Below, piece by piece: positions 1-64,000 of a DNA stretch of 64,000 bases (positions are counted from its first letter, which is position 1; every line of letters starts with the position of its first letter). The notes beneath the pieces were generated by a model. That model made no database searches. It was given only the letters and a program-made list of their open reading frames with translations, and had not been told where the DNA came from. This DNA comes from Emticicia sp. CRIBPO. GTDB lineage: Bacteria; Bacteroidota; Bacteroidia; Cytophagales; Spirosomataceae. The stretch covers positions 88,808 through 152,807 of the forward strand of contig NZ_JAAAKV010000003.1 in assembly GCF_009905725.1 (NCBI RefSeq). Reading direction: 5' to 3'. Made by a program: the position numbers and the translations under genes.

Positions 1-695
1 CAGGTGAACTGAAGACCTGTTTGCCTGAGCTGACAGATGGGGGAGAGGGAATGATTTTGAAGAACATTTATCACCCGCTCATTGAAGACTGTGTGACGAA
101 TGATCTTAATATCACGGAGAAAAGTATACTGATCACAGGCTCGAACATGTCCGGTAAATCGACTTTCCTGAGGACTTTGTGTATTAACTCCGTTTTGGCA
201 CAGACCATTTACACCTGCTTCGGTGAGCTGTTTGTATCGCCTGTGCTGAAGCAATATTCTTCGATCAGGATAGATGATGATCTGTTTGAAGGAAAGAGTT
301 ATTATTTTGAAGAAGTGAGGATCATGGGTACGCTGATTGCAGAAGTGGAGACGCCTTTTCAGAACCTGTTTGTGTTAGATGAGGTTTTTAAGGGCACGAA
401 TACGGTGGAGAGGATCGCCTCTGCCAAAGCCATCCTTTCTTATCTGAACCGAAAAAACAACATCGCCATTGTGGCTACGCATGATATCGAGCTGTCTGAT
501 ATGCTCAAAGACGAGTATGAACTCTATCATTTTACAGAAATGATCGAAGAAGAAGAACTGATCTTCGACCACAAAATCAAACCCGGCCCGCTCAAAACCC
601 GCAACGCTATCCGCCTCCTCGAACTCTCCAACTATCCCGCGGAGATCATCAGAGAAGCAAAGGAGATTTTACAGGGTGGGAAAAAGTTTTTGTAG
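1..695 (+). CDS. MutS-family ATPase domain protein, C-terminal part (gene continues upstream of the window)
   Basis: The reading frame is open back to the window edge. It carries a Walker A motif GSNMSGKST and a MutS domain V-like motif DEVFKGTNT followed by ATHD. Confidence 0.7.
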   Translation, partial: GELKTCLPELTDGGEGMILKNIYHPLIEDCVTNDLNITEKSILITGSNMSGKSTFLRTLCINSVLAQTIYTCFGELFVSPVLKQYSSIRIDDDLFEGKSYYFEEVRIMGTLIAEVETPFQNLFVLDEVFKGTNTVERIASAKAILSYLNRKNNIAIVATHDIELSDMLKDEYELYHFTEMIEEEELIFDHKIKPGPLKTRNAIRLLELSNYPAEIIREAKEILQGGKKFL

Positions 696-905
696 AAGTC
701 GACGCAAACGAATCGTGCCTTCGCGTCTTGGTGTCCTCTTATTCGTCGAAGATAGCCACGAGGGCACAAAGACACGGTTTATTTTTGAATGACTTAAAAT
801 TGACTAGTGAAAGTCGAAGCAAACGAACCGTGACTTCGTGTCTTTGTGGCCTCTTATTCGTAGAAGACAGCCACAACGTCACAAAGGCACAGTTTTATTT
901 TTTAG
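696..905. repeat. Tandem duplication of a ~115-bp unit (696-810 and 811-~905). Each unit has internal dyad symmetry and ends in a T-run. It sits between convergent genes and looks like a pair of terminators.
   Basis: Direct alignment of the two units (aagtcgacgcaaacgaatcgtgccttcgcgtctt... and aagtcgaagcaaacgaaccgtgacttcgtgtctt...). Both end with ggcacaaag(a/g)cac(g/a)gtttattttt. Confidence 0.6.
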
Positions 906-2058
906 CGAGTACGATCAGAAGAGCTATAATCCCTATTATGGCATAACAAATCACCATATTCTGTACCCCGGTTTTCAGCTGGTTGCTGATCAGGGTGCCG
1001 ACGCCGGAGCCGATAAAGAAAAAGGAGGTGCCGTAAATGGCGGAGGCCATCCCGGCGTTGTCGCCCAGTTGCTCGAGGGCCAGGGCACTGCTGTTGGGTT
1101 CAATGGTGACGTTGATGGCCGTTAATAAAACCGCAAAACCCAGGAAAACGGGTAAACCCGGCACACCGCCCGAAACCAGCGTAACGGCCAGGAACACCAT
1201 GCTGATCAGAAAATAACTGATGACCAGTCCTTTCAGGGTTTTGAATGCCCCGAACCGTACCGACAGTTTTGAATTCATGAAGGTAAAGATCGCCATGATC
1301 ACCCCCGTACCCGCGAATATCCAGGTAAAGAGGGCAGGTTGCTGGTAAATAACCCCGATGATAAACTCCGAACTGGCAATGTAAGCACTGAAAACGGTGA
1401 ATAAAATGGTGGTAAGCAGGGTATACCGGATAAATGTCGTATTCTGAAGTATCTGCCGGGCAGAAGTGAGGAGGTTATAAGCAGCGACGTCTGTTTCCTT
1501 CTTTTTCAGTGATTCTTTCAGCCTAAACGACCACAGCAAAATAAATACCGCCAGCAGGGAAGGCGTGAAAAACACCATCCGCCAGTCGGACAAATGTAAA
1601 ATAAAAGCACCAAGAAAAGGGGCCAGGATAGGCGTGAACAAGAAGAGCGTAAAGACCAGTGACATAATGCTCGCCATCTGGTCGCCCGCGTAACGGTCAC
1701 GCACACCCGCAATAGAAGTGGTGAAAATGGCCGAGGCCCCCATGCCCGAAAAGAACCGCAATATAAAGATCACTGTCATACTCTCCGAAAAAGCCGCCGC
1801 TGCACCCGCGAAGATGTAAATAAAGAAGCCCAATCGCATAATTGGTAGTCTTCCGTAGCGGTCCGACAAAGGCCCGAAAAGCAACTGCCCAATCTGTCCC
1901 ATAAAGAAAAAGCTGATGATCTGTGCCGCTTCTGTAGAATCGCTGCCGAGGTGGAAATGATTGCGGATGTCGCCCAAAGCAGGCAGCATGATGTCAATAC
2001 CCACCGCCGTCATGAGCATGGCAGAGGCGGTGAAGGCGATGTATTCTCTGGTTTTCAA
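895..2058 (-). CDS. MFS multidrug efflux transporter, Bcr/CflA family
   Basis: A 387-aa polytopic membrane protein. The motif GPLSDRYGRLPIMRLG and the 12-TM pattern are typical of Bcr/CflA drug:H+ antiporters. Confidence 0.85.
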   Translation of the reverse strand: MKTREYIAFTASAMLMTAVGIDIMLPALGDIRNHFHLGSDSTEAAQIISFFFMGQIGQLLFGPLSDRYGRLPIMRLGFFIYIFAGAAAAFSESMTVIFILRFFSGMGASAIFTTSIAGVRDRYAGDQMASIMSLVFTLFLFTPILAPFLGAFILHLSDWRMVFFTPSLLAVFILLWSFRLKESLKKKETDVAAYNLLTSARQILQNTTFIRYTLLTTILFTVFSAYIASSEFIIGVIYQQPALFTWIFAGTGVIMAIFTFMNSKLSVRFGAFKTLKGLVISYFLISMVFLAVTLVSGGVPGLPVFLGFAVLLTAINVTIEPNSSALALEQLGDNAGMASAIYGTSFFFIGSGVGTLISNQLKTGVQNMVICYAIIGIIALLIVLAKK

Positions 2059-2242
2059 GGGGTATCTGCTATTAAATAAATCGGGTTACAAGGTAAGAAT
2101 GTAATTTGAAGGGAAAAGGTTTGGGGGCGGGGAGATTTTTAGGGGGGATTTGTTTAATTGTTTGGGATTCGTTTATATATTGGTGGGCTGGATTGGTTTT
2201 GCAGGAATTTTAATACAGACAAGAATCAACGCATAAGCAAAA

Positions 2243-4210
2243 ATGATAAAAGAAAGTAAAATCAAAAAACTGAAGGATGAAAAAATCATTACATTACTTG
2301 ATCAGGAGTTGAGTATATTCGAATTTAAGTATCAAAAGTCAAAGGATCACTTTGTGCGAAAAGAGAATGGGTTTGATCAAATCATCAGTGTTTATGTACC
2401 TTCTTCGCCCTTTATTTATGATGAAAAATCAGAAAAGCTATATTTAACCTTTAAAGTGTTCTTCCGATTAGAAATGCCTGAATATGAAAACTGGTATTTA
2501 GAAGAATTCGGAGAAAAGATTCGCCTTTCATTTTTAATGGAAAACGTGACTTCTCAAATAGAACTTTCAATAAATGATTTTGACGCAGAGAGCTTTTACG
2601 AGCCTACTGCTTCGCAACAATTTAAAAACAATGTCAGCAGGTGGATTGCGAGAGGTGGTGATCAGGACGAAGTTTTAACCAACTTCAACGATTTTTTAAA
2701 AAATCGTATTCCTGACCTGAGTTTAAACCTGTCAGAGAATTCGGATATTTTAAAAATATATAATAAGAGCAAATTTCCTTTTGAATACACTTTTTTGTTG
2801 GTTTATGGTGGGTATTTAGCTAAAGCAGAAGAAGAATTTGGAAAGTACTACCATTATTTATTAAATAGAATTGAAAGTCAATTAAAAGAATCAGAAACTG
2901 AAACAATTGAACTTATTCAAGAATTGAATGAGCTGATTAAAAAGATTCAAAAGACGTCAAACTTGTCATTAACAAACCCTTTTAACCGTTCCATAAAGCT
3001 CTTGGTTTCAAAAAATGATACGTTTGACTTTTCTCAAAAAACGCATTTTATAGAGGTACTTCGACTTGATATTTCGCAATTTGATATTAAATCCATTAAC
3101 ATCAATTCTTTAGGTGATGTTTTAGTCTACACCAGGGATCAAAAAATAATCAAGCTGAATTCAAAAGCTGAGATATTGTTAGAAACGGAAATTGAACTCA
3201 GAAAAGGGTTTGACAAGATTTTTTGGGAAGTTCCGTCAGGGGTTATAAATGAAATATCTGCATTTTATGTGAATAATTTTATAATCACAAGTGATAACAA
3301 AATATTGGAGCTGAGTTTACCAAGCCAAAAGCTCAAGAAAGGGAAGTTACAAAATCCACATATTAATGACTTGAAGTATTGGCCAAAGGAGAATAAATAT
3401 CTGATTGTTTATGAAGATAATTTTTTGTTGTATAATACAGATGGGCAATTGGAAAAAAGCATTAACGTCGGTGAAAAATATGGTAGCCGCATCATAATTG
3501 AGAAAGAATGGATTCTTACACAAAAGAAAGGTGCTGCCAATGTCATTTTGAATTTTGATGGAAAAATTGTTGCGACTTATGAATTTGCTACCGGGAATAG
3601 GTATTTCGATTTCTCTTCGAACTATGAGTATCTGATATGCTTTTGTTACTCTACTAAATCTCAGTTTTATAATTTGATTAGTGATAAGAAAGAGACTTTA
3701 TGGGCACATCCAACCTTTTTTAAGGACTATATTGGGAAAATGTACAACGACATTGAAAACAATTTTGGAATGGGAATAGCGAAGTTTTCCCCGGATAATA
3801 AATATATAGTAGGAGGTGCGTATCATGGAAAGTATGTTGCCTGGTTGTTGCCGAAACTGGAAAGGGTTGAGCTTATTCCGAAGCCTGAGATGATAGACTT
3901 GCTTGAGCCACATGTTTCAACTATTTTTTTTGAAGAAGGAAAGAACGAGATTGTCACAAAAGCTGAGTTGGTTAATTTAGGGAATCAAACTTTTTTTAAA
4001 AACAGAGGGAATAATATTTCGAAGGTTTTCTTCTTTGAAAACGGAGATACTTTTGTGACGGAAATTGATTATGGCAAGTTTGTTCTTTCGTGGGATAGAA
4101 ATTTTAACAATTTGACATTCAAAAGAATAGAAGGAAAACTGGACTTACACTCTGAAAAGTATTTGACACAAACAACGAAAGAAGAGTTGGTGATTTATAG
4201 GCCAGAATAA
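2243..4210 (+). CDS. Hypothetical protein (655 aa), AT-rich orphan gene
   Basis: A long ORF with strongly reduced GC compared with its flanks. Lys/Asn/Ile-rich, with no domain I can recognise. It is followed by an AT-rich spacer. Confidence 0.55.
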   Translation: MIKESKIKKLKDEKIITLLDQELSIFEFKYQKSKDHFVRKENGFDQIISVYVPSSPFIYDEKSEKLYLTFKVFFRLEMPEYENWYLEEFGEKIRLSFLMENVTSQIELSINDFDAESFYEPTASQQFKNNVSRWIARGGDQDEVLTNFNDFLKNRIPDLSLNLSENSDILKIYNKSKFPFEYTFLLVYGGYLAKAEEEFGKYYHYLLNRIESQLKESETETIELIQELNELIKKIQKTSNLSLTNPFNRSIKLLVSKNDTFDFSQKTHFIEVLRLDISQFDIKSININSLGDVLVYTRDQKIIKLNSKAEILLETEIELRKGFDKIFWEVPSGVINEISAFYVNNFIITSDNKILELSLPSQKLKKGKLQNPHINDLKYWPKENKYLIVYEDNFLLYNTDGQLEKSINVGEKYGSRIIIEKEWILTQKKGAANVILNFDGKIVATYEFATGNRYFDFSSNYEYLICFCYSTKSQFYNLISDKKETLWAHPTFFKDYIGKMYNDIENNFGMGIAKFSPDNKYIVGGAYHGKYVAWLLPKLERVELIPKPEMIDLLEPHVSTIFFEEGKNEIVTKAELVNLGNQTFFKNRGNNISKVFFFENGDTFVTEIDYGKFVLSWDRNFNNLTFKRIEGKLDLHSEKYLTQTTKEELVIYRPE

Positions 4211-4441
4211 TTCTTTTCAAGAGATCAGAAAATCAAATAAATACCAGCATCTTTTTCGTAGGTATTCGATGTAGTAATAAAAATTAATACTCTTCTTATC
4301 ATGATCTATTATTGAGCAGCATTTAATGTGAGAATTAAATCCTGTTAATCCTGTCTATAATTCTGCAAAGCCCCAACAAATTTCCCTAATCTTGTAAGTT
4401 TCTACGCCCGTCCGGGTACTAATGAAATAAACAAGTTCAAA

Positions 4442-4939
4442 TTGACGGAAAAAGGACAGCAACATATTTTCGAGCAATGGCTGAGTCAGCATAAAGCACT
4501 GGTCTTTAAGGTCGTGAGGGCATATGCTTTTACGGCGATGGACCAGGATGACCTCTTCCAGGAAATCAGCATACAGGTATGGCGTTCCGTTACTGCTTTC
4601 CGGCAGGAGTCGTCTGTCACGACCTGGCTGTACAGGATTGCCCTCAATACGGCCATAAAATGGGTCAGGAAAGAACGGAAACACCAGCAGGATGGCAACC
4701 TGGAGGAGGTAGAGCATGTGTTACAGGAAAACAAAATGCCTGTTGACGAACGCCTGGTGTGGCTTTACGAGGAGATTTCCAGGCTGGATGAAATCGACCG
4801 CTCTGTGACCTTGCTGATGCTGGACAACTTCAGCTACAAGGAAATGGCGGATATCCTGGGCATTACCGAGTCAAACGTGGGGGTGAAGATCAACCGCATC
4901 AAAAAACATCTTATTTCAAAATCAAAAAAGTACAGTTAA
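4442..4939 (+). CDS. RNA polymerase ECF-type sigma-70 factor
   Basis: Sigma70 region 2 (LFQEISIQVWR...TWLYRIALNTAI) and region 4 HTH (YKEMADILGITESNVGVKINRIKKHL). Confidence 0.85.
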   Translation: MTEKGQQHIFEQWLSQHKALVFKVVRAYAFTAMDQDDLFQEISIQVWRSVTAFRQESSVTTWLYRIALNTAIKWVRKERKHQQDGNLEEVEHVLQENKMPVDERLVWLYEEISRLDEIDRSVTLLMLDNFSYKEMADILGITESNVGVKINRIKKHLISKSKKYS

Positions 4940-4941
4940 AA

Positions 4942-5511
4942 ATGGAATTTGACGACATGAAAAAAATCTGGGACACCCAAAACAACGAGCCGCTTTACGC
5001 GGTCAATGAAACGGCATTGCACCACCGCATCCTTTCCAAAAAGAGGAAGGGTTTTCATATCACGAATATCAGCGAATGGCTGTCGGTGCTGGTTTATGGA
5101 GGCACAGCCTGTTTTATCTTTGGGGTGAATTTCTACAAACAAAGCGGGAATGTCTGGATGTATGTGCTGGCCGCATGGATGCTGGGCAGTGCTTTGTATA
5201 CCCTTGTGAGCCGTATCCGCAGGATCAGGGGGGAGCGGCAGTTTGACCGCACGATGAACGGTGACCTGGCCCATGCCATTTCGGTGGCGGCTTACCAGGT
5301 GCGGCTTTCGTTCCTGATGCGTTGGAATATCCTGCCAATGGGTTTACTGACGGTACTGAGTGTTCTCGACAATGGAAAATCGGTCTGGGTGGCGGTTGGC
5401 GTACTGGTATTTTTTGTAATAAGTTATTACGCAGGCGGCTGGGAGCATAATATTTATAAAAACAGGAAGCATGAGCTGGAGGTGTTGCAAAATAAGCTGG
5501 AGAGCTGTTAG
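4942..5511 (+). CDS. Membrane protein, putative anti-sigma factor partner of the upstream ECF sigma
   Basis: Starts 3 bp after the sigma gene stop. Contains several predicted TM helices. The classification is contextual only. Confidence 0.45.
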   Translation: MEFDDMKKIWDTQNNEPLYAVNETALHHRILSKKRKGFHITNISEWLSVLVYGGTACFIFGVNFYKQSGNVWMYVLAAWMLGSALYTLVSRIRRIRGERQFDRTMNGDLAHAISVAAYQVRLSFLMRWNILPMGLLTVLSVLDNGKSVWVAVGVLVFFVISYYAGGWEHNIYKNRKHELEVLQNKLESC

Positions 5512-5605
5512 CTGTTAACCATTGGCTTTTAGCTGTTTTTAGTATGTTACCTGTTGATTATCAGTGTGATAATATTAAATAGTAGTCTCTTAGTGGTGGA
5601 TCGGC

Positions 5606-6010
5606 TTAGGATGCGATTTTGTCTTTTTCCATGATGATATTTCGGTGTTCCTGGCCCCAGTTGTAGAGTTCGTGGAGGAGTTTGTCAAGGGATTTCCCAT
5701 GCGGGGTGATGGAGTATTCGACCGTAGGGGGGAAAGTGTCGAAGACTTCCCTTTTGATCAGCTTGTTCATTTCCAGGGCTTTTAGTTCTTTCGAAAGCAT
5801 CTTGTCTGTAATGCCGTAAACTTCCTTTGATATCTGTTTGAAACGTTTGTTGCCCATAGACAGACTGAGCATGATCAGGAGTTTCCAGCGGCCCTCCAGG
5901 GCTTCCAGGGCATCTTTCATGGCTAATATATTGAACGGACATCCTTCTCCTGCCAACATGGTTTCTTTTAATTTAACTGCGTTACTATCTTTCCGGATAG
6001 TGCTATCCAA
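5606..6010 (-). CDS. HxlR-family winged-helix transcriptional regulator
   Basis: CPFN...LEALEGRWKLLIMLSL...FKQISKEV...ITDKMLSKELKALE is the canonical HxlR/MarR-like HTH. Confidence 0.8.
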   Translation of the reverse strand: MDSTIRKDSNAVKLKETMLAGEGCPFNILAMKDALEALEGRWKLLIMLSLSMGNKRFKQISKEVYGITDKMLSKELKALEMNKLIKREVFDTFPPTVEYSITPHGKSLDKLLHELYNWGQEHRNIIMEKDKIAS

Positions 6011-6036
6011 AGAGATAGTACTATATCATGGATAGT
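5985..6036. promoter_or_regulatory. Three consecutive CTATC-N6-GATAG dyads in the HxlR/DoxX divergent intergenic region. Candidate HxlR operators.
   Basis: CTATCtttccgGATAG, CTATCcaaagaGATAG and ACTATatcatgGATAGT, read directly from the sequence. Confidence 0.35.
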
Positions 6037-6081
6037 AAAGATAGATAGTTTTGTGTCATCATTCAAAAAAATAACAAAACA

Positions 6082-6441
6082 ATGAAAGCAAAACGCATTA
6101 TTCCCATCATCCTGACAGGTATTCCGGCACTGGTGCTGATCATAGGAGGAGTTTCAAAAATCATCGGCACAGAACCGGAACCCGTCGTGGAATTCCTGAC
6201 CAGGCTGGGCTTCAGGGAGTATTTCATCCCCATAGGTATCATAAGTTTAGTCATCGCAGGCCTCCTGTTATATCCCAAAACCACCAGGATCGGATTTTTA
6301 TCTGCCATCTGTTATTTCAGCGGAGCTTTATCCCTCGAAATCGCCGGGAAACAGCCCGTCGTTTCTGTTGTCTTTCTGATACTGCTTTGGACAGGGATGT
6401 TTTTAAAAGATAAGGGAATGTTTCTTCCATCTGAAAAATAA
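6082..6441 (+). CDS. DoxX-family small membrane protein
   Basis: 119 aa with 3-4 TM helices, divergent from an HxlR regulator. The HxlR-DoxX pairing is typical. Confidence 0.6.
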   Translation: MKAKRIIPIILTGIPALVLIIGGVSKIIGTEPEPVVEFLTRLGFREYFIPIGIISLVIAGLLLYPKTTRIGFLSAICYFSGALSLEIAGKQPVVSVVFLILLWTGMFLKDKGMFLPSEK

Positions 6442-6707
6442 CGGCTTTGAGGCCCGCAGCCTATGTGAAGATGGGTAGTCCAGTAGGGACGTTACATCGG
6501 TAGAAAAGAAATGTATCATAAGAATAAAATCCCGTAGGCCCGCCCGGCGTGACCACCAGGGCGGACGGGGATGACATATTCACGGCGATAAAAATGTTGT
6601 CCCTTGAGAATTGTATTTACACCGATTTACATTCAATTTACACTGATTTTACAAAACACCGGATCCGGGAATCTACATTTGGGCATCTTTGAATAACATT
6701 TAAACAG

Positions 6708-7868
6708 ATGAATGAGATGGGCCGGATGATGATTTTTATTTTGATGTGTTTGTGTTTTACCGCCTGCCACGGGCAAAAGGAGACCGGATCTAATGAACTA
6801 CTGGGGCATCCTAAAGTGGTGAAACCTTTTGGTACCCATCCGTACACCAACATCCGGTGCAGCATACAGGACAGAAAAGGAAACCTGTGGTTTGGTACGA
6901 CCGGTGCCGGGGTGTACCGGTATGACGGCAAGATTTTTACCAATTTTACCCAAAAAGACGGCCTCAGTCATGATGTGGTGTATTGTATCCTGGAAGACAA
7001 GGCCGGGAATATCTGGTTTGGGACGAAGGATGGTGTCTGCCGCTTTGACGAGAAAAAACGACCTTCGGGGAAAGCCGGGTTCATCCGTTTGCCTTTGCCT
7101 GAAATCGATGACGATCATAATTATTTTGTGTCGCTTAAAAATGATGCCCCGGTTCGTTATGCCTTTGACCGGAAATCGGTTTTCAGTATGGCCGAGGATA
7201 AAGCCGGGAACATCTGGATGGGCACCGGTAACGCGGGTTTGTTCCGTTTCGACGGGGTGAATTTTATCAATTATAAAAATTACAACGGCACCTGGGAGGT
7301 CGCTAACAAGGACAGTGTCAACAGGGGCCATTGTTTTTATCATATCCTGATCCAGAGTGTTGCGGCAGACCGGAAAGGAAATGTGTGGTTCAGTGCCCTT
7401 GGTGATCAGAGCGGGGTATACCGTTATGACGGAAAGGCCATTGCCCGTTTCTCTTTTGATAAGCCTATCAAAAGCCTCGTAAGCTGGATCAAAGAAGACA
7501 AAGCCGGGAACATGTGTTTCGGCTCAAGGGATGAGGGTGTTTGCCGCTATGACGGCAAGACGTTTACGTATTTCACGAGTAAAAATGGTCTTTGCAGTAA
7601 TTTTACGACAGATATGTTGGAAGACAAAAGCGGGAATTTATGGTTCAGTAGCAGTCTCCTGGAAAACGAAGGCCGGACAAAAGGCTGTGTGACCCGCTTT
7701 GATGGGAAGACTTTTAAGCAGGTTTCACTGGAAGGGCTGGGTAATACCTCTGTCTGGACTATGCTGGAAGATAAAAAAGGGTATGTGTGGTTGGGTGCCA
7801 GGAATGTGGGTTTGTACCGTTACGACGGCAAATCATTTACTGATTTTACGGGAGAAACGGCCAGATAA
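6708..7868 (+). CDS. Secreted lipoprotein composed of two-component-regulator propeller (Reg_prop) repeats
   Basis: Signal peptide with lipobox (LMCLCFTACHG). Multiple repeats of the type KGNLWFGT..GVYRYDGK.FT.FT.KDGL. Confidence 0.7.
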   Translation: MNEMGRMMIFILMCLCFTACHGQKETGSNELLGHPKVVKPFGTHPYTNIRCSIQDRKGNLWFGTTGAGVYRYDGKIFTNFTQKDGLSHDVVYCILEDKAGNIWFGTKDGVCRFDEKKRPSGKAGFIRLPLPEIDDDHNYFVSLKNDAPVRYAFDRKSVFSMAEDKAGNIWMGTGNAGLFRFDGVNFINYKNYNGTWEVANKDSVNRGHCFYHILIQSVAADRKGNVWFSALGDQSGVYRYDGKAIARFSFDKPIKSLVSWIKEDKAGNMCFGSRDEGVCRYDGKTFTYFTSKNGLCSNFTTDMLEDKSGNLWFSSSLLENEGRTKGCVTRFDGKTFKQVSLEGLGNTSVWTMLEDKKGYVWLGARNVGLYRYDGKSFTDFTGETAR

Positions 7869-7880
7869 TAAGGATTTTTC

Positions 7881-8969
7881 ATGAATTGTTTTCATAAAGA
7901 CAAGCAAAGGTGGTATCACCTGGTGCTGCCTGTGCTGTTGTGCATCAGCTCCGGTGAAGGGCAGCTTAAATCAGCTCAGAAAAGCGATGCATCCAAAGAA
8001 AAAGCCGGCAGGTTTCCTGTGGTAACTCCCGGAAGTTATGGCATTGAACCGGACCTTTCACTGCAGGTGAGTGAGTATATCCGCCGGATTCTGCAGGATA
8101 AGAAAGGAAACCTCTGGTTTGGAACGAACGATCAGGGTGCGTGCCGGTATGATGGTAAATCCCTGGCTTATTTTACACCCAAAGAAGGCATGGGCGGAGA
8201 GGTGGTGCGAAGTATCATAGAAGACAGAAAAGGAAACCTGTGGTTTGGGACCAATGGGGGTGTCACGAGGTATGACGGTAAAATATTTACCAATTTTACG
8301 ACCAAAGACGGATTGCCTCATAACGAGGTCTGGAGTCTCATTCAGGATAATTCCGGAAACATCTGGGCGGGTACACTGAACGGTGTTTGCCGCTACAACG
8401 GGAAAAAATTTATCGCATTCGCTCTTCCGGAGTCAGGTATTGAAAAACCGTCCTACAGGTTTACACCTGCATTGGTCTGGCACATGACGGCCGATAAAAA
8501 GGGGAATGTCTGGTTGGGTACAGACGGGGCCGGGGTGTACAGATTCAATGAGAAAAATGGCTTTAGGCACTTTTCTGAGAAAGATGGACTGGGCTGCAAC
8601 AACGTCACCCATATCCTGGAGGACCGAAACGGGAACGTTTGGTTTGGGGGCCGCCAGAAAGGCGGATTGAGCCGTTTTGACGGAAAGAAGTTCACGAACT
8701 TCAGCACAAAAGACGGGATGAGCAGCAACGCCGTCTGGTCGATTTTCGAAGACAAGGGCGGGATCCTTTGGTTATCTACGGACGGGATAGACCGTTTTGA
8801 CGGAAAGAAGTTTACCCATATCAATAAAAAAGACGGCCTGATAAACACAGCCGTGCAGAGCATTTTTGAAGACCGGGAAGGCCGGATGTGGTTCGGGACG
8901 GGGGCGGGCTTGTACCGTTTTAATGGCAAGGTTGCTGTCAATGTGACCAAAAAAGGACCCTGGAAGTAG
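7881..8969 (+). CDS. Secreted Reg_prop beta-propeller repeat protein, tandem paralog of the previous gene
   Basis: The same repeat architecture (KGNLWFGTNDQGACRYDGK...). Confidence 0.7.
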   Translation: MNCFHKDKQRWYHLVLPVLLCISSGEGQLKSAQKSDASKEKAGRFPVVTPGSYGIEPDLSLQVSEYIRRILQDKKGNLWFGTNDQGACRYDGKSLAYFTPKEGMGGEVVRSIIEDRKGNLWFGTNGGVTRYDGKIFTNFTTKDGLPHNEVWSLIQDNSGNIWAGTLNGVCRYNGKKFIAFALPESGIEKPSYRFTPALVWHMTADKKGNVWLGTDGAGVYRFNEKNGFRHFSEKDGLGCNNVTHILEDRNGNVWFGGRQKGGLSRFDGKKFTNFSTKDGMSSNAVWSIFEDKGGILWLSTDGIDRFDGKKFTHINKKDGLINTAVQSIFEDREGRMWFGTGAGLYRFNGKVAVNVTKKGPWK

Positions 8970-8987
8970 AATATCTACAAATAAGAT

Positions 8988-9029
8988 CATCGCCCCCTGA
9001 CAAGACCTCGGGTTTATCAGGGGGTGATG
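8988..9029. terminator. Bidirectional stem-loop between convergent genes
   Basis: catcgccccctga ... tcagggggtgatg form an inverted repeat with one mismatch. Confidence 0.4.
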
Positions 9030-9031
9030 GT

Positions 9032-9826
9032 TTAAAATATGGTGTTCAGCACGCCGCCATCTGCCCGCAGGGCTGAGCCGTTGGTGGCAACCGACAGCGG
9101 ACTTGAAAGATATACGGCCAGACTGGCAATTTCAGAAGGCTCAATGAACCTTTGTATCAGCGAAGTGGGGTTCATGGCTTTCACCAGGTCGCTTTTTACT
9201 TCTTCAGTACGCCTGTTTTGTGTGCCGGCCAGGTATTCGACGGCCCCGGCTACTCCTTCGGAATAGGTCGGGCCACCCAGGATGGTATTTACGGTTACTG
9301 CGGTGTCTTTGGTGAGTACGGCCAGTCCCCGGCTTACGGCCAGCATGGCGGTTTTGGTCATGCCGTAGTGGATCATGTTGGCGGGGATGTTGACGGCTGA
9401 TTCGCTGCTGATAAAAACGATTCTGCCCCAATTCCTGGCGAGCATCCCGGGCAGTAATGCCCTGGACAGGCGGACGCCGCTCATGACATTCACTTCAAAG
9501 AACCGCGTCCAGTCTTCGTCCTGAATGTCGGAGAATGCTTTGAGTTCAAAGATGCCCACGTTGTTAATCAGGATATCGGTTTCAGGAAGTCCAGCCAATA
9601 AACGGTCCACTTCCTCTGTTTTGGCAAAATCAGCTGCTATGCCTGACACTTCCGCATCCGGAATCTCCTGTTTTAGTTTTGTGATGGCAGCATCTATCTT
9701 TTCCTGCGTTCTGCCGTTGATGATCACTCTGGCTCCTTCAAGGAGCAATTGCCTGGCAATGGCAAAGCCGATGCCCTGGGTAGAGCCGCTGATAAAAGCG
9801 GTTTTAGATTTCAATTGTAAGTCCAT
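9032..9826 (-). CDS. SDR-family oxidoreductase
   Basis: N-terminal TGxxxGIG Rossmann motif (ISGSTQGIGFAIA) and a YxxxK region. Confidence 0.85.
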   Translation of the reverse strand: MDLQLKSKTAFISGSTQGIGFAIARQLLLEGARVIINGRTQEKIDAAITKLKQEIPDAEVSGIAADFAKTEEVDRLLAGLPETDILINNVGIFELKAFSDIQDEDWTRFFEVNVMSGVRLSRALLPGMLARNWGRIVFISSESAVNIPANMIHYGMTKTAMLAVSRGLAVLTKDTAVTVNTILGGPTYSEGVAGAVEYLAGTQNRRTEEVKSDLVKAMNPTSLIQRFIEPSEIASLAVYLSSPLSVATNGSALRADGGVLNTIF

Positions 9827-9846
9827 TGATGCTTGTTTTTTATTTT

Positions 9847-9862
9847 TGTGTTGATCAATACA
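9847..9862. promoter_or_regulatory. Palindrome TGTGTTGATCAATACA, candidate TetR operator
   Basis: Perfect TTGATCAA core flanked by TGT/ACA. A related copy lies at 10470-10485. Confidence 0.35.
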
Positions 9863-9879
9863 AAAATGATCAAAAAAAA

Positions 9880-10461
9880 TCAGCTGATGATTTCCAGCTG
9901 CATTTCAATCTGACGGGCGAGCTGTTCGTGGTCAGGATACATGCGTCGGGTCACGTTCAGGCCATTCCAGAGGGTGATCAGGTAACGACCGAGGATAACC
10001 GGATCGGTCTGATTTTTCAGTGTACCGTTTTTCTGTGCCTTTTCGATGGTCCTGGTATAAAACTGCTCCACTTCCTTTAAAATAGCGACGGCCTCGCTTT
10101 CCAGTTCCGGGTCGATGCCGGTCATTTCCGTGACGGTATTGGCAATGATGCAACCCCGCAAGTGGGTGGCATCGTCGGCCGCGGCTATACTCCTGAAGAA
10201 ATCTTTGATGAGTGCTATGGGAGAATCGCTTTGCTCTGCTTCCCTTTCAAATTGCTTCAAGGCCTCCCGGCGTTGCTGAAGGGCTTTTCTGAACAATTCC
10301 TTTTTGCCACCTTTGAAAGCATTGTAAAAACTGCCGCTGCCCATGCCCATGGCCTGCAGGATGTCTTCCAGTGAAGTGGCGGTATAGCCCTTGGTCCAGA
10401 AGACCTGCTGGGCTTTTTCTAATACTGCCTGGTTGTCATAGGTACTTGGTCTGCCTCTCAT
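9880..10461 (-). CDS. TetR/AcrR-family transcriptional regulator
   Basis: N-terminal HTH (TSLEDILQAMGMGSGSFYNAFKGGKKELF). Confidence 0.85.
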   Translation of the reverse strand: MRGRPSTYDNQAVLEKAQQVFWTKGYTATSLEDILQAMGMGSGSFYNAFKGGKKELFRKALQQRREALKQFEREAEQSDSPIALIKDFFRSIAAADDATHLRGCIIANTVTEMTGIDPELESEAVAILKEVEQFYTRTIEKAQKNGTLKNQTDPVILGRYLITLWNGLNVTRRMYPDHEQLARQIEMQLEIIS

Positions 10462-10469
10462 TTTAATTT

Positions 10470-10485
10470 TGTATTGATCAGTACA
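10470..10485. promoter_or_regulatory. Palindrome TGTATTGATCAGTACA upstream of the TetR gene, candidate autoregulatory operator
   Basis: Dyad symmetry read directly from the sequence. Homologous to the 9847-9862 site. Confidence 0.35.
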
Positions 10486-10603
10486 AAATTAGAGAGTATT
10501 TTCGGAACCGGCAAATGTCCGGGAGATTTAGTGAAATTATTTTTGGATAGTTTTTATATAAATGGTTAATTGTGACCGGGTTTATCTGATAATAACCTGA
10601 CTT

Positions 10604-11305
10604 ATGAAAAACTTTGATATTCCTTTTTCAGGCACTGCCTTCCCGATGATCTATGTGGAGGGAGCATCTTACCTGTTTGGCACTGAAGGGCATAAGCTGG
10701 AGGTCAGAACGAATGATTTCTTTATTTCCAGATACCCGGTGACCCAGGTCTTTTGGGCATATATCATGGTCGAAAATCCTGCTTTTTTCAAAGGAGAAAA
10801 CAAGCCGCTGGAACATGTCACTTATTTTGATGCCCTTGATTTCCTGGAGGCTTTGAACGCTCATGAGGACCTGCAAGCTCAATTTCCTGTCCGGCATAGA
10901 TTCCGTCTGCCCTCAGAAACCGAATGGGAATATGCAGCCAGGGGCGGGATCTACTGGAAAGATAATTTCATGTTCAGCGGAAGCAACGAAGTGTCGGAAG
11001 TGGCCTGGCAGGATGACAGGCGAAAAGGAACGGAAACCTGCCCGGTGGGAGAGAAAAAAGCGAATCAACTGGGTATCCATGACATGTGCGGGAATGTATG
11101 GGAATGGTGCGAAGATTATTACCAGGCTGATCTCAGTAAAATACCGCGGGACGGTACGCCCTGCCTGTTGGAAAGCGAAAGCCGGGTACTTCGCGGAGGC
11201 TGCCATCACAATTGGGCGGTTCATTGCACCGTTGATAAAAGATACGAGATTGTTCCGGATGCTAAAGATGAGTGCATCGGATTCAGGATTGCGGTGACTG
11301 CCTGA
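10604..11305 (+). CDS. Formylglycine-generating enzyme (FGE-sulfatase/SUMF1) domain protein
   Basis: PSETEWEYAARGG, HDMCGNVWEWCEDYY and RVLRGGC are motifs characteristic of FGE/EgtB/PvdO family proteins. Confidence 0.8.
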   Translation: MKNFDIPFSGTAFPMIYVEGASYLFGTEGHKLEVRTNDFFISRYPVTQVFWAYIMVENPAFFKGENKPLEHVTYFDALDFLEALNAHEDLQAQFPVRHRFRLPSETEWEYAARGGIYWKDNFMFSGSNEVSEVAWQDDRRKGTETCPVGEKKANQLGIHDMCGNVWEWCEDYYQADLSKIPRDGTPCLLESESRVLRGGCHHNWAVHCTVDKRYEIVPDAKDECIGFRIAVTA

Positions 11306-11354
11306 TACCTGAACGGAACGAATAATAAAAAAACAGAACTTATCCGGAATAAAA

Positions 11355-12236
11355 ATGAAAAAAACAACTTGCTATTATCTCTTTTACCTGCTGCTGTTCT
11401 CTTCAGCAGTCTGGGCCCAAAACAAAGACAATGCTGAATTGCAGAAAATGTATGACGAAGACCAGGGGGCCAGGAAGGTACCCGATATCAACTGGTCTGT
11501 CCTGATAAAACAAGATAGCATCAGGCAGGCCAGGGTGCTTGAAATGATCAGAGATGGTAAGATTGTGACAGGGAAGGATTACTATAACTCGGCTATGATT
11601 TTTCAGCATGGCAATGATACGCTGGCGTCAGGAATGGCCGTAAAACAAATGAAAAAAGCCATTGAACTTGATCCGACGGTGAATAGGTGGCTGCTTGCAG
11701 CGGCCATTGACCGGGATCTGATGAGGAGGGACCTGCCCCAGATTTACGGTACGCAATTCATAAAAACGAGGCAGGACGCCAAATGGGAGTTGTATAAAAT
11801 GGATTCTACCCGGATAACCGACGAAGAACGGAAGTATTACCGCACCGGCACATTGGCTGAGCAAAGGGAAAGAGTCAGAACGATGAACCTCGTCAGGCTC
11901 TGGGATAAGTACACCAAAACCAATTCGGCAGACGAAATCATTGCCCTGATCAAAACTGAATTCCCGAAAGGAAAGCAATCGGAATATGATGTGAGTGAAA
12001 GCGGGATCAATAGCTTTGGTTACGCCCTGATAGCTGCCAAAAAAGAGGAGGAAGCCTTGAAAATACTGAAGTTGAATACGGAGCTTTATCCGGAAGCTTA
12101 CAATACTTTTGACAGCTATGGCGAATGCCTGATGAAACTTGGCCGGAAAGAAGAAGGACTGAAAGCCTACCGGAAATCACTGGAGCTGAATCCTGGAAAT
12201 GAAGGGGCGAAGAGGGTGCTGGAAACCAACAAGTGA
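11355..12236 (+). CDS. Secreted protein with C-terminal TPR-like module
   Basis: Signal peptide. The C-terminal ~60 aa (ALKILKLNTELYPEAYNTFDSYGECLMKLGRKEEGLKAYRKSLELNP) is TPR-like and is shared with the gene at 23029-24483. Confidence 0.55.
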   Translation: MKKTTCYYLFYLLLFSSAVWAQNKDNAELQKMYDEDQGARKVPDINWSVLIKQDSIRQARVLEMIRDGKIVTGKDYYNSAMIFQHGNDTLASGMAVKQMKKAIELDPTVNRWLLAAAIDRDLMRRDLPQIYGTQFIKTRQDAKWELYKMDSTRITDEERKYYRTGTLAEQRERVRTMNLVRLWDKYTKTNSADEIIALIKTEFPKGKQSEYDVSESGINSFGYALIAAKKEEEALKILKLNTELYPEAYNTFDSYGECLMKLGRKEEGLKAYRKSLELNPGNEGAKRVLETNK

Positions 12237-12539
12237 TTTTTTATTCAACGTAAATCCGGGAGTGGAATCAAAATGGTCTGTTCTGGCATAGATTCCTCTT
12301 GAAGGGTTTTACTCATCCCTTGCCGATGTTGAAGCAATACAGGGGCGAAAAGACGGGACCATTCAGAACGGATTCCGTTTGTTTCTTACCCAAAGGGTCG
12401 GATAAATTTCTGAATGATAAGGCATAATCTCCGGAAAATACGGCTATATCTGCACTTTTCGAGTGTTAATCGTTATATTCATGGTTTTGAAATCAATATG
12501 CTTTACATTGGGCAGGATAATCTAAACGTATATCAACAA

Positions 12540-14078
12540 ATGAGAAAATTTGTATCTGTATTTCTTTTAACGGTCGCCGCCCATGGGGCCATGGCACAGA
12601 CTGAAAAAGTTGACCTGGAAATAGTCAAAAAAATCCGCCAGGAAGGACTTCAAAATTCAAAGGTAATGGACATTGCTTTTAACCTGACTGACGCCAACGG
12701 ACCCCGTCTGCAGGGCTCGCCGGGATTTATGAAAGCGGCCAATTATTCCAAAAACAAACTGAACGAGTGGGGGCTGAAAAGTGCCAGGCTGGAGTCATGG
12801 GGTGACTTTGGTAAAGGCTGGGAGCTTGAAAAAAGCTATGTGGCCATGACTGCACCTTACTACAGACCACTGATTGCTCTGCCTAAAGTATGGACAGCCG
12901 GGATCCCGGGTGGACTGACAAAGGCTGACATTTTGCTGGTTGACGAAACAGATACCACAGCCCTTGAACAATACAAAGGTAAAATGAAAGGCAAAGTCAT
13001 TCTGTTGTACAGAAACGATAAGATACAGCCTTCTTTTAAACCGGATGCGACCCGTTATACTGACGAAGAACTGGAGAAAATGGTGGCTGCCACGGCTGCT
13101 CCGGCCAATGCCCCGACAGATACTTCGTTCAGAACGATGATTGCCCAGATGAGAAGAACCACTTACCTGTCAAACAAAACCAAGGAAATGGCCAGAAAAG
13201 ATGGGGCTGTAGCCTTTCTGAGCATGAACCCGATCGGTAAAGACGGTACACTGTTTGTAACCGGCGGAGGCTCTTACAAAGCGGGCGATCCTGAAAATAT
13301 GCTGGACCTGACCCTGGCAGCTGAAGACTACCTGAGCCTTTGCCGTCTGGCTAAAGCGGGTATCCCGGTTAAACTGGAACTGGATGTGAAGACTAAGTTT
13401 TACTCAGATGACCTGAAAGGATATAATGTATTGGGAGAAATCGAAGGGACGGATCCTAAACTTAAAGAAGAAGTGGTGATGCTGGGTGCCCACCTGGACT
13501 CATGGCACACCGGTACAGGGGCGACCGATAACGCGGCCGGTTCGGCGGTGATGATGGAAGCGGTAAGAATTCTGAAAGCTTTGAACATCAAACCGAGAAG
13601 AACCATCCGTATTGCCCTCTGGAGTGCTGAAGAACAAGGTCTGCACGGATCAAGAAACTATGTGAAAAATCACCTGACGGATGCTGCTACCCAGAAAAGC
13701 AATGCTGAAGGAGAAAAAGTATCGGCCTATTTCAACGTAGATAACGGAACCGGTAAAATCAGGGGTATTTATCTGCAAGGTAATGAAGAATGCCGCCCGA
13801 TCTTCAGCAAATGGCTGGAGCCGTTTGAAGACCTGGGAGCAAAAAGCGTTACCATCAGAAATACAGGAGGTACTGATCACCAGTCGTTTACGAGGGTTGG
13901 TATTCCGGGCTTCCAGTTTATCCAGGATCCGATCGAGTACAGCACCCGTACGCACCATACCAATATGGATACTTATGATCACCTGCAGCCGGAAGACCTG
14001 AAACAAGCAGCTACCATTGTGGCTTCATTTGTTTATAACGCGGCTATGCGTGATGAGAAGCTGCCTAGGGCGAAGTAA
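12540..14078 (+). CDS. M28-family zinc aminopeptidase with PA domain
   Basis: Signal peptide from the internal ATG at 12540. M28 metal-ligand motifs HLDSWHTGTGATDNAAG and EEQGLHGS. Confidence 0.8.
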   Translation: MRKFVSVFLLTVAAHGAMAQTEKVDLEIVKKIRQEGLQNSKVMDIAFNLTDANGPRLQGSPGFMKAANYSKNKLNEWGLKSARLESWGDFGKGWELEKSYVAMTAPYYRPLIALPKVWTAGIPGGLTKADILLVDETDTTALEQYKGKMKGKVILLYRNDKIQPSFKPDATRYTDEELEKMVAATAAPANAPTDTSFRTMIAQMRRTTYLSNKTKEMARKDGAVAFLSMNPIGKDGTLFVTGGGSYKAGDPENMLDLTLAAEDYLSLCRLAKAGIPVKLELDVKTKFYSDDLKGYNVLGEIEGTDPKLKEEVVMLGAHLDSWHTGTGATDNAAGSAVMMEAVRILKALNIKPRRTIRIALWSAEEQGLHGSRNYVKNHLTDAATQKSNAEGEKVSAYFNVDNGTGKIRGIYLQGNEECRPIFSKWLEPFEDLGAKSVTIRNTGGTDHQSFTRVGIPGFQFIQDPIEYSTRTHHTNMDTYDHLQPEDLKQAATIVASFVYNAAMRDEKLPRAK

Positions 14079-14172
14079 GAAAAAAGGAAATAAGGAGAAC
14101 GGAAAAAGCTCCCGGTGTGACCGACAAGTTGCATAGGGAGCGATGATCCGGGATCCTGAATCATATCAAACG

Positions 14173-14208
14173 GAGAGGCTGTCTGCAAAGATGGCCTCTC
14201 TTTTTTTT
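14173..14208 (+). terminator. Rho-independent terminator
   Basis: gagaggc-N14-gcctctc followed by T8. Confidence 0.6.
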
Positions 14209-14364
14209 GTTATCAGGTATTTTCGTATTGAGTTGGAAGGTTGTGTTTCAGCAGGGGTTTCTACGGGTTTAGTTAAGGGTTTTAACGTAAATAGGTGCCT
14301 TTTTGTACGGTTATGATAAAAAATATTCTTATTTTTCGGATAATAAATAAACAACTATATAGCC

Positions 14365-14769
14365 ATGAAACAAATGAAATTCATTCTTGGCCTGCTTCTG
14401 GCGGGTTCTATCGGGTTCTCCTGTTCAGACAAAGACGATCCGAAACCTTCGCTGACAGGCTTCTGGAAAGGAAAGTATGGTAGTGCGTCTTCTTATCCTA
14501 ACAGTGAGTATGCATTCTTATTCCGCGGTGACGGCACCGTGCGGGTATTTACAAGTATTGATACCACCAAAGCCGGAACCTTTAAAGCCGAAGGAACCTA
14601 TGCCATCCTGGGGAGTACCATTACCACGAACTACAAGTACATCAGTCCGGGCACAGGAACAAACTCAACTTCAGCAGTGGTAACATCCGGTCTTACCTTT
14701 ATGGAAGGTACCTGGGGGTCTGGTACGAACACTACCAACGGCGGGAAGTTCTTCCTTTACAAAGAGTAA
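14365..14769 (+). CDS. Hypothetical lipoprotein
   Basis: Signal peptide with lipobox (LLAGSIGFSC). Gly/Thr-rich beta-type sequence. Confidence 0.5.
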   Translation: MKQMKFILGLLLAGSIGFSCSDKDDPKPSLTGFWKGKYGSASSYPNSEYAFLFRGDGTVRVFTSIDTTKAGTFKAEGTYAILGSTITTNYKYISPGTGTNSTSAVVTSGLTFMEGTWGSGTNTTNGGKFFLYKE

Positions 14770-14796
14770 TTCTTTATGAGTGAAAAAAAACAGAAA

Positions 14797-14836
14797 AGGC
14801 TTACATCATAAATCGTTGATGTAAGCCTTTTTTTAT
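14797..14836 (+). terminator. Rho-independent terminator
   Basis: aaggcttacatca-N8-tgatgtaagcctt followed by a T-run. Confidence 0.6.
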
Positions 14837-15329
14837 CTGACCGTGCTTTTTTGCCAGGAATTGTAAATTTGCTTTTGTTTTTTACCGCTGGTCTTGCTTT
14901 TCGAGATGCTGAATGTCTTTTCACGGATACTGCCCGTCGTTATCACCACCTGCCTGCTTTGCTCGCTTTGTTTAATTTCAAAAGTAAACTTATCACCTGG
15001 CTTTTTTTCAAGAATACGATTATTCAGTACTTCGATGCCGGGCTGTCGCCTGTTTTCAGTAATTCAGGACTTGGAACACTACTATTTCTTATAATCCACC
15101 TCAGTAAAGAGGCCGTGATACCCGGGTAGGAGAGTGGATTACGGCTGGCTGGTCTCATCAATTTTTCGAAAAACGAAAGATGGCGTTTCGTCACACCTTC
15201 CGTCATCACGGCAGGCCTCCTTTACCAGACAAAAAATGAAAAGACCTGCCGTCTGACAAAAAGCAACGGGCTATTAAAACCGCAGCCCGGTTTATGTATC
15301 TGTGGCTGCCGGATCTTCCGCAGAACGAC

Positions 15330-15743
15330 TTAAATGTGTTTTTTCAACGACGCTGAAATATTCTTGATAAAACTTTCTTTGTCTTTTTTTACTTCTTTTA
15401 AAAATTTTTTATGCTGATCTGATATAGCGAAATTCTTCTCCCCCCACAGATATATTTCTATAAGTACAGGCAAGAGATCTATTCCTTTCGCTGTGAGTTT
15501 GTAAAGAACTTTTGCTTTACTTTCCGGGTGCACGATTTTACTGATGACACCTGTTTGCTCAAGTGTTTCCAGTCTTGAAGCCAGAATATTCGTGGCTATT
15601 TTTTCCTCTGATTTTAAAAAATCGCCATAAGTACACTGTTTGGCGTACATCAGGTCCCTGATGATCAGTAAGGACCATTTGTCTCCCCAAATGTCAAGCG
15701 AACTGCTGACGGGGCATCCTGACCTTTTTTTGATTGATCCCAT
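15330..15743 (-). CDS. HxlR-family transcriptional regulator
   Basis: CPVSSSLDIWGDKWSLLIIRDL...ILASRLETLEQTGVI. Confidence 0.8.
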   Translation of the reverse strand: MGSIKKRSGCPVSSSLDIWGDKWSLLIIRDLMYAKQCTYGDFLKSEEKIATNILASRLETLEQTGVISKIVHPESKAKVLYKLTAKGIDLLPVLIEIYLWGEKNFAISDQHKKFLKEVKKDKESFIKNISASLKKHI

Positions 15744-15757
15744 AAAAAAATTACAAA

Positions 15758-15811
15758 TTCACTTGCATTTTAAAAGTGAATAGTTTTACATTTGTGCTTG
15801 CAAAATGCAAG
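15758..15811. promoter_or_regulatory. Two dyads (TTCACTT-N9-AAGTGAA and CTTGCA-N3-TGCAAG) in the HxlR/crotonase divergent region. Candidate operators.
   Basis: Read directly from the sequence. Confidence 0.3.
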
Positions 15812-15838
15812 TGCAAATATACATTAAATAATTAAGTT

Positions 15839-16642
15839 ATGATTTTTACTACAGAAAAAATTAGCTCAGGGTACTGGAAAGTAAGTTTCAATAATCCCCC
15901 CATTAACATGTTTGACACCGGGTTTTCAAAAGAGCTGATGGTGCTGATGGATGAGATGGAGGCCAGTGAAGACCTGAAAGTGGTAGTATTTGAAAGTGCC
16001 GACCCCGACTTTTTTGTTGCTCATGTTGAATTACTGAATGTAAACGACTTTCCGAAAGGAACAGGCAAAACCGGGCTTCCGGCAGCATGGCCTGACATTG
16101 CGAAGCGTCTGGAACAGGCCCCGTTTGTCAGTATTGCTTCCATCAGAGGCAGGGCCAGAGGCCTGGGAAGTGAATTTGCACAGGCCTTTGACATTCGTTT
16201 TGCCAGCAAGGAAAAGGCTGTTTTTGCACAGGTAGAGATCGGCATCGGCTCTTTTCCGGGTGGCGGCGGACTGGAACGTTTGCATTTACTGACCGGGAAG
16301 GCCAGGGCACTTGAAATCATTCTGAGTGGCGACGATTATGATGCTGAGACCGCCGCATTTTACGGCTGGGTGAACCGGGCTATCCCTGACCAGGAACTCG
16401 ATGCCTTCGTTGACAATTTGGCACGGCGTATTGACGGATTTGATAAAAAAGCCATTGCTGCGATCAAAGAAATAATGAACGAGCGGGCCGTGAACCCGAC
16501 AAATGAACAGATACTGGATACACAAGTGAAGTTTTTTGCTTCCCTGCAATCACCTGAGGCAGCCGGCCGCATCAGAAAACTCTTTCAGAGCGGTCTGCAA
16601 CAACGTGGAGATCTGGAACTTAATCTTGGCAAACGAATCTGA
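15839..16642 (+). CDS. Enoyl-CoA hydratase/isomerase (crotonase) family protein
   Basis: Crotonase-fold signature: VVVFESADPDFFVAHVEL and an oxyanion-hole region. Confidence 0.7.
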   Translation: MIFTTEKISSGYWKVSFNNPPINMFDTGFSKELMVLMDEMEASEDLKVVVFESADPDFFVAHVELLNVNDFPKGTGKTGLPAAWPDIAKRLEQAPFVSIASIRGRARGLGSEFAQAFDIRFASKEKAVFAQVEIGIGSFPGGGGLERLHLLTGKARALEIILSGDDYDAETAAFYGWVNRAIPDQELDAFVDNLARRIDGFDKKAIAAIKEIMNERAVNPTNEQILDTQVKFFASLQSPEAAGRIRKLFQSGLQQRGDLELNLGKRI

Positions 16643-16651
16643 AGTGATACT

Positions 16652-17650
16652 ATGAAAGCTTATGTATTGAAAAAGTACGGTGAAAAAGAAGAGTTGCAGC
16701 AACTTGAAATGCCGGAACCTGCCCTGAAAGAAAATGAGGTTCTGGTCCGGATTCATGCAGCTGGCGTCAATCAGCTGGATCTGAAGTTAAAAAACGGTGC
16801 CTTTAAAATGATCATGCCCTACAGATTGCCGTTGATTCTGGGACATGATGTGGCCGGAGTTGTAACAAAAACGGCCGCAGGGTCCACGCTTTTTAAGGTG
16901 GGTGATGAAGTTTTCGGACGTGTAGCAGATTTTAAGATCGGAACATTTGCAGAGTATATTGCCGTGAATGAGCATGATCTGGCATTGAAACCCGGAAATA
17001 TCTCATTTGAGGAGGCTGCGTCTGTTCCCTTGGTTGCCTTAACGGCATGGCAGGCATTTGAAAAAGCAAAACTTCAAAAAGGGCAAAAGGTATTTATCCA
17101 GGCCGGTTCCGGTGGTGTCGGCACATTGGCCATCCAACTGGCGAAACATCTCGGAGCAACAGTGGCTACCACCACAAGTGCGGCGAATTTTGACCTGGTG
17201 AAAAAACTTGGTGCCGATATCCTGATTGATTATAAAACTTCAGATTTTGAGGACACTTTGAGCGATTATGATTTGGTGTTAAACAGTCAGGATACGCCAA
17301 CCCTTCTGAAGTCTTTAAGGACTTTAAAAAAAGGTGGAAAAGTTGTTTCCATTTCCGGCCCGCCTGATTTGGCGTTTGCAAAGGACGCCGGGTTAAACTG
17401 GTTGATGCAGACCGTTATCTCGTTGCTGGGAAGGAAAGTATTAAAACAAGCAACAAAGCTGGAAGTTGACTATTCTTTTCTCTTTATGAAGGCCAGCGGC
17501 AGGCAGCTGGCCGAAATCGGTAAACTGATCCAAGCCGGAGTTATTCAGCCGGTAGTTGACAAAGTTTTTCCTTTCAGCCAGGTTAACGAGGCCATGTCTT
17601 ATGTTAACAGTGGCCGGGTAAGAGGAAAAGTAGTAGTAAAAATCAGATGA
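16652..17650 (+). CDS. Zinc-binding alcohol dehydrogenase / NADPH:quinone oxidoreductase (MDR family)
   Basis: MKAYVLKKYG...VLVRIHAAGVNQLD and the GSGGVGTLAIQLAK Rossmann motif. Confidence 0.8.
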   Translation: MKAYVLKKYGEKEELQQLEMPEPALKENEVLVRIHAAGVNQLDLKLKNGAFKMIMPYRLPLILGHDVAGVVTKTAAGSTLFKVGDEVFGRVADFKIGTFAEYIAVNEHDLALKPGNISFEEAASVPLVALTAWQAFEKAKLQKGQKVFIQAGSGGVGTLAIQLAKHLGATVATTTSAANFDLVKKLGADILIDYKTSDFEDTLSDYDLVLNSQDTPTLLKSLRTLKKGGKVVSISGPPDLAFAKDAGLNWLMQTVISLLGRKVLKQATKLEVDYSFLFMKASGRQLAEIGKLIQAGVIQPVVDKVFPFSQVNEAMSYVNSGRVRGKVVVKIR

Positions 17651-17847
17651 TGTTCTAATTGAACAGAGAGTGCTTATGATATGGTTAGCAAACTCAGTTT
17701 AAGTGTTTGCTTTGCCCCGATTCTACCGGAGCGAAGTGAACACTTTTTAATTTATGACGTAGTTATTTCAGGACAGCAGATTTCTGTGAAGTCTGAATGT
17801 ACGGCATTGTGGTCTGCAGGTTTGGTTGAGAATGGTCAGTTCCGTAC

Positions 17848-18756
17848 TCAACCAAACGCCTGCCTGAACTCGAGCGGACTTTGGCGGGTCTTGGCTTTGA
17901 ACAGTTTGCTGAAAGACTGTGAATGTTCGAAACCCAGGGTGTAGGCAATTTCGCTCACTGTGAGTTCGGTGGTCGACAGTTTTTCTTTGGCTTTGCTGAT
18001 CAGTTTTTCATGAATGACCTGCTGGGTGGTTTGGCCGGTAAGTTGTTTCAGCAGGCTGCTCAGGTATTTGACCGAAACATTGAGCTGATCTGCCGCATAA
18101 TGAACGGTCGGCAGGCCTTCCGATAGCAGGTCCTCATTGCTGAAATAGTCGTCGAGCACTTCTTCCAGCCGTTCCAGTAACCTGCTGCTGCTGATCTTCC
18201 GGGTGATGAACTGGCGTTCGTAAAACCTCGTGGCATAGGTAAGCAACAGCTCGAGCTGGGCGATAATGACCTCCTGGCTGAATTTGTCCATATTGCCGCT
18301 GTATTCGTTCAGGATATTGTCTTTGATGCCGTTAACTAAGCCTTCTTCCTTATCAGAAAGAAACAGAGCCTCGTTGGCAGCATAGCTGAAAAAATTGTAG
18401 GTCCTGATCTTTCTGGCAAGCTGGGTGTTCCATAGAAAGTCCGGGTGAATGAACAGCATCCAACCTTCCAGTCTGGCAGGAACGCCGCCTTCTTCCCCGC
18501 GTAAAACCTGTCCCGGAGCCATAAAGGCCATCAGCCCCTCGTCAAAATCGTATTTCTGCTGTCCGTAAAACAGCTTATCACAACCCCTCTTGAGCGAGAT
18601 CACATAGAAATCGAGCAGGACGGCCTGAATTTCTGTGTCATTTCGGAGACCGCTGACATCAATAAGGGTGATCAGCGGATGGTTGGGTTTAGGCATGCCC
18701 ATCAGCCGGTGTATTTCACTGATGGATTTTAAACGGTAAGGTTTTGCGGTCGCCAT
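17848..18756 (-). CDS. AraC-family transcriptional regulator
   Basis: C-terminal double HTH (VSEIAYTLGFEHSQSFSKLFKAKTRQSPLEFRQ). Confidence 0.85.
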   Translation of the reverse strand: MATAKPYRLKSISEIHRLMGMPKPNHPLITLIDVSGLRNDTEIQAVLLDFYVISLKRGCDKLFYGQQKYDFDEGLMAFMAPGQVLRGEEGGVPARLEGWMLFIHPDFLWNTQLARKIRTYNFFSYAANEALFLSDKEEGLVNGIKDNILNEYSGNMDKFSQEVIIAQLELLLTYATRFYERQFITRKISSSRLLERLEEVLDDYFSNEDLLSEGLPTVHYAADQLNVSVKYLSSLLKQLTGQTTQQVIHEKLISKAKEKLSTTELTVSEIAYTLGFEHSQSFSKLFKAKTRQSPLEFRQAFG

Positions 18757-18765
18757 TTACTTTAT

Positions 18766-19110
18766 TCAGAATTTAAACGGATACTTTAACCAGATCAGCA
18801 GCAGTGGCATAGCCAGGAAAGGAATTTCCATCAGGGCCATTTTTACATTGCCGCTGTGCAGCGACAAGGCCATAATCAGCACGATCGTGAGGGCATTGAG
18901 AAGGTTGCCCAGGAAAAAGGTCTGGGGAAACAGCAGCAGCAGCCCCGTCAGGATAGAAATGGCTCCCACATAAGGCATGGCACTTTTCCCTATGCCCAGG
19001 TCTGCCATCATTTTGGTTTGTTCGGCATTGGCAGGCTGAAAGGCATCCCAGCCGTGTTTGAGGCTGAGAAAAGCGGAGACAGCCAGGAGAAGGATACTAA
19101 GGATCTTCAT
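18766..19110 (-). CDS. DoxX-like small membrane protein
   Basis: 114 aa with 4 TM helices, in an apparent operon with the SDR and AraC genes. Confidence 0.55.
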   Translation of the reverse strand: MKILSILLLAVSAFLSLKHGWDAFQPANAEQTKMMADLGIGKSAMPYVGAISILTGLLLLFPQTFFLGNLLNALTIVLIMALSLHSGNVKMALMEIPFLAMPLLLIWLKYPFKF

Positions 19111-19139
19111 GATTGTTTTTATTGAAAGTTACAAAAAAA

Positions 19140-19916
19140 TTATTTTCCATACATAAAAGAAGCTCCCATTTTACCGGATTGGGAAATCAGGAATTTTGGG
19201 GCAATCCGGCTCATGACCCGCATCAGCTTAGCGATGCCCGGGTATATTTCGGTTTTATCCTGCTGCATACCCCTGATGGCAGCCTCAACGATCTTTTCCG
19301 GAGCCATAAGCAGGCTGGTGCTGAAGCCGTCTTCTCCTTTAAATTTATCATTCAGCGGGGTAGAAGAGCCCGGAGCTATCAGTTCAATGACTTTTATTCC
19401 GGTGTTTTTCAGCTGGACACGGAGGGCCTGGGTATAAGAGCGAAGACCGGCCTTGCTGGCACTGTAAACAGGGGATATGGCAAAAGGAAGCAGGGCGATG
19501 CCTGAGGTTACGTTCAGGATAGCGGCGTTGGTTTTTGTTTTCAGATGGGGCAAAAATTGCTGTATCATGCGGACAGGCCCCATCAGGTTGATGTCGATTT
19601 CACGGGTGATGTCGTGCAGGTCGTGGTCATGGTGCAGGCTGATCTTCCGCATTTCCCCGGCGTTGTTGATCACGATGTTGAGCTCCGGAAAATCCCTGGT
19701 GACTTTTTCAAAGAGAGCTTCGATGTCACTGGTTTTGCTGACATCACTTTGAATGACGTGTACGCCGGGTAGTTTCAGTTTGATTTCCTGCAGTTTCCGG
19801 ACGTCCCTTCCGGTGACGATGACGGTGTTGTTAAGGGCCAGCAGTCGCGACGTAAATTCGAAGCCAAAGCCCCCGGTGCCGCCTGTAATCAGAATGGTGT
19901 TGTTTTGTAGTTTCAT
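19140..19916 (-). CDS. SDR-family oxidoreductase
   Basis: ILITGGTGGFGFEF Rossmann motif and YSASKAGLRS active-site motif. Start chosen at MKLQNN. Confidence 0.8.
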   Translation of the reverse strand: MKLQNNTILITGGTGGFGFEFTSRLLALNNTVIVTGRDVRKLQEIKLKLPGVHVIQSDVSKTSDIEALFEKVTRDFPELNIVINNAGEMRKISLHHDHDLHDITREIDINLMGPVRMIQQFLPHLKTKTNAAILNVTSGIALLPFAISPVYSASKAGLRSYTQALRVQLKNTGIKVIELIAPGSSTPLNDKFKGEDGFSTSLLMAPEKIVEAAIRGMQQDKTEIYPGIAKLMRVMSRIAPKFLISQSGKMGASFMYGK

Positions 19917-20047
19917 TTTTTCATTTTTTTGATACCACAAAGTTCGTGAGTTGCCGGGAGACGGATGTAGCCAAAAGTCGCAGTGTTGTAGTGAAAAGTC
20001 AGTTGACCGGTTGGTTTGGGTCATGTTGTCCGGTCAGGGAGAATTTT

Positions 20048-20278
20048 TACGTTGGAGCGGCGTAAAGTTACGTTGGAGCGATGTAAGTTTACGTTGGAGC
20101 GGCGTAAAGTTACGTTGGAGCGATGTAAGTTTACGTTGGAGTGATGTAAGTTTACGTTGGAGCGATGTAAGTTTACGTTGGAGCGATGTAATTCTAAGTT
20201 GGGGCAATGTAATTTTACGTTGGAGCATTGTAGTTTTACGTTGGAGCGACGTAATTCTACGTTGGGGCAATGTAACTG
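20048..20278. repeat. Tandem array of 11 copies of a 21-bp unit (consensus TACGTTGGAGCGATGTAAGTT). Each unit has internal dyad symmetry TTACGT/ATGTAA.
   Basis: Unit-by-unit reading of the sequence. The last five units are degenerate. Located between the divergent SDR and epimerase genes. Confidence 0.9.
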
Positions 20279-20397
20279 TTCTTTAGTATAAAAATGCTGG
20301 AAATACTGAAATCCTGTCTCAAAAAAGCCCTTCCGGGAATCTATGCGGTCTGATCAGAGTTGTATAGAAGCTGATATATATTCAATAAGTTAACCAT

Positions 20398-21057
20398 ATG
20401 AAAATCAAAGCTATAGTGACCGGGGCTACCGGCATGGTCGGGGAGGGCGTACTGCTGGAATGTCTGAAAAATCCTGAAGTAGAGCAGGTATTGGTAATCA
20501 ACAGACGGCCGGGTGGCATTTCCCATCCCAAGTTGAAGGAAATTATTCATGGTGATTTTTTCAACCTGGCTCCCATAGAAAAAGAACTTAGCGGGTACAA
20601 TGCCTGCTATTTCTGCCTTGGAGTCTCGTCTGTCGGGATGAGCAAGGAAGATTACAAACATTTTACCTTTGACCTCACCGTAAATTTCGGGCAGCTGATG
20701 GCCAAACTGAATCCTGAGATGACTTTCTGTTATGTCACCGGCAGCGGTACTGACAGCAGTGAGCAGGGCAGCATTGCCTGGGCCAGGGTAAAAGGAGCCA
20801 CAGAGAACGTCCTGATCCGCTTGTTTAAAAACGCGTACATGTTCAGGCCCGGTTTTATGAAAGCTACAGCAGGTCAGAAAAACGTGAAGAGTTATTACAC
20901 CTACCTTGCGTGGCTGTATCCGGTCGGACGCCTGCTATTTCCTTCGGGTTTCTGTACCCTGGAGGAGGTCGGCAAGGCCATGATCAATGTCACGGTGAAA
21001 GGTTACTCAAAGCAGATCATTGACGTGAAGGATATTGTGGAGATAGCGAAATTATAA
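20398..21057 (+). CDS. NAD(P)H-binding domain protein (atypical SDR/epimerase-like)
   Basis: N-terminal VTGATGMVGEGVL Rossmann motif. Confidence 0.7.
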   Translation: MKIKAIVTGATGMVGEGVLLECLKNPEVEQVLVINRRPGGISHPKLKEIIHGDFFNLAPIEKELSGYNACYFCLGVSSVGMSKEDYKHFTFDLTVNFGQLMAKLNPEMTFCYVTGSGTDSSEQGSIAWARVKGATENVLIRLFKNAYMFRPGFMKATAGQKNVKSYYTYLAWLYPVGRLLFPSGFCTLEEVGKAMINVTVKGYSKQIIDVKDIVEIAKL

Positions 21058-21085
21058 AATCTGTTATTCTCAGCTTATACAAAAA

Positions 21086-21128
21086 CCCTTGCCGATGACT
21101 ATTTCCGCAAGGGTTTTATTTTATTTCA
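21086..21128. terminator. Bidirectional rho-independent terminator
   Basis: cccttgc-N14-gcaaggg followed by ttttattttatttc. It sits between convergent genes. Confidence 0.6.
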
Positions 21129-21155
21129 GTTGCCGGTGTATTGTAGTATATTTTT

Positions 21156-21515
21156 TTATTTGGTCTCCAAAAAAGTGAGTTTATAGCCATCAATGTCTTT
21201 GACGTGAAATGCCCTGCCAAAAGGGGTTTCGATAATTGGTCCGGCGGTGGTTATTCCATTCGCGACGAATTTCTCTTTCAGTTCGTCCACATTTTCGTCC
21301 ACGGCAAACCAGATAGCGACACCGATGCCCAGTTCTTTTCCTTCAATGGGTTCAAGGGGTGTACGGATGGCAAAGCTTGCTTGTCCCTGATTATACTTGA
21401 AAACACAGGCTTGTGGCATTGTGTCGGCAATTTCAAATCCCAGTTTTTTTTCGTAGAAGTCTTTCGAGGCTTCCAGGTTGTTTACTTGTAGTGAAGCAAA
21501 TGTTAATTGTCTCAT
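21156..21515 (-). CDS. VOC/glyoxalase-bleomycin resistance family protein
   Basis: 119 aa. The N-terminal LQVNNLEASKDFYEKKLGFE is typical of VOC proteins. Confidence 0.7.
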   Translation of the reverse strand: MRQLTFASLQVNNLEASKDFYEKKLGFEIADTMPQACVFKYNQGQASFAIRTPLEPIEGKELGIGVAIWFAVDENVDELKEKFVANGITTAGPIIETPFGRAFHVKDIDGYKLTFLETK

Positions 21516-22137
21516 TTTTAATGATATTTGATTGTAGTTACAAATATAATATATATGACAACAATATGCAAATGATTTTATTTTTTCAGCGTTTCCTGTT
21601 GTCAGAAGTTACAATTGAGTATTCCGGAGAAGTTTGTTTAGCATAAGGTCGACGTTTTTTGGTTCCATGCTTTTGCCGGTATGTAGGTTTCTTTTTTGAC
21701 GGGATCCACTGCCCGGACCGGCCAGTTTGAAAACCACAAAAGAGAGCAGTAAGAATGACTAATTTGCTTTTTTTAGATGAGGTTGAATAATATTGACGAT
21801 TAAGTTGTATTGGCAAATGATTCCGGCCATTTTCAGGCAGTACATACTCTGGCGTGCTGTATTTTCAGATTGTTTTTCCGTACTGATTTAAATGGCCTTA
21901 TCAGTACTAAAATACGAAAAATACAAATCCGCTTGTCCGGCGTTTATCCGGGTATGTTCCAGATAATTCCGGCTTGTCTCAGGTAAGGAGCATTTGTTTT
22001 TCTCAGGAATATTTATAATTTTGTTAATAGTTGATTGTGAGCGTATTAATGCTTTCTCGTTGAAGCAAACTTCACTTTCCTTTTAAGCTCCGCACCTGGT
22101 TCAGATTTGAAAATTATCAACCTTAATACCCATTTTA

Positions 22138-22917
22138 ATGAAAAACATTTCTAATGCCGGTCGCTGGTTTTATGCGATTGCCCTGGTTGTTTATGGTGTT
22201 CAGCAGTTCATTTTTGCCGATTTCCGGCCGGTATTTGTTCCTGCCTGGCAATCCTATCTTCCTTTCCTACCCGTCTGGGCTTATTTATTCGGAATCTGGC
22301 TGATCCTTGCCGCAGCAGCCATCATTCTGGAGAAGCGGACCAGGGAGGTGTTGCTTCTCACCGGGGGAATCCTGCTGGCCCTGGTTGTTTTTGTACAGCT
22401 ACCTTTTGAGATCATTGCCGATCCGTACAACAAACACCTGGTGATGTGGACCAACGCCCTGAAAGAGCTCGCCTTATCAGGCGGGGCCTTTGTTGTGGCC
22501 GGGACTTTCCCTGGTAAAAATGACCAGCCGGTGCTTGTCAGGTCGCTGGAAAAACTGATCCCTTTTGGTCATATTTTCTTTTGTATCACGATGATCACTT
22601 TCGGCATCATTCACTTCCTTTACGTTGACGGGGTAGCGGCCCTGGTGCCGGCTTATTTTCCGAAGCCGATCTTCTGGAGTTACTTGTCGGGTGTGGCCCT
22701 GGTGGGTTCAGGCCTGGCGATTATGCTGAAAATCAGGACAAGGGAAGTGGCCGCTTTACTGGCCCTTATGATATTTATCTGGTTTCTTGTTCTCCATATC
22801 CCTAGAGCCGCCGACGATCCTTCCGGCAACCGGGGCAATGAATTCGCCTCTGCCTTTGATGCCCTGGCTTTTACAGGCATTGCTTTGGGGATAGCGTCCG
22901 GTGGAAAGAAAAAGTAA
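22138..22917 (+). CDS. Integral membrane protein with internal duplication (DoxX-like halves)
   Basis: About 8 TM helices. Two similar halves, each ending in an (I)LEKRTREV or KIRTREV motif. Confidence 0.5.
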   Translation: MKNISNAGRWFYAIALVVYGVQQFIFADFRPVFVPAWQSYLPFLPVWAYLFGIWLILAAAAIILEKRTREVLLLTGGILLALVVFVQLPFEIIADPYNKHLVMWTNALKELALSGGAFVVAGTFPGKNDQPVLVRSLEKLIPFGHIFFCITMITFGIIHFLYVDGVAALVPAYFPKPIFWSYLSGVALVGSGLAIMLKIRTREVAALLALMIFIWFLVLHIPRAADDPSGNRGNEFASAFDALAFTGIALGIASGGKKK

Positions 22918-23028
22918 GTTAGTTAACTTAATACAGAGTCGTGCCAAGCAAAAAAAATATAATCACAGTCAGTTTGTAACCTTTTCGGAGACTTGAAGTT
23001 CTTATATTATCAAAGATCATCTCCAATT

Positions 23029-24483
23029 ATGAAAAAGAAAAAAACGATTGTCCTTTTATGTCTTTTTATTTTAGCCCTCAAGCCGGTTTTTGCCCAGTCT
23101 CCCGAAAAAGAAGTAGATAAATTTGTCTGGCGGCAAATGAAAGAACTGGGTATACCCGGTTTGCAGGTTGCTGTCGTAAAAGGCGGTAAAATCGCACTGA
23201 ATAAATCTTACGGATATGCCAATCTCCAGGACTCTGTGGCCGTAAGCAGTAAAAGCCTCTTTGCCATCAACTCCTGCACCAAAGTAGTCACCGGGGTAGC
23301 CATGATGCAGTTGGTAGAGGAGGGCAAAGTGGAGCTTTCGGCCCCGGTTTCCAGGTACCTTGACGGCCTTCCGGCCAGCTGGCAGCCTGTGACCATTATC
23401 CAGCTGATGACCCATATATCAGGTTTGCCGGATATCAACCGGGCGGCCAATATGGTGGGAAACACCATGACTGCAACAGGAAAGGAAGGCTCAGCCTGGG
23501 ATAAAGTACAGAAATTGCCCATGGATTTTCCGACCGGAGAACAATTCAGTTACAATCAGACCAACGGTGCTTTATTGGGCATGATCATAGAAAAACTAAG
23601 TGGAAAGCCTTTCCCGCAGGTTTTTAAAGAGAGACAGTTTGATGTGGCAGGCATGCCCAGGACGATGTTCGGAGACTCACGCAATGTCATTCCTCATTTT
23701 GCTCCCACCTACCGCTACACGAAAGAAATGGACGGGAAGAAGTTAAAAGAGCCCGTTCTGGTTAATAATTACAATGAATTTGCCCCGACCAGCTGGGCAG
23801 GTTCAGGGCTGAACAGCACTGCAGAAGAAATGGCCAAATGGGTGATTGCCCTGCAGCAAGGCAAGTTTTTAAAGACAAAAGAGGCACTGCAAACCATGTG
23901 GACGCCCGCTAAGTTTAATAACGGATCACCTACTTCATGGACGCCCGGCTGGGGAATAGCCAAAATCAGGGCAAAACACCGGGCCTTCGGAATGTCGGGT
24001 GGTGGACGTTCTGCTTTCCTGATATATCCTGATGATGACCTGGCGGTGATTGTGCTGACCAACCTGGGAGGTTCATCACCTGAAAACTTTATTGAAGAGC
24101 TGGCCGGCCTATACAATCCGGACATCCCGGCTTCAGATCCTGTGACATTACTGAGGGTAGAGCTGAACAAGCGTGGTTATGCAAAAGCGATGGAGGTGGT
24201 GAATGAACAAAAGAAAAAAGACCCGGCATTTCAGCCTGTTGAGCATGAACTGAACGATTGGGCCTACCGTATGATGAGCAAGGGCCAGGATAAAGAGGCT
24301 CTTGAGATCTTCAAGCTGAATGTTTCATTGTTTCCCGACAGCTGGAATGTGTATGACAGTTATGGCGAAGTGCTCTGGAAAGTCGGGCAAAAAGAAGAAG
24401 CTATTAAAATGTACACGAAATCTGTAGCCCTGAATCCTGATAACCAGGGCGGAAAGAGGTCCCTTCAGCAATTGACGAAGTAA
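23029..24483 (+). CDS. Serine hydrolase (class C beta-lactamase/PBP-like) with C-terminal TPR-like module
   Basis: Signal peptide. SxxK active-site motif (SCTK). The C-terminal module ALEIFKLNVSLFPDSWNVYDSYGEVLWKVGQKEEAIKMYTKSVALNP is homologous to the C-terminus of the 11355 gene. Confidence 0.8.
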   Translation: MKKKKTIVLLCLFILALKPVFAQSPEKEVDKFVWRQMKELGIPGLQVAVVKGGKIALNKSYGYANLQDSVAVSSKSLFAINSCTKVVTGVAMMQLVEEGKVELSAPVSRYLDGLPASWQPVTIIQLMTHISGLPDINRAANMVGNTMTATGKEGSAWDKVQKLPMDFPTGEQFSYNQTNGALLGMIIEKLSGKPFPQVFKERQFDVAGMPRTMFGDSRNVIPHFAPTYRYTKEMDGKKLKEPVLVNNYNEFAPTSWAGSGLNSTAEEMAKWVIALQQGKFLKTKEALQTMWTPAKFNNGSPTSWTPGWGIAKIRAKHRAFGMSGGGRSAFLIYPDDDLAVIVLTNLGGSSPENFIEELAGLYNPDIPASDPVTLLRVELNKRGYAKAMEVVNEQKKKDPAFQPVEHELNDWAYRMMSKGQDKEALEIFKLNVSLFPDSWNVYDSYGEVLWKVGQKEEAIKMYTKSVALNPDNQGGKRSLQQLTK

Positions 24484-24570
24484 AGCGGACGACTGCTTTT
24501 TCTCCTAAAAAAGTGGGCAGATACTGCCACCATTGGGCCCGGGTGCATCATTACATAAAACCATTCGGAT

Positions 24571-26040
24571 GTGACAGATTTGACAGAGACATTCTGGGAA
24601 ACGACATACAAACAAAATATCGGCAAAATGACCGGGATTTGTTACAGGTATACCGGCGACAGGGAAGTGGCCGGTGACCTGGCCCATGATGCATTTCTGA
24701 CGGCTATCGGTAAATCATCAGGTTTTGAGGGAAAAGGGCCTTTTGAAGCATGGCTGTGGCGTATCACGGTGAATGTGGCCTTGCAGTACCTGCGTGAGCA
24801 AAAGAAAAGGAAGTACCTCGACGACTGGATGACTTACACTACCAATGTTATGGAAACTCAGGAAGACAATCTTGCTCATGAAGATGGCGGTTTCTCGGAA
24901 GAAGAACTTTTAAAGGCGATCGACGGATTGCCTGAGCATCATAAACTGGTCTTCAATCTTTATGTGATAGACAACTTTACCCATGCTCAGATCGCTCAGG
25001 AACTGGGCATCAGTGAAGGCACCTCCAAGTCACACCTGGCCAGGGCCAGGAAGAAGATCAGGGAAATACTCAATGATCAGATAAAAGAAGACCGGAAGAA
25101 AAGGAAATACGCCTTCTTTCTGCTTGTGCTTCCTTATAAATTCTGGAATATTGACGGGCTTTACCGGAAGAAATTCAGGAATTTCAGGATGAAACCCAGG
25201 AAAGTATGGAAAACGGATTCTGTTGACTTCAGTAAGTTTTCAAGGCCTGCAGTGATATCTTCTGCCATTTATAGCATGAACTATTTCATGATCAGCGTTT
25301 TATCCGGCACCGTAGCTGCGGTACTCTTCCTGGTATATAACTTTTCAAAGGAAACAGATATGGCAGGCTCCGGGCTTATCCCTGTAATAAATACTGTGAG
25401 TAATCCTGCAACTCAATTTTCCGGGGAACAAAAGGAGTCGCCGGCAAAGGATGTAAGCAATAAGAACTTTCTCCCTGAAAAGATTAAATCAACATTTTCT
25501 GATTCAACAGATGCCACCATTTCAGAAAAGGGCATCATATTAAGTGAAAACATTAATAAAATTGAAAACATGAAAAGATTTAAAACCTTAGGAGCGATGC
25601 TCGTGGCCGGGTCCGCCCTGGCATTTGACTCGGCAGGCCAGGTCAAACAAAATGCTGCACCATCACTGGTGGTTGAAAATCAGGAGACCGGGAATGTTAT
25701 ATCGTTCAATCAGCCTGAGAAAAAGAAGCCCGTGAGTGATAATGCTTCCGGAACGTTTTATGCCGAAAGGTTGTCCTGGTCTTCTTCAGATAACGAACTT
25801 TACTTTAAGGGCAAAGTGGTGATTGATGTGGAAGACAACAAGTTTGTTGGAAACGGCACTTTTACTTTCCTGGGTAAGGTATACTACTTGGTTTTTGAAA
25901 ACGCCCCGGTAAAAACAAATTCTACCCTGAAACTGACGGAAAAAAAATATGCACTGAAAAAGCTATCACCCCGCAAAGCGATGGATAAGTACGGTGAAAA
26001 CGGAAAAAACGGAGCAGTGGAAATATCACTGGCTGAGTAA
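24571..26040 (+). CDS. ECF sigma-70 factor fused in-frame to a transmembrane segment and a ~230-aa extracytoplasmic C-terminal domain (sigma/anti-sigma-like fusion)
   Basis: Region 2 (AHDAFLTAIG...WLWRITVNVAL) and region 4 (AQIAQELGISEGTSKSHLARARKKI) in the first ~170 aa. Then a hydrophobic helix (FMISVLSGTVAAVLFLVY) and a Ser/Asn-rich domain. The ORF is uninterrupted. Confidence 0.65.
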   Translation: MTDLTETFWETTYKQNIGKMTGICYRYTGDREVAGDLAHDAFLTAIGKSSGFEGKGPFEAWLWRITVNVALQYLREQKKRKYLDDWMTYTTNVMETQEDNLAHEDGGFSEEELLKAIDGLPEHHKLVFNLYVIDNFTHAQIAQELGISEGTSKSHLARARKKIREILNDQIKEDRKKRKYAFFLLVLPYKFWNIDGLYRKKFRNFRMKPRKVWKTDSVDFSKFSRPAVISSAIYSMNYFMISVLSGTVAAVLFLVYNFSKETDMAGSGLIPVINTVSNPATQFSGEQKESPAKDVSNKNFLPEKIKSTFSDSTDATISEKGIILSENINKIENMKRFKTLGAMLVAGSALAFDSAGQVKQNAAPSLVVENQETGNVISFNQPEKKKPVSDNASGTFYAERLSWSSSDNELYFKGKVVIDVEDNKFVGNGTFTFLGKVYYLVFENAPVKTNSTLKLTEKKYALKKLSPRKAMDKYGENGKNGAVEISLAE

Positions 26041-26242
26041 CATAAACATCCTTACTTTAGGATTGAATATCTGCAGGATATATTCCGGCTGAAAATAGCC
26101 GGAATATAAATTTCAACCAATTGACTTAGAATTTACACTTCTTTACATACAATTTACTTCTTCTGCATTATTTTCCCTTTATTTCGCTGAACTTCTGACC
26201 GCAAATGTCTGCGAGTACGGAAGATCATCTAAAAAGCAACCT

Positions 26243-27391
26243 ATGATCAAGTGCTGTAACCCTGTTAATACCCTCCTGTTATTGGGGATGTTCTTTGTGT
26301 CCTGCAACGGGCAGGTCAAAACCAATATGAATAGTGACGAGCCAAAAAAGGCCCGGCCCAAACTGATCAGAAGTCTGGGTACTGACAAACATCAGAACGT
26401 GCATTGCGGACTGCAGGACAAAACGGGCAACCTCTGGTTTGGAACTACCGGAGAAGGTGTCTATCGGTACGACGGTACCTCATTTATCAATTTTACGATG
26501 AAAGACGGATTGAACAGCAATACCATCTGGTCTGTTCTGGAGGATAAAAACGGTAACATCTGGTTCGGCACAGCAGACGGGATTTGCCGTTATGACGGCA
26601 AAGCTTTTGCCCGTGTCTCGATTCCTGCGATGACCGGCAGCTATTTTCAAACCAATAATTCACCGGATAACCCGTCTGCGAAGAATGCCGTGTGGAGCAT
26701 CATGCAGGACAAAAGCGGGAAACTCTGGTTCGGTACAGACTTTGGTCTTTATTGCTATAATCAGAAAACTTTTACCCGTTTTCTGGATGACCATACGATC
26801 ATCAATAAGGAAGGCCTCGGACTGAAGTCGGTACAATGCATGCTGCAGGATAAAAACGGCAATATCTGGCTTGGATCGGGTGTGGCAGAGAGTGAGGGTT
26901 TATGTCTTTTCGACGGAAAATCCCTGACCCGTTTTAAGCCCAACGGCGATGGCTGGATCAGGTCCATTTTAGAAGATAAAAAAGGGAATTTATGGTTGGC
27001 CTGCCGGTTCCACGGGCTGGCATTTTATGACGTCCGGCTGAATGAAAAAGCCGGTCAGCAGAAAACCTTTGTCAATTTTACAGAGAAAGAAGGACTGAGT
27101 GAGAACGGAGCGGGGACTCTTATGGAAGATAAATCGGGGAATATATGGTTTGCCGCCGAGAAAGCCAATGTTCCTGAAAACGAAAAAGGTGGTCTGTGGC
27201 TTTACGACGGCCACCTGGAAGAAAAAGCAGGGCAAAAGAAATCATTTAAAAACTTTACAGTCAAAGACGGCCTGGTCAATAACGCCATCTGGTGTATTCT
27301 GGAAGATAAGGCCGGCCACCTGTGGATAGGCAGCAGGGACATGGGTTTGTGCCGGTATGACGGCAAAACCTTTACCCGGTTTTCAGAATAA
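26243..27391 (+). CDS. Secreted lipoprotein of Reg_prop beta-propeller repeats (third paralog)
   Basis: Lipobox (LGMFFVSCNG). Repeats KTGNLWFGTTGEGVYRYDGTSF.NFT.KDGL. Confidence 0.7.
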   Translation: MIKCCNPVNTLLLLGMFFVSCNGQVKTNMNSDEPKKARPKLIRSLGTDKHQNVHCGLQDKTGNLWFGTTGEGVYRYDGTSFINFTMKDGLNSNTIWSVLEDKNGNIWFGTADGICRYDGKAFARVSIPAMTGSYFQTNNSPDNPSAKNAVWSIMQDKSGKLWFGTDFGLYCYNQKTFTRFLDDHTIINKEGLGLKSVQCMLQDKNGNIWLGSGVAESEGLCLFDGKSLTRFKPNGDGWIRSILEDKKGNLWLACRFHGLAFYDVRLNEKAGQQKTFVNFTEKEGLSENGAGTLMEDKSGNIWFAAEKANVPENEKGGLWLYDGHLEEKAGQKKSFKNFTVKDGLVNNAIWCILEDKAGHLWIGSRDMGLCRYDGKTFTRFSE

Positions 27392-27602
27392 TCCTGAAAA
27401 TAGCAAATCCGCAAATCGCTTCTCAACTGATTTTTCTGAGAAAAGTTTTAAAAAAATCAGATTGCTAACATTTGTATAATTCTCAATTTTAATGTCTATT
27501 TTTCTTCAAAAACGGCAATTATTGTAAAGGTTTTCGCCGGACTTCCACAGGTCAGAAACGGCGGAAACCATTGATTGCCATGTTTTTAAACGGAGGGGAA
27601 AG

Positions 27603-28856
27603 ATGTCTGAGAGAATAAGAGAAAAACTGCAGATACTGGCCGATGCGGCCAAATACGATGTGTCCTGTTCGTCCAGCGGCAGTGACCGGAAAAACACCAG
27701 CAAGGGGATAGGGGACACAGGTTCTGGTATCTGCCACAGCTATACAGAAGATGGTCGCTGCGTGTCGCTTCTGAAGATATTGCTGACCAATCACTGTATT
27801 TATGATTGTGCCTTTTGTGTGTCACGAAGCAGCAATGACATCAAACGGGCTGCTTTTACGGTGGAAGAAGTCGTGGAGCTCACCATGAATTTTTACCGGA
27901 GGAATTACATCGAAGGCCTGTTTCTCAGTTCCGGCATTTTTAAGAACGCCGATTTCACGATGGAGCGGATGTTGAAGATTGTGAAGAAACTACGCCTGGA
28001 GGAGAACTTTAACGGGTACATTCATCTCAAGACCATTCCCGGTGCCAGCGAAGAAATGGTGACGGAGGCCGGATTATATGCCGACAGGATGAGCATTAAT
28101 CTTGAAATGCCCACTGAGCTGGGGCTTAAAATGCTGGCTCCGGAAAAATCACATGAAGAAGTGAAGAAAGAGCTCGGCGTGATCAGGAATAAGTTTATCC
28201 AGTATGCAGATGAAAAGAAAATCATCAAAAGTGTTCCTAAGTTTGTCCCGGCAGGCCAGAGTACCCAGATGGTGGTGGGAGCCACTCCTGAGTCCGACAA
28301 AGACATCATGGGTACGGCCGATGCCTATTACAAAGCCTTTTCATTAAAACGCGTTTATTACAGTGCCTATATCCCGATCAGCCACGACAGCCGGATGCCT
28401 GTGATCGGCACACAGCCTTCGCTGATCCGAGAGAACAGGTTGTACCAGACTGACTGGCTCATGCGGTTTTATAAATTTGATGTGAAAGAAATCCTGAACG
28501 ACCAGCACCCTCATCTCGACATGGAAATTGATCCGAAACTAAGCTGGGCTTTAAGAAATCCACAGGCGTTTCCGGTGGACATCAATACTGCCGATTATGC
28601 GATGATCCTCAGGGTGCCTGGCATCGGCCTGCGGTCAGCCCAAAAAGTGATTGCTGCACGGCAGTATGGGAAACTGCACATTTATCAGCTGAAAAACCTG
28701 GGGATTTCTTATAACAAAGCCCAGTATTTTATCCGCTGTGCGGACAGCCCGTTTCAGTTGAACGAAAAGGAGCCTCATGTGCTGCGGCGGATGATTCTTC
28801 AGAACAGTAAAAGCAAATATGCCAGACAACCCACCAATCAACTAAGCCTTTTCTGA
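27603..28856 (+). CDS. Putative DNA modification/repair radical SAM protein (TIGR03916-like)
   Basis: CxxxCxxC-type cluster motif NHCIYDCAFC and a helix-hairpin-helix-like tail. Paired with the downstream DUF4130-like gene, with a TGATG overlap. Confidence 0.75.
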   Translation: MSERIREKLQILADAAKYDVSCSSSGSDRKNTSKGIGDTGSGICHSYTEDGRCVSLLKILLTNHCIYDCAFCVSRSSNDIKRAAFTVEEVVELTMNFYRRNYIEGLFLSSGIFKNADFTMERMLKIVKKLRLEENFNGYIHLKTIPGASEEMVTEAGLYADRMSINLEMPTELGLKMLAPEKSHEEVKKELGVIRNKFIQYADEKKIIKSVPKFVPAGQSTQMVVGATPESDKDIMGTADAYYKAFSLKRVYYSAYIPISHDSRMPVIGTQPSLIRENRLYQTDWLMRFYKFDVKEILNDQHPHLDMEIDPKLSWALRNPQAFPVDINTADYAMILRVPGIGLRSAQKVIAARQYGKLHIYQLKNLGISYNKAQYFIRCADSPFQLNEKEPHVLRRMILQNSKSKYARQPTNQLSLF

Positions 28857-38100: not shown

Positions 38101-41100
38101 GAAGCCCTGATTGTGGCTTTCCCTATCCTGATATTATGGTTTATAGGGCCGGGCATTGCCTGGAAACTCAGCTTGCCGGAAAAAGAAAAAAGTTCGGGCT
38201 TAAACGAGCTGCAGGTGTCGTACCTGAACAGGCTTTCCCGCAAAACCTGGGCTTATTTCGAAACCTTTGTCAACGAAACTGAAAACTGGCTGCCGCCTGA
38301 TAATTTCCAGGAGCAACCTCACCCTGTCATAGCCCACCGGACATCACCGACCAACCTCGGCATGTCATTGCTCTCCAACCTGGCGGCGTATGATTTCGGG
38401 TACATTGGCGGAGCTGAGCTTTTGTCGAGATGCAACAACTCCCTGCAAACCATGATGATCATGGAGCGTTACAAAGGGCATTTTTATAACTGGTACGACA
38501 CACAAACACTGTCGCCTTTGCATCCGAGGTATGTTTCTACTGTGGATAGCGGTAACCTGGCCGGTCACCTGCTCACCCTGCGTCAAGGGCTGCTGTCTCT
38601 GCCTCATGATCCTGTGGTCGACAGAAAAACCTTTGAAGGGATTCTCACCACTGTCGAGATCGTCAGGGAATTATCGAAAGACCGCCCGTCTAAACTGATG
38701 GACAAAATGACAGCTGCCTGTCAGACAGCACTGTCGGAAATGAATTCCCTGAAAAAAATCTGGGGACACCTGAATGAACTTGCAGAAACCGGGAAAGAAC
38801 TGTCCCTGCACATGTCCGGAAAAGAACCGGAGGCCTATCAGTGGACTAAAAAATTGTCGCTTCAGATTGAGCATATCCGGCAGGACCTGATAGACCTTGT
38901 GCCGTGGCTGAGTGAACACGGGCAGTTTACAGCTTCCCTGCCTTTTGATGAAATACCCTCCCTGATGTCTGTTCAGGGCATATATGAAAACGGCAATGAC
39001 CTGCCCGAGTCCTTAAAAGAATGCTTAAAGGCCGGTAATATGGTAGCCAATCAGCGGATCATACTTTCTCAGCAACTGGCGGCTCAGTGTGAGGAACTGA
39101 GTGATATGGAATATGATTTTCTTTATGATAACACCACCAGTCTGCTCAGGATCGGCTTTAATGTAGATGAACTCAGACGCGACGATAGTTTTTATGACTT
39201 ACTGGCTTCTGAAGCCCGTCTGGGTATTTTTGTAGCCATAGCACAGGGAAAACTGCCCCAGGAAAGCTGGTTTGCCCTGGGCAGGTTGCTGACCGATTCC
39301 GGCGGGGATCCCATCCTGTTGTCGTGGAGCGGTACTATGTTTGAATACCTGATGCCACAGCTGGTGATGCCGGTGTATGAAAATACCCTGCTGCATCAAA
39401 CCAACAAGGCCACCGTCAAAAGGCAGATTGACTACGCAGGACAACGGGGCGTGCCCTGGGGTATTTCTGAGTCGGCTTATAACATGGTTGACGCCAGCCT
39501 CAACTATCAATACCGGGCCTTTGGTGTGCCGGGGCTTGGCCTCAAGAGAGGTCTGGAAGAAGATCTTGTCATAGCTCCCTATGCTTCTATGATGGCCCTG
39601 ATGGTTTCACCTGATCAGGCCTGCGTCAATTTACAGCATTTATCTGAAAAAGGTTTTGAGGGGGAATACGGTTTTTATGAAGCCATTGATTACACACCTG
39701 CCAGGTTGCCGAGGGGTAAGACCCACACGATTATTAACTCATTTATGGTGCACCACCAGGGCATGGGCTTATTGTCACTGGCTTATTTATTGCTGAACAA
39801 GCCTATGCAGCAGAGGTTTATGGCTGAATTGCGTTTTCAGGCCACTATCTTGCTGCTGCAGGAAAGGATCCCGAGAACCACCGTTTTCTATGCTCATACG
39901 GCTGATATTTCGGAATCTCATACCGAAACTACCGAATTGCAGATCAGGAACATCCCGACACCGAATACCCAGATACCGGAAATCCAGTTGCTCAGCAACG
40001 GCCGTTACCAGGTGATGGTGACCAACTCAGGTGGAGGATACAGCCGCTGGAAGGATATTGTGGTAACAAGATGGCGGGAAGATACCACCCAGGATAACCG
40101 CGGCATTTTCTGCTATATCAAAGATGTCAATACCGGTAATTTCTGGTCCAACACCCATCAGCCTACTTTAAAAGTGGCGAAGTCTTATGAAGCCCTTTTC
40201 TTCCAGGGACATGCGGAGTTCCATCGTGAGGATTTCGGGATTGAGACCAAAACAGAGATCGTGATTTCTCCGGAAGATGATACCGAAATGAGACGGGTAA
40301 GGATCAAAAACAAGACGCAATCGACGAAAATACTCGAGATAACGAGTTATGCTGAGATTGTCATGGCAAGCCAGGCTTCGGATGAGGCCCACCCGGCATT
40401 CAGCAATCTTTTCGTACAGACTGAGATTCTTGAAGAACATAATGCCATTCTTTGTACCCGCCGGCCGAGGTCTGAAGGCGAAACCCCGCCGTGGATGTTC
40501 CACCTCATGGATGTGCGTGGGGGTGAAGTGGAGGGCGTGTCGTATGAAACGGACCGGATGCAGTTTACAGGGCGTGGCAAAACCCTGGCTCGTCCGCAGG
40601 CTATGGAGCAGGATAAATTATCCGGAAAACAGGGCTCTGTACTTGATCCTATTCTTTCCATCCGTTACCGCATCGCCGTAAAACCTAACCAGGCGACTAC
40701 CATCGATTTGATTTACGGCATCAGCGAAACCAAAGAAGGCTGTCTGAACCTGTTGCACAAATACCTGGATCGTCACCTCAAAAAACGGGCTTTCGAATTG
40801 TCCTGGACACACTCGCAGGTGTTGCTGAGGCAGATCAATGCCACGGATGCGGATGCACAGTTGTATGACCGCCTGGCAGCTTCTGTCATTTATGCCAATC
40901 CTGTTTTGAGGGCTGATCCTGCCGTCATTCTTAATAATTACCGGGGACAGTCCGGACTCTGGAGTCATTCGGTTTCCGGTGATATTCCGATAGTGTTGCT
41001 GCATATTTATGATACGGAGAATATAGACTTGGTCAAACAGATGGTACAGGCCCATGCCTACTGGCGTCTGAAAGGCCTGGCAGTGGACCTGGTCATCTGG

Positions 41101-43806
41101 AATGATAACCATGGTTCTTACAGACAAGACCTGCAGGAGCAGATACTAGGGCTCATTTCAGCCGAATCGACGAGCCACCAGGTCTACAATAAACCCGGCA
41201 GTATTTTCGTCAAATCTGCCGACCAGCTGTCACCCGAAGACCGCCTCCTGTTTGAGAGTGTGGCCAGGGTGATTATCCAGGACGACAGGGGCACACTCGT
41301 TGAGCAGGTCAATAAACTTTCTTCGGGAAGGCCTTTGCCGCTGTTGCTTGAACCTAAGGTGCTGCAGATAACCCAGCCTGAGTCGTCGCCTGTGTCCTTG
41401 CCCAAAGACCTGCAGTTTTATAACGGCACCGGAGGGTTTTCGCCGGATGGAACGGAATATAAGATCTTCATTGATCAGAAGACTACCACTCCTGCACCCT
41501 GGGTGAATGTGGTGGGTAACCTGAACTTCGGATCGGTTATCTCGGAAAGCGGATCTTCCTACACCTGGGCCATCAACGCCCACGAATACCGGATTACGCC
41601 CTGGAGCAACGATCCGGTGAGTGATGCAGGCGGAGAGGCCTTCTATCTGAGAGATGAAGACACCGGAAGTTTCTGGTCGCCTTCACCGTTTCCTTCCAAA
41701 GGCTCTGCTCCGTATGTCACTACCCATGGTTTCGGGTATACAGTTTTTGAGCATACAGAACAGGGTATTTTCAGTGAAATGTGCACGTTTGTGGATAAGA
41801 CCTCGCCGGTTAAATTCATCGTTCTTAAAATCAGGAATCAATCAGGCAGGGAGCGTAAATTCTCTGCTACCGGTTTCCTCGAGATCATTCTCGGAGATGT
41901 CCGGTCTAAAACCAACATGCATATCCTGTCCGAGCATGATGGTCCTACGGGAGCTCTGATGTTCAGAAACCGCTACAATACAGCCTTTACCGACCGGGTT
42001 ACTTTCTTCAAAACCACCGATGCGGGTAACCTGAGCTTTACGGCGGACCGGTCTGAGTTTATAGGCCGTAACCGCAATCTGAACAATCCGCAGGCCATGT
42101 ACCGCCGGAGGCTGGCAGGAAGAACCGGAGCCGGAATGGACACTTGTGCGGCTTTACAGGTCAAATTTGATTTGCTCGAGGGCGAAGAAAAAGAAATTAT
42201 ATTCCAGATCGGCAGTGAGGAGAACGGCCGCGAAGCCCGGGCCCTGTTGCTGAAATTCTCAGAAAAAGAGGCTGTGATGCAGGCACTGGAAGACGTCAAA
42301 GCTTATTGGAAAGAGCTGACAGGGGCGGTTCAGGTGGAAACACCGGATCAGTCGCTCAACCTCCTGGCCAACGGCTGGCTGACTTATCAGAACGTAGCCT
42401 GCCGGATTTTTGCCAGAAGTGGTTTCTATCAGTCAGGCGGAGCCTTTGGCTTCAGGGATCAGCTGCAGGATGTGCTGGCCTTGCTGCACGCCAGGCCGCA
42501 GCTTACCAGGGACCAGATATTGCTCAGTGCGTCAAGGCAGTTTAAAGAAGGCGATGTGCAGCACTGGTGGCACCCGCCTGAAGGCCGCGGGGTGAGAACC
42601 TTGTGTTCAGATGATTTGCTCTGGCTGCCTTTTGTGGTGTCAAGATACGTGAAGGCCACAGGAGATAAGGACATCCTGGACGTGCAGGTGTCGTACCTCG
42701 AAAGCAGGCTTTTACAGCCGGGAGAAGAGTCGCTTTATGACCTTCCGATCAGCGGAAATGAAAGCGGCACTTTATACGATCACTGTGTCAGGGCCATTAT
42801 GCATAGTTTGAATTACGGCAAGAGAGGCCTGCCCCTGATCGGTTCCGGTGACTGGAATGACGGCATGGACCAGGTCGGTGTAAAAGGCCAGGGTGAAAGT
42901 GTCTGGCTGGGATTCTTCCTGTATGACGTGCTGATAAAGTTCTCTGAAATTGCACAAGGTAATGATGACGAGCTGTTTGCCCGCACCTGTATCAGCGAAG
43001 CGGCTATATTACAGACCAATATTGAAACTTCGGCCTGGGATGGTGAGTGGTATAAAAGGGCATGGTTTGATGATGGTACACCCTTGGGATCGAAAGAAAA
43101 CGAAGAATGCCGGATTGACGCCATCGCCCAAAGCTGGTCGGTATTGTCAGGAGCCGGCAGTGATGCCCGTAAAAATATTGCCATGGATTCACTGAACAAG
43201 TACCTGGTGAACCGTGATCTTAAGCTGATACAATTACTTGATCCGCCTTTTGACGGCTCAGGGCCTAATCCGGGCTACATCCAGGGCTATGTGCCGGGTG
43301 TGCGTGAAAACGGCGGGCAATATTCCCATGCGGCTATCTGGGCTTTGATGGCTTTTGCAGCTTTGGGCGACAGGGAGCGGGTCTGGGAATTGTTCAGCAT
43401 GATTCAGCCTGTCAATCATTCAGCGAACGAGGCCGATAAAAACATCTATAAAGTAGAACCTTATGTGATGGCGGCGGATGTTTATGCCAACGAGTCGCAC
43501 CGGGGCAGGGGAGGCTGGACCTGGTACACCGGTTCCGCCGGATGGATGTACCAGTTCATCATCGGATCGCTGCTGGGGCTTGAACTGCAAAACGGTAACC
43601 TGAAGTTTAAACCTTGTTTTCCGGAGAATTGGCCTTCTGTGAAGATCAACTATCGCTACGGAAACGCGGTATACAAAATCACCGTCTTCCAGGAAGAGGC
43701 TCCATCCTGGTGGAAAGCAGATGACCAGGAAGGGAAAGGAGATGCTTTCCCGCTGGTCGACGACGGAAAAGAGCACCGGGTAGAAATTCACATTTCACTG
43801 GGTTAA
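35164..43806 (+). CDS. Cyclic beta-1,2-glucan synthase (Cgs/ChvB/NdvB-like: GT84 membrane glycosyltransferase plus C-terminal GH94 phosphorylase domain), 2880 aa
   Basis: The size matches Cgs proteins (~2830-2900 aa). Contains an N-terminal GT-A-like region, multiple TM helices, and a C-terminal GH94 signature (FGFRDQLQD, SGDWNDG). Confidence 0.85.
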   Translation: MMKVKTGTIIDMLSHLRDYFQGDNAFRNQKNEEPFRSELYNSEQMDKHGKVLANSHKLLTGKSPDKLLKRLEDNEDTLLEVRNLLVDSIRTGKAITPAAEWLLDNFYLIEEQIVIARRHLPKGYSEALPYLSSGTSAGMPRVYDIVLEIISHSDGRVDIRSLSSFIAAYQTHKELTLGELWALPIMLRLAVIENLRRVAGKIALDMIDHNLADYWADKMIAVAQEAPNDLILITADMARSKPILASPFVAGFTRKLQGKGPVLALPLRWMEQQLSGMGINSEDLVHQENQKQAADQVSVRNSIGTLRFLEATDWRDFVESLSTVERVLRKEKAGIYPLMDFATRDKYRHIIESIAKASEYSETEVAYKVVELAESHPNGTQSSSKYAHVGYYLVDKGLAEIEKITQRKFTVGQKWSRIAAGMPLFLFLFSITLLTLSASGIMTWQAYQNGAFGWKILAGVALVSALASSQLSVSLVNWIATIVVKPTLLPRMDFSEGIPVECRTLVVVPTMLAGKKYIEELVEALEIRFLANKVENVHYGLLTDFLDSATEHTPEDEELLELASASIEALNLKYKQSDTDIFFLFHRPRKWNPKENKWMGYERKRGKLSALNALILQKSEGEFSLITGEYEILHRVKYVITLDSDTQLPRDSVWKFVATMAHPLNQAVYDPQLKRVTEGYGILQPRLASSIPQSDISLYLRMQGDVAGIDPYTQVSSDVYQDLFGEGSYIGKGIYDVSVFEEVLHDTFPENRILSHDLVEGCYTRSGLLSDVLVYEENPSRYEADVKRRHRWIRGDWQIAAWIFPFVSKSNGKLTLNKLSALSRWKILDNLRRSLIPLSLILVLLAGWTILPMPWFWTLAVTFIVLLPVMIDATWQLIHKPEDMSFRAHLKDIVKYVRNVLIRFMFDMAVLPYEAYKYTHAVIQANWRMLISRRKLLEWVPSATTSGTSNNGIWGVFGTMIITPLLALVCAYLFWRYRPEALIVAFPILILWFIGPGIAWKLSLPEKEKSSGLNELQVSYLNRLSRKTWAYFETFVNETENWLPPDNFQEQPHPVIAHRTSPTNLGMSLLSNLAAYDFGYIGGAELLSRCNNSLQTMMIMERYKGHFYNWYDTQTLSPLHPRYVSTVDSGNLAGHLLTLRQGLLSLPHDPVVDRKTFEGILTTVEIVRELSKDRPSKLMDKMTAACQTALSEMNSLKKIWGHLNELAETGKELSLHMSGKEPEAYQWTKKLSLQIEHIRQDLIDLVPWLSEHGQFTASLPFDEIPSLMSVQGIYENGNDLPESLKECLKAGNMVANQRIILSQQLAAQCEELSDMEYDFLYDNTTSLLRIGFNVDELRRDDSFYDLLASEARLGIFVAIAQGKLPQESWFALGRLLTDSGGDPILLSWSGTMFEYLMPQLVMPVYENTLLHQTNKATVKRQIDYAGQRGVPWGISESAYNMVDASLNYQYRAFGVPGLGLKRGLEEDLVIAPYASMMALMVSPDQACVNLQHLSEKGFEGEYGFYEAIDYTPARLPRGKTHTIINSFMVHHQGMGLLSLAYLLLNKPMQQRFMAELRFQATILLLQERIPRTTVFYAHTADISESHTETTELQIRNIPTPNTQIPEIQLLSNGRYQVMVTNSGGGYSRWKDIVVTRWREDTTQDNRGIFCYIKDVNTGNFWSNTHQPTLKVAKSYEALFFQGHAEFHREDFGIETKTEIVISPEDDTEMRRVRIKNKTQSTKILEITSYAEIVMASQASDEAHPAFSNLFVQTEILEEHNAILCTRRPRSEGETPPWMFHLMDVRGGEVEGVSYETDRMQFTGRGKTLARPQAMEQDKLSGKQGSVLDPILSIRYRIAVKPNQATTIDLIYGISETKEGCLNLLHKYLDRHLKKRAFELSWTHSQVLLRQINATDADAQLYDRLAASVIYANPVLRADPAVILNNYRGQSGLWSHSVSGDIPIVLLHIYDTENIDLVKQMVQAHAYWRLKGLAVDLVIWNDNHGSYRQDLQEQILGLISAESTSHQVYNKPGSIFVKSADQLSPEDRLLFESVARVIIQDDRGTLVEQVNKLSSGRPLPLLLEPKVLQITQPESSPVSLPKDLQFYNGTGGFSPDGTEYKIFIDQKTTTPAPWVNVVGNLNFGSVISESGSSYTWAINAHEYRITPWSNDPVSDAGGEAFYLRDEDTGSFWSPSPFPSKGSAPYVTTHGFGYTVFEHTEQGIFSEMCTFVDKTSPVKFIVLKIRNQSGRERKFSATGFLEIILGDVRSKTNMHILSEHDGPTGALMFRNRYNTAFTDRVTFFKTTDAGNLSFTADRSEFIGRNRNLNNPQAMYRRRLAGRTGAGMDTCAALQVKFDLLEGEEKEIIFQIGSEENGREARALLLKFSEKEAVMQALEDVKAYWKELTGAVQVETPDQSLNLLANGWLTYQNVACRIFARSGFYQSGGAFGFRDQLQDVLALLHARPQLTRDQILLSASRQFKEGDVQHWWHPPEGRGVRTLCSDDLLWLPFVVSRYVKATGDKDILDVQVSYLESRLLQPGEESLYDLPISGNESGTLYDHCVRAIMHSLNYGKRGLPLIGSGDWNDGMDQVGVKGQGESVWLGFFLYDVLIKFSEIAQGNDDELFARTCISEAAILQTNIETSAWDGEWYKRAWFDDGTPLGSKENEECRIDAIAQSWSVLSGAGSDARKNIAMDSLNKYLVNRDLKLIQLLDPPFDGSGPNPGYIQGYVPGVRENGGQYSHAAIWALMAFAALGDRERVWELFSMIQPVNHSANEADKNIYKVEPYVMAADVYANESHRGRGGWTWYTGSAGWMYQFIIGSLLGLELQNGNLKFKPCFPENWPSVKINYRYGNAVYKITVFQEEAPSWWKADDQEGKGDAFPLVDDGKEHRVEIHISLG

Positions 43807-43814
43807 AAAAGGAA

Positions 43815-43850
43815 AAGCCCTTCACATTATTTCAGTGGAGGGCTTTTTCA
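43815..43850 (+). terminator. Rho-independent terminator after the Cgs gene
   Basis: aagcccttcac-N9-gtggagggctt followed by a T-run. Confidence 0.6.
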
Positions 43851-44365
43851 ATAATACGACAGAACAAATGACCAGGTCATTTTTCTATGGTGGAAAGTTA
43901 GCGTAAGAAACAGTTGCATGAGATTAAAACGTATGACATGCTGTGCCGGTTATTCATCCTTGCCCTTACTGTCTCTTTTTGCTTTTTTATCTGCTCTTTT
44001 TTCAAGCAGACTTTTCTGGGCGTCTTTCTTTTCCCCTTTCTGAACCGTCTTTTCTTTGGCCATAATTTTTTGATTTTCTGTAAGTTAACTCTTTTTTGAC
44101 TGGTAACCTAGGTAAGATTCAGTTGAAACCCGCTCCCGGATGAATGAAAGGGATTAATGAAGGATATCCATCTTTTAATGCTGTTTTTCTGCTTCAGTGA
44201 GAGCAATGAAACGACGGTTCGCTGACCGTTAAAGAGAATTTTAATTTAGGGTGTTTTCACGGTTTTGTTTTCGTATATAAAAGTTTAAATTTGTTTAATG
44301 ATTCTGCGGTGTCTCAAAAGTGGCGTTGCCGGAAACATTCCCGACTATTATTAAACAAAAATAAA

Positions 44366-46393
44366 ATGGAAGAAAATACAGAGTTGGCCGGCCTGCAGCC
44401 GACGCCTTTTGAAAACATAGCCCTGGCTTTTTCCGGCGGAGGCTTCCGTGCCGCCTCATTCAGTCTGGGTGTCATGGGTTATTTGTATCAGCTTGAAAAC
44501 AACCGGGCTGAAAACCTGCTGGGCAAGGTAACTTTTATTTCATCAGCCTCCGGTGGCACGATCACCAATGCCTGCTATGCCCTTAGCAGCGTGAAGCAGG
44601 ATCATAGTTTCCCTTCTTTTTTCAAAGGTTTGTATGAGAATCTGAAAGAGACGGACCTGCTGGACACCGTGCTTGACAAACTGAACAATGATAAAGAATG
44701 GGTGAAGCGGAAAGATAAAAGACGAAACCTGATCAATGCTTTTTCGCTGGTTTATAATGAAAAACTGTTTGACGGGGCTGTTCTCGGGGAATTGTACCGT
44801 TCAGACTCACCGACCCATCTTGAAGAAGTATGTTTTAATACGACAGAGTTTTATAAAGGCCTCCTGTTCCGTCAGAATATAAAATTGAAGTTTGATGCGA
44901 AGTTCAGGGAAGACAGAGGGTTCAGATTCGGGAATTCTTATGTCAACCTGCCTTTTGAAACGGCCAAAAGATTAAAGATCGCGGATTTACTTGCGGCTTC
45001 TTCCTGTTTTCCGGGTGGATTTGAGCCCATTATTTTCCCGGATGATTTTACCTATTCTCCACAGGAGGAACCTGCGGGCAAACAATTGGAAGATCTTCCT
45101 TCAGGAGAACTGACCTCCGAAGAGCTGGTCAAGGGCATGTATGTCCGTCTCCAGGAATTAAGCAGACCTGAACTTGTGAGGCTCTTCGGAGAGAAAAAAG
45201 TAGATGAGATTATTTCAGCTTCAGCAGGAAAAGGAATTCTGGAAATCGAAAAGGCTTTTGCGGGTGTAGAGAAGAATAAGAATTTTAACTTTGGCATGAT
45301 GGATGGCGGTATCACCGACAACCAGGCCCTGGAAAGCCTCATGCAGGCCCACGACAGGAGGCTGGATGGCAGGACCGACTTTAAACCTTTTGACCTGATG
45401 CTGATCAACGACGTCGGGAGCCATTTCATGGAGCCTTATGTGCTGAATAAGGATAACAACCCTTACGCCGGGGTAAAAGGGATCAGTATTAACAATATTT
45501 TGTTTATATCCGGTTTGCTGGGAATCGCAGGGATAGCCGGAGTTGGTCTTTTCGGCTGGCTTATGAATCGTCAGGAGCACAGCTGGCTTAATTGGGTTGT
45601 GGCGTTTGCAAGTTCTGCCCTTATCCTGGTTTCAGCCCTGGTATTCACCATTATCCTGACCCTGAAGCAGTTTATCAAAGGCAAAGTAAACAACAAAACC
45701 GGTCTCGACCTGGACAAGAACTTCTCGCCCAGAATCGTGGAGCAGCTTTTCCAACATTTCGGAGCCACCCCTGTGATGATCATCCTGGTGATGCTTAAAG
45801 AGCGTTTTAATTCGGTACTGACACTCAATTCGGATGTTTTTCTGAAGCGGATCAGATTTCTGCTGTACAATATGGTTTTTGATCAGGATGATCCTGATTC
45901 AAAGAATAAAAAATATAAGTTCAGGATTAAAACCAATCACGTGTATGACCTGGCCTATGCCAATGATCTCTACAGGGTGAAAAATGACGAAGCTCAGCTG
46001 ACACCCGCTAAAACACTGCAGGATGTGGCACAGGCCGCCTTTGAGATGGGAACGACGCTCTGGTTTGATAAGAAAAACAGTGAAAAGGAAGTGTTGCCTG
46101 CATTGATTGCCTGCGGACATTTTACCACCTGTTATAATTTACTGGAATATATTCTGCGTATGAAGACTGTCGACAAAGGGAATAATCCTTCGTATTATTC
46201 ACAGCTGACGCCCGAAGCGAGGGCACTGGTAGATGATCTTCAGTTCAAACTTCAGCGGGATTATGCGGCGTTTAACCAGGACCCTTTCTGGTTGTTTAAA
46301 GAGAACATCGTTAAATTCGGGATGAACCCCGCGTATCTTGAAGAACTGAAGCATTTCAGCTATAACTTCAAAGATTTCAAAGGGCTGAGGTAA
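44366..46393 (+). CDS. Patatin-like phospholipase with C-terminal membrane-spanning region
   Basis: Oxyanion motif FSGGGFRAAS and a serine-lipase-like SASGG. Hydrophobic helices around residues 380-440 of the ORF. Start chosen at MEENTEL (44366). Confidence 0.7.
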   Translation: MEENTELAGLQPTPFENIALAFSGGGFRAASFSLGVMGYLYQLENNRAENLLGKVTFISSASGGTITNACYALSSVKQDHSFPSFFKGLYENLKETDLLDTVLDKLNNDKEWVKRKDKRRNLINAFSLVYNEKLFDGAVLGELYRSDSPTHLEEVCFNTTEFYKGLLFRQNIKLKFDAKFREDRGFRFGNSYVNLPFETAKRLKIADLLAASSCFPGGFEPIIFPDDFTYSPQEEPAGKQLEDLPSGELTSEELVKGMYVRLQELSRPELVRLFGEKKVDEIISASAGKGILEIEKAFAGVEKNKNFNFGMMDGGITDNQALESLMQAHDRRLDGRTDFKPFDLMLINDVGSHFMEPYVLNKDNNPYAGVKGISINNILFISGLLGIAGIAGVGLFGWLMNRQEHSWLNWVVAFASSALILVSALVFTIILTLKQFIKGKVNNKTGLDLDKNFSPRIVEQLFQHFGATPVMIILVMLKERFNSVLTLNSDVFLKRIRFLLYNMVFDQDDPDSKNKKYKFRIKTNHVYDLAYANDLYRVKNDEAQLTPAKTLQDVAQAAFEMGTTLWFDKKNSEKEVLPALIACGHFTTCYNLLEYILRMKTVDKGNNPSYYSQLTPEARALVDDLQFKLQRDYAAFNQDPFWLFKENIVKFGMNPAYLEELKHFSYNFKDFKGLR

Positions 46394-46395
46394 GG

Positions 46396-47004
46396 TCAGC
46401 CGAACAGGCTCATCTGGACAAACTGGCCCGGGTCTTCACCTTTGAACGGAAACCTTGCCCTTTCTTTGTAGGTGCCACCCGGAGCTTTTTTCAGCAGGAC
46501 CATCTCGTGTGCCGTAAAACTGGCTTCAAATGATTCTTTACGCCAATCCGGCCATACCTGCTGCAGCTGTTCCGACGCCAGCCCGCGGGCTACGGTGATA
46601 TGAGGTTTGGAGTCATAATAAGGTTTGGCCTCCTTGGAGCCTTTCACCAGCGGATTGATCTCCCTTTTCTTGCGTTCGACAATGTTCAGAATAGGGTCTG
46701 CGGTGGTGATATTGATATAGACGGTGGAGGTAGTGCTTTCGAAATTCCCGAATCCGTTTAACTGCACCTCAAAAGGCCTGGTGACGGCAGCCATCTGTTT
46801 CAGTTTTTTCATGATGGCATGCTCGTAAGTCTCATACCTCAGAAAATACATGACGGTGATATGGGCAGGTGTTATCTGGGCATTTTTAAAGCCGTAACTC
46901 TTAAACTGCTCCTTAAATGCCTGAATCTGCTGTTTCACCTCCTTAGGTTCAATAATCAGCAGATATTCATACTCAAATACCTCAACTTCTACATCAATTT
47001 CCAT
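46396..47004 (-). CDS. 2H phosphoesterase superfamily protein (LigT/ThpR-like RNA 2',3'-cyclic phosphodiesterase)
   Basis: Two H-x-T-x motifs (HITVM and HITVA) in a ~200-aa protein. Confidence 0.6.
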   Translation of the reverse strand: MEIDVEVEVFEYEYLLIIEPKEVKQQIQAFKEQFKSYGFKNAQITPAHITVMYFLRYETYEHAIMKKLKQMAAVTRPFEVQLNGFGNFESTTSTVYINITTADPILNIVERKKREINPLVKGSKEAKPYYDSKPHITVARGLASEQLQQVWPDWRKESFEASFTAHEMVLLKKAPGGTYKERARFPFKGEDPGQFVQMSLFG

Positions 47005-47304
47005 TATAATGACAGCGTTTTTTAGTACAATTTTCAGATCAGACCGATAAGCTGAATGGCAATTACAGAAGCGGATTCAAATATGCTAATTAATTTGCTG
47101 AATTCCAGCTAATTTATTTAGCTTTTTTGGGGTTTGTTAAATATTTAACATTTAATGTAAGTGTTTACCAGGTTCAGTTTCATCGCTTTCACCCAAAACC
47201 AGCTAAAAGCTAGCTGCCGATAGCTTTAAAGCCGAAATCCCTTTCAACTCTCACCATTTTCTATTTATTTTAGGCTTTATTCAACCAAATCAAATCATCA
47301 GATC

Positions 47305-48225
47305 ATGAAACGTAGAAATTTCCTGAGAAATAGCCTCGCTGTGGCCGGAACTGCCGCCATGCCTTTTGCCGAAAGCTATGCTCAAGCTCCTGAAAAAAAC
47401 AATTTTAAACTCAAATATGCTCCGCACTTCGGCATGTTCAAAAACCTGGCAGGTGAAGACCTGGTAGACCAGCTGAAATTCATGGCCGACAACGGTTTCA
47501 TGGCCCTGGAAGACAACGGCATGACGAAGCGTCCGGTAGAGGTACAGACCAAAATAGGAGAGACCCTGGCTAAACTGGGTATGGAAATGGGCGTTTTTGT
47601 AGTAGATAAAGGAGGAAACGGAGCCAATACCCTGGCTGCCGGGAAAAAAGAATACATTGATATATTCCTGAACGGCTGTAAAAATGCGGTGGAAGTTGCC
47701 AAGCGTTGCAACGCCAAATTTGTAACCGTCGTTCCGGGTGATTTTGAAAGAAACCTGCCGATCGGTGTGCAAACCGGTCATGTGATCGATGCCCTGAGAA
47801 GAGGAGCTGAAATACTGGAACCACACGGCATCGTGATGGTACTGGAGCCGCTGAGCGATTCTCCTAACCTGTTCCTTCGTACTTCCGACCAGACTTATGA
47901 AATCTGCCGTGGTGTGAACAGTCCTTCATGTAAGATATTGTTTGATATCTACCACATGCAGAAAAACGAAGGTCACATTATCCCGCACATCGACTGGACC
48001 TGGAGCGAGATTGCGTATTTCCAGATCGGTGACAACCCGGGCCGTAAAGAGCCGACCACCGGGGAGATCAATTATAAGAACATATTCAAGCATTGCTTTA
48101 ACAAACAAAAAGCCGAAGGGAAATCATTTATCTGGGGGATGGAGCACGGCAATGCCAAACCCGGCAAAGAAGGCGAACTGGCTCTGATCAAAGCCTACCA
48201 GGAGTCGGATAGTTTCGAGGTGTAG
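47305..48225 (+). CDS. Sugar phosphate isomerase/epimerase (xylose isomerase-like TIM barrel) with Tat signal peptide
   Basis: RRNFLRNS twin-arginine motif. TIM-barrel hydroxypyruvate isomerase-like sequence. Confidence 0.6.
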   Translation: MKRRNFLRNSLAVAGTAAMPFAESYAQAPEKNNFKLKYAPHFGMFKNLAGEDLVDQLKFMADNGFMALEDNGMTKRPVEVQTKIGETLAKLGMEMGVFVVDKGGNGANTLAAGKKEYIDIFLNGCKNAVEVAKRCNAKFVTVVPGDFERNLPIGVQTGHVIDALRRGAEILEPHGIVMVLEPLSDSPNLFLRTSDQTYEICRGVNSPSCKILFDIYHMQKNEGHIIPHIDWTWSEIAYFQIGDNPGRKEPTTGEINYKNIFKHCFNKQKAEGKSFIWGMEHGNAKPGKEGELALIKAYQESDSFEV

Positions 48226-48861
48226 GTGATGGCTGTTTGGTTGATGGCAACTAGCCATTAGGTGTTAGCCGTTAGCATATAGATTTAAGGAGCGTGGATG
48301 GATCGACAGATCCACCCATGCTCTTTTTTCGATTAATCGAAAACAAACGGGCTTTCAGGCCCACGCCCTCTCACTTTTTGCCCCGTGCCTTCAGAACTTG
48401 CCCCGTAAAACGGGGCCGGGACTTGATGGCAACAATTTTCACAATCCATGCAAAAATCAAAGCTAATAGCTAAAGGCTAACAGCTAAACAGCCGATAACC
48501 CAACGCTCTTTTCCCCATGGAACAATTTTTTTATTACCTCTTCAAACAGTATCTTTATCAAAACAATTAAATCTTCAGCTATGAACAATCTATTCAGAGG
48601 TCTAATCGCAGGTTACGGAGCTAAAAAACTGGGTGGCGGATGTTTCGGTACCGTCATCGTCTTTATTATTATATGGGTAATTCTGGGGCAGTGCACTTAA
48701 ATGCCGAGAAAGGACAAAAGGAGAAGGGAAAAAGAAAGCTTCCTGTCGTCCGACGGCCTGAGAAAATACATCGGAAAGTAATTTAAATAGAGGATAGGAA
48801 ATTTTTGTTTGTGATAAATAAAAATTTCCTATTTTTACATTGTAAAATTAATTTCCATATC

Positions 48862-49596
48862 ATGATACAAGTCATTAACCGGGCACTGGACATCCTCGAG
48901 TACATTGCCGTTGACCCCGAAAGACCTAAAACACTCAGTGAAATTGCCGACAAACTGGAGCTCAACCACGGCACCTGTGCGAACATTCTGAAAACCCTCG
49001 TGGGCAGACAGTATGTGGAACAGGTGGGCACCAAGAAAGGTTATCTGCTCAGTATAAAATCTTACGCCCTTACTGAAAACGAAAACTACCGGAAGCACCT
49101 CATCGACGCCTCCAAACCTGTGATGGATGATCTGACCGAACGGCTGAATGAGAACTTCCTGCTGGCGGTGATCAACGGAAATCTCCGTGTCGCCATTTAC
49201 CGGACTTTCGCCGACCAGGACCTCCAGGTACGGACCGCCGTTGAGAAAAATATCTATGATTCTGCTTCAGGAAGGCTGATTGTAGCCATGTTCTCTGAAA
49301 ATGAACTGGAGCGGTATACCGAAAAATACGGCCTGCCTTCCACCGATATCTGGCCAGAAGCCGATACCCATGAGAAGTTCAGGTCGCTGGTAGAGGTCAT
49401 CAAAAAACAGGGCTATGCCATCCAGACCAGTGTGAGAAAACAGGTCGTGGGTATTGCCGTGCCGGTCTATAAAGACGCCAAGGTAATTGCCAGCCTCAGT
49501 ATATACATGCCCGAGTACCGCTTCATGAATGCCGATAAAACCGACATCATCAAACAGCTGGTAAAAGGAGCATCAGACATTTCAAAACGTATCTGA
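48862..49596 (+). CDS. IclR-family transcriptional regulator
   Basis: N-terminal HTH (VINRALDILEYIAVDPERPKTLSEIADKLELNHGTCANIL) and a C-terminal effector domain. Confidence 0.8.
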   Translation: MIQVINRALDILEYIAVDPERPKTLSEIADKLELNHGTCANILKTLVGRQYVEQVGTKKGYLLSIKSYALTENENYRKHLIDASKPVMDDLTERLNENFLLAVINGNLRVAIYRTFADQDLQVRTAVEKNIYDSASGRLIVAMFSENELERYTEKYGLPSTDIWPEADTHEKFRSLVEVIKKQGYAIQTSVRKQVVGIAVPVYKDAKVIASLSIYMPEYRFMNADKTDIIKQLVKGASDISKRI

Positions 49597-49620
49597 TATA
49601 CTATAATAAAGAAACTTTGT

Positions 49621-49656
49621 GCACCGGTAGACTCGTCTGCCGGTGCATTTTTTTTC
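49621..49656 (+). terminator. Rho-independent terminator
   Basis: gcaccgg-N12-ccggtgc followed by T9. Confidence 0.6.
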
Positions 49657-49762
49657 TATGATTATTTTAAGATAAAATTTGTTTATTAATCAATTAGCAT
49701 TTATAATTGTATCATAATAAAATCTAATTTTATATTATAAAATTCAATCTTAAATTAAAAGT

Positions 49763-52753
49763 ATGAAATGTAAAAATTACTCAAGCATGTTACTGGTTTT
49801 GCTGCTGGCTCTTTGTCAGCAACTGCAGGCCCAGGAACGGAAAGTCACCGGAAGTGTCAGAGACACGGAAGGAGGAGGGCTTCCGGGCGTGAATGTGACC
49901 ATCAAGGGTTCTCTTAAAGGTGCTGTAACCAATGTGAACGGAGGTTACGAGCTTTCAGTAGCTGATCAGGCTGCGGTGCTGGTCTTCAGTTTTGTAGGAT
50001 TTAATACACAGGAAGTGGTGGTAGGCACCCAATCTGTGATCGATGTGGTTTTGTCAAGCGATGCCAAATCGCTGGATGAGGTCGTGGTGGTAGGGTATGG
50101 CACCGTTAAAAAAAGTGACCTGACCGGCTCCCTGTCTTCTGTCAAAGGAAAAGAAATCAATGCGTTTCCGGCCACCAATGTGCTGCAGGCCCTTTCGGGC
50201 AGGGCTCCGGGCGTGCAGGTGACCCAGAATACCGGGGCTCCGGGTGCCAGCATCAGTGTGAGGATCAGAGGGACGAACTCAGTGCAGGGCAGTAATGAGC
50301 CATTGTATGTGGTAGACGGTTTCCCGACTTCGGGCAGTAACCCGACGATCATCAACAATTCGGATATTGAATCGATAGAAATATTGAAGGATGCTTCTGC
50401 TACGGCCATTTACGGCTCACGTGGGGCCAACGGCGTGGTGTTGATCACCACCAAACAAGGCAAAGCCGGTAAAATCATGGTAGATTATGAAGGCAGCTAT
50501 AGCATGCAGTCGCTCCGCAAAAAAATGGACCTGATGAATGCTACAGAATACGCTAATTTTTATAACGAGCAGGCGGCCAATGATAAGAAGGCCCCGTATT
50601 TTACACAGGATCAGATCAATAGCTTCGGTAATGGTTTTGACTGGCAGGACCTGGTATTCAAAAAAGCACCGATGCATACCCATAACCTGACCGTCAGCGG
50701 TGGAAATGACAAGACGAAATTTTCACTGGGCGGCAGTATTTTCGACCAGCAGGGCATCATCCACGGCAGCGATTACAGAAGATATTCACTCCGTGCCAAC
50801 GTGATGACGGATGTGAGCAAGAAGTTCAGTGTGAATTACAGTGCGACACTGACCAATATCAAAACCGCCCGCCAGAACAGCAGCGGAAGCAACAGGGGGA
50901 ACTCACTGATTGCCGCGGCCATTTCTGCTCCTCCGACTTTGACACCGTATAATGCCGACGGCAGCTACAGGGTATTGGCAACAGCCTATCCTTTTATCTC
51001 CAATGTACTGATCAACCCGCTGAATTTTATCAATGAAAGTTCAGATAAAGTGGACGCCAACAGGGTTCTGGCAAACCTGGCCCTGATCTACAGGCCGTTT
51101 GAAGGACTGACCATCAAAATAGCCGGGGGTATTGAAAACAGTGACGACCGCAATGATGGCTATACTACGACTAATTTTATCAATTCACAGGGTTCGGCCT
51201 TTGTTTCGGCGTCTCAGGGCAGAAGTATGCTGAGTGAGAACACGATCAGTTATACCAAAACACTGGCAGCTAAACACAACATTTCGGCCGTGGCCGGGAT
51301 GACTTACCAGGATTTCAAGAATACATCACTGGGAGGTTCGGGCGTTGGTTTTCTGAGCAATATTCCTGAGTCTTATAACCTTGGTTCCGCCATTACACCG
51401 GGCATTCCGAGTTCCGGTTATTCATTGAGTACGCTTTTGTCTTACCTGGGCAGGGTCAACTACAGTTATGACAGTAAATACCTGGCCACCGTGAGTTTCA
51501 GGGCAGACGGCTCTTCGAAATACAGTGAAGGCAATAAATGGGGTTATTTCCCGTCGGGAGCTTTGGCCTGGAGGGTTTCGGAAGAAGATTTCCTGAAAGA
51601 TGTGTCCTATATCTCTGATGTAAAAGTGAGAGCCAGCTGGGGACTTACCGGCAGCCAGGCCATCGGGGCTTACGCGACATTGAACAACCTTTCATCTGGT
51701 AAAACGGTTTTTGATGATGCCCTTTACAACACCTTTGCTCCGGGTACACGTTTGCCGGGCAACCTGAAATGGGAAACCACCGAGCAGGCTGACTTCGGTA
51801 TCGACGCGGGATTCAGCAACAACCGTTACAGGTTATCATTGGATTATTATATCAAAAACACGCGTGATTTGCTGAATACTGTCGAATTACCTTCCAGTTT
51901 CGGATTTACCAGCACGGTACAGAATGTCGGACAGATACAGAACAAAGGTTTTGAGATTTCAGCCGATGCCCGCATCATAGAAAAGCCGTTTAAGTGGGAT
52001 TTGGGGGCAAACATTTCATTTAACAGGAACAAAGTCGTCAAACTGTATGGTGGTAAGGATATTTTAGGCGGAAGTCTGGCCGTAACACTGATCAATGACG
52101 CCACCAGTTTATTGAGAGAAGGCGAACCGATGAGCGTGTTTTACGGGTACAAAGCCAAAGGATACAACGAAGCAGGCAGGGAAGTATATGAAGACCTGAA
52201 CGGCGACGGGGCGATCAATCAACTGGATAAAACCATCATCGGTAATCCGAACCCTGACTTTATCTTCGGTGTAAACTCGGCAATGTCATACAAAGGTTTT
52301 GAGCTGACCCTGTTTTTACAAGGCACTCAGGGAAATGACCTGCTGAACATCAGTTCGGTGAGCAATACCCTGGATTACGGTTACGGATTGAATATGCCGA
52401 GGGCGGTGATGAACGACCACTGGACCACTTCAAACCCGAATGCCAAATACCCGGTGATTTCCGCAACCAACTCTTATAATTATTCCAGCCGCCTGATTGA
52501 AGACGGGTCGTTTGTCCGCCTTCGTAATATTCAGCTGGCCTATAATCTGCCTTTGCAAGCCATGAAAGTCAACTGGATGCGTTCGGCACAGGTGTACGTG
52601 AGTGGTCAGAACCTGCTGACTTTTACGAAATATTCATGGTGGGACCCCGAGGTGAATTCACAGGGCGGTGCCAACTCTATCGGACAGGGCATTGACCACT
52701 TCAGTTATCCGACTTCGAAGTCTGTTACTGCCGGTTTAAGACTTGGTTTCTGA
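49763..52753 (+). CDS. SusC/RagA-family TonB-dependent outer membrane transporter
   Basis: Signal peptide, carboxypeptidase-regulatory-like N-domain, TonB box/plug (EVVVVGYGTVKKSDLTGS), and a C-terminal beta-barrel ending LGF. Confidence 0.9.
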   Translation: MKCKNYSSMLLVLLLALCQQLQAQERKVTGSVRDTEGGGLPGVNVTIKGSLKGAVTNVNGGYELSVADQAAVLVFSFVGFNTQEVVVGTQSVIDVVLSSDAKSLDEVVVVGYGTVKKSDLTGSLSSVKGKEINAFPATNVLQALSGRAPGVQVTQNTGAPGASISVRIRGTNSVQGSNEPLYVVDGFPTSGSNPTIINNSDIESIEILKDASATAIYGSRGANGVVLITTKQGKAGKIMVDYEGSYSMQSLRKKMDLMNATEYANFYNEQAANDKKAPYFTQDQINSFGNGFDWQDLVFKKAPMHTHNLTVSGGNDKTKFSLGGSIFDQQGIIHGSDYRRYSLRANVMTDVSKKFSVNYSATLTNIKTARQNSSGSNRGNSLIAAAISAPPTLTPYNADGSYRVLATAYPFISNVLINPLNFINESSDKVDANRVLANLALIYRPFEGLTIKIAGGIENSDDRNDGYTTTNFINSQGSAFVSASQGRSMLSENTISYTKTLAAKHNISAVAGMTYQDFKNTSLGGSGVGFLSNIPESYNLGSAITPGIPSSGYSLSTLLSYLGRVNYSYDSKYLATVSFRADGSSKYSEGNKWGYFPSGALAWRVSEEDFLKDVSYISDVKVRASWGLTGSQAIGAYATLNNLSSGKTVFDDALYNTFAPGTRLPGNLKWETTEQADFGIDAGFSNNRYRLSLDYYIKNTRDLLNTVELPSSFGFTSTVQNVGQIQNKGFEISADARIIEKPFKWDLGANISFNRNKVVKLYGGKDILGGSLAVTLINDATSLLREGEPMSVFYGYKAKGYNEAGREVYEDLNGDGAINQLDKTIIGNPNPDFIFGVNSAMSYKGFELTLFLQGTQGNDLLNISSVSNTLDYGYGLNMPRAVMNDHWTTSNPNAKYPVISATNSYNYSSRLIEDGSFVRLRNIQLAYNLPLQAMKVNWMRSAQVYVSGQNLLTFTKYSWWDPEVNSQGGANSIGQGIDHFSYPTSKSVTAGLRLGF

Positions 52754-52781
52754 TCACAATAAAAAATTAAACGACATTGAA

Positions 52782-54239
52782 ATGAAGAAGATATTTTTTT
52801 TACTCCCGGTTTTATTCCTGACTGGCTGCGAAGACATCCTGAAGGAAGCCCCGAAAGCGGTGGCGGTAGAAACCTTTTATAATACGGCCGGTGAGGTAGA
52901 GACCGCCGTGAACGCCGTTTACGCTCCGCTGCGAAACTCTGCCAGCGGACTCGGCGGGGAATATGCTGCCCAGCTGGAGGCGTATACAGATTACAGCTAT
53001 GGCCGTCCGGGCAGCAGTTATGCTATCCTGTCCGATTTTCAGGGCCTGAACAGTACCAACATTACCAGGGTATCCGGTATGTGGACGCAGTTATACCTCA
53101 GCATCAGGAACGCCAACCTGGTGATTCAGAAAGCCCCTGCAGGAACGAAAATCTCGAAGGCCGATGTGGATAAGTATGTGGCAGAAGCAAAGTTTCTGCG
53201 TGCTTTGGCTTATTTTCATCTGGTGAGAAACTGGGGAGCCGTTCCGCTCAGAACAGAAGCCAATCTGAATGAACCGAATATCAAAAGAACGGCAGAAGCT
53301 CAGATCTTTGACCAGATTATCGCGGATCTTAAAGTAGCTGAAGAAGGCCTTTTGGATAAGCCCGCACAATCGGGTCGTCCGTCGAAATGGGCTGCTAAGA
53401 CGCTACTGGCAGATGTGTATTTTTATCAGAATAAATACGCCGAAGCGGCTTCCAAAGCTGATGAAGTGATCAAATCCGGCAAGTTTTCGTTGGTTCCGGT
53501 GACCGTTGCCAATGATTTTGAAAAGGTTTTCGGGCCGACGGTGATCAGTTCTTCTGAAGAAATTTTTTACCTGAAGTTTACAAGACTGGCGGGTCAGGGC
53601 ATGTATTTCGCGATGTTTGCCCATCATCCGGGTTCAAAACTGCATGGTGCGGGTGGTTTCTACGGACATTCATCTGATTCGAAAGGAAATTCGGTAATAG
53701 CCGCCTGGGACGAAAAAGACCTGAGAAAAAGCTATAACTGGTATTCCTGGAACATCGGTCTGGGTGATTTCAGTTTGCTGAACAAGAAATTCTCGGATCC
53801 GCTGGCTCCCGGTCAGGACGCTGCAGGAAACGACCTGCCTTTGTATCGCTACGCCGACGTGCTGCTGTTGTTTGCGGAAGCATCCAACAGGGCTGGTAAC
53901 GGACCGACCGCCGCAGGCCTCGACGCCCTGAACCAGGTGCATCGCAGGGCTTATGGCAAATCTGCCACGGCCGTTTCTGAAGTTGATTTTAAACTTTCGG
54001 ATTTTAATACGAATACTTTTAATGATCTCGTATTGAAAGAAAGAGGTTATGAAACCCAGTATGAGGCCAAAAGATGGCTGGACCTGAAAAGGCTGGGCAA
54101 AGAAAAAGTAAAACAGATCATCAAAAATGCAGTGGGAAAAGACGTGGCTGACAAGCACTTTTTGTGGCCGATACCAGTGGGAGAGTTGAATTATAATACC
54201 GCTCTTGATCCGAAAGCAGATCAGAATCCGGGTTATTGA
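52782..54239 (+). CDS. SusD/RagB-family nutrient-binding outer membrane lipoprotein
   Basis: Lipobox (LFLTGCED) and SusD-like TPR helices. Lies immediately downstream of the SusC gene. Confidence 0.85.
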   Translation: MKKIFFLLPVLFLTGCEDILKEAPKAVAVETFYNTAGEVETAVNAVYAPLRNSASGLGGEYAAQLEAYTDYSYGRPGSSYAILSDFQGLNSTNITRVSGMWTQLYLSIRNANLVIQKAPAGTKISKADVDKYVAEAKFLRALAYFHLVRNWGAVPLRTEANLNEPNIKRTAEAQIFDQIIADLKVAEEGLLDKPAQSGRPSKWAAKTLLADVYFYQNKYAEAASKADEVIKSGKFSLVPVTVANDFEKVFGPTVISSSEEIFYLKFTRLAGQGMYFAMFAHHPGSKLHGAGGFYGHSSDSKGNSVIAAWDEKDLRKSYNWYSWNIGLGDFSLLNKKFSDPLAPGQDAAGNDLPLYRYADVLLLFAEASNRAGNGPTAAGLDALNQVHRRAYGKSATAVSEVDFKLSDFNTNTFNDLVLKERGYETQYEAKRWLDLKRLGKEKVKQIIKNAVGKDVADKHFLWPIPVGELNYNTALDPKADQNPGY

Positions 54240-54307
54240 TTGGTTAAATGAGAAAGTAGAATGGGCGGCCGGGTACAGGTCCGGCTGCCTTATTTTGAAA
54301 AATTAAA

Positions 54308-55759
54308 ATGAAAACAATGAAGAATTTTAACAAGAGAAAATGGCTGCTGATAGCCGGCCTGCTGCTGGGACTGATCAGGCCTGGTATTGCCCAATCCAAT
54401 GTTTTTGTTAAAGTAAGTGCAGAAAATCCACGCTACCTGGAGTTAAGTGACGGAAAAGCGTACATCCCGGTGGGGATCAACATCTGCTGGCCGAGGTTTG
54501 TCAGCAGTGAAGATTCCGTTATTATGAAAATGGAACATTACCTCACAAAACTGGGTGAAAACGGTGGCAATTTTACCCGTGTTTGGCTGAGTGCCCCTAT
54601 GTTTGAGGTAGAACATAAAAAAGCAGGCGAGTACGATGAGGTCATCGCCCGGAGAATAGACAAAATCCTGGAAATAGCGGGTAAATACAATATCAAAGTT
54701 AAGTTTTGTCTTGAAAACTTCCGGGACCTGACCAACCGTCCGGCGATGTTTGCGGGTTCGGTGCCGTTTGATAAACCCATTTATTATACCGGAAACGGAG
54801 GCCCTTTGTCGACAATGGACGAATATTTTACCTCTCAGAAAGGGAAAGACCTGTTTCTCAAAAGGGTGGATTTTTTCGCGAAAAGATATAAGGACCACCC
54901 CGGTGTTTTTGGCTGGGAGCTTTGGAATGAAATCAATGCCGTCAAAGTATCGGACCGGAAAATCATACTGGACTGGACAAAGGCAATGCTTCCTGAGTTA
55001 AAGAAACGTTTTCCCAATCACCTGGCGATGCAGAGTCTGGGTAGCTTTGATACGGAACAGGCCAAGGGGCTTTATCACGATTATTCTGTGATTCCGGATA
55101 ATGAAATTGCCCAGGTGCACCGCTACCTGGACCAGGGTGGGGCCTTGCCTGTCACCCGCGGGGCTGTGGATGTGCTGGCTTACGACGCTGTGAGCACACT
55201 CCGTGGTTTCGGCGAAATCAAACCCGTCATTCTTTCTGAAGTAGGTGCTGTTGAACCTCATCATGCAGGTCCTTCGCTGCTGTATCCGAAAGACACTGAG
55301 GGGATGATGCTGCATGATTATCTGTTTGCTGCGTTTTTCGCGGGAGCTGCGGGTCCCGGTCAGAGCTGGCATTGGGATTACTACATCGATAAGCACGACT
55401 TATGGTATCACCTGGCCCGTTTCAATAAAGCTATCGAAGGCATTGACCCCGGGAAGGAAGCATTTGAACCTTTCGAAGTCAGGCATGGTGAACTGACTAT
55501 CTATGGATTAAAGGGTAAAAAACACGTTTTGGTCTGGTTTCGCGACAAAGCCAATACCTGGCAATCTGAGTTGAATGAGGGCCTTAAACCTCAGACGATC
55601 AAAGGAAAATCTTTTAAACTGCCGTTTGAAGTTAAGGTGAAAAATGCCTCAGTTTATAACCCATGGGAGGACACCGGGCAGACTTTAAAGTTAAAGAATA
55701 ACCAGGTCAACCTGCCTGAGTTTAAGCGTTCCGGGGTTATTAAATTGACTGTGAAATGA
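54308..55759 (+). CDS. Glycoside hydrolase, GH5-like (cellulase/mannanase superfamily), secreted
   Basis: Signal peptide. A WELWNEIN motif resembling the GH5 catalytic-acid NEP region. TIM-barrel pattern. Confidence 0.5.
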   Translation: MKTMKNFNKRKWLLIAGLLLGLIRPGIAQSNVFVKVSAENPRYLELSDGKAYIPVGINICWPRFVSSEDSVIMKMEHYLTKLGENGGNFTRVWLSAPMFEVEHKKAGEYDEVIARRIDKILEIAGKYNIKVKFCLENFRDLTNRPAMFAGSVPFDKPIYYTGNGGPLSTMDEYFTSQKGKDLFLKRVDFFAKRYKDHPGVFGWELWNEINAVKVSDRKIILDWTKAMLPELKKRFPNHLAMQSLGSFDTEQAKGLYHDYSVIPDNEIAQVHRYLDQGGALPVTRGAVDVLAYDAVSTLRGFGEIKPVILSEVGAVEPHHAGPSLLYPKDTEGMMLHDYLFAAFFAGAAGPGQSWHWDYYIDKHDLWYHLARFNKAIEGIDPGKEAFEPFEVRHGELTIYGLKGKKHVLVWFRDKANTWQSELNEGLKPQTIKGKSFKLPFEVKVKNASVYNPWEDTGQTLKLKNNQVNLPEFKRSGVIKLTVK

Positions 55760-56502
55760 AGATAACTGATTACCCGGACCTGCTGTGTTTCTGGGATTTC
55801 AGAGAAGGCTCTCTGAGGTCTTCAGGGAGATATGCCTATGAACTGAAAGGGGATGGTGTGCAAATTCTGCAAGAAGGGCCGGTTTCCGGATACTCCGTAC
55901 GGCTGGAAGAAGGACAGTATCTTTCTGTTCCGAGGGCAGATTGCCCCGGACTGAATATTCATGGGAAAAAAGCACAAATAACCGTACTGGCCTGGGTTAA
56001 GCGGGACCGTAAAACCATCATTCCCGGCGAGTGCGAAGCCATTGCAGGGATGTGGCTGGAGTCTGAAAAGAAACGCCAGTATTGTCTTTTTCTTAACCTC
56101 TGGATCCACGAAAGCAGCGACCAGGTGGCAGGGCATATTTCAGGTGTGGGCGGACCGACACCCGGTGAAAAATGGTGCATGGACGCTTCCATCGGTCAAA
56201 ACAAGGTACCTCATGAGGATTGGGCCTTCGTTGGGTTCACCTATGACGGATACCAAATCTGCTCGTTCCTGGACGGAAAACCTGATTACAGACCCGGCAG
56301 AAATCCCTATATTTATGAAGAAGGAATATTTGACGCAGGCGAAAACGGTGCTGACTTTACGGTTGGCGGGGTGCATCGCCTCGGCGAAATGGGTAATTTC
56401 TTCTGTGGTCAGATCGGCGGACTGGCGGTTTTTGACCGGGCATTAAGTGAACATGAGATAGCAAATATTAAACAGCTCAGTAATGAAAAGATTGGAGCAT
56501 AA
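55756..56502 (+). CDS. Hypothetical protein, concanavalin A-like/LamG-type jelly-roll domain
   Basis: Beta-rich with FTYDGYQICSFLDGKP, typical of LamG-like lectin folds. Low certainty. Confidence 0.4.
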   Translation: MKITDYPDLLCFWDFREGSLRSSGRYAYELKGDGVQILQEGPVSGYSVRLEEGQYLSVPRADCPGLNIHGKKAQITVLAWVKRDRKTIIPGECEAIAGMWLESEKKRQYCLFLNLWIHESSDQVAGHISGVGGPTPGEKWCMDASIGQNKVPHEDWAFVGFTYDGYQICSFLDGKPDYRPGRNPYIYEEGIFDAGENGADFTVGGVHRLGEMGNFFCGQIGGLAVFDRALSEHEIANIKQLSNEKIGA

Positions 56503-57271
56503 AAAAGCCCTGGTGACGGGAGCTTCCCGGGGAATCGGCCGGGCGATTGCCTTGCAATTGGCTGGAGAAGGGGCCATGGTGGGCATTCACTACCTTGAGA
56601 ACAAGGCCGAAGCTGAAGCCTTGCAGTTGGAAATCGAATCAATGAAAGGGAAAGCCTTTGTATTTCAGGCTGACCTGGGCGACACCACACAGGCCATTCA
56701 GCTTGGTCACCAGGCCTGGGAAACCATGGGAGGCATCGATATCCTGGTGAATAACGCCGGGGTTTCCTATAAAAAACACTTCCTTGATTTTACGGAAGAG
56801 GATGTGGATACCTTTCTGAATATCAATTATAAAGGAGCTTTGTTCCTGACCCAGACCATCAGCCGCTACATGGTGGAATCTCAGACGGAGGGGAGTATCT
56901 ACAGTGTCACTTCCGTCAACGGCCTCCGTCCTGGTGTGGGACAAAGTGCTTACGGAGCCTCAAAAAACGCACTGGATACGCTGATGAAAGGCGTCGCCCT
57001 GGAATTGGCCCCGCATCAGATCAAAGTCAATACAATCGCGGTGGGTGCCATTGAAACCGATATGACGCTGGCGGCCAGGCAAAGCCCGGTGTTTTTAAAG
57101 GAAGTCAACGAAGGCATAGCCATGGGCAGGTTCGGTAAAGCGGAGGAAGTGGCTTCGGTTATTGTCGATCTTGTAGCCTCCGGAAGTTATATGACCGGGG
57201 CAACCATTACGCTGGATGGCGGACTGCTGCTCATGCGGGGATACGACAAGCCGAAACCCTACCAATCCTGA
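56483..57271 (+). CDS. SDR-family oxidoreductase (3-oxoacyl-ACP reductase-like)
   Basis: TGASRGIGRAIA, NNAG and YGASK motifs. Confidence 0.85.
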   Translation: MKRLEHKKALVTGASRGIGRAIALQLAGEGAMVGIHYLENKAEAEALQLEIESMKGKAFVFQADLGDTTQAIQLGHQAWETMGGIDILVNNAGVSYKKHFLDFTEEDVDTFLNINYKGALFLTQTISRYMVESQTEGSIYSVTSVNGLRPGVGQSAYGASKNALDTLMKGVALELAPHQIKVNTIAVGAIETDMTLAARQSPVFLKEVNEGIAMGRFGKAEEVASVIVDLVASGSYMTGATITLDGGLLLMRGYDKPKPYQS

Positions 57272-57321
57272 TCAGAAACATTTATTATTCAACCTATAAT
57301 TCTTTTTTTAAGACCGTTAAG

Positions 57322-58293
57322 ATGAAACTTTCCTTCCTGTTCTTTGGAAATAAACCGGACGAGAAATGGGTGCTGGCCAGGCAGATGGGCATCAGTCATG
57401 CCATTGCCAAGCTGGCACCCGAATTAACGGGCGATTTGCCCCCTTATGACTTTGAAGCCCTGAAACGTTCGAAAGCGATTTTTGCTGAAAACGGATTTGA
57501 CCTCATCGGGATGGAAGGTGACCAGTTTGACATGACCCGGATTAAATTGGGGCTGGATGGACGCGACGAAGACCTTGATAAATACGCTCAGATGCTTGAA
57601 AATATGGGTAAACTGGACATCCGTCTGCTTTGCTACAATTTTATGGCTTCAGGCTGGTTCAGGACCAACACGCACATGGAAGAACGGGGCGGAGCGATGG
57701 TGTCAGGCTTTGATGCCAGGGAAGCTGAAAAGTTGCCGCTGACGGTTCACGGAGAAATTCCTGCAGAAAAGATCTGGGAGAATTACGCTTATTTCCTGAA
57801 AAAAGTATTGCCTGCGGCAGAAAAAGCGGGTGTTAAGCTGGCCATGCACCCTGATGACCCACCGGTACCTACCCTGAGGGGTATAGGCCGGATTTTTATC
57901 AGTGCAGAAGCCGCAAGAAAAGCCCTGAGCCTGGCAGACAGTCTATCGCACGGCCTGACCTTTTGCCAGGGAACCTACACCACCATGGGCGAGGATGTCA
58001 GAAGCCTGATCCATGAATTCGGGAAGGCGGGTAAGCTGTTTTTTGTCCATATCCGTGATGTGGAAGGTGGTCCGGAGCAATTCAGGGAGACTTTTCATGA
58101 CAACGGCCCTACGGACATGGTAGACATGTTCAGGGCTTACCAGGAGGTGGGTTTTGACGGACCGCTGCGGTCAGACCATGTGCCGACCATGGCCGGAGAA
58201 TCAAACCAGCAGCACGGCTACGAAATGAAAGGGAATCTTTTTGGGATAGGATATATGAAAGGCATCATGGATGCATTGAAAATCAACCATTAA
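57322..58293 (+). CDS. Mannonate dehydratase (UxuA)-like xylose-isomerase-fold protein
   Basis: The LCYNFMASGWFRTNT segment resembles the UxuA VCYNFMPVLDWTRT region. Confidence 0.55.
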   Translation: MKLSFLFFGNKPDEKWVLARQMGISHAIAKLAPELTGDLPPYDFEALKRSKAIFAENGFDLIGMEGDQFDMTRIKLGLDGRDEDLDKYAQMLENMGKLDIRLLCYNFMASGWFRTNTHMEERGGAMVSGFDAREAEKLPLTVHGEIPAEKIWENYAYFLKKVLPAAEKAGVKLAMHPDDPPVPTLRGIGRIFISAEAARKALSLADSLSHGLTFCQGTYTTMGEDVRSLIHEFGKAGKLFFVHIRDVEGGPEQFRETFHDNGPTDMVDMFRAYQEVGFDGPLRSDHVPTMAGESNQQHGYEMKGNLFGIGYMKGIMDALKINH

Positions 58294-58306
58294 AATTATT
58301 GAAAAC

Positions 58307-64000: not shown

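Follow-up and report, generated by a model that had tools for sequence, protein, structure and literature searches.

A 21-bp tandem array between divergent promoters in Emticicia sp. CRIBPO, probably a lineage-specific minisatellite of variable copy number

Genomic context of the array

The window analysed here is a stretch of 64,000 nucleotides (64 kb) from Emticicia sp. CRIBPO. Within it, a 481-bp intergenic gap separates an SDR-DoxX-AraC operon on the minus strand from a plus-strand gene encoding a 219-aa NAD(P)-binding protein, and this gap holds a tandem array of eleven 21-bp units. A preliminary description, made from the sequence alone, had placed the array between divergent SDR and NAD(P)-binding genes, and the ORFs together with Pfam assignments confirmed the flanking genes as described. 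The features of the locus, with the evidence by which each was placed, are as follows.

17848-18756, minus strand: AraC-family regulator (HTH_18, PF12833), third gene of the operon (Pfam, homologues)
18766-19110, minus strand: DoxX_2-like membrane protein, second gene of the operon (Pfam, synteny)
19140-19916, minus strand: SDR gene (PF00106), 258 aa, start MKLQNN, first gene of the operon (Pfam, records in other assemblies)
19938-19945, minus strand: GAACTTTG, kept in orthologous loci (pattern search)
19951-20286, plus strand: spurious 111-aa ORF with the heptad LRWSDVS (in the sister species L009 the ORF starts and stops elsewhere)
19959-20000, minus strand: AraC/XylS-type operator, half-sites GACTTTTCACTACAACACTGC and GACTTTTGGCTACATCCGTCT at 21-bp spacing (upstream alignment, PWM)
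20004-20036, no strand: hairpin-capable spacer TGACCGG-N19-CCGGTCA between operator and array (sequence, comparison)
20034-20270, minus strand: spurious 78-aa ORF (stop-free unit frames)
20040-20049, no strand: left arm, AGAATTTTTA, of an AT-rich 10-nt inverted repeat (inverted-repeat search)
20046-20275, no strand: tandem array, 11 x 21 bp, consensus TTTACGTTGGAGCGATGTAAG (Tandem Repeats Finder, unit table, pattern searches)
20046-20192: units 1-7, the variable part of the array, in which the copy-number differences between strains fall (allele comparison)
20193-20275: units 8-11, fixed and more diverged, adjoining the 219-aa gene (allele comparison, unit table)
20289-20298, no strand: right arm, TAAAAATGCT, of the AT-rich 10-nt inverted repeat (inverted-repeat search)
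20398-21057, plus strand: 219-aa NAD(P)-binding gene (Epimerase / YbjT-like; Pfam)

The start of the SDR gene was taken as the ATG at 19916 because the 258-aa form beginning with MKLQNN is on record in other assemblies; a 294-aa extended form of this ORF was not on record. The array ends about 120 bp (122 bp) upstream of the start codon of the 219-aa gene, whose product matches a protein of Emticicia sp. CRIBPO at 100% identity and has only three further sequences at 95-99% identity, followed by proteins of ~80% identity in other genera. On the other side, the operator lies outside the array, on the side of the SDR start codon and 45 bp from the array, and the hairpin-capable spacer in between was poorly conserved in the sister species. 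The AT-rich inverted repeat brackets the array, with arms complementary at 9/10 positions in the window and at 10/10 in the sister species, and may be a product of chance.

With respect to the wider surroundings, the window also contains a second divergent gene pair, for an HxlR regulator (5606-6010, minus strand) and a DoxX_2 protein (6082-6441, plus strand), and a further HxlR regulator at 15330-15743. The same region encodes two SDRs, a quinone-oxidoreductase-type ADH and a glyoxalase, and has the appearance of a gene island for electrophile/quinone detoxification. Two paralogous modules, at 4442-8969 and 24571-27391, each open with an ECF-type sigma factor and continue with proteins made of Reg_prop (two-component regulator propeller) repeats; in the second module the sigma factor (489 aa) is fused to a C-terminal part that is uncharacterised. 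A cluster at 27603-33974, comprising a radical-SAM/HHH protein, a DUF4130 protein, a WYL-WCX regulator (minus strand), a Band_7/SPFH protein and an RtcB RNA ligase, looks like a nucleic-acid repair or stress module. At 35164-43806 the plus strand carries an exceptionally long ORF (2880 aa).

Structure of the array

Tandem Repeats Finder resolved positions 20046-20275 into 11.0 copies of a 21-bp period with 84% matches, 0% indels and a score of 292, so that the eleven-copy array of the preliminary description is real and free of indels; no other strong tandem repeat was reported in the 64-kb window. Pattern searches over the same 64 kb gave eight occurrences of the 20-mer unit at up to 3 mismatches (0.01 expected) and ten occurrences of the direct core TACGTTGG (1.26 expected), all of them within the array. 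Each unit combines the conserved direct core with a variable remainder. The units are contiguous and head-to-tail, with no unique spacers between the repeats; this agrees with the earlier statement that the locus is not a CRISPR array, and it is the arrangement of VNTRs and minisatellites, whose spacer-free head-to-tail units measure about 10-100 bp. Units 3-4 are a duplicate of units 1-2, and hence a 42-bp higher-order duplicate is present within the array. Degeneration toward the epimerase side had also been correctly noted: units 8-11 are the most divergent, and they are at the same time those fixed across strains.

Each unit had further been said to contain a dyad, TTACGT-N7-ATGTAA. This was true of part of the array, the exact dyad being found in only 5/11 units. 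Allowing ACGTAA brought the count to 6/11, and the perfect form TTACG-N9-CGTAA was present in 3/11 units.

Copy number across strains

Orthologous intergenic regions were taken from contigs encoding close relatives of the 219-aa protein, and gave the following alleles.

L010 / L011 (ENA and JGI): 9 copies
Window: 11 copies
L006 / L007 (NCBI MAG DLHH01 and JGI): 15 copies
L009, sister species (JGI; 95% protein identity): 17 copies

The alleles of 9, 11, 15 and 17 copies differed by exact multiples of 21 bp; the copy numbers derive partly from short-read assemblies, which are able to collapse repeats, and single values may be imprecise. Flank identity was 98.4-98.8% among the strains with 9, 11 and 15 copies and ~87-92% between these and the sister species. 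The comparison of copy number among strains that the preliminary description had proposed as a check therefore revealed 9, 11 and 15 copies despite flanks that are ~98.5% identical, and its suggestion of a minisatellite prone to slippage is borne out by alleles that always differ by whole 21-bp units. Since strains with 98.4-98.8% identical flanks differ by whole units, the locus is a genuine VNTR, and from the copy-number and flank data it follows that the length of the array changes faster than the flanks gain substitutions.

Comparison of the window with L010 showed a clean 42-bp step equal to one unit pair, the duplicate formed by units 1-2 and 3-4 being absent in L010/L011. Units 8-11 were identical in the window, L010 and L006, and the internal units had turned over. 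The array was kept at the same position across the species split, and its terminal unit, with a GGGG variant, was still recognisable in the sister species. There, the units were a homogenised variant with lineage-specific changes common to the units (...GCGGTGTRKT), a pattern which, read from the sequences, indicates concerted evolution. Both these shared substitutions and the 42-bp duplicate correspond to the in-array homogenisation and higher-order duplication by which VNTRs and minisatellites are recognised.

The possibility raised earlier that the array is an assembly artefact is excluded, as independent NCBI, JGI and ENA assemblies (four assemblies) span the array with unique flanks. All Logan short-read contigs of the clade (L001, L002, L003, L008 and L012) end inside the array, from both sides, as expected for short reads at a repeat of ~230 bp.

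A conserved operator and promoter outside the array

The AraC-family regulator is 68-79% identical across Larkinella, Dyadobacter, Spirosoma, Filimonas, Pedobacter, Flavobacterium and others, and a metagenome scan for it returned 80 loci, in the majority of which the gene order SDR-DoxX-AraC is kept. Alignment of the stretches that precede the SDR orthologues brought out a strongly conserved module in which two CTTTYnnCTACA half-sites are spaced by exactly 21 bp, with GAACTTTG(C) ~20 nt further on and the start codon after it. The module was present in 41 of these metagenome loci, from many Bacteroidota genera (among L017-L091), as well as in L006 and L009, and a pattern search of the window located it once, at 20000-19959 of the minus strand. 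Proteins of the AraC/XylS type bind to direct repeats, and the operator has the classical architecture of two direct repeats (PMC5481539). The module is presumably the autoregulated operator of the conserved AraC-family regulator. The -7 promoter element of Bacteroidetes has the consensus TAnnTTTG, which GAACTTTG resembles, and we infer that GAACTTTG is the promoter of the SDR-DoxX-AraC operon.

No tandem array was found upstream of the operator in the 41 loci of other genera, and the closest AraC homologues outside the clade (77-78% identity) lie in other contexts and have no array. A TACGTTGGAG-like motif was absent from 461 kb of AraC-orthologue loci, and a survey of 481 kb of related Bacteroidota loci for comparable tandem repeats returned only one, at a different place (L091). 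This repeat, at 1320-1497 of L091, comprises 7.4 copies of a 24-bp unit, TATACAGGTGTTGGTGGTGGACTT, and may be coding. To judge from these loci, the array is an Emticicia-clade-specific addition upstream of a self-sufficient conserved promoter. We also looked at the array from the opposite side, as a conserved operator of the 219-aa gene. This was rejected, as orthologues of the gene in three genera (Spirosoma validum, Dyadobacter sediminis and Rhodocytophaga rosea) lie in other contexts and have nothing upstream that resembles the unit. Searches for similar DNA in plasmids, phages and viral contigs returned none.

Conservation within the repeat unit

The dyads had been interpreted as near-palindromic pairs of half-sites for regulator dimers. 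This interpretation found no support in the sister species, where 0/17 units keep the dyad and the hexamers are complementary at 2-4/6 positions, as compared with 5/6 in the window. What is kept in both species is a direct, not inverted, core: the 8-nt TACGTTGG is exact in 10/11 window units and in 14/17 units of the sister species. Also against an array of regulator dimers, the obvious candidate for binding, the adjacent AraC protein, is served by another operator, one that is strongly conserved and lies outside the array.

Among 27 distinct units the 9-nt core held ~6 of ~25 variant events, with ~10.7 expected (P ~0.05), a tally that is our own count from the unit table for a core picked partly after the data had been seen. 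The positions invariant in both lineages overlapped slightly more than expected (7 versus 4.7, P ~0.06), and indels were found in 0/52 units. Persistence across the species split, a near-untouched core, core-sparing variation and the lack of indels were counted against a plain minisatellite. These features match what an array of bound, phased sites would exhibit; concerted evolution or unequal exchange can also produce them.

Alternative explanations

One alternative holds that the array consists of amplified half-sites or decoys for the adjacent AraC-family regulator. Its period equals the 21-bp spacing of the two direct half-sites in the conserved operator, which is a real neighbour only 45 bp away, and direct repeats are what AraC/XylS proteins bind (PMC5481539). 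The units themselves, however, are unlike the half-sites. With a PWM built from 39 orthologous operators, the true half-sites scored 23.4 and 31.6 bits, whereas the best scores in the array were about -1.5 to -2.6 bits on either strand, below the 99.9th percentile of the window, and the best circular identity between unit and half-site was 11-12/21, the level of shuffled units. Since there is no PWM match, identity is at shuffle level and the operator occurs without any array in other genera, the array is not an amplified AraC operator, and we find the decoy explanation scarcely credible. The closest match among known phased direct-repeat binding sites was to those of LytTR response regulators such as AgrA, PlnC/D and ComE. 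LytTR sites are 9-bp direct repeats, [TA][AC][CA]GTTN[AG][TG], located 12-13 bp apart upstream of the -35 box (PMC5600425), and PlnC and PlnD bind TACGTTAAT-N12-TACGTTAAT (PMC2714321). If the array belonged to this type, its copy number would tune occupancy and it would act as an enhancer, decoy or insulator, with 9-mers that read toward the 219-aa gene. Each unit can be written as TACGTTGGA plus 12 nt, which matches the LytTR consensus at 8/9 positions in most units and at 9/9 in units 8 and 11 and contains the first six bases of the Pln repeat; the period of 21 = 9 + 12 held in 52/52 units, with a spacer of LytTR length, all units have a single orientation, toward the 219-aa gene, and the part conserved between species is the 9-bp core, the spacer part being variable. 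Against this, by our own calculation an 8/9 match arises by chance in ~27% of cases for a 21-mer read on either strand, and AraC/XylS sites, like any repeat of two helical turns, typically have a 21-bp period as well. Known LytTR promoters have two repeats just upstream of the -35 box and a cognate regulator nearby, not 9-17 units. Elsewhere in the window the site recurs neither singly nor as a pair, and no LytTR-domain protein was found among its Pfam-scanned ORFs, a set that omits the 2880-aa ORF at 35164-43806 and most ORFs of <150 aa. Neither a sigma-70-type scan, a model that does not cover Bacteroidetes promoters, nor inspection could place a promoter directly downstream of the last unit, and the same scan for promoters and terminators gave nothing useful. 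A literature search on 21-bp bacterial promoter arrays and LytTR sites in Bacteroidetes found nothing relevant. The LytTR resemblance is the most interesting of the likenesses but statistically weak; we regard binding by such a regulator as a tentative and rather unlikely reading, though the chief competitor of the one that we favour. We put somewhat less trust still in its fuller form, in which the array would be a copy-number-tunable, helically phased platform of 9-17 LytTR-like sites (9-bp core and 12-bp spacer) for a regulator or nucleoid protein encoded elsewhere.

As a further alternative, the array could belong to a non-autonomous mobile element that carries a minisatellite. The same phylum offers a precedent in the BrickBuilt MITE of Porphyromonas gingivalis, whose tandem 23-nt repeats, up to 22.8 of them and without spacers, are enclosed by a leader and a tail bearing terminal inverted repeats and occur in 19 strain-variable intergenic copies per genome (PMC4596501). 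Likenesses are the intergenic position, spacer-free repeats of ~21-23 nt, up to ~20 strain-variable copies and the spurious ORFs annotated over the repeats, and the 10-nt inverted repeat around the array (9/10 in the window, 10/10 in the sister species) could be read in the same sense. That repeat is short and AT-rich, however, in contrast to the IS5-like terminal inverted repeats of BrickBuilt; moreover the array is single in 64 kb, has no sequence similarity to BrickBuilt and has no transposase nearby. A pattern of the invariant positions of two adjacent units, scanned against representative genomes of 185,579 species, was found in only one MAG (Ignavibacteria, CAWIJF01), which carries two dispersed 21-bp arrays of unit ATGTAAGTTGGAGSTTTGTAG on two contigs (L004, 3004-3349; L005, 7026-7354), with 16.5 and 15.7 copies, unrelated intergenic contexts and a common left-flank motif, CTTGGrAAAGAGAAG. 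This suggests a BrickBuilt-like multi-copy minisatellite element in that MAG and shows that dispersed 21-bp arrays exist. The Ignavibacteria and Emticicia units have TAAGTTGGAG...TGTA in common and agree at only 4/10 of the positions not forced by the pattern; the flanks are unrelated and there is no leader or tail homology, and the resemblance across phyla is probably coincidental. A mobile element is thus, in our estimation, an improbable source of the Emticicia array. It could also be expressed, as a small heptad-repeat protein or a structured RNA. Two long ORFs cover it and are called by gene callers, which place a partial or full bogus LRWSDVS ORF over the array in the short-read contigs of the clade, and the plus-strand RNA has a very stable predicted fold (-115.6 kcal/mol, z = -8.6). 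Yet 4/6 unit frames are open just for want of stop codons, and the start and stop of the plus-strand ORF differ in the sister species, in line with the earlier view that the 111-aa and 78-aa ORFs are repeat artefacts. A homologue search with a chimeric four-frame peptide, an insensitive query, gave one irrelevant coiled-coil protein; products of the array ORFs are absent from the protein collection by exact look-up, and a search by ORF product is thus blind to such arrays. There was no Rfam match and, by sequence comparison, no conserved plus-strand promoter upstream, and the strong fold stems from the quasi-palindrome and G-U pairs, the minus strand reaching only z = -2.4. We hold expression of the array to be very unlikely. 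An iteron origin or partition site was also considered for the phased ~20-bp direct repeats that plasmid iterons and partition arrays have in common with this one, and was rejected: the array is chromosomal, its neighbours are redox and detoxification genes with no rep or par gene among them, and there is no plasmid or phage similarity.

Discussion

The explanation that we favour, with a probability of roughly 0.6, is that the array is a lineage-specific, copy-number-variable minisatellite (intergenic VNTR) between divergent promoters, distinct from the AraC-type operator beside it and most likely confined, on the sequences compared, to Emticicia sp. CRIBPO-like strains and their sister species. 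Such an array would grow and shrink by whole 21-bp units or unit pairs, presumably through slipped-strand mispairing in replication or unequal recombination between units, and the same exchange processes would homogenise the units within each lineage. It appears to occupy a non-essential spacer upstream of the operator and the -7 box of the SDR-DoxX-AraC operon, and we infer that it has no dedicated sequence-specific function. The most probable effect of a change in copy number would be to shift the spacing of the divergent promoters between about 190 and 360 bp. As each 21-bp step would amount to two helical turns, the rotational phase of the promoters would be kept, so that little or no effect on expression is to be expected. 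Phase variation of the classical kind, which acts through promoter spacing and had been among the functions proposed for the locus, is not applicable here, since the repeats are situated upstream of the operator and promoter and not within a core promoter or an ORF. A regulatory role for the array is possible, though unsupported.

Among known systems, bacterial intergenic VNTRs such as MLVA loci and those of mycobacterial MIRU type are similar in having intergenic head-to-tail units of tens of bp, whole-unit differences between strains, conserved unique flanks and homogenisation within lineages. The present array differs from these in its occurrence in a free-living member of the Cytophagales, its position between divergent promoters, a unit of exactly two helical turns and a conserved direct core.

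Irrespective of the array, a more useful result came as a by-product: the very conserved AraC-family regulator of SDR-DoxX operons now has a clearly defined operator and promoter that extend across the phylum. If the array were a platform for a bound protein after all, slippage would quantitatively retune the expression of the detoxification gene pair between strains, and the locus would act as a contingency enhancer or insulator with graded output, a type not known from Bacteroidota; a phased array that is bound would show in nature how the number of repeats can tune gene regulation. As a minisatellite and nothing more, it would provide a strain-typing marker for the Emticicia clade, and it would account for the breaks in short-read assemblies and for the bogus ORF that gene callers report at this locus.
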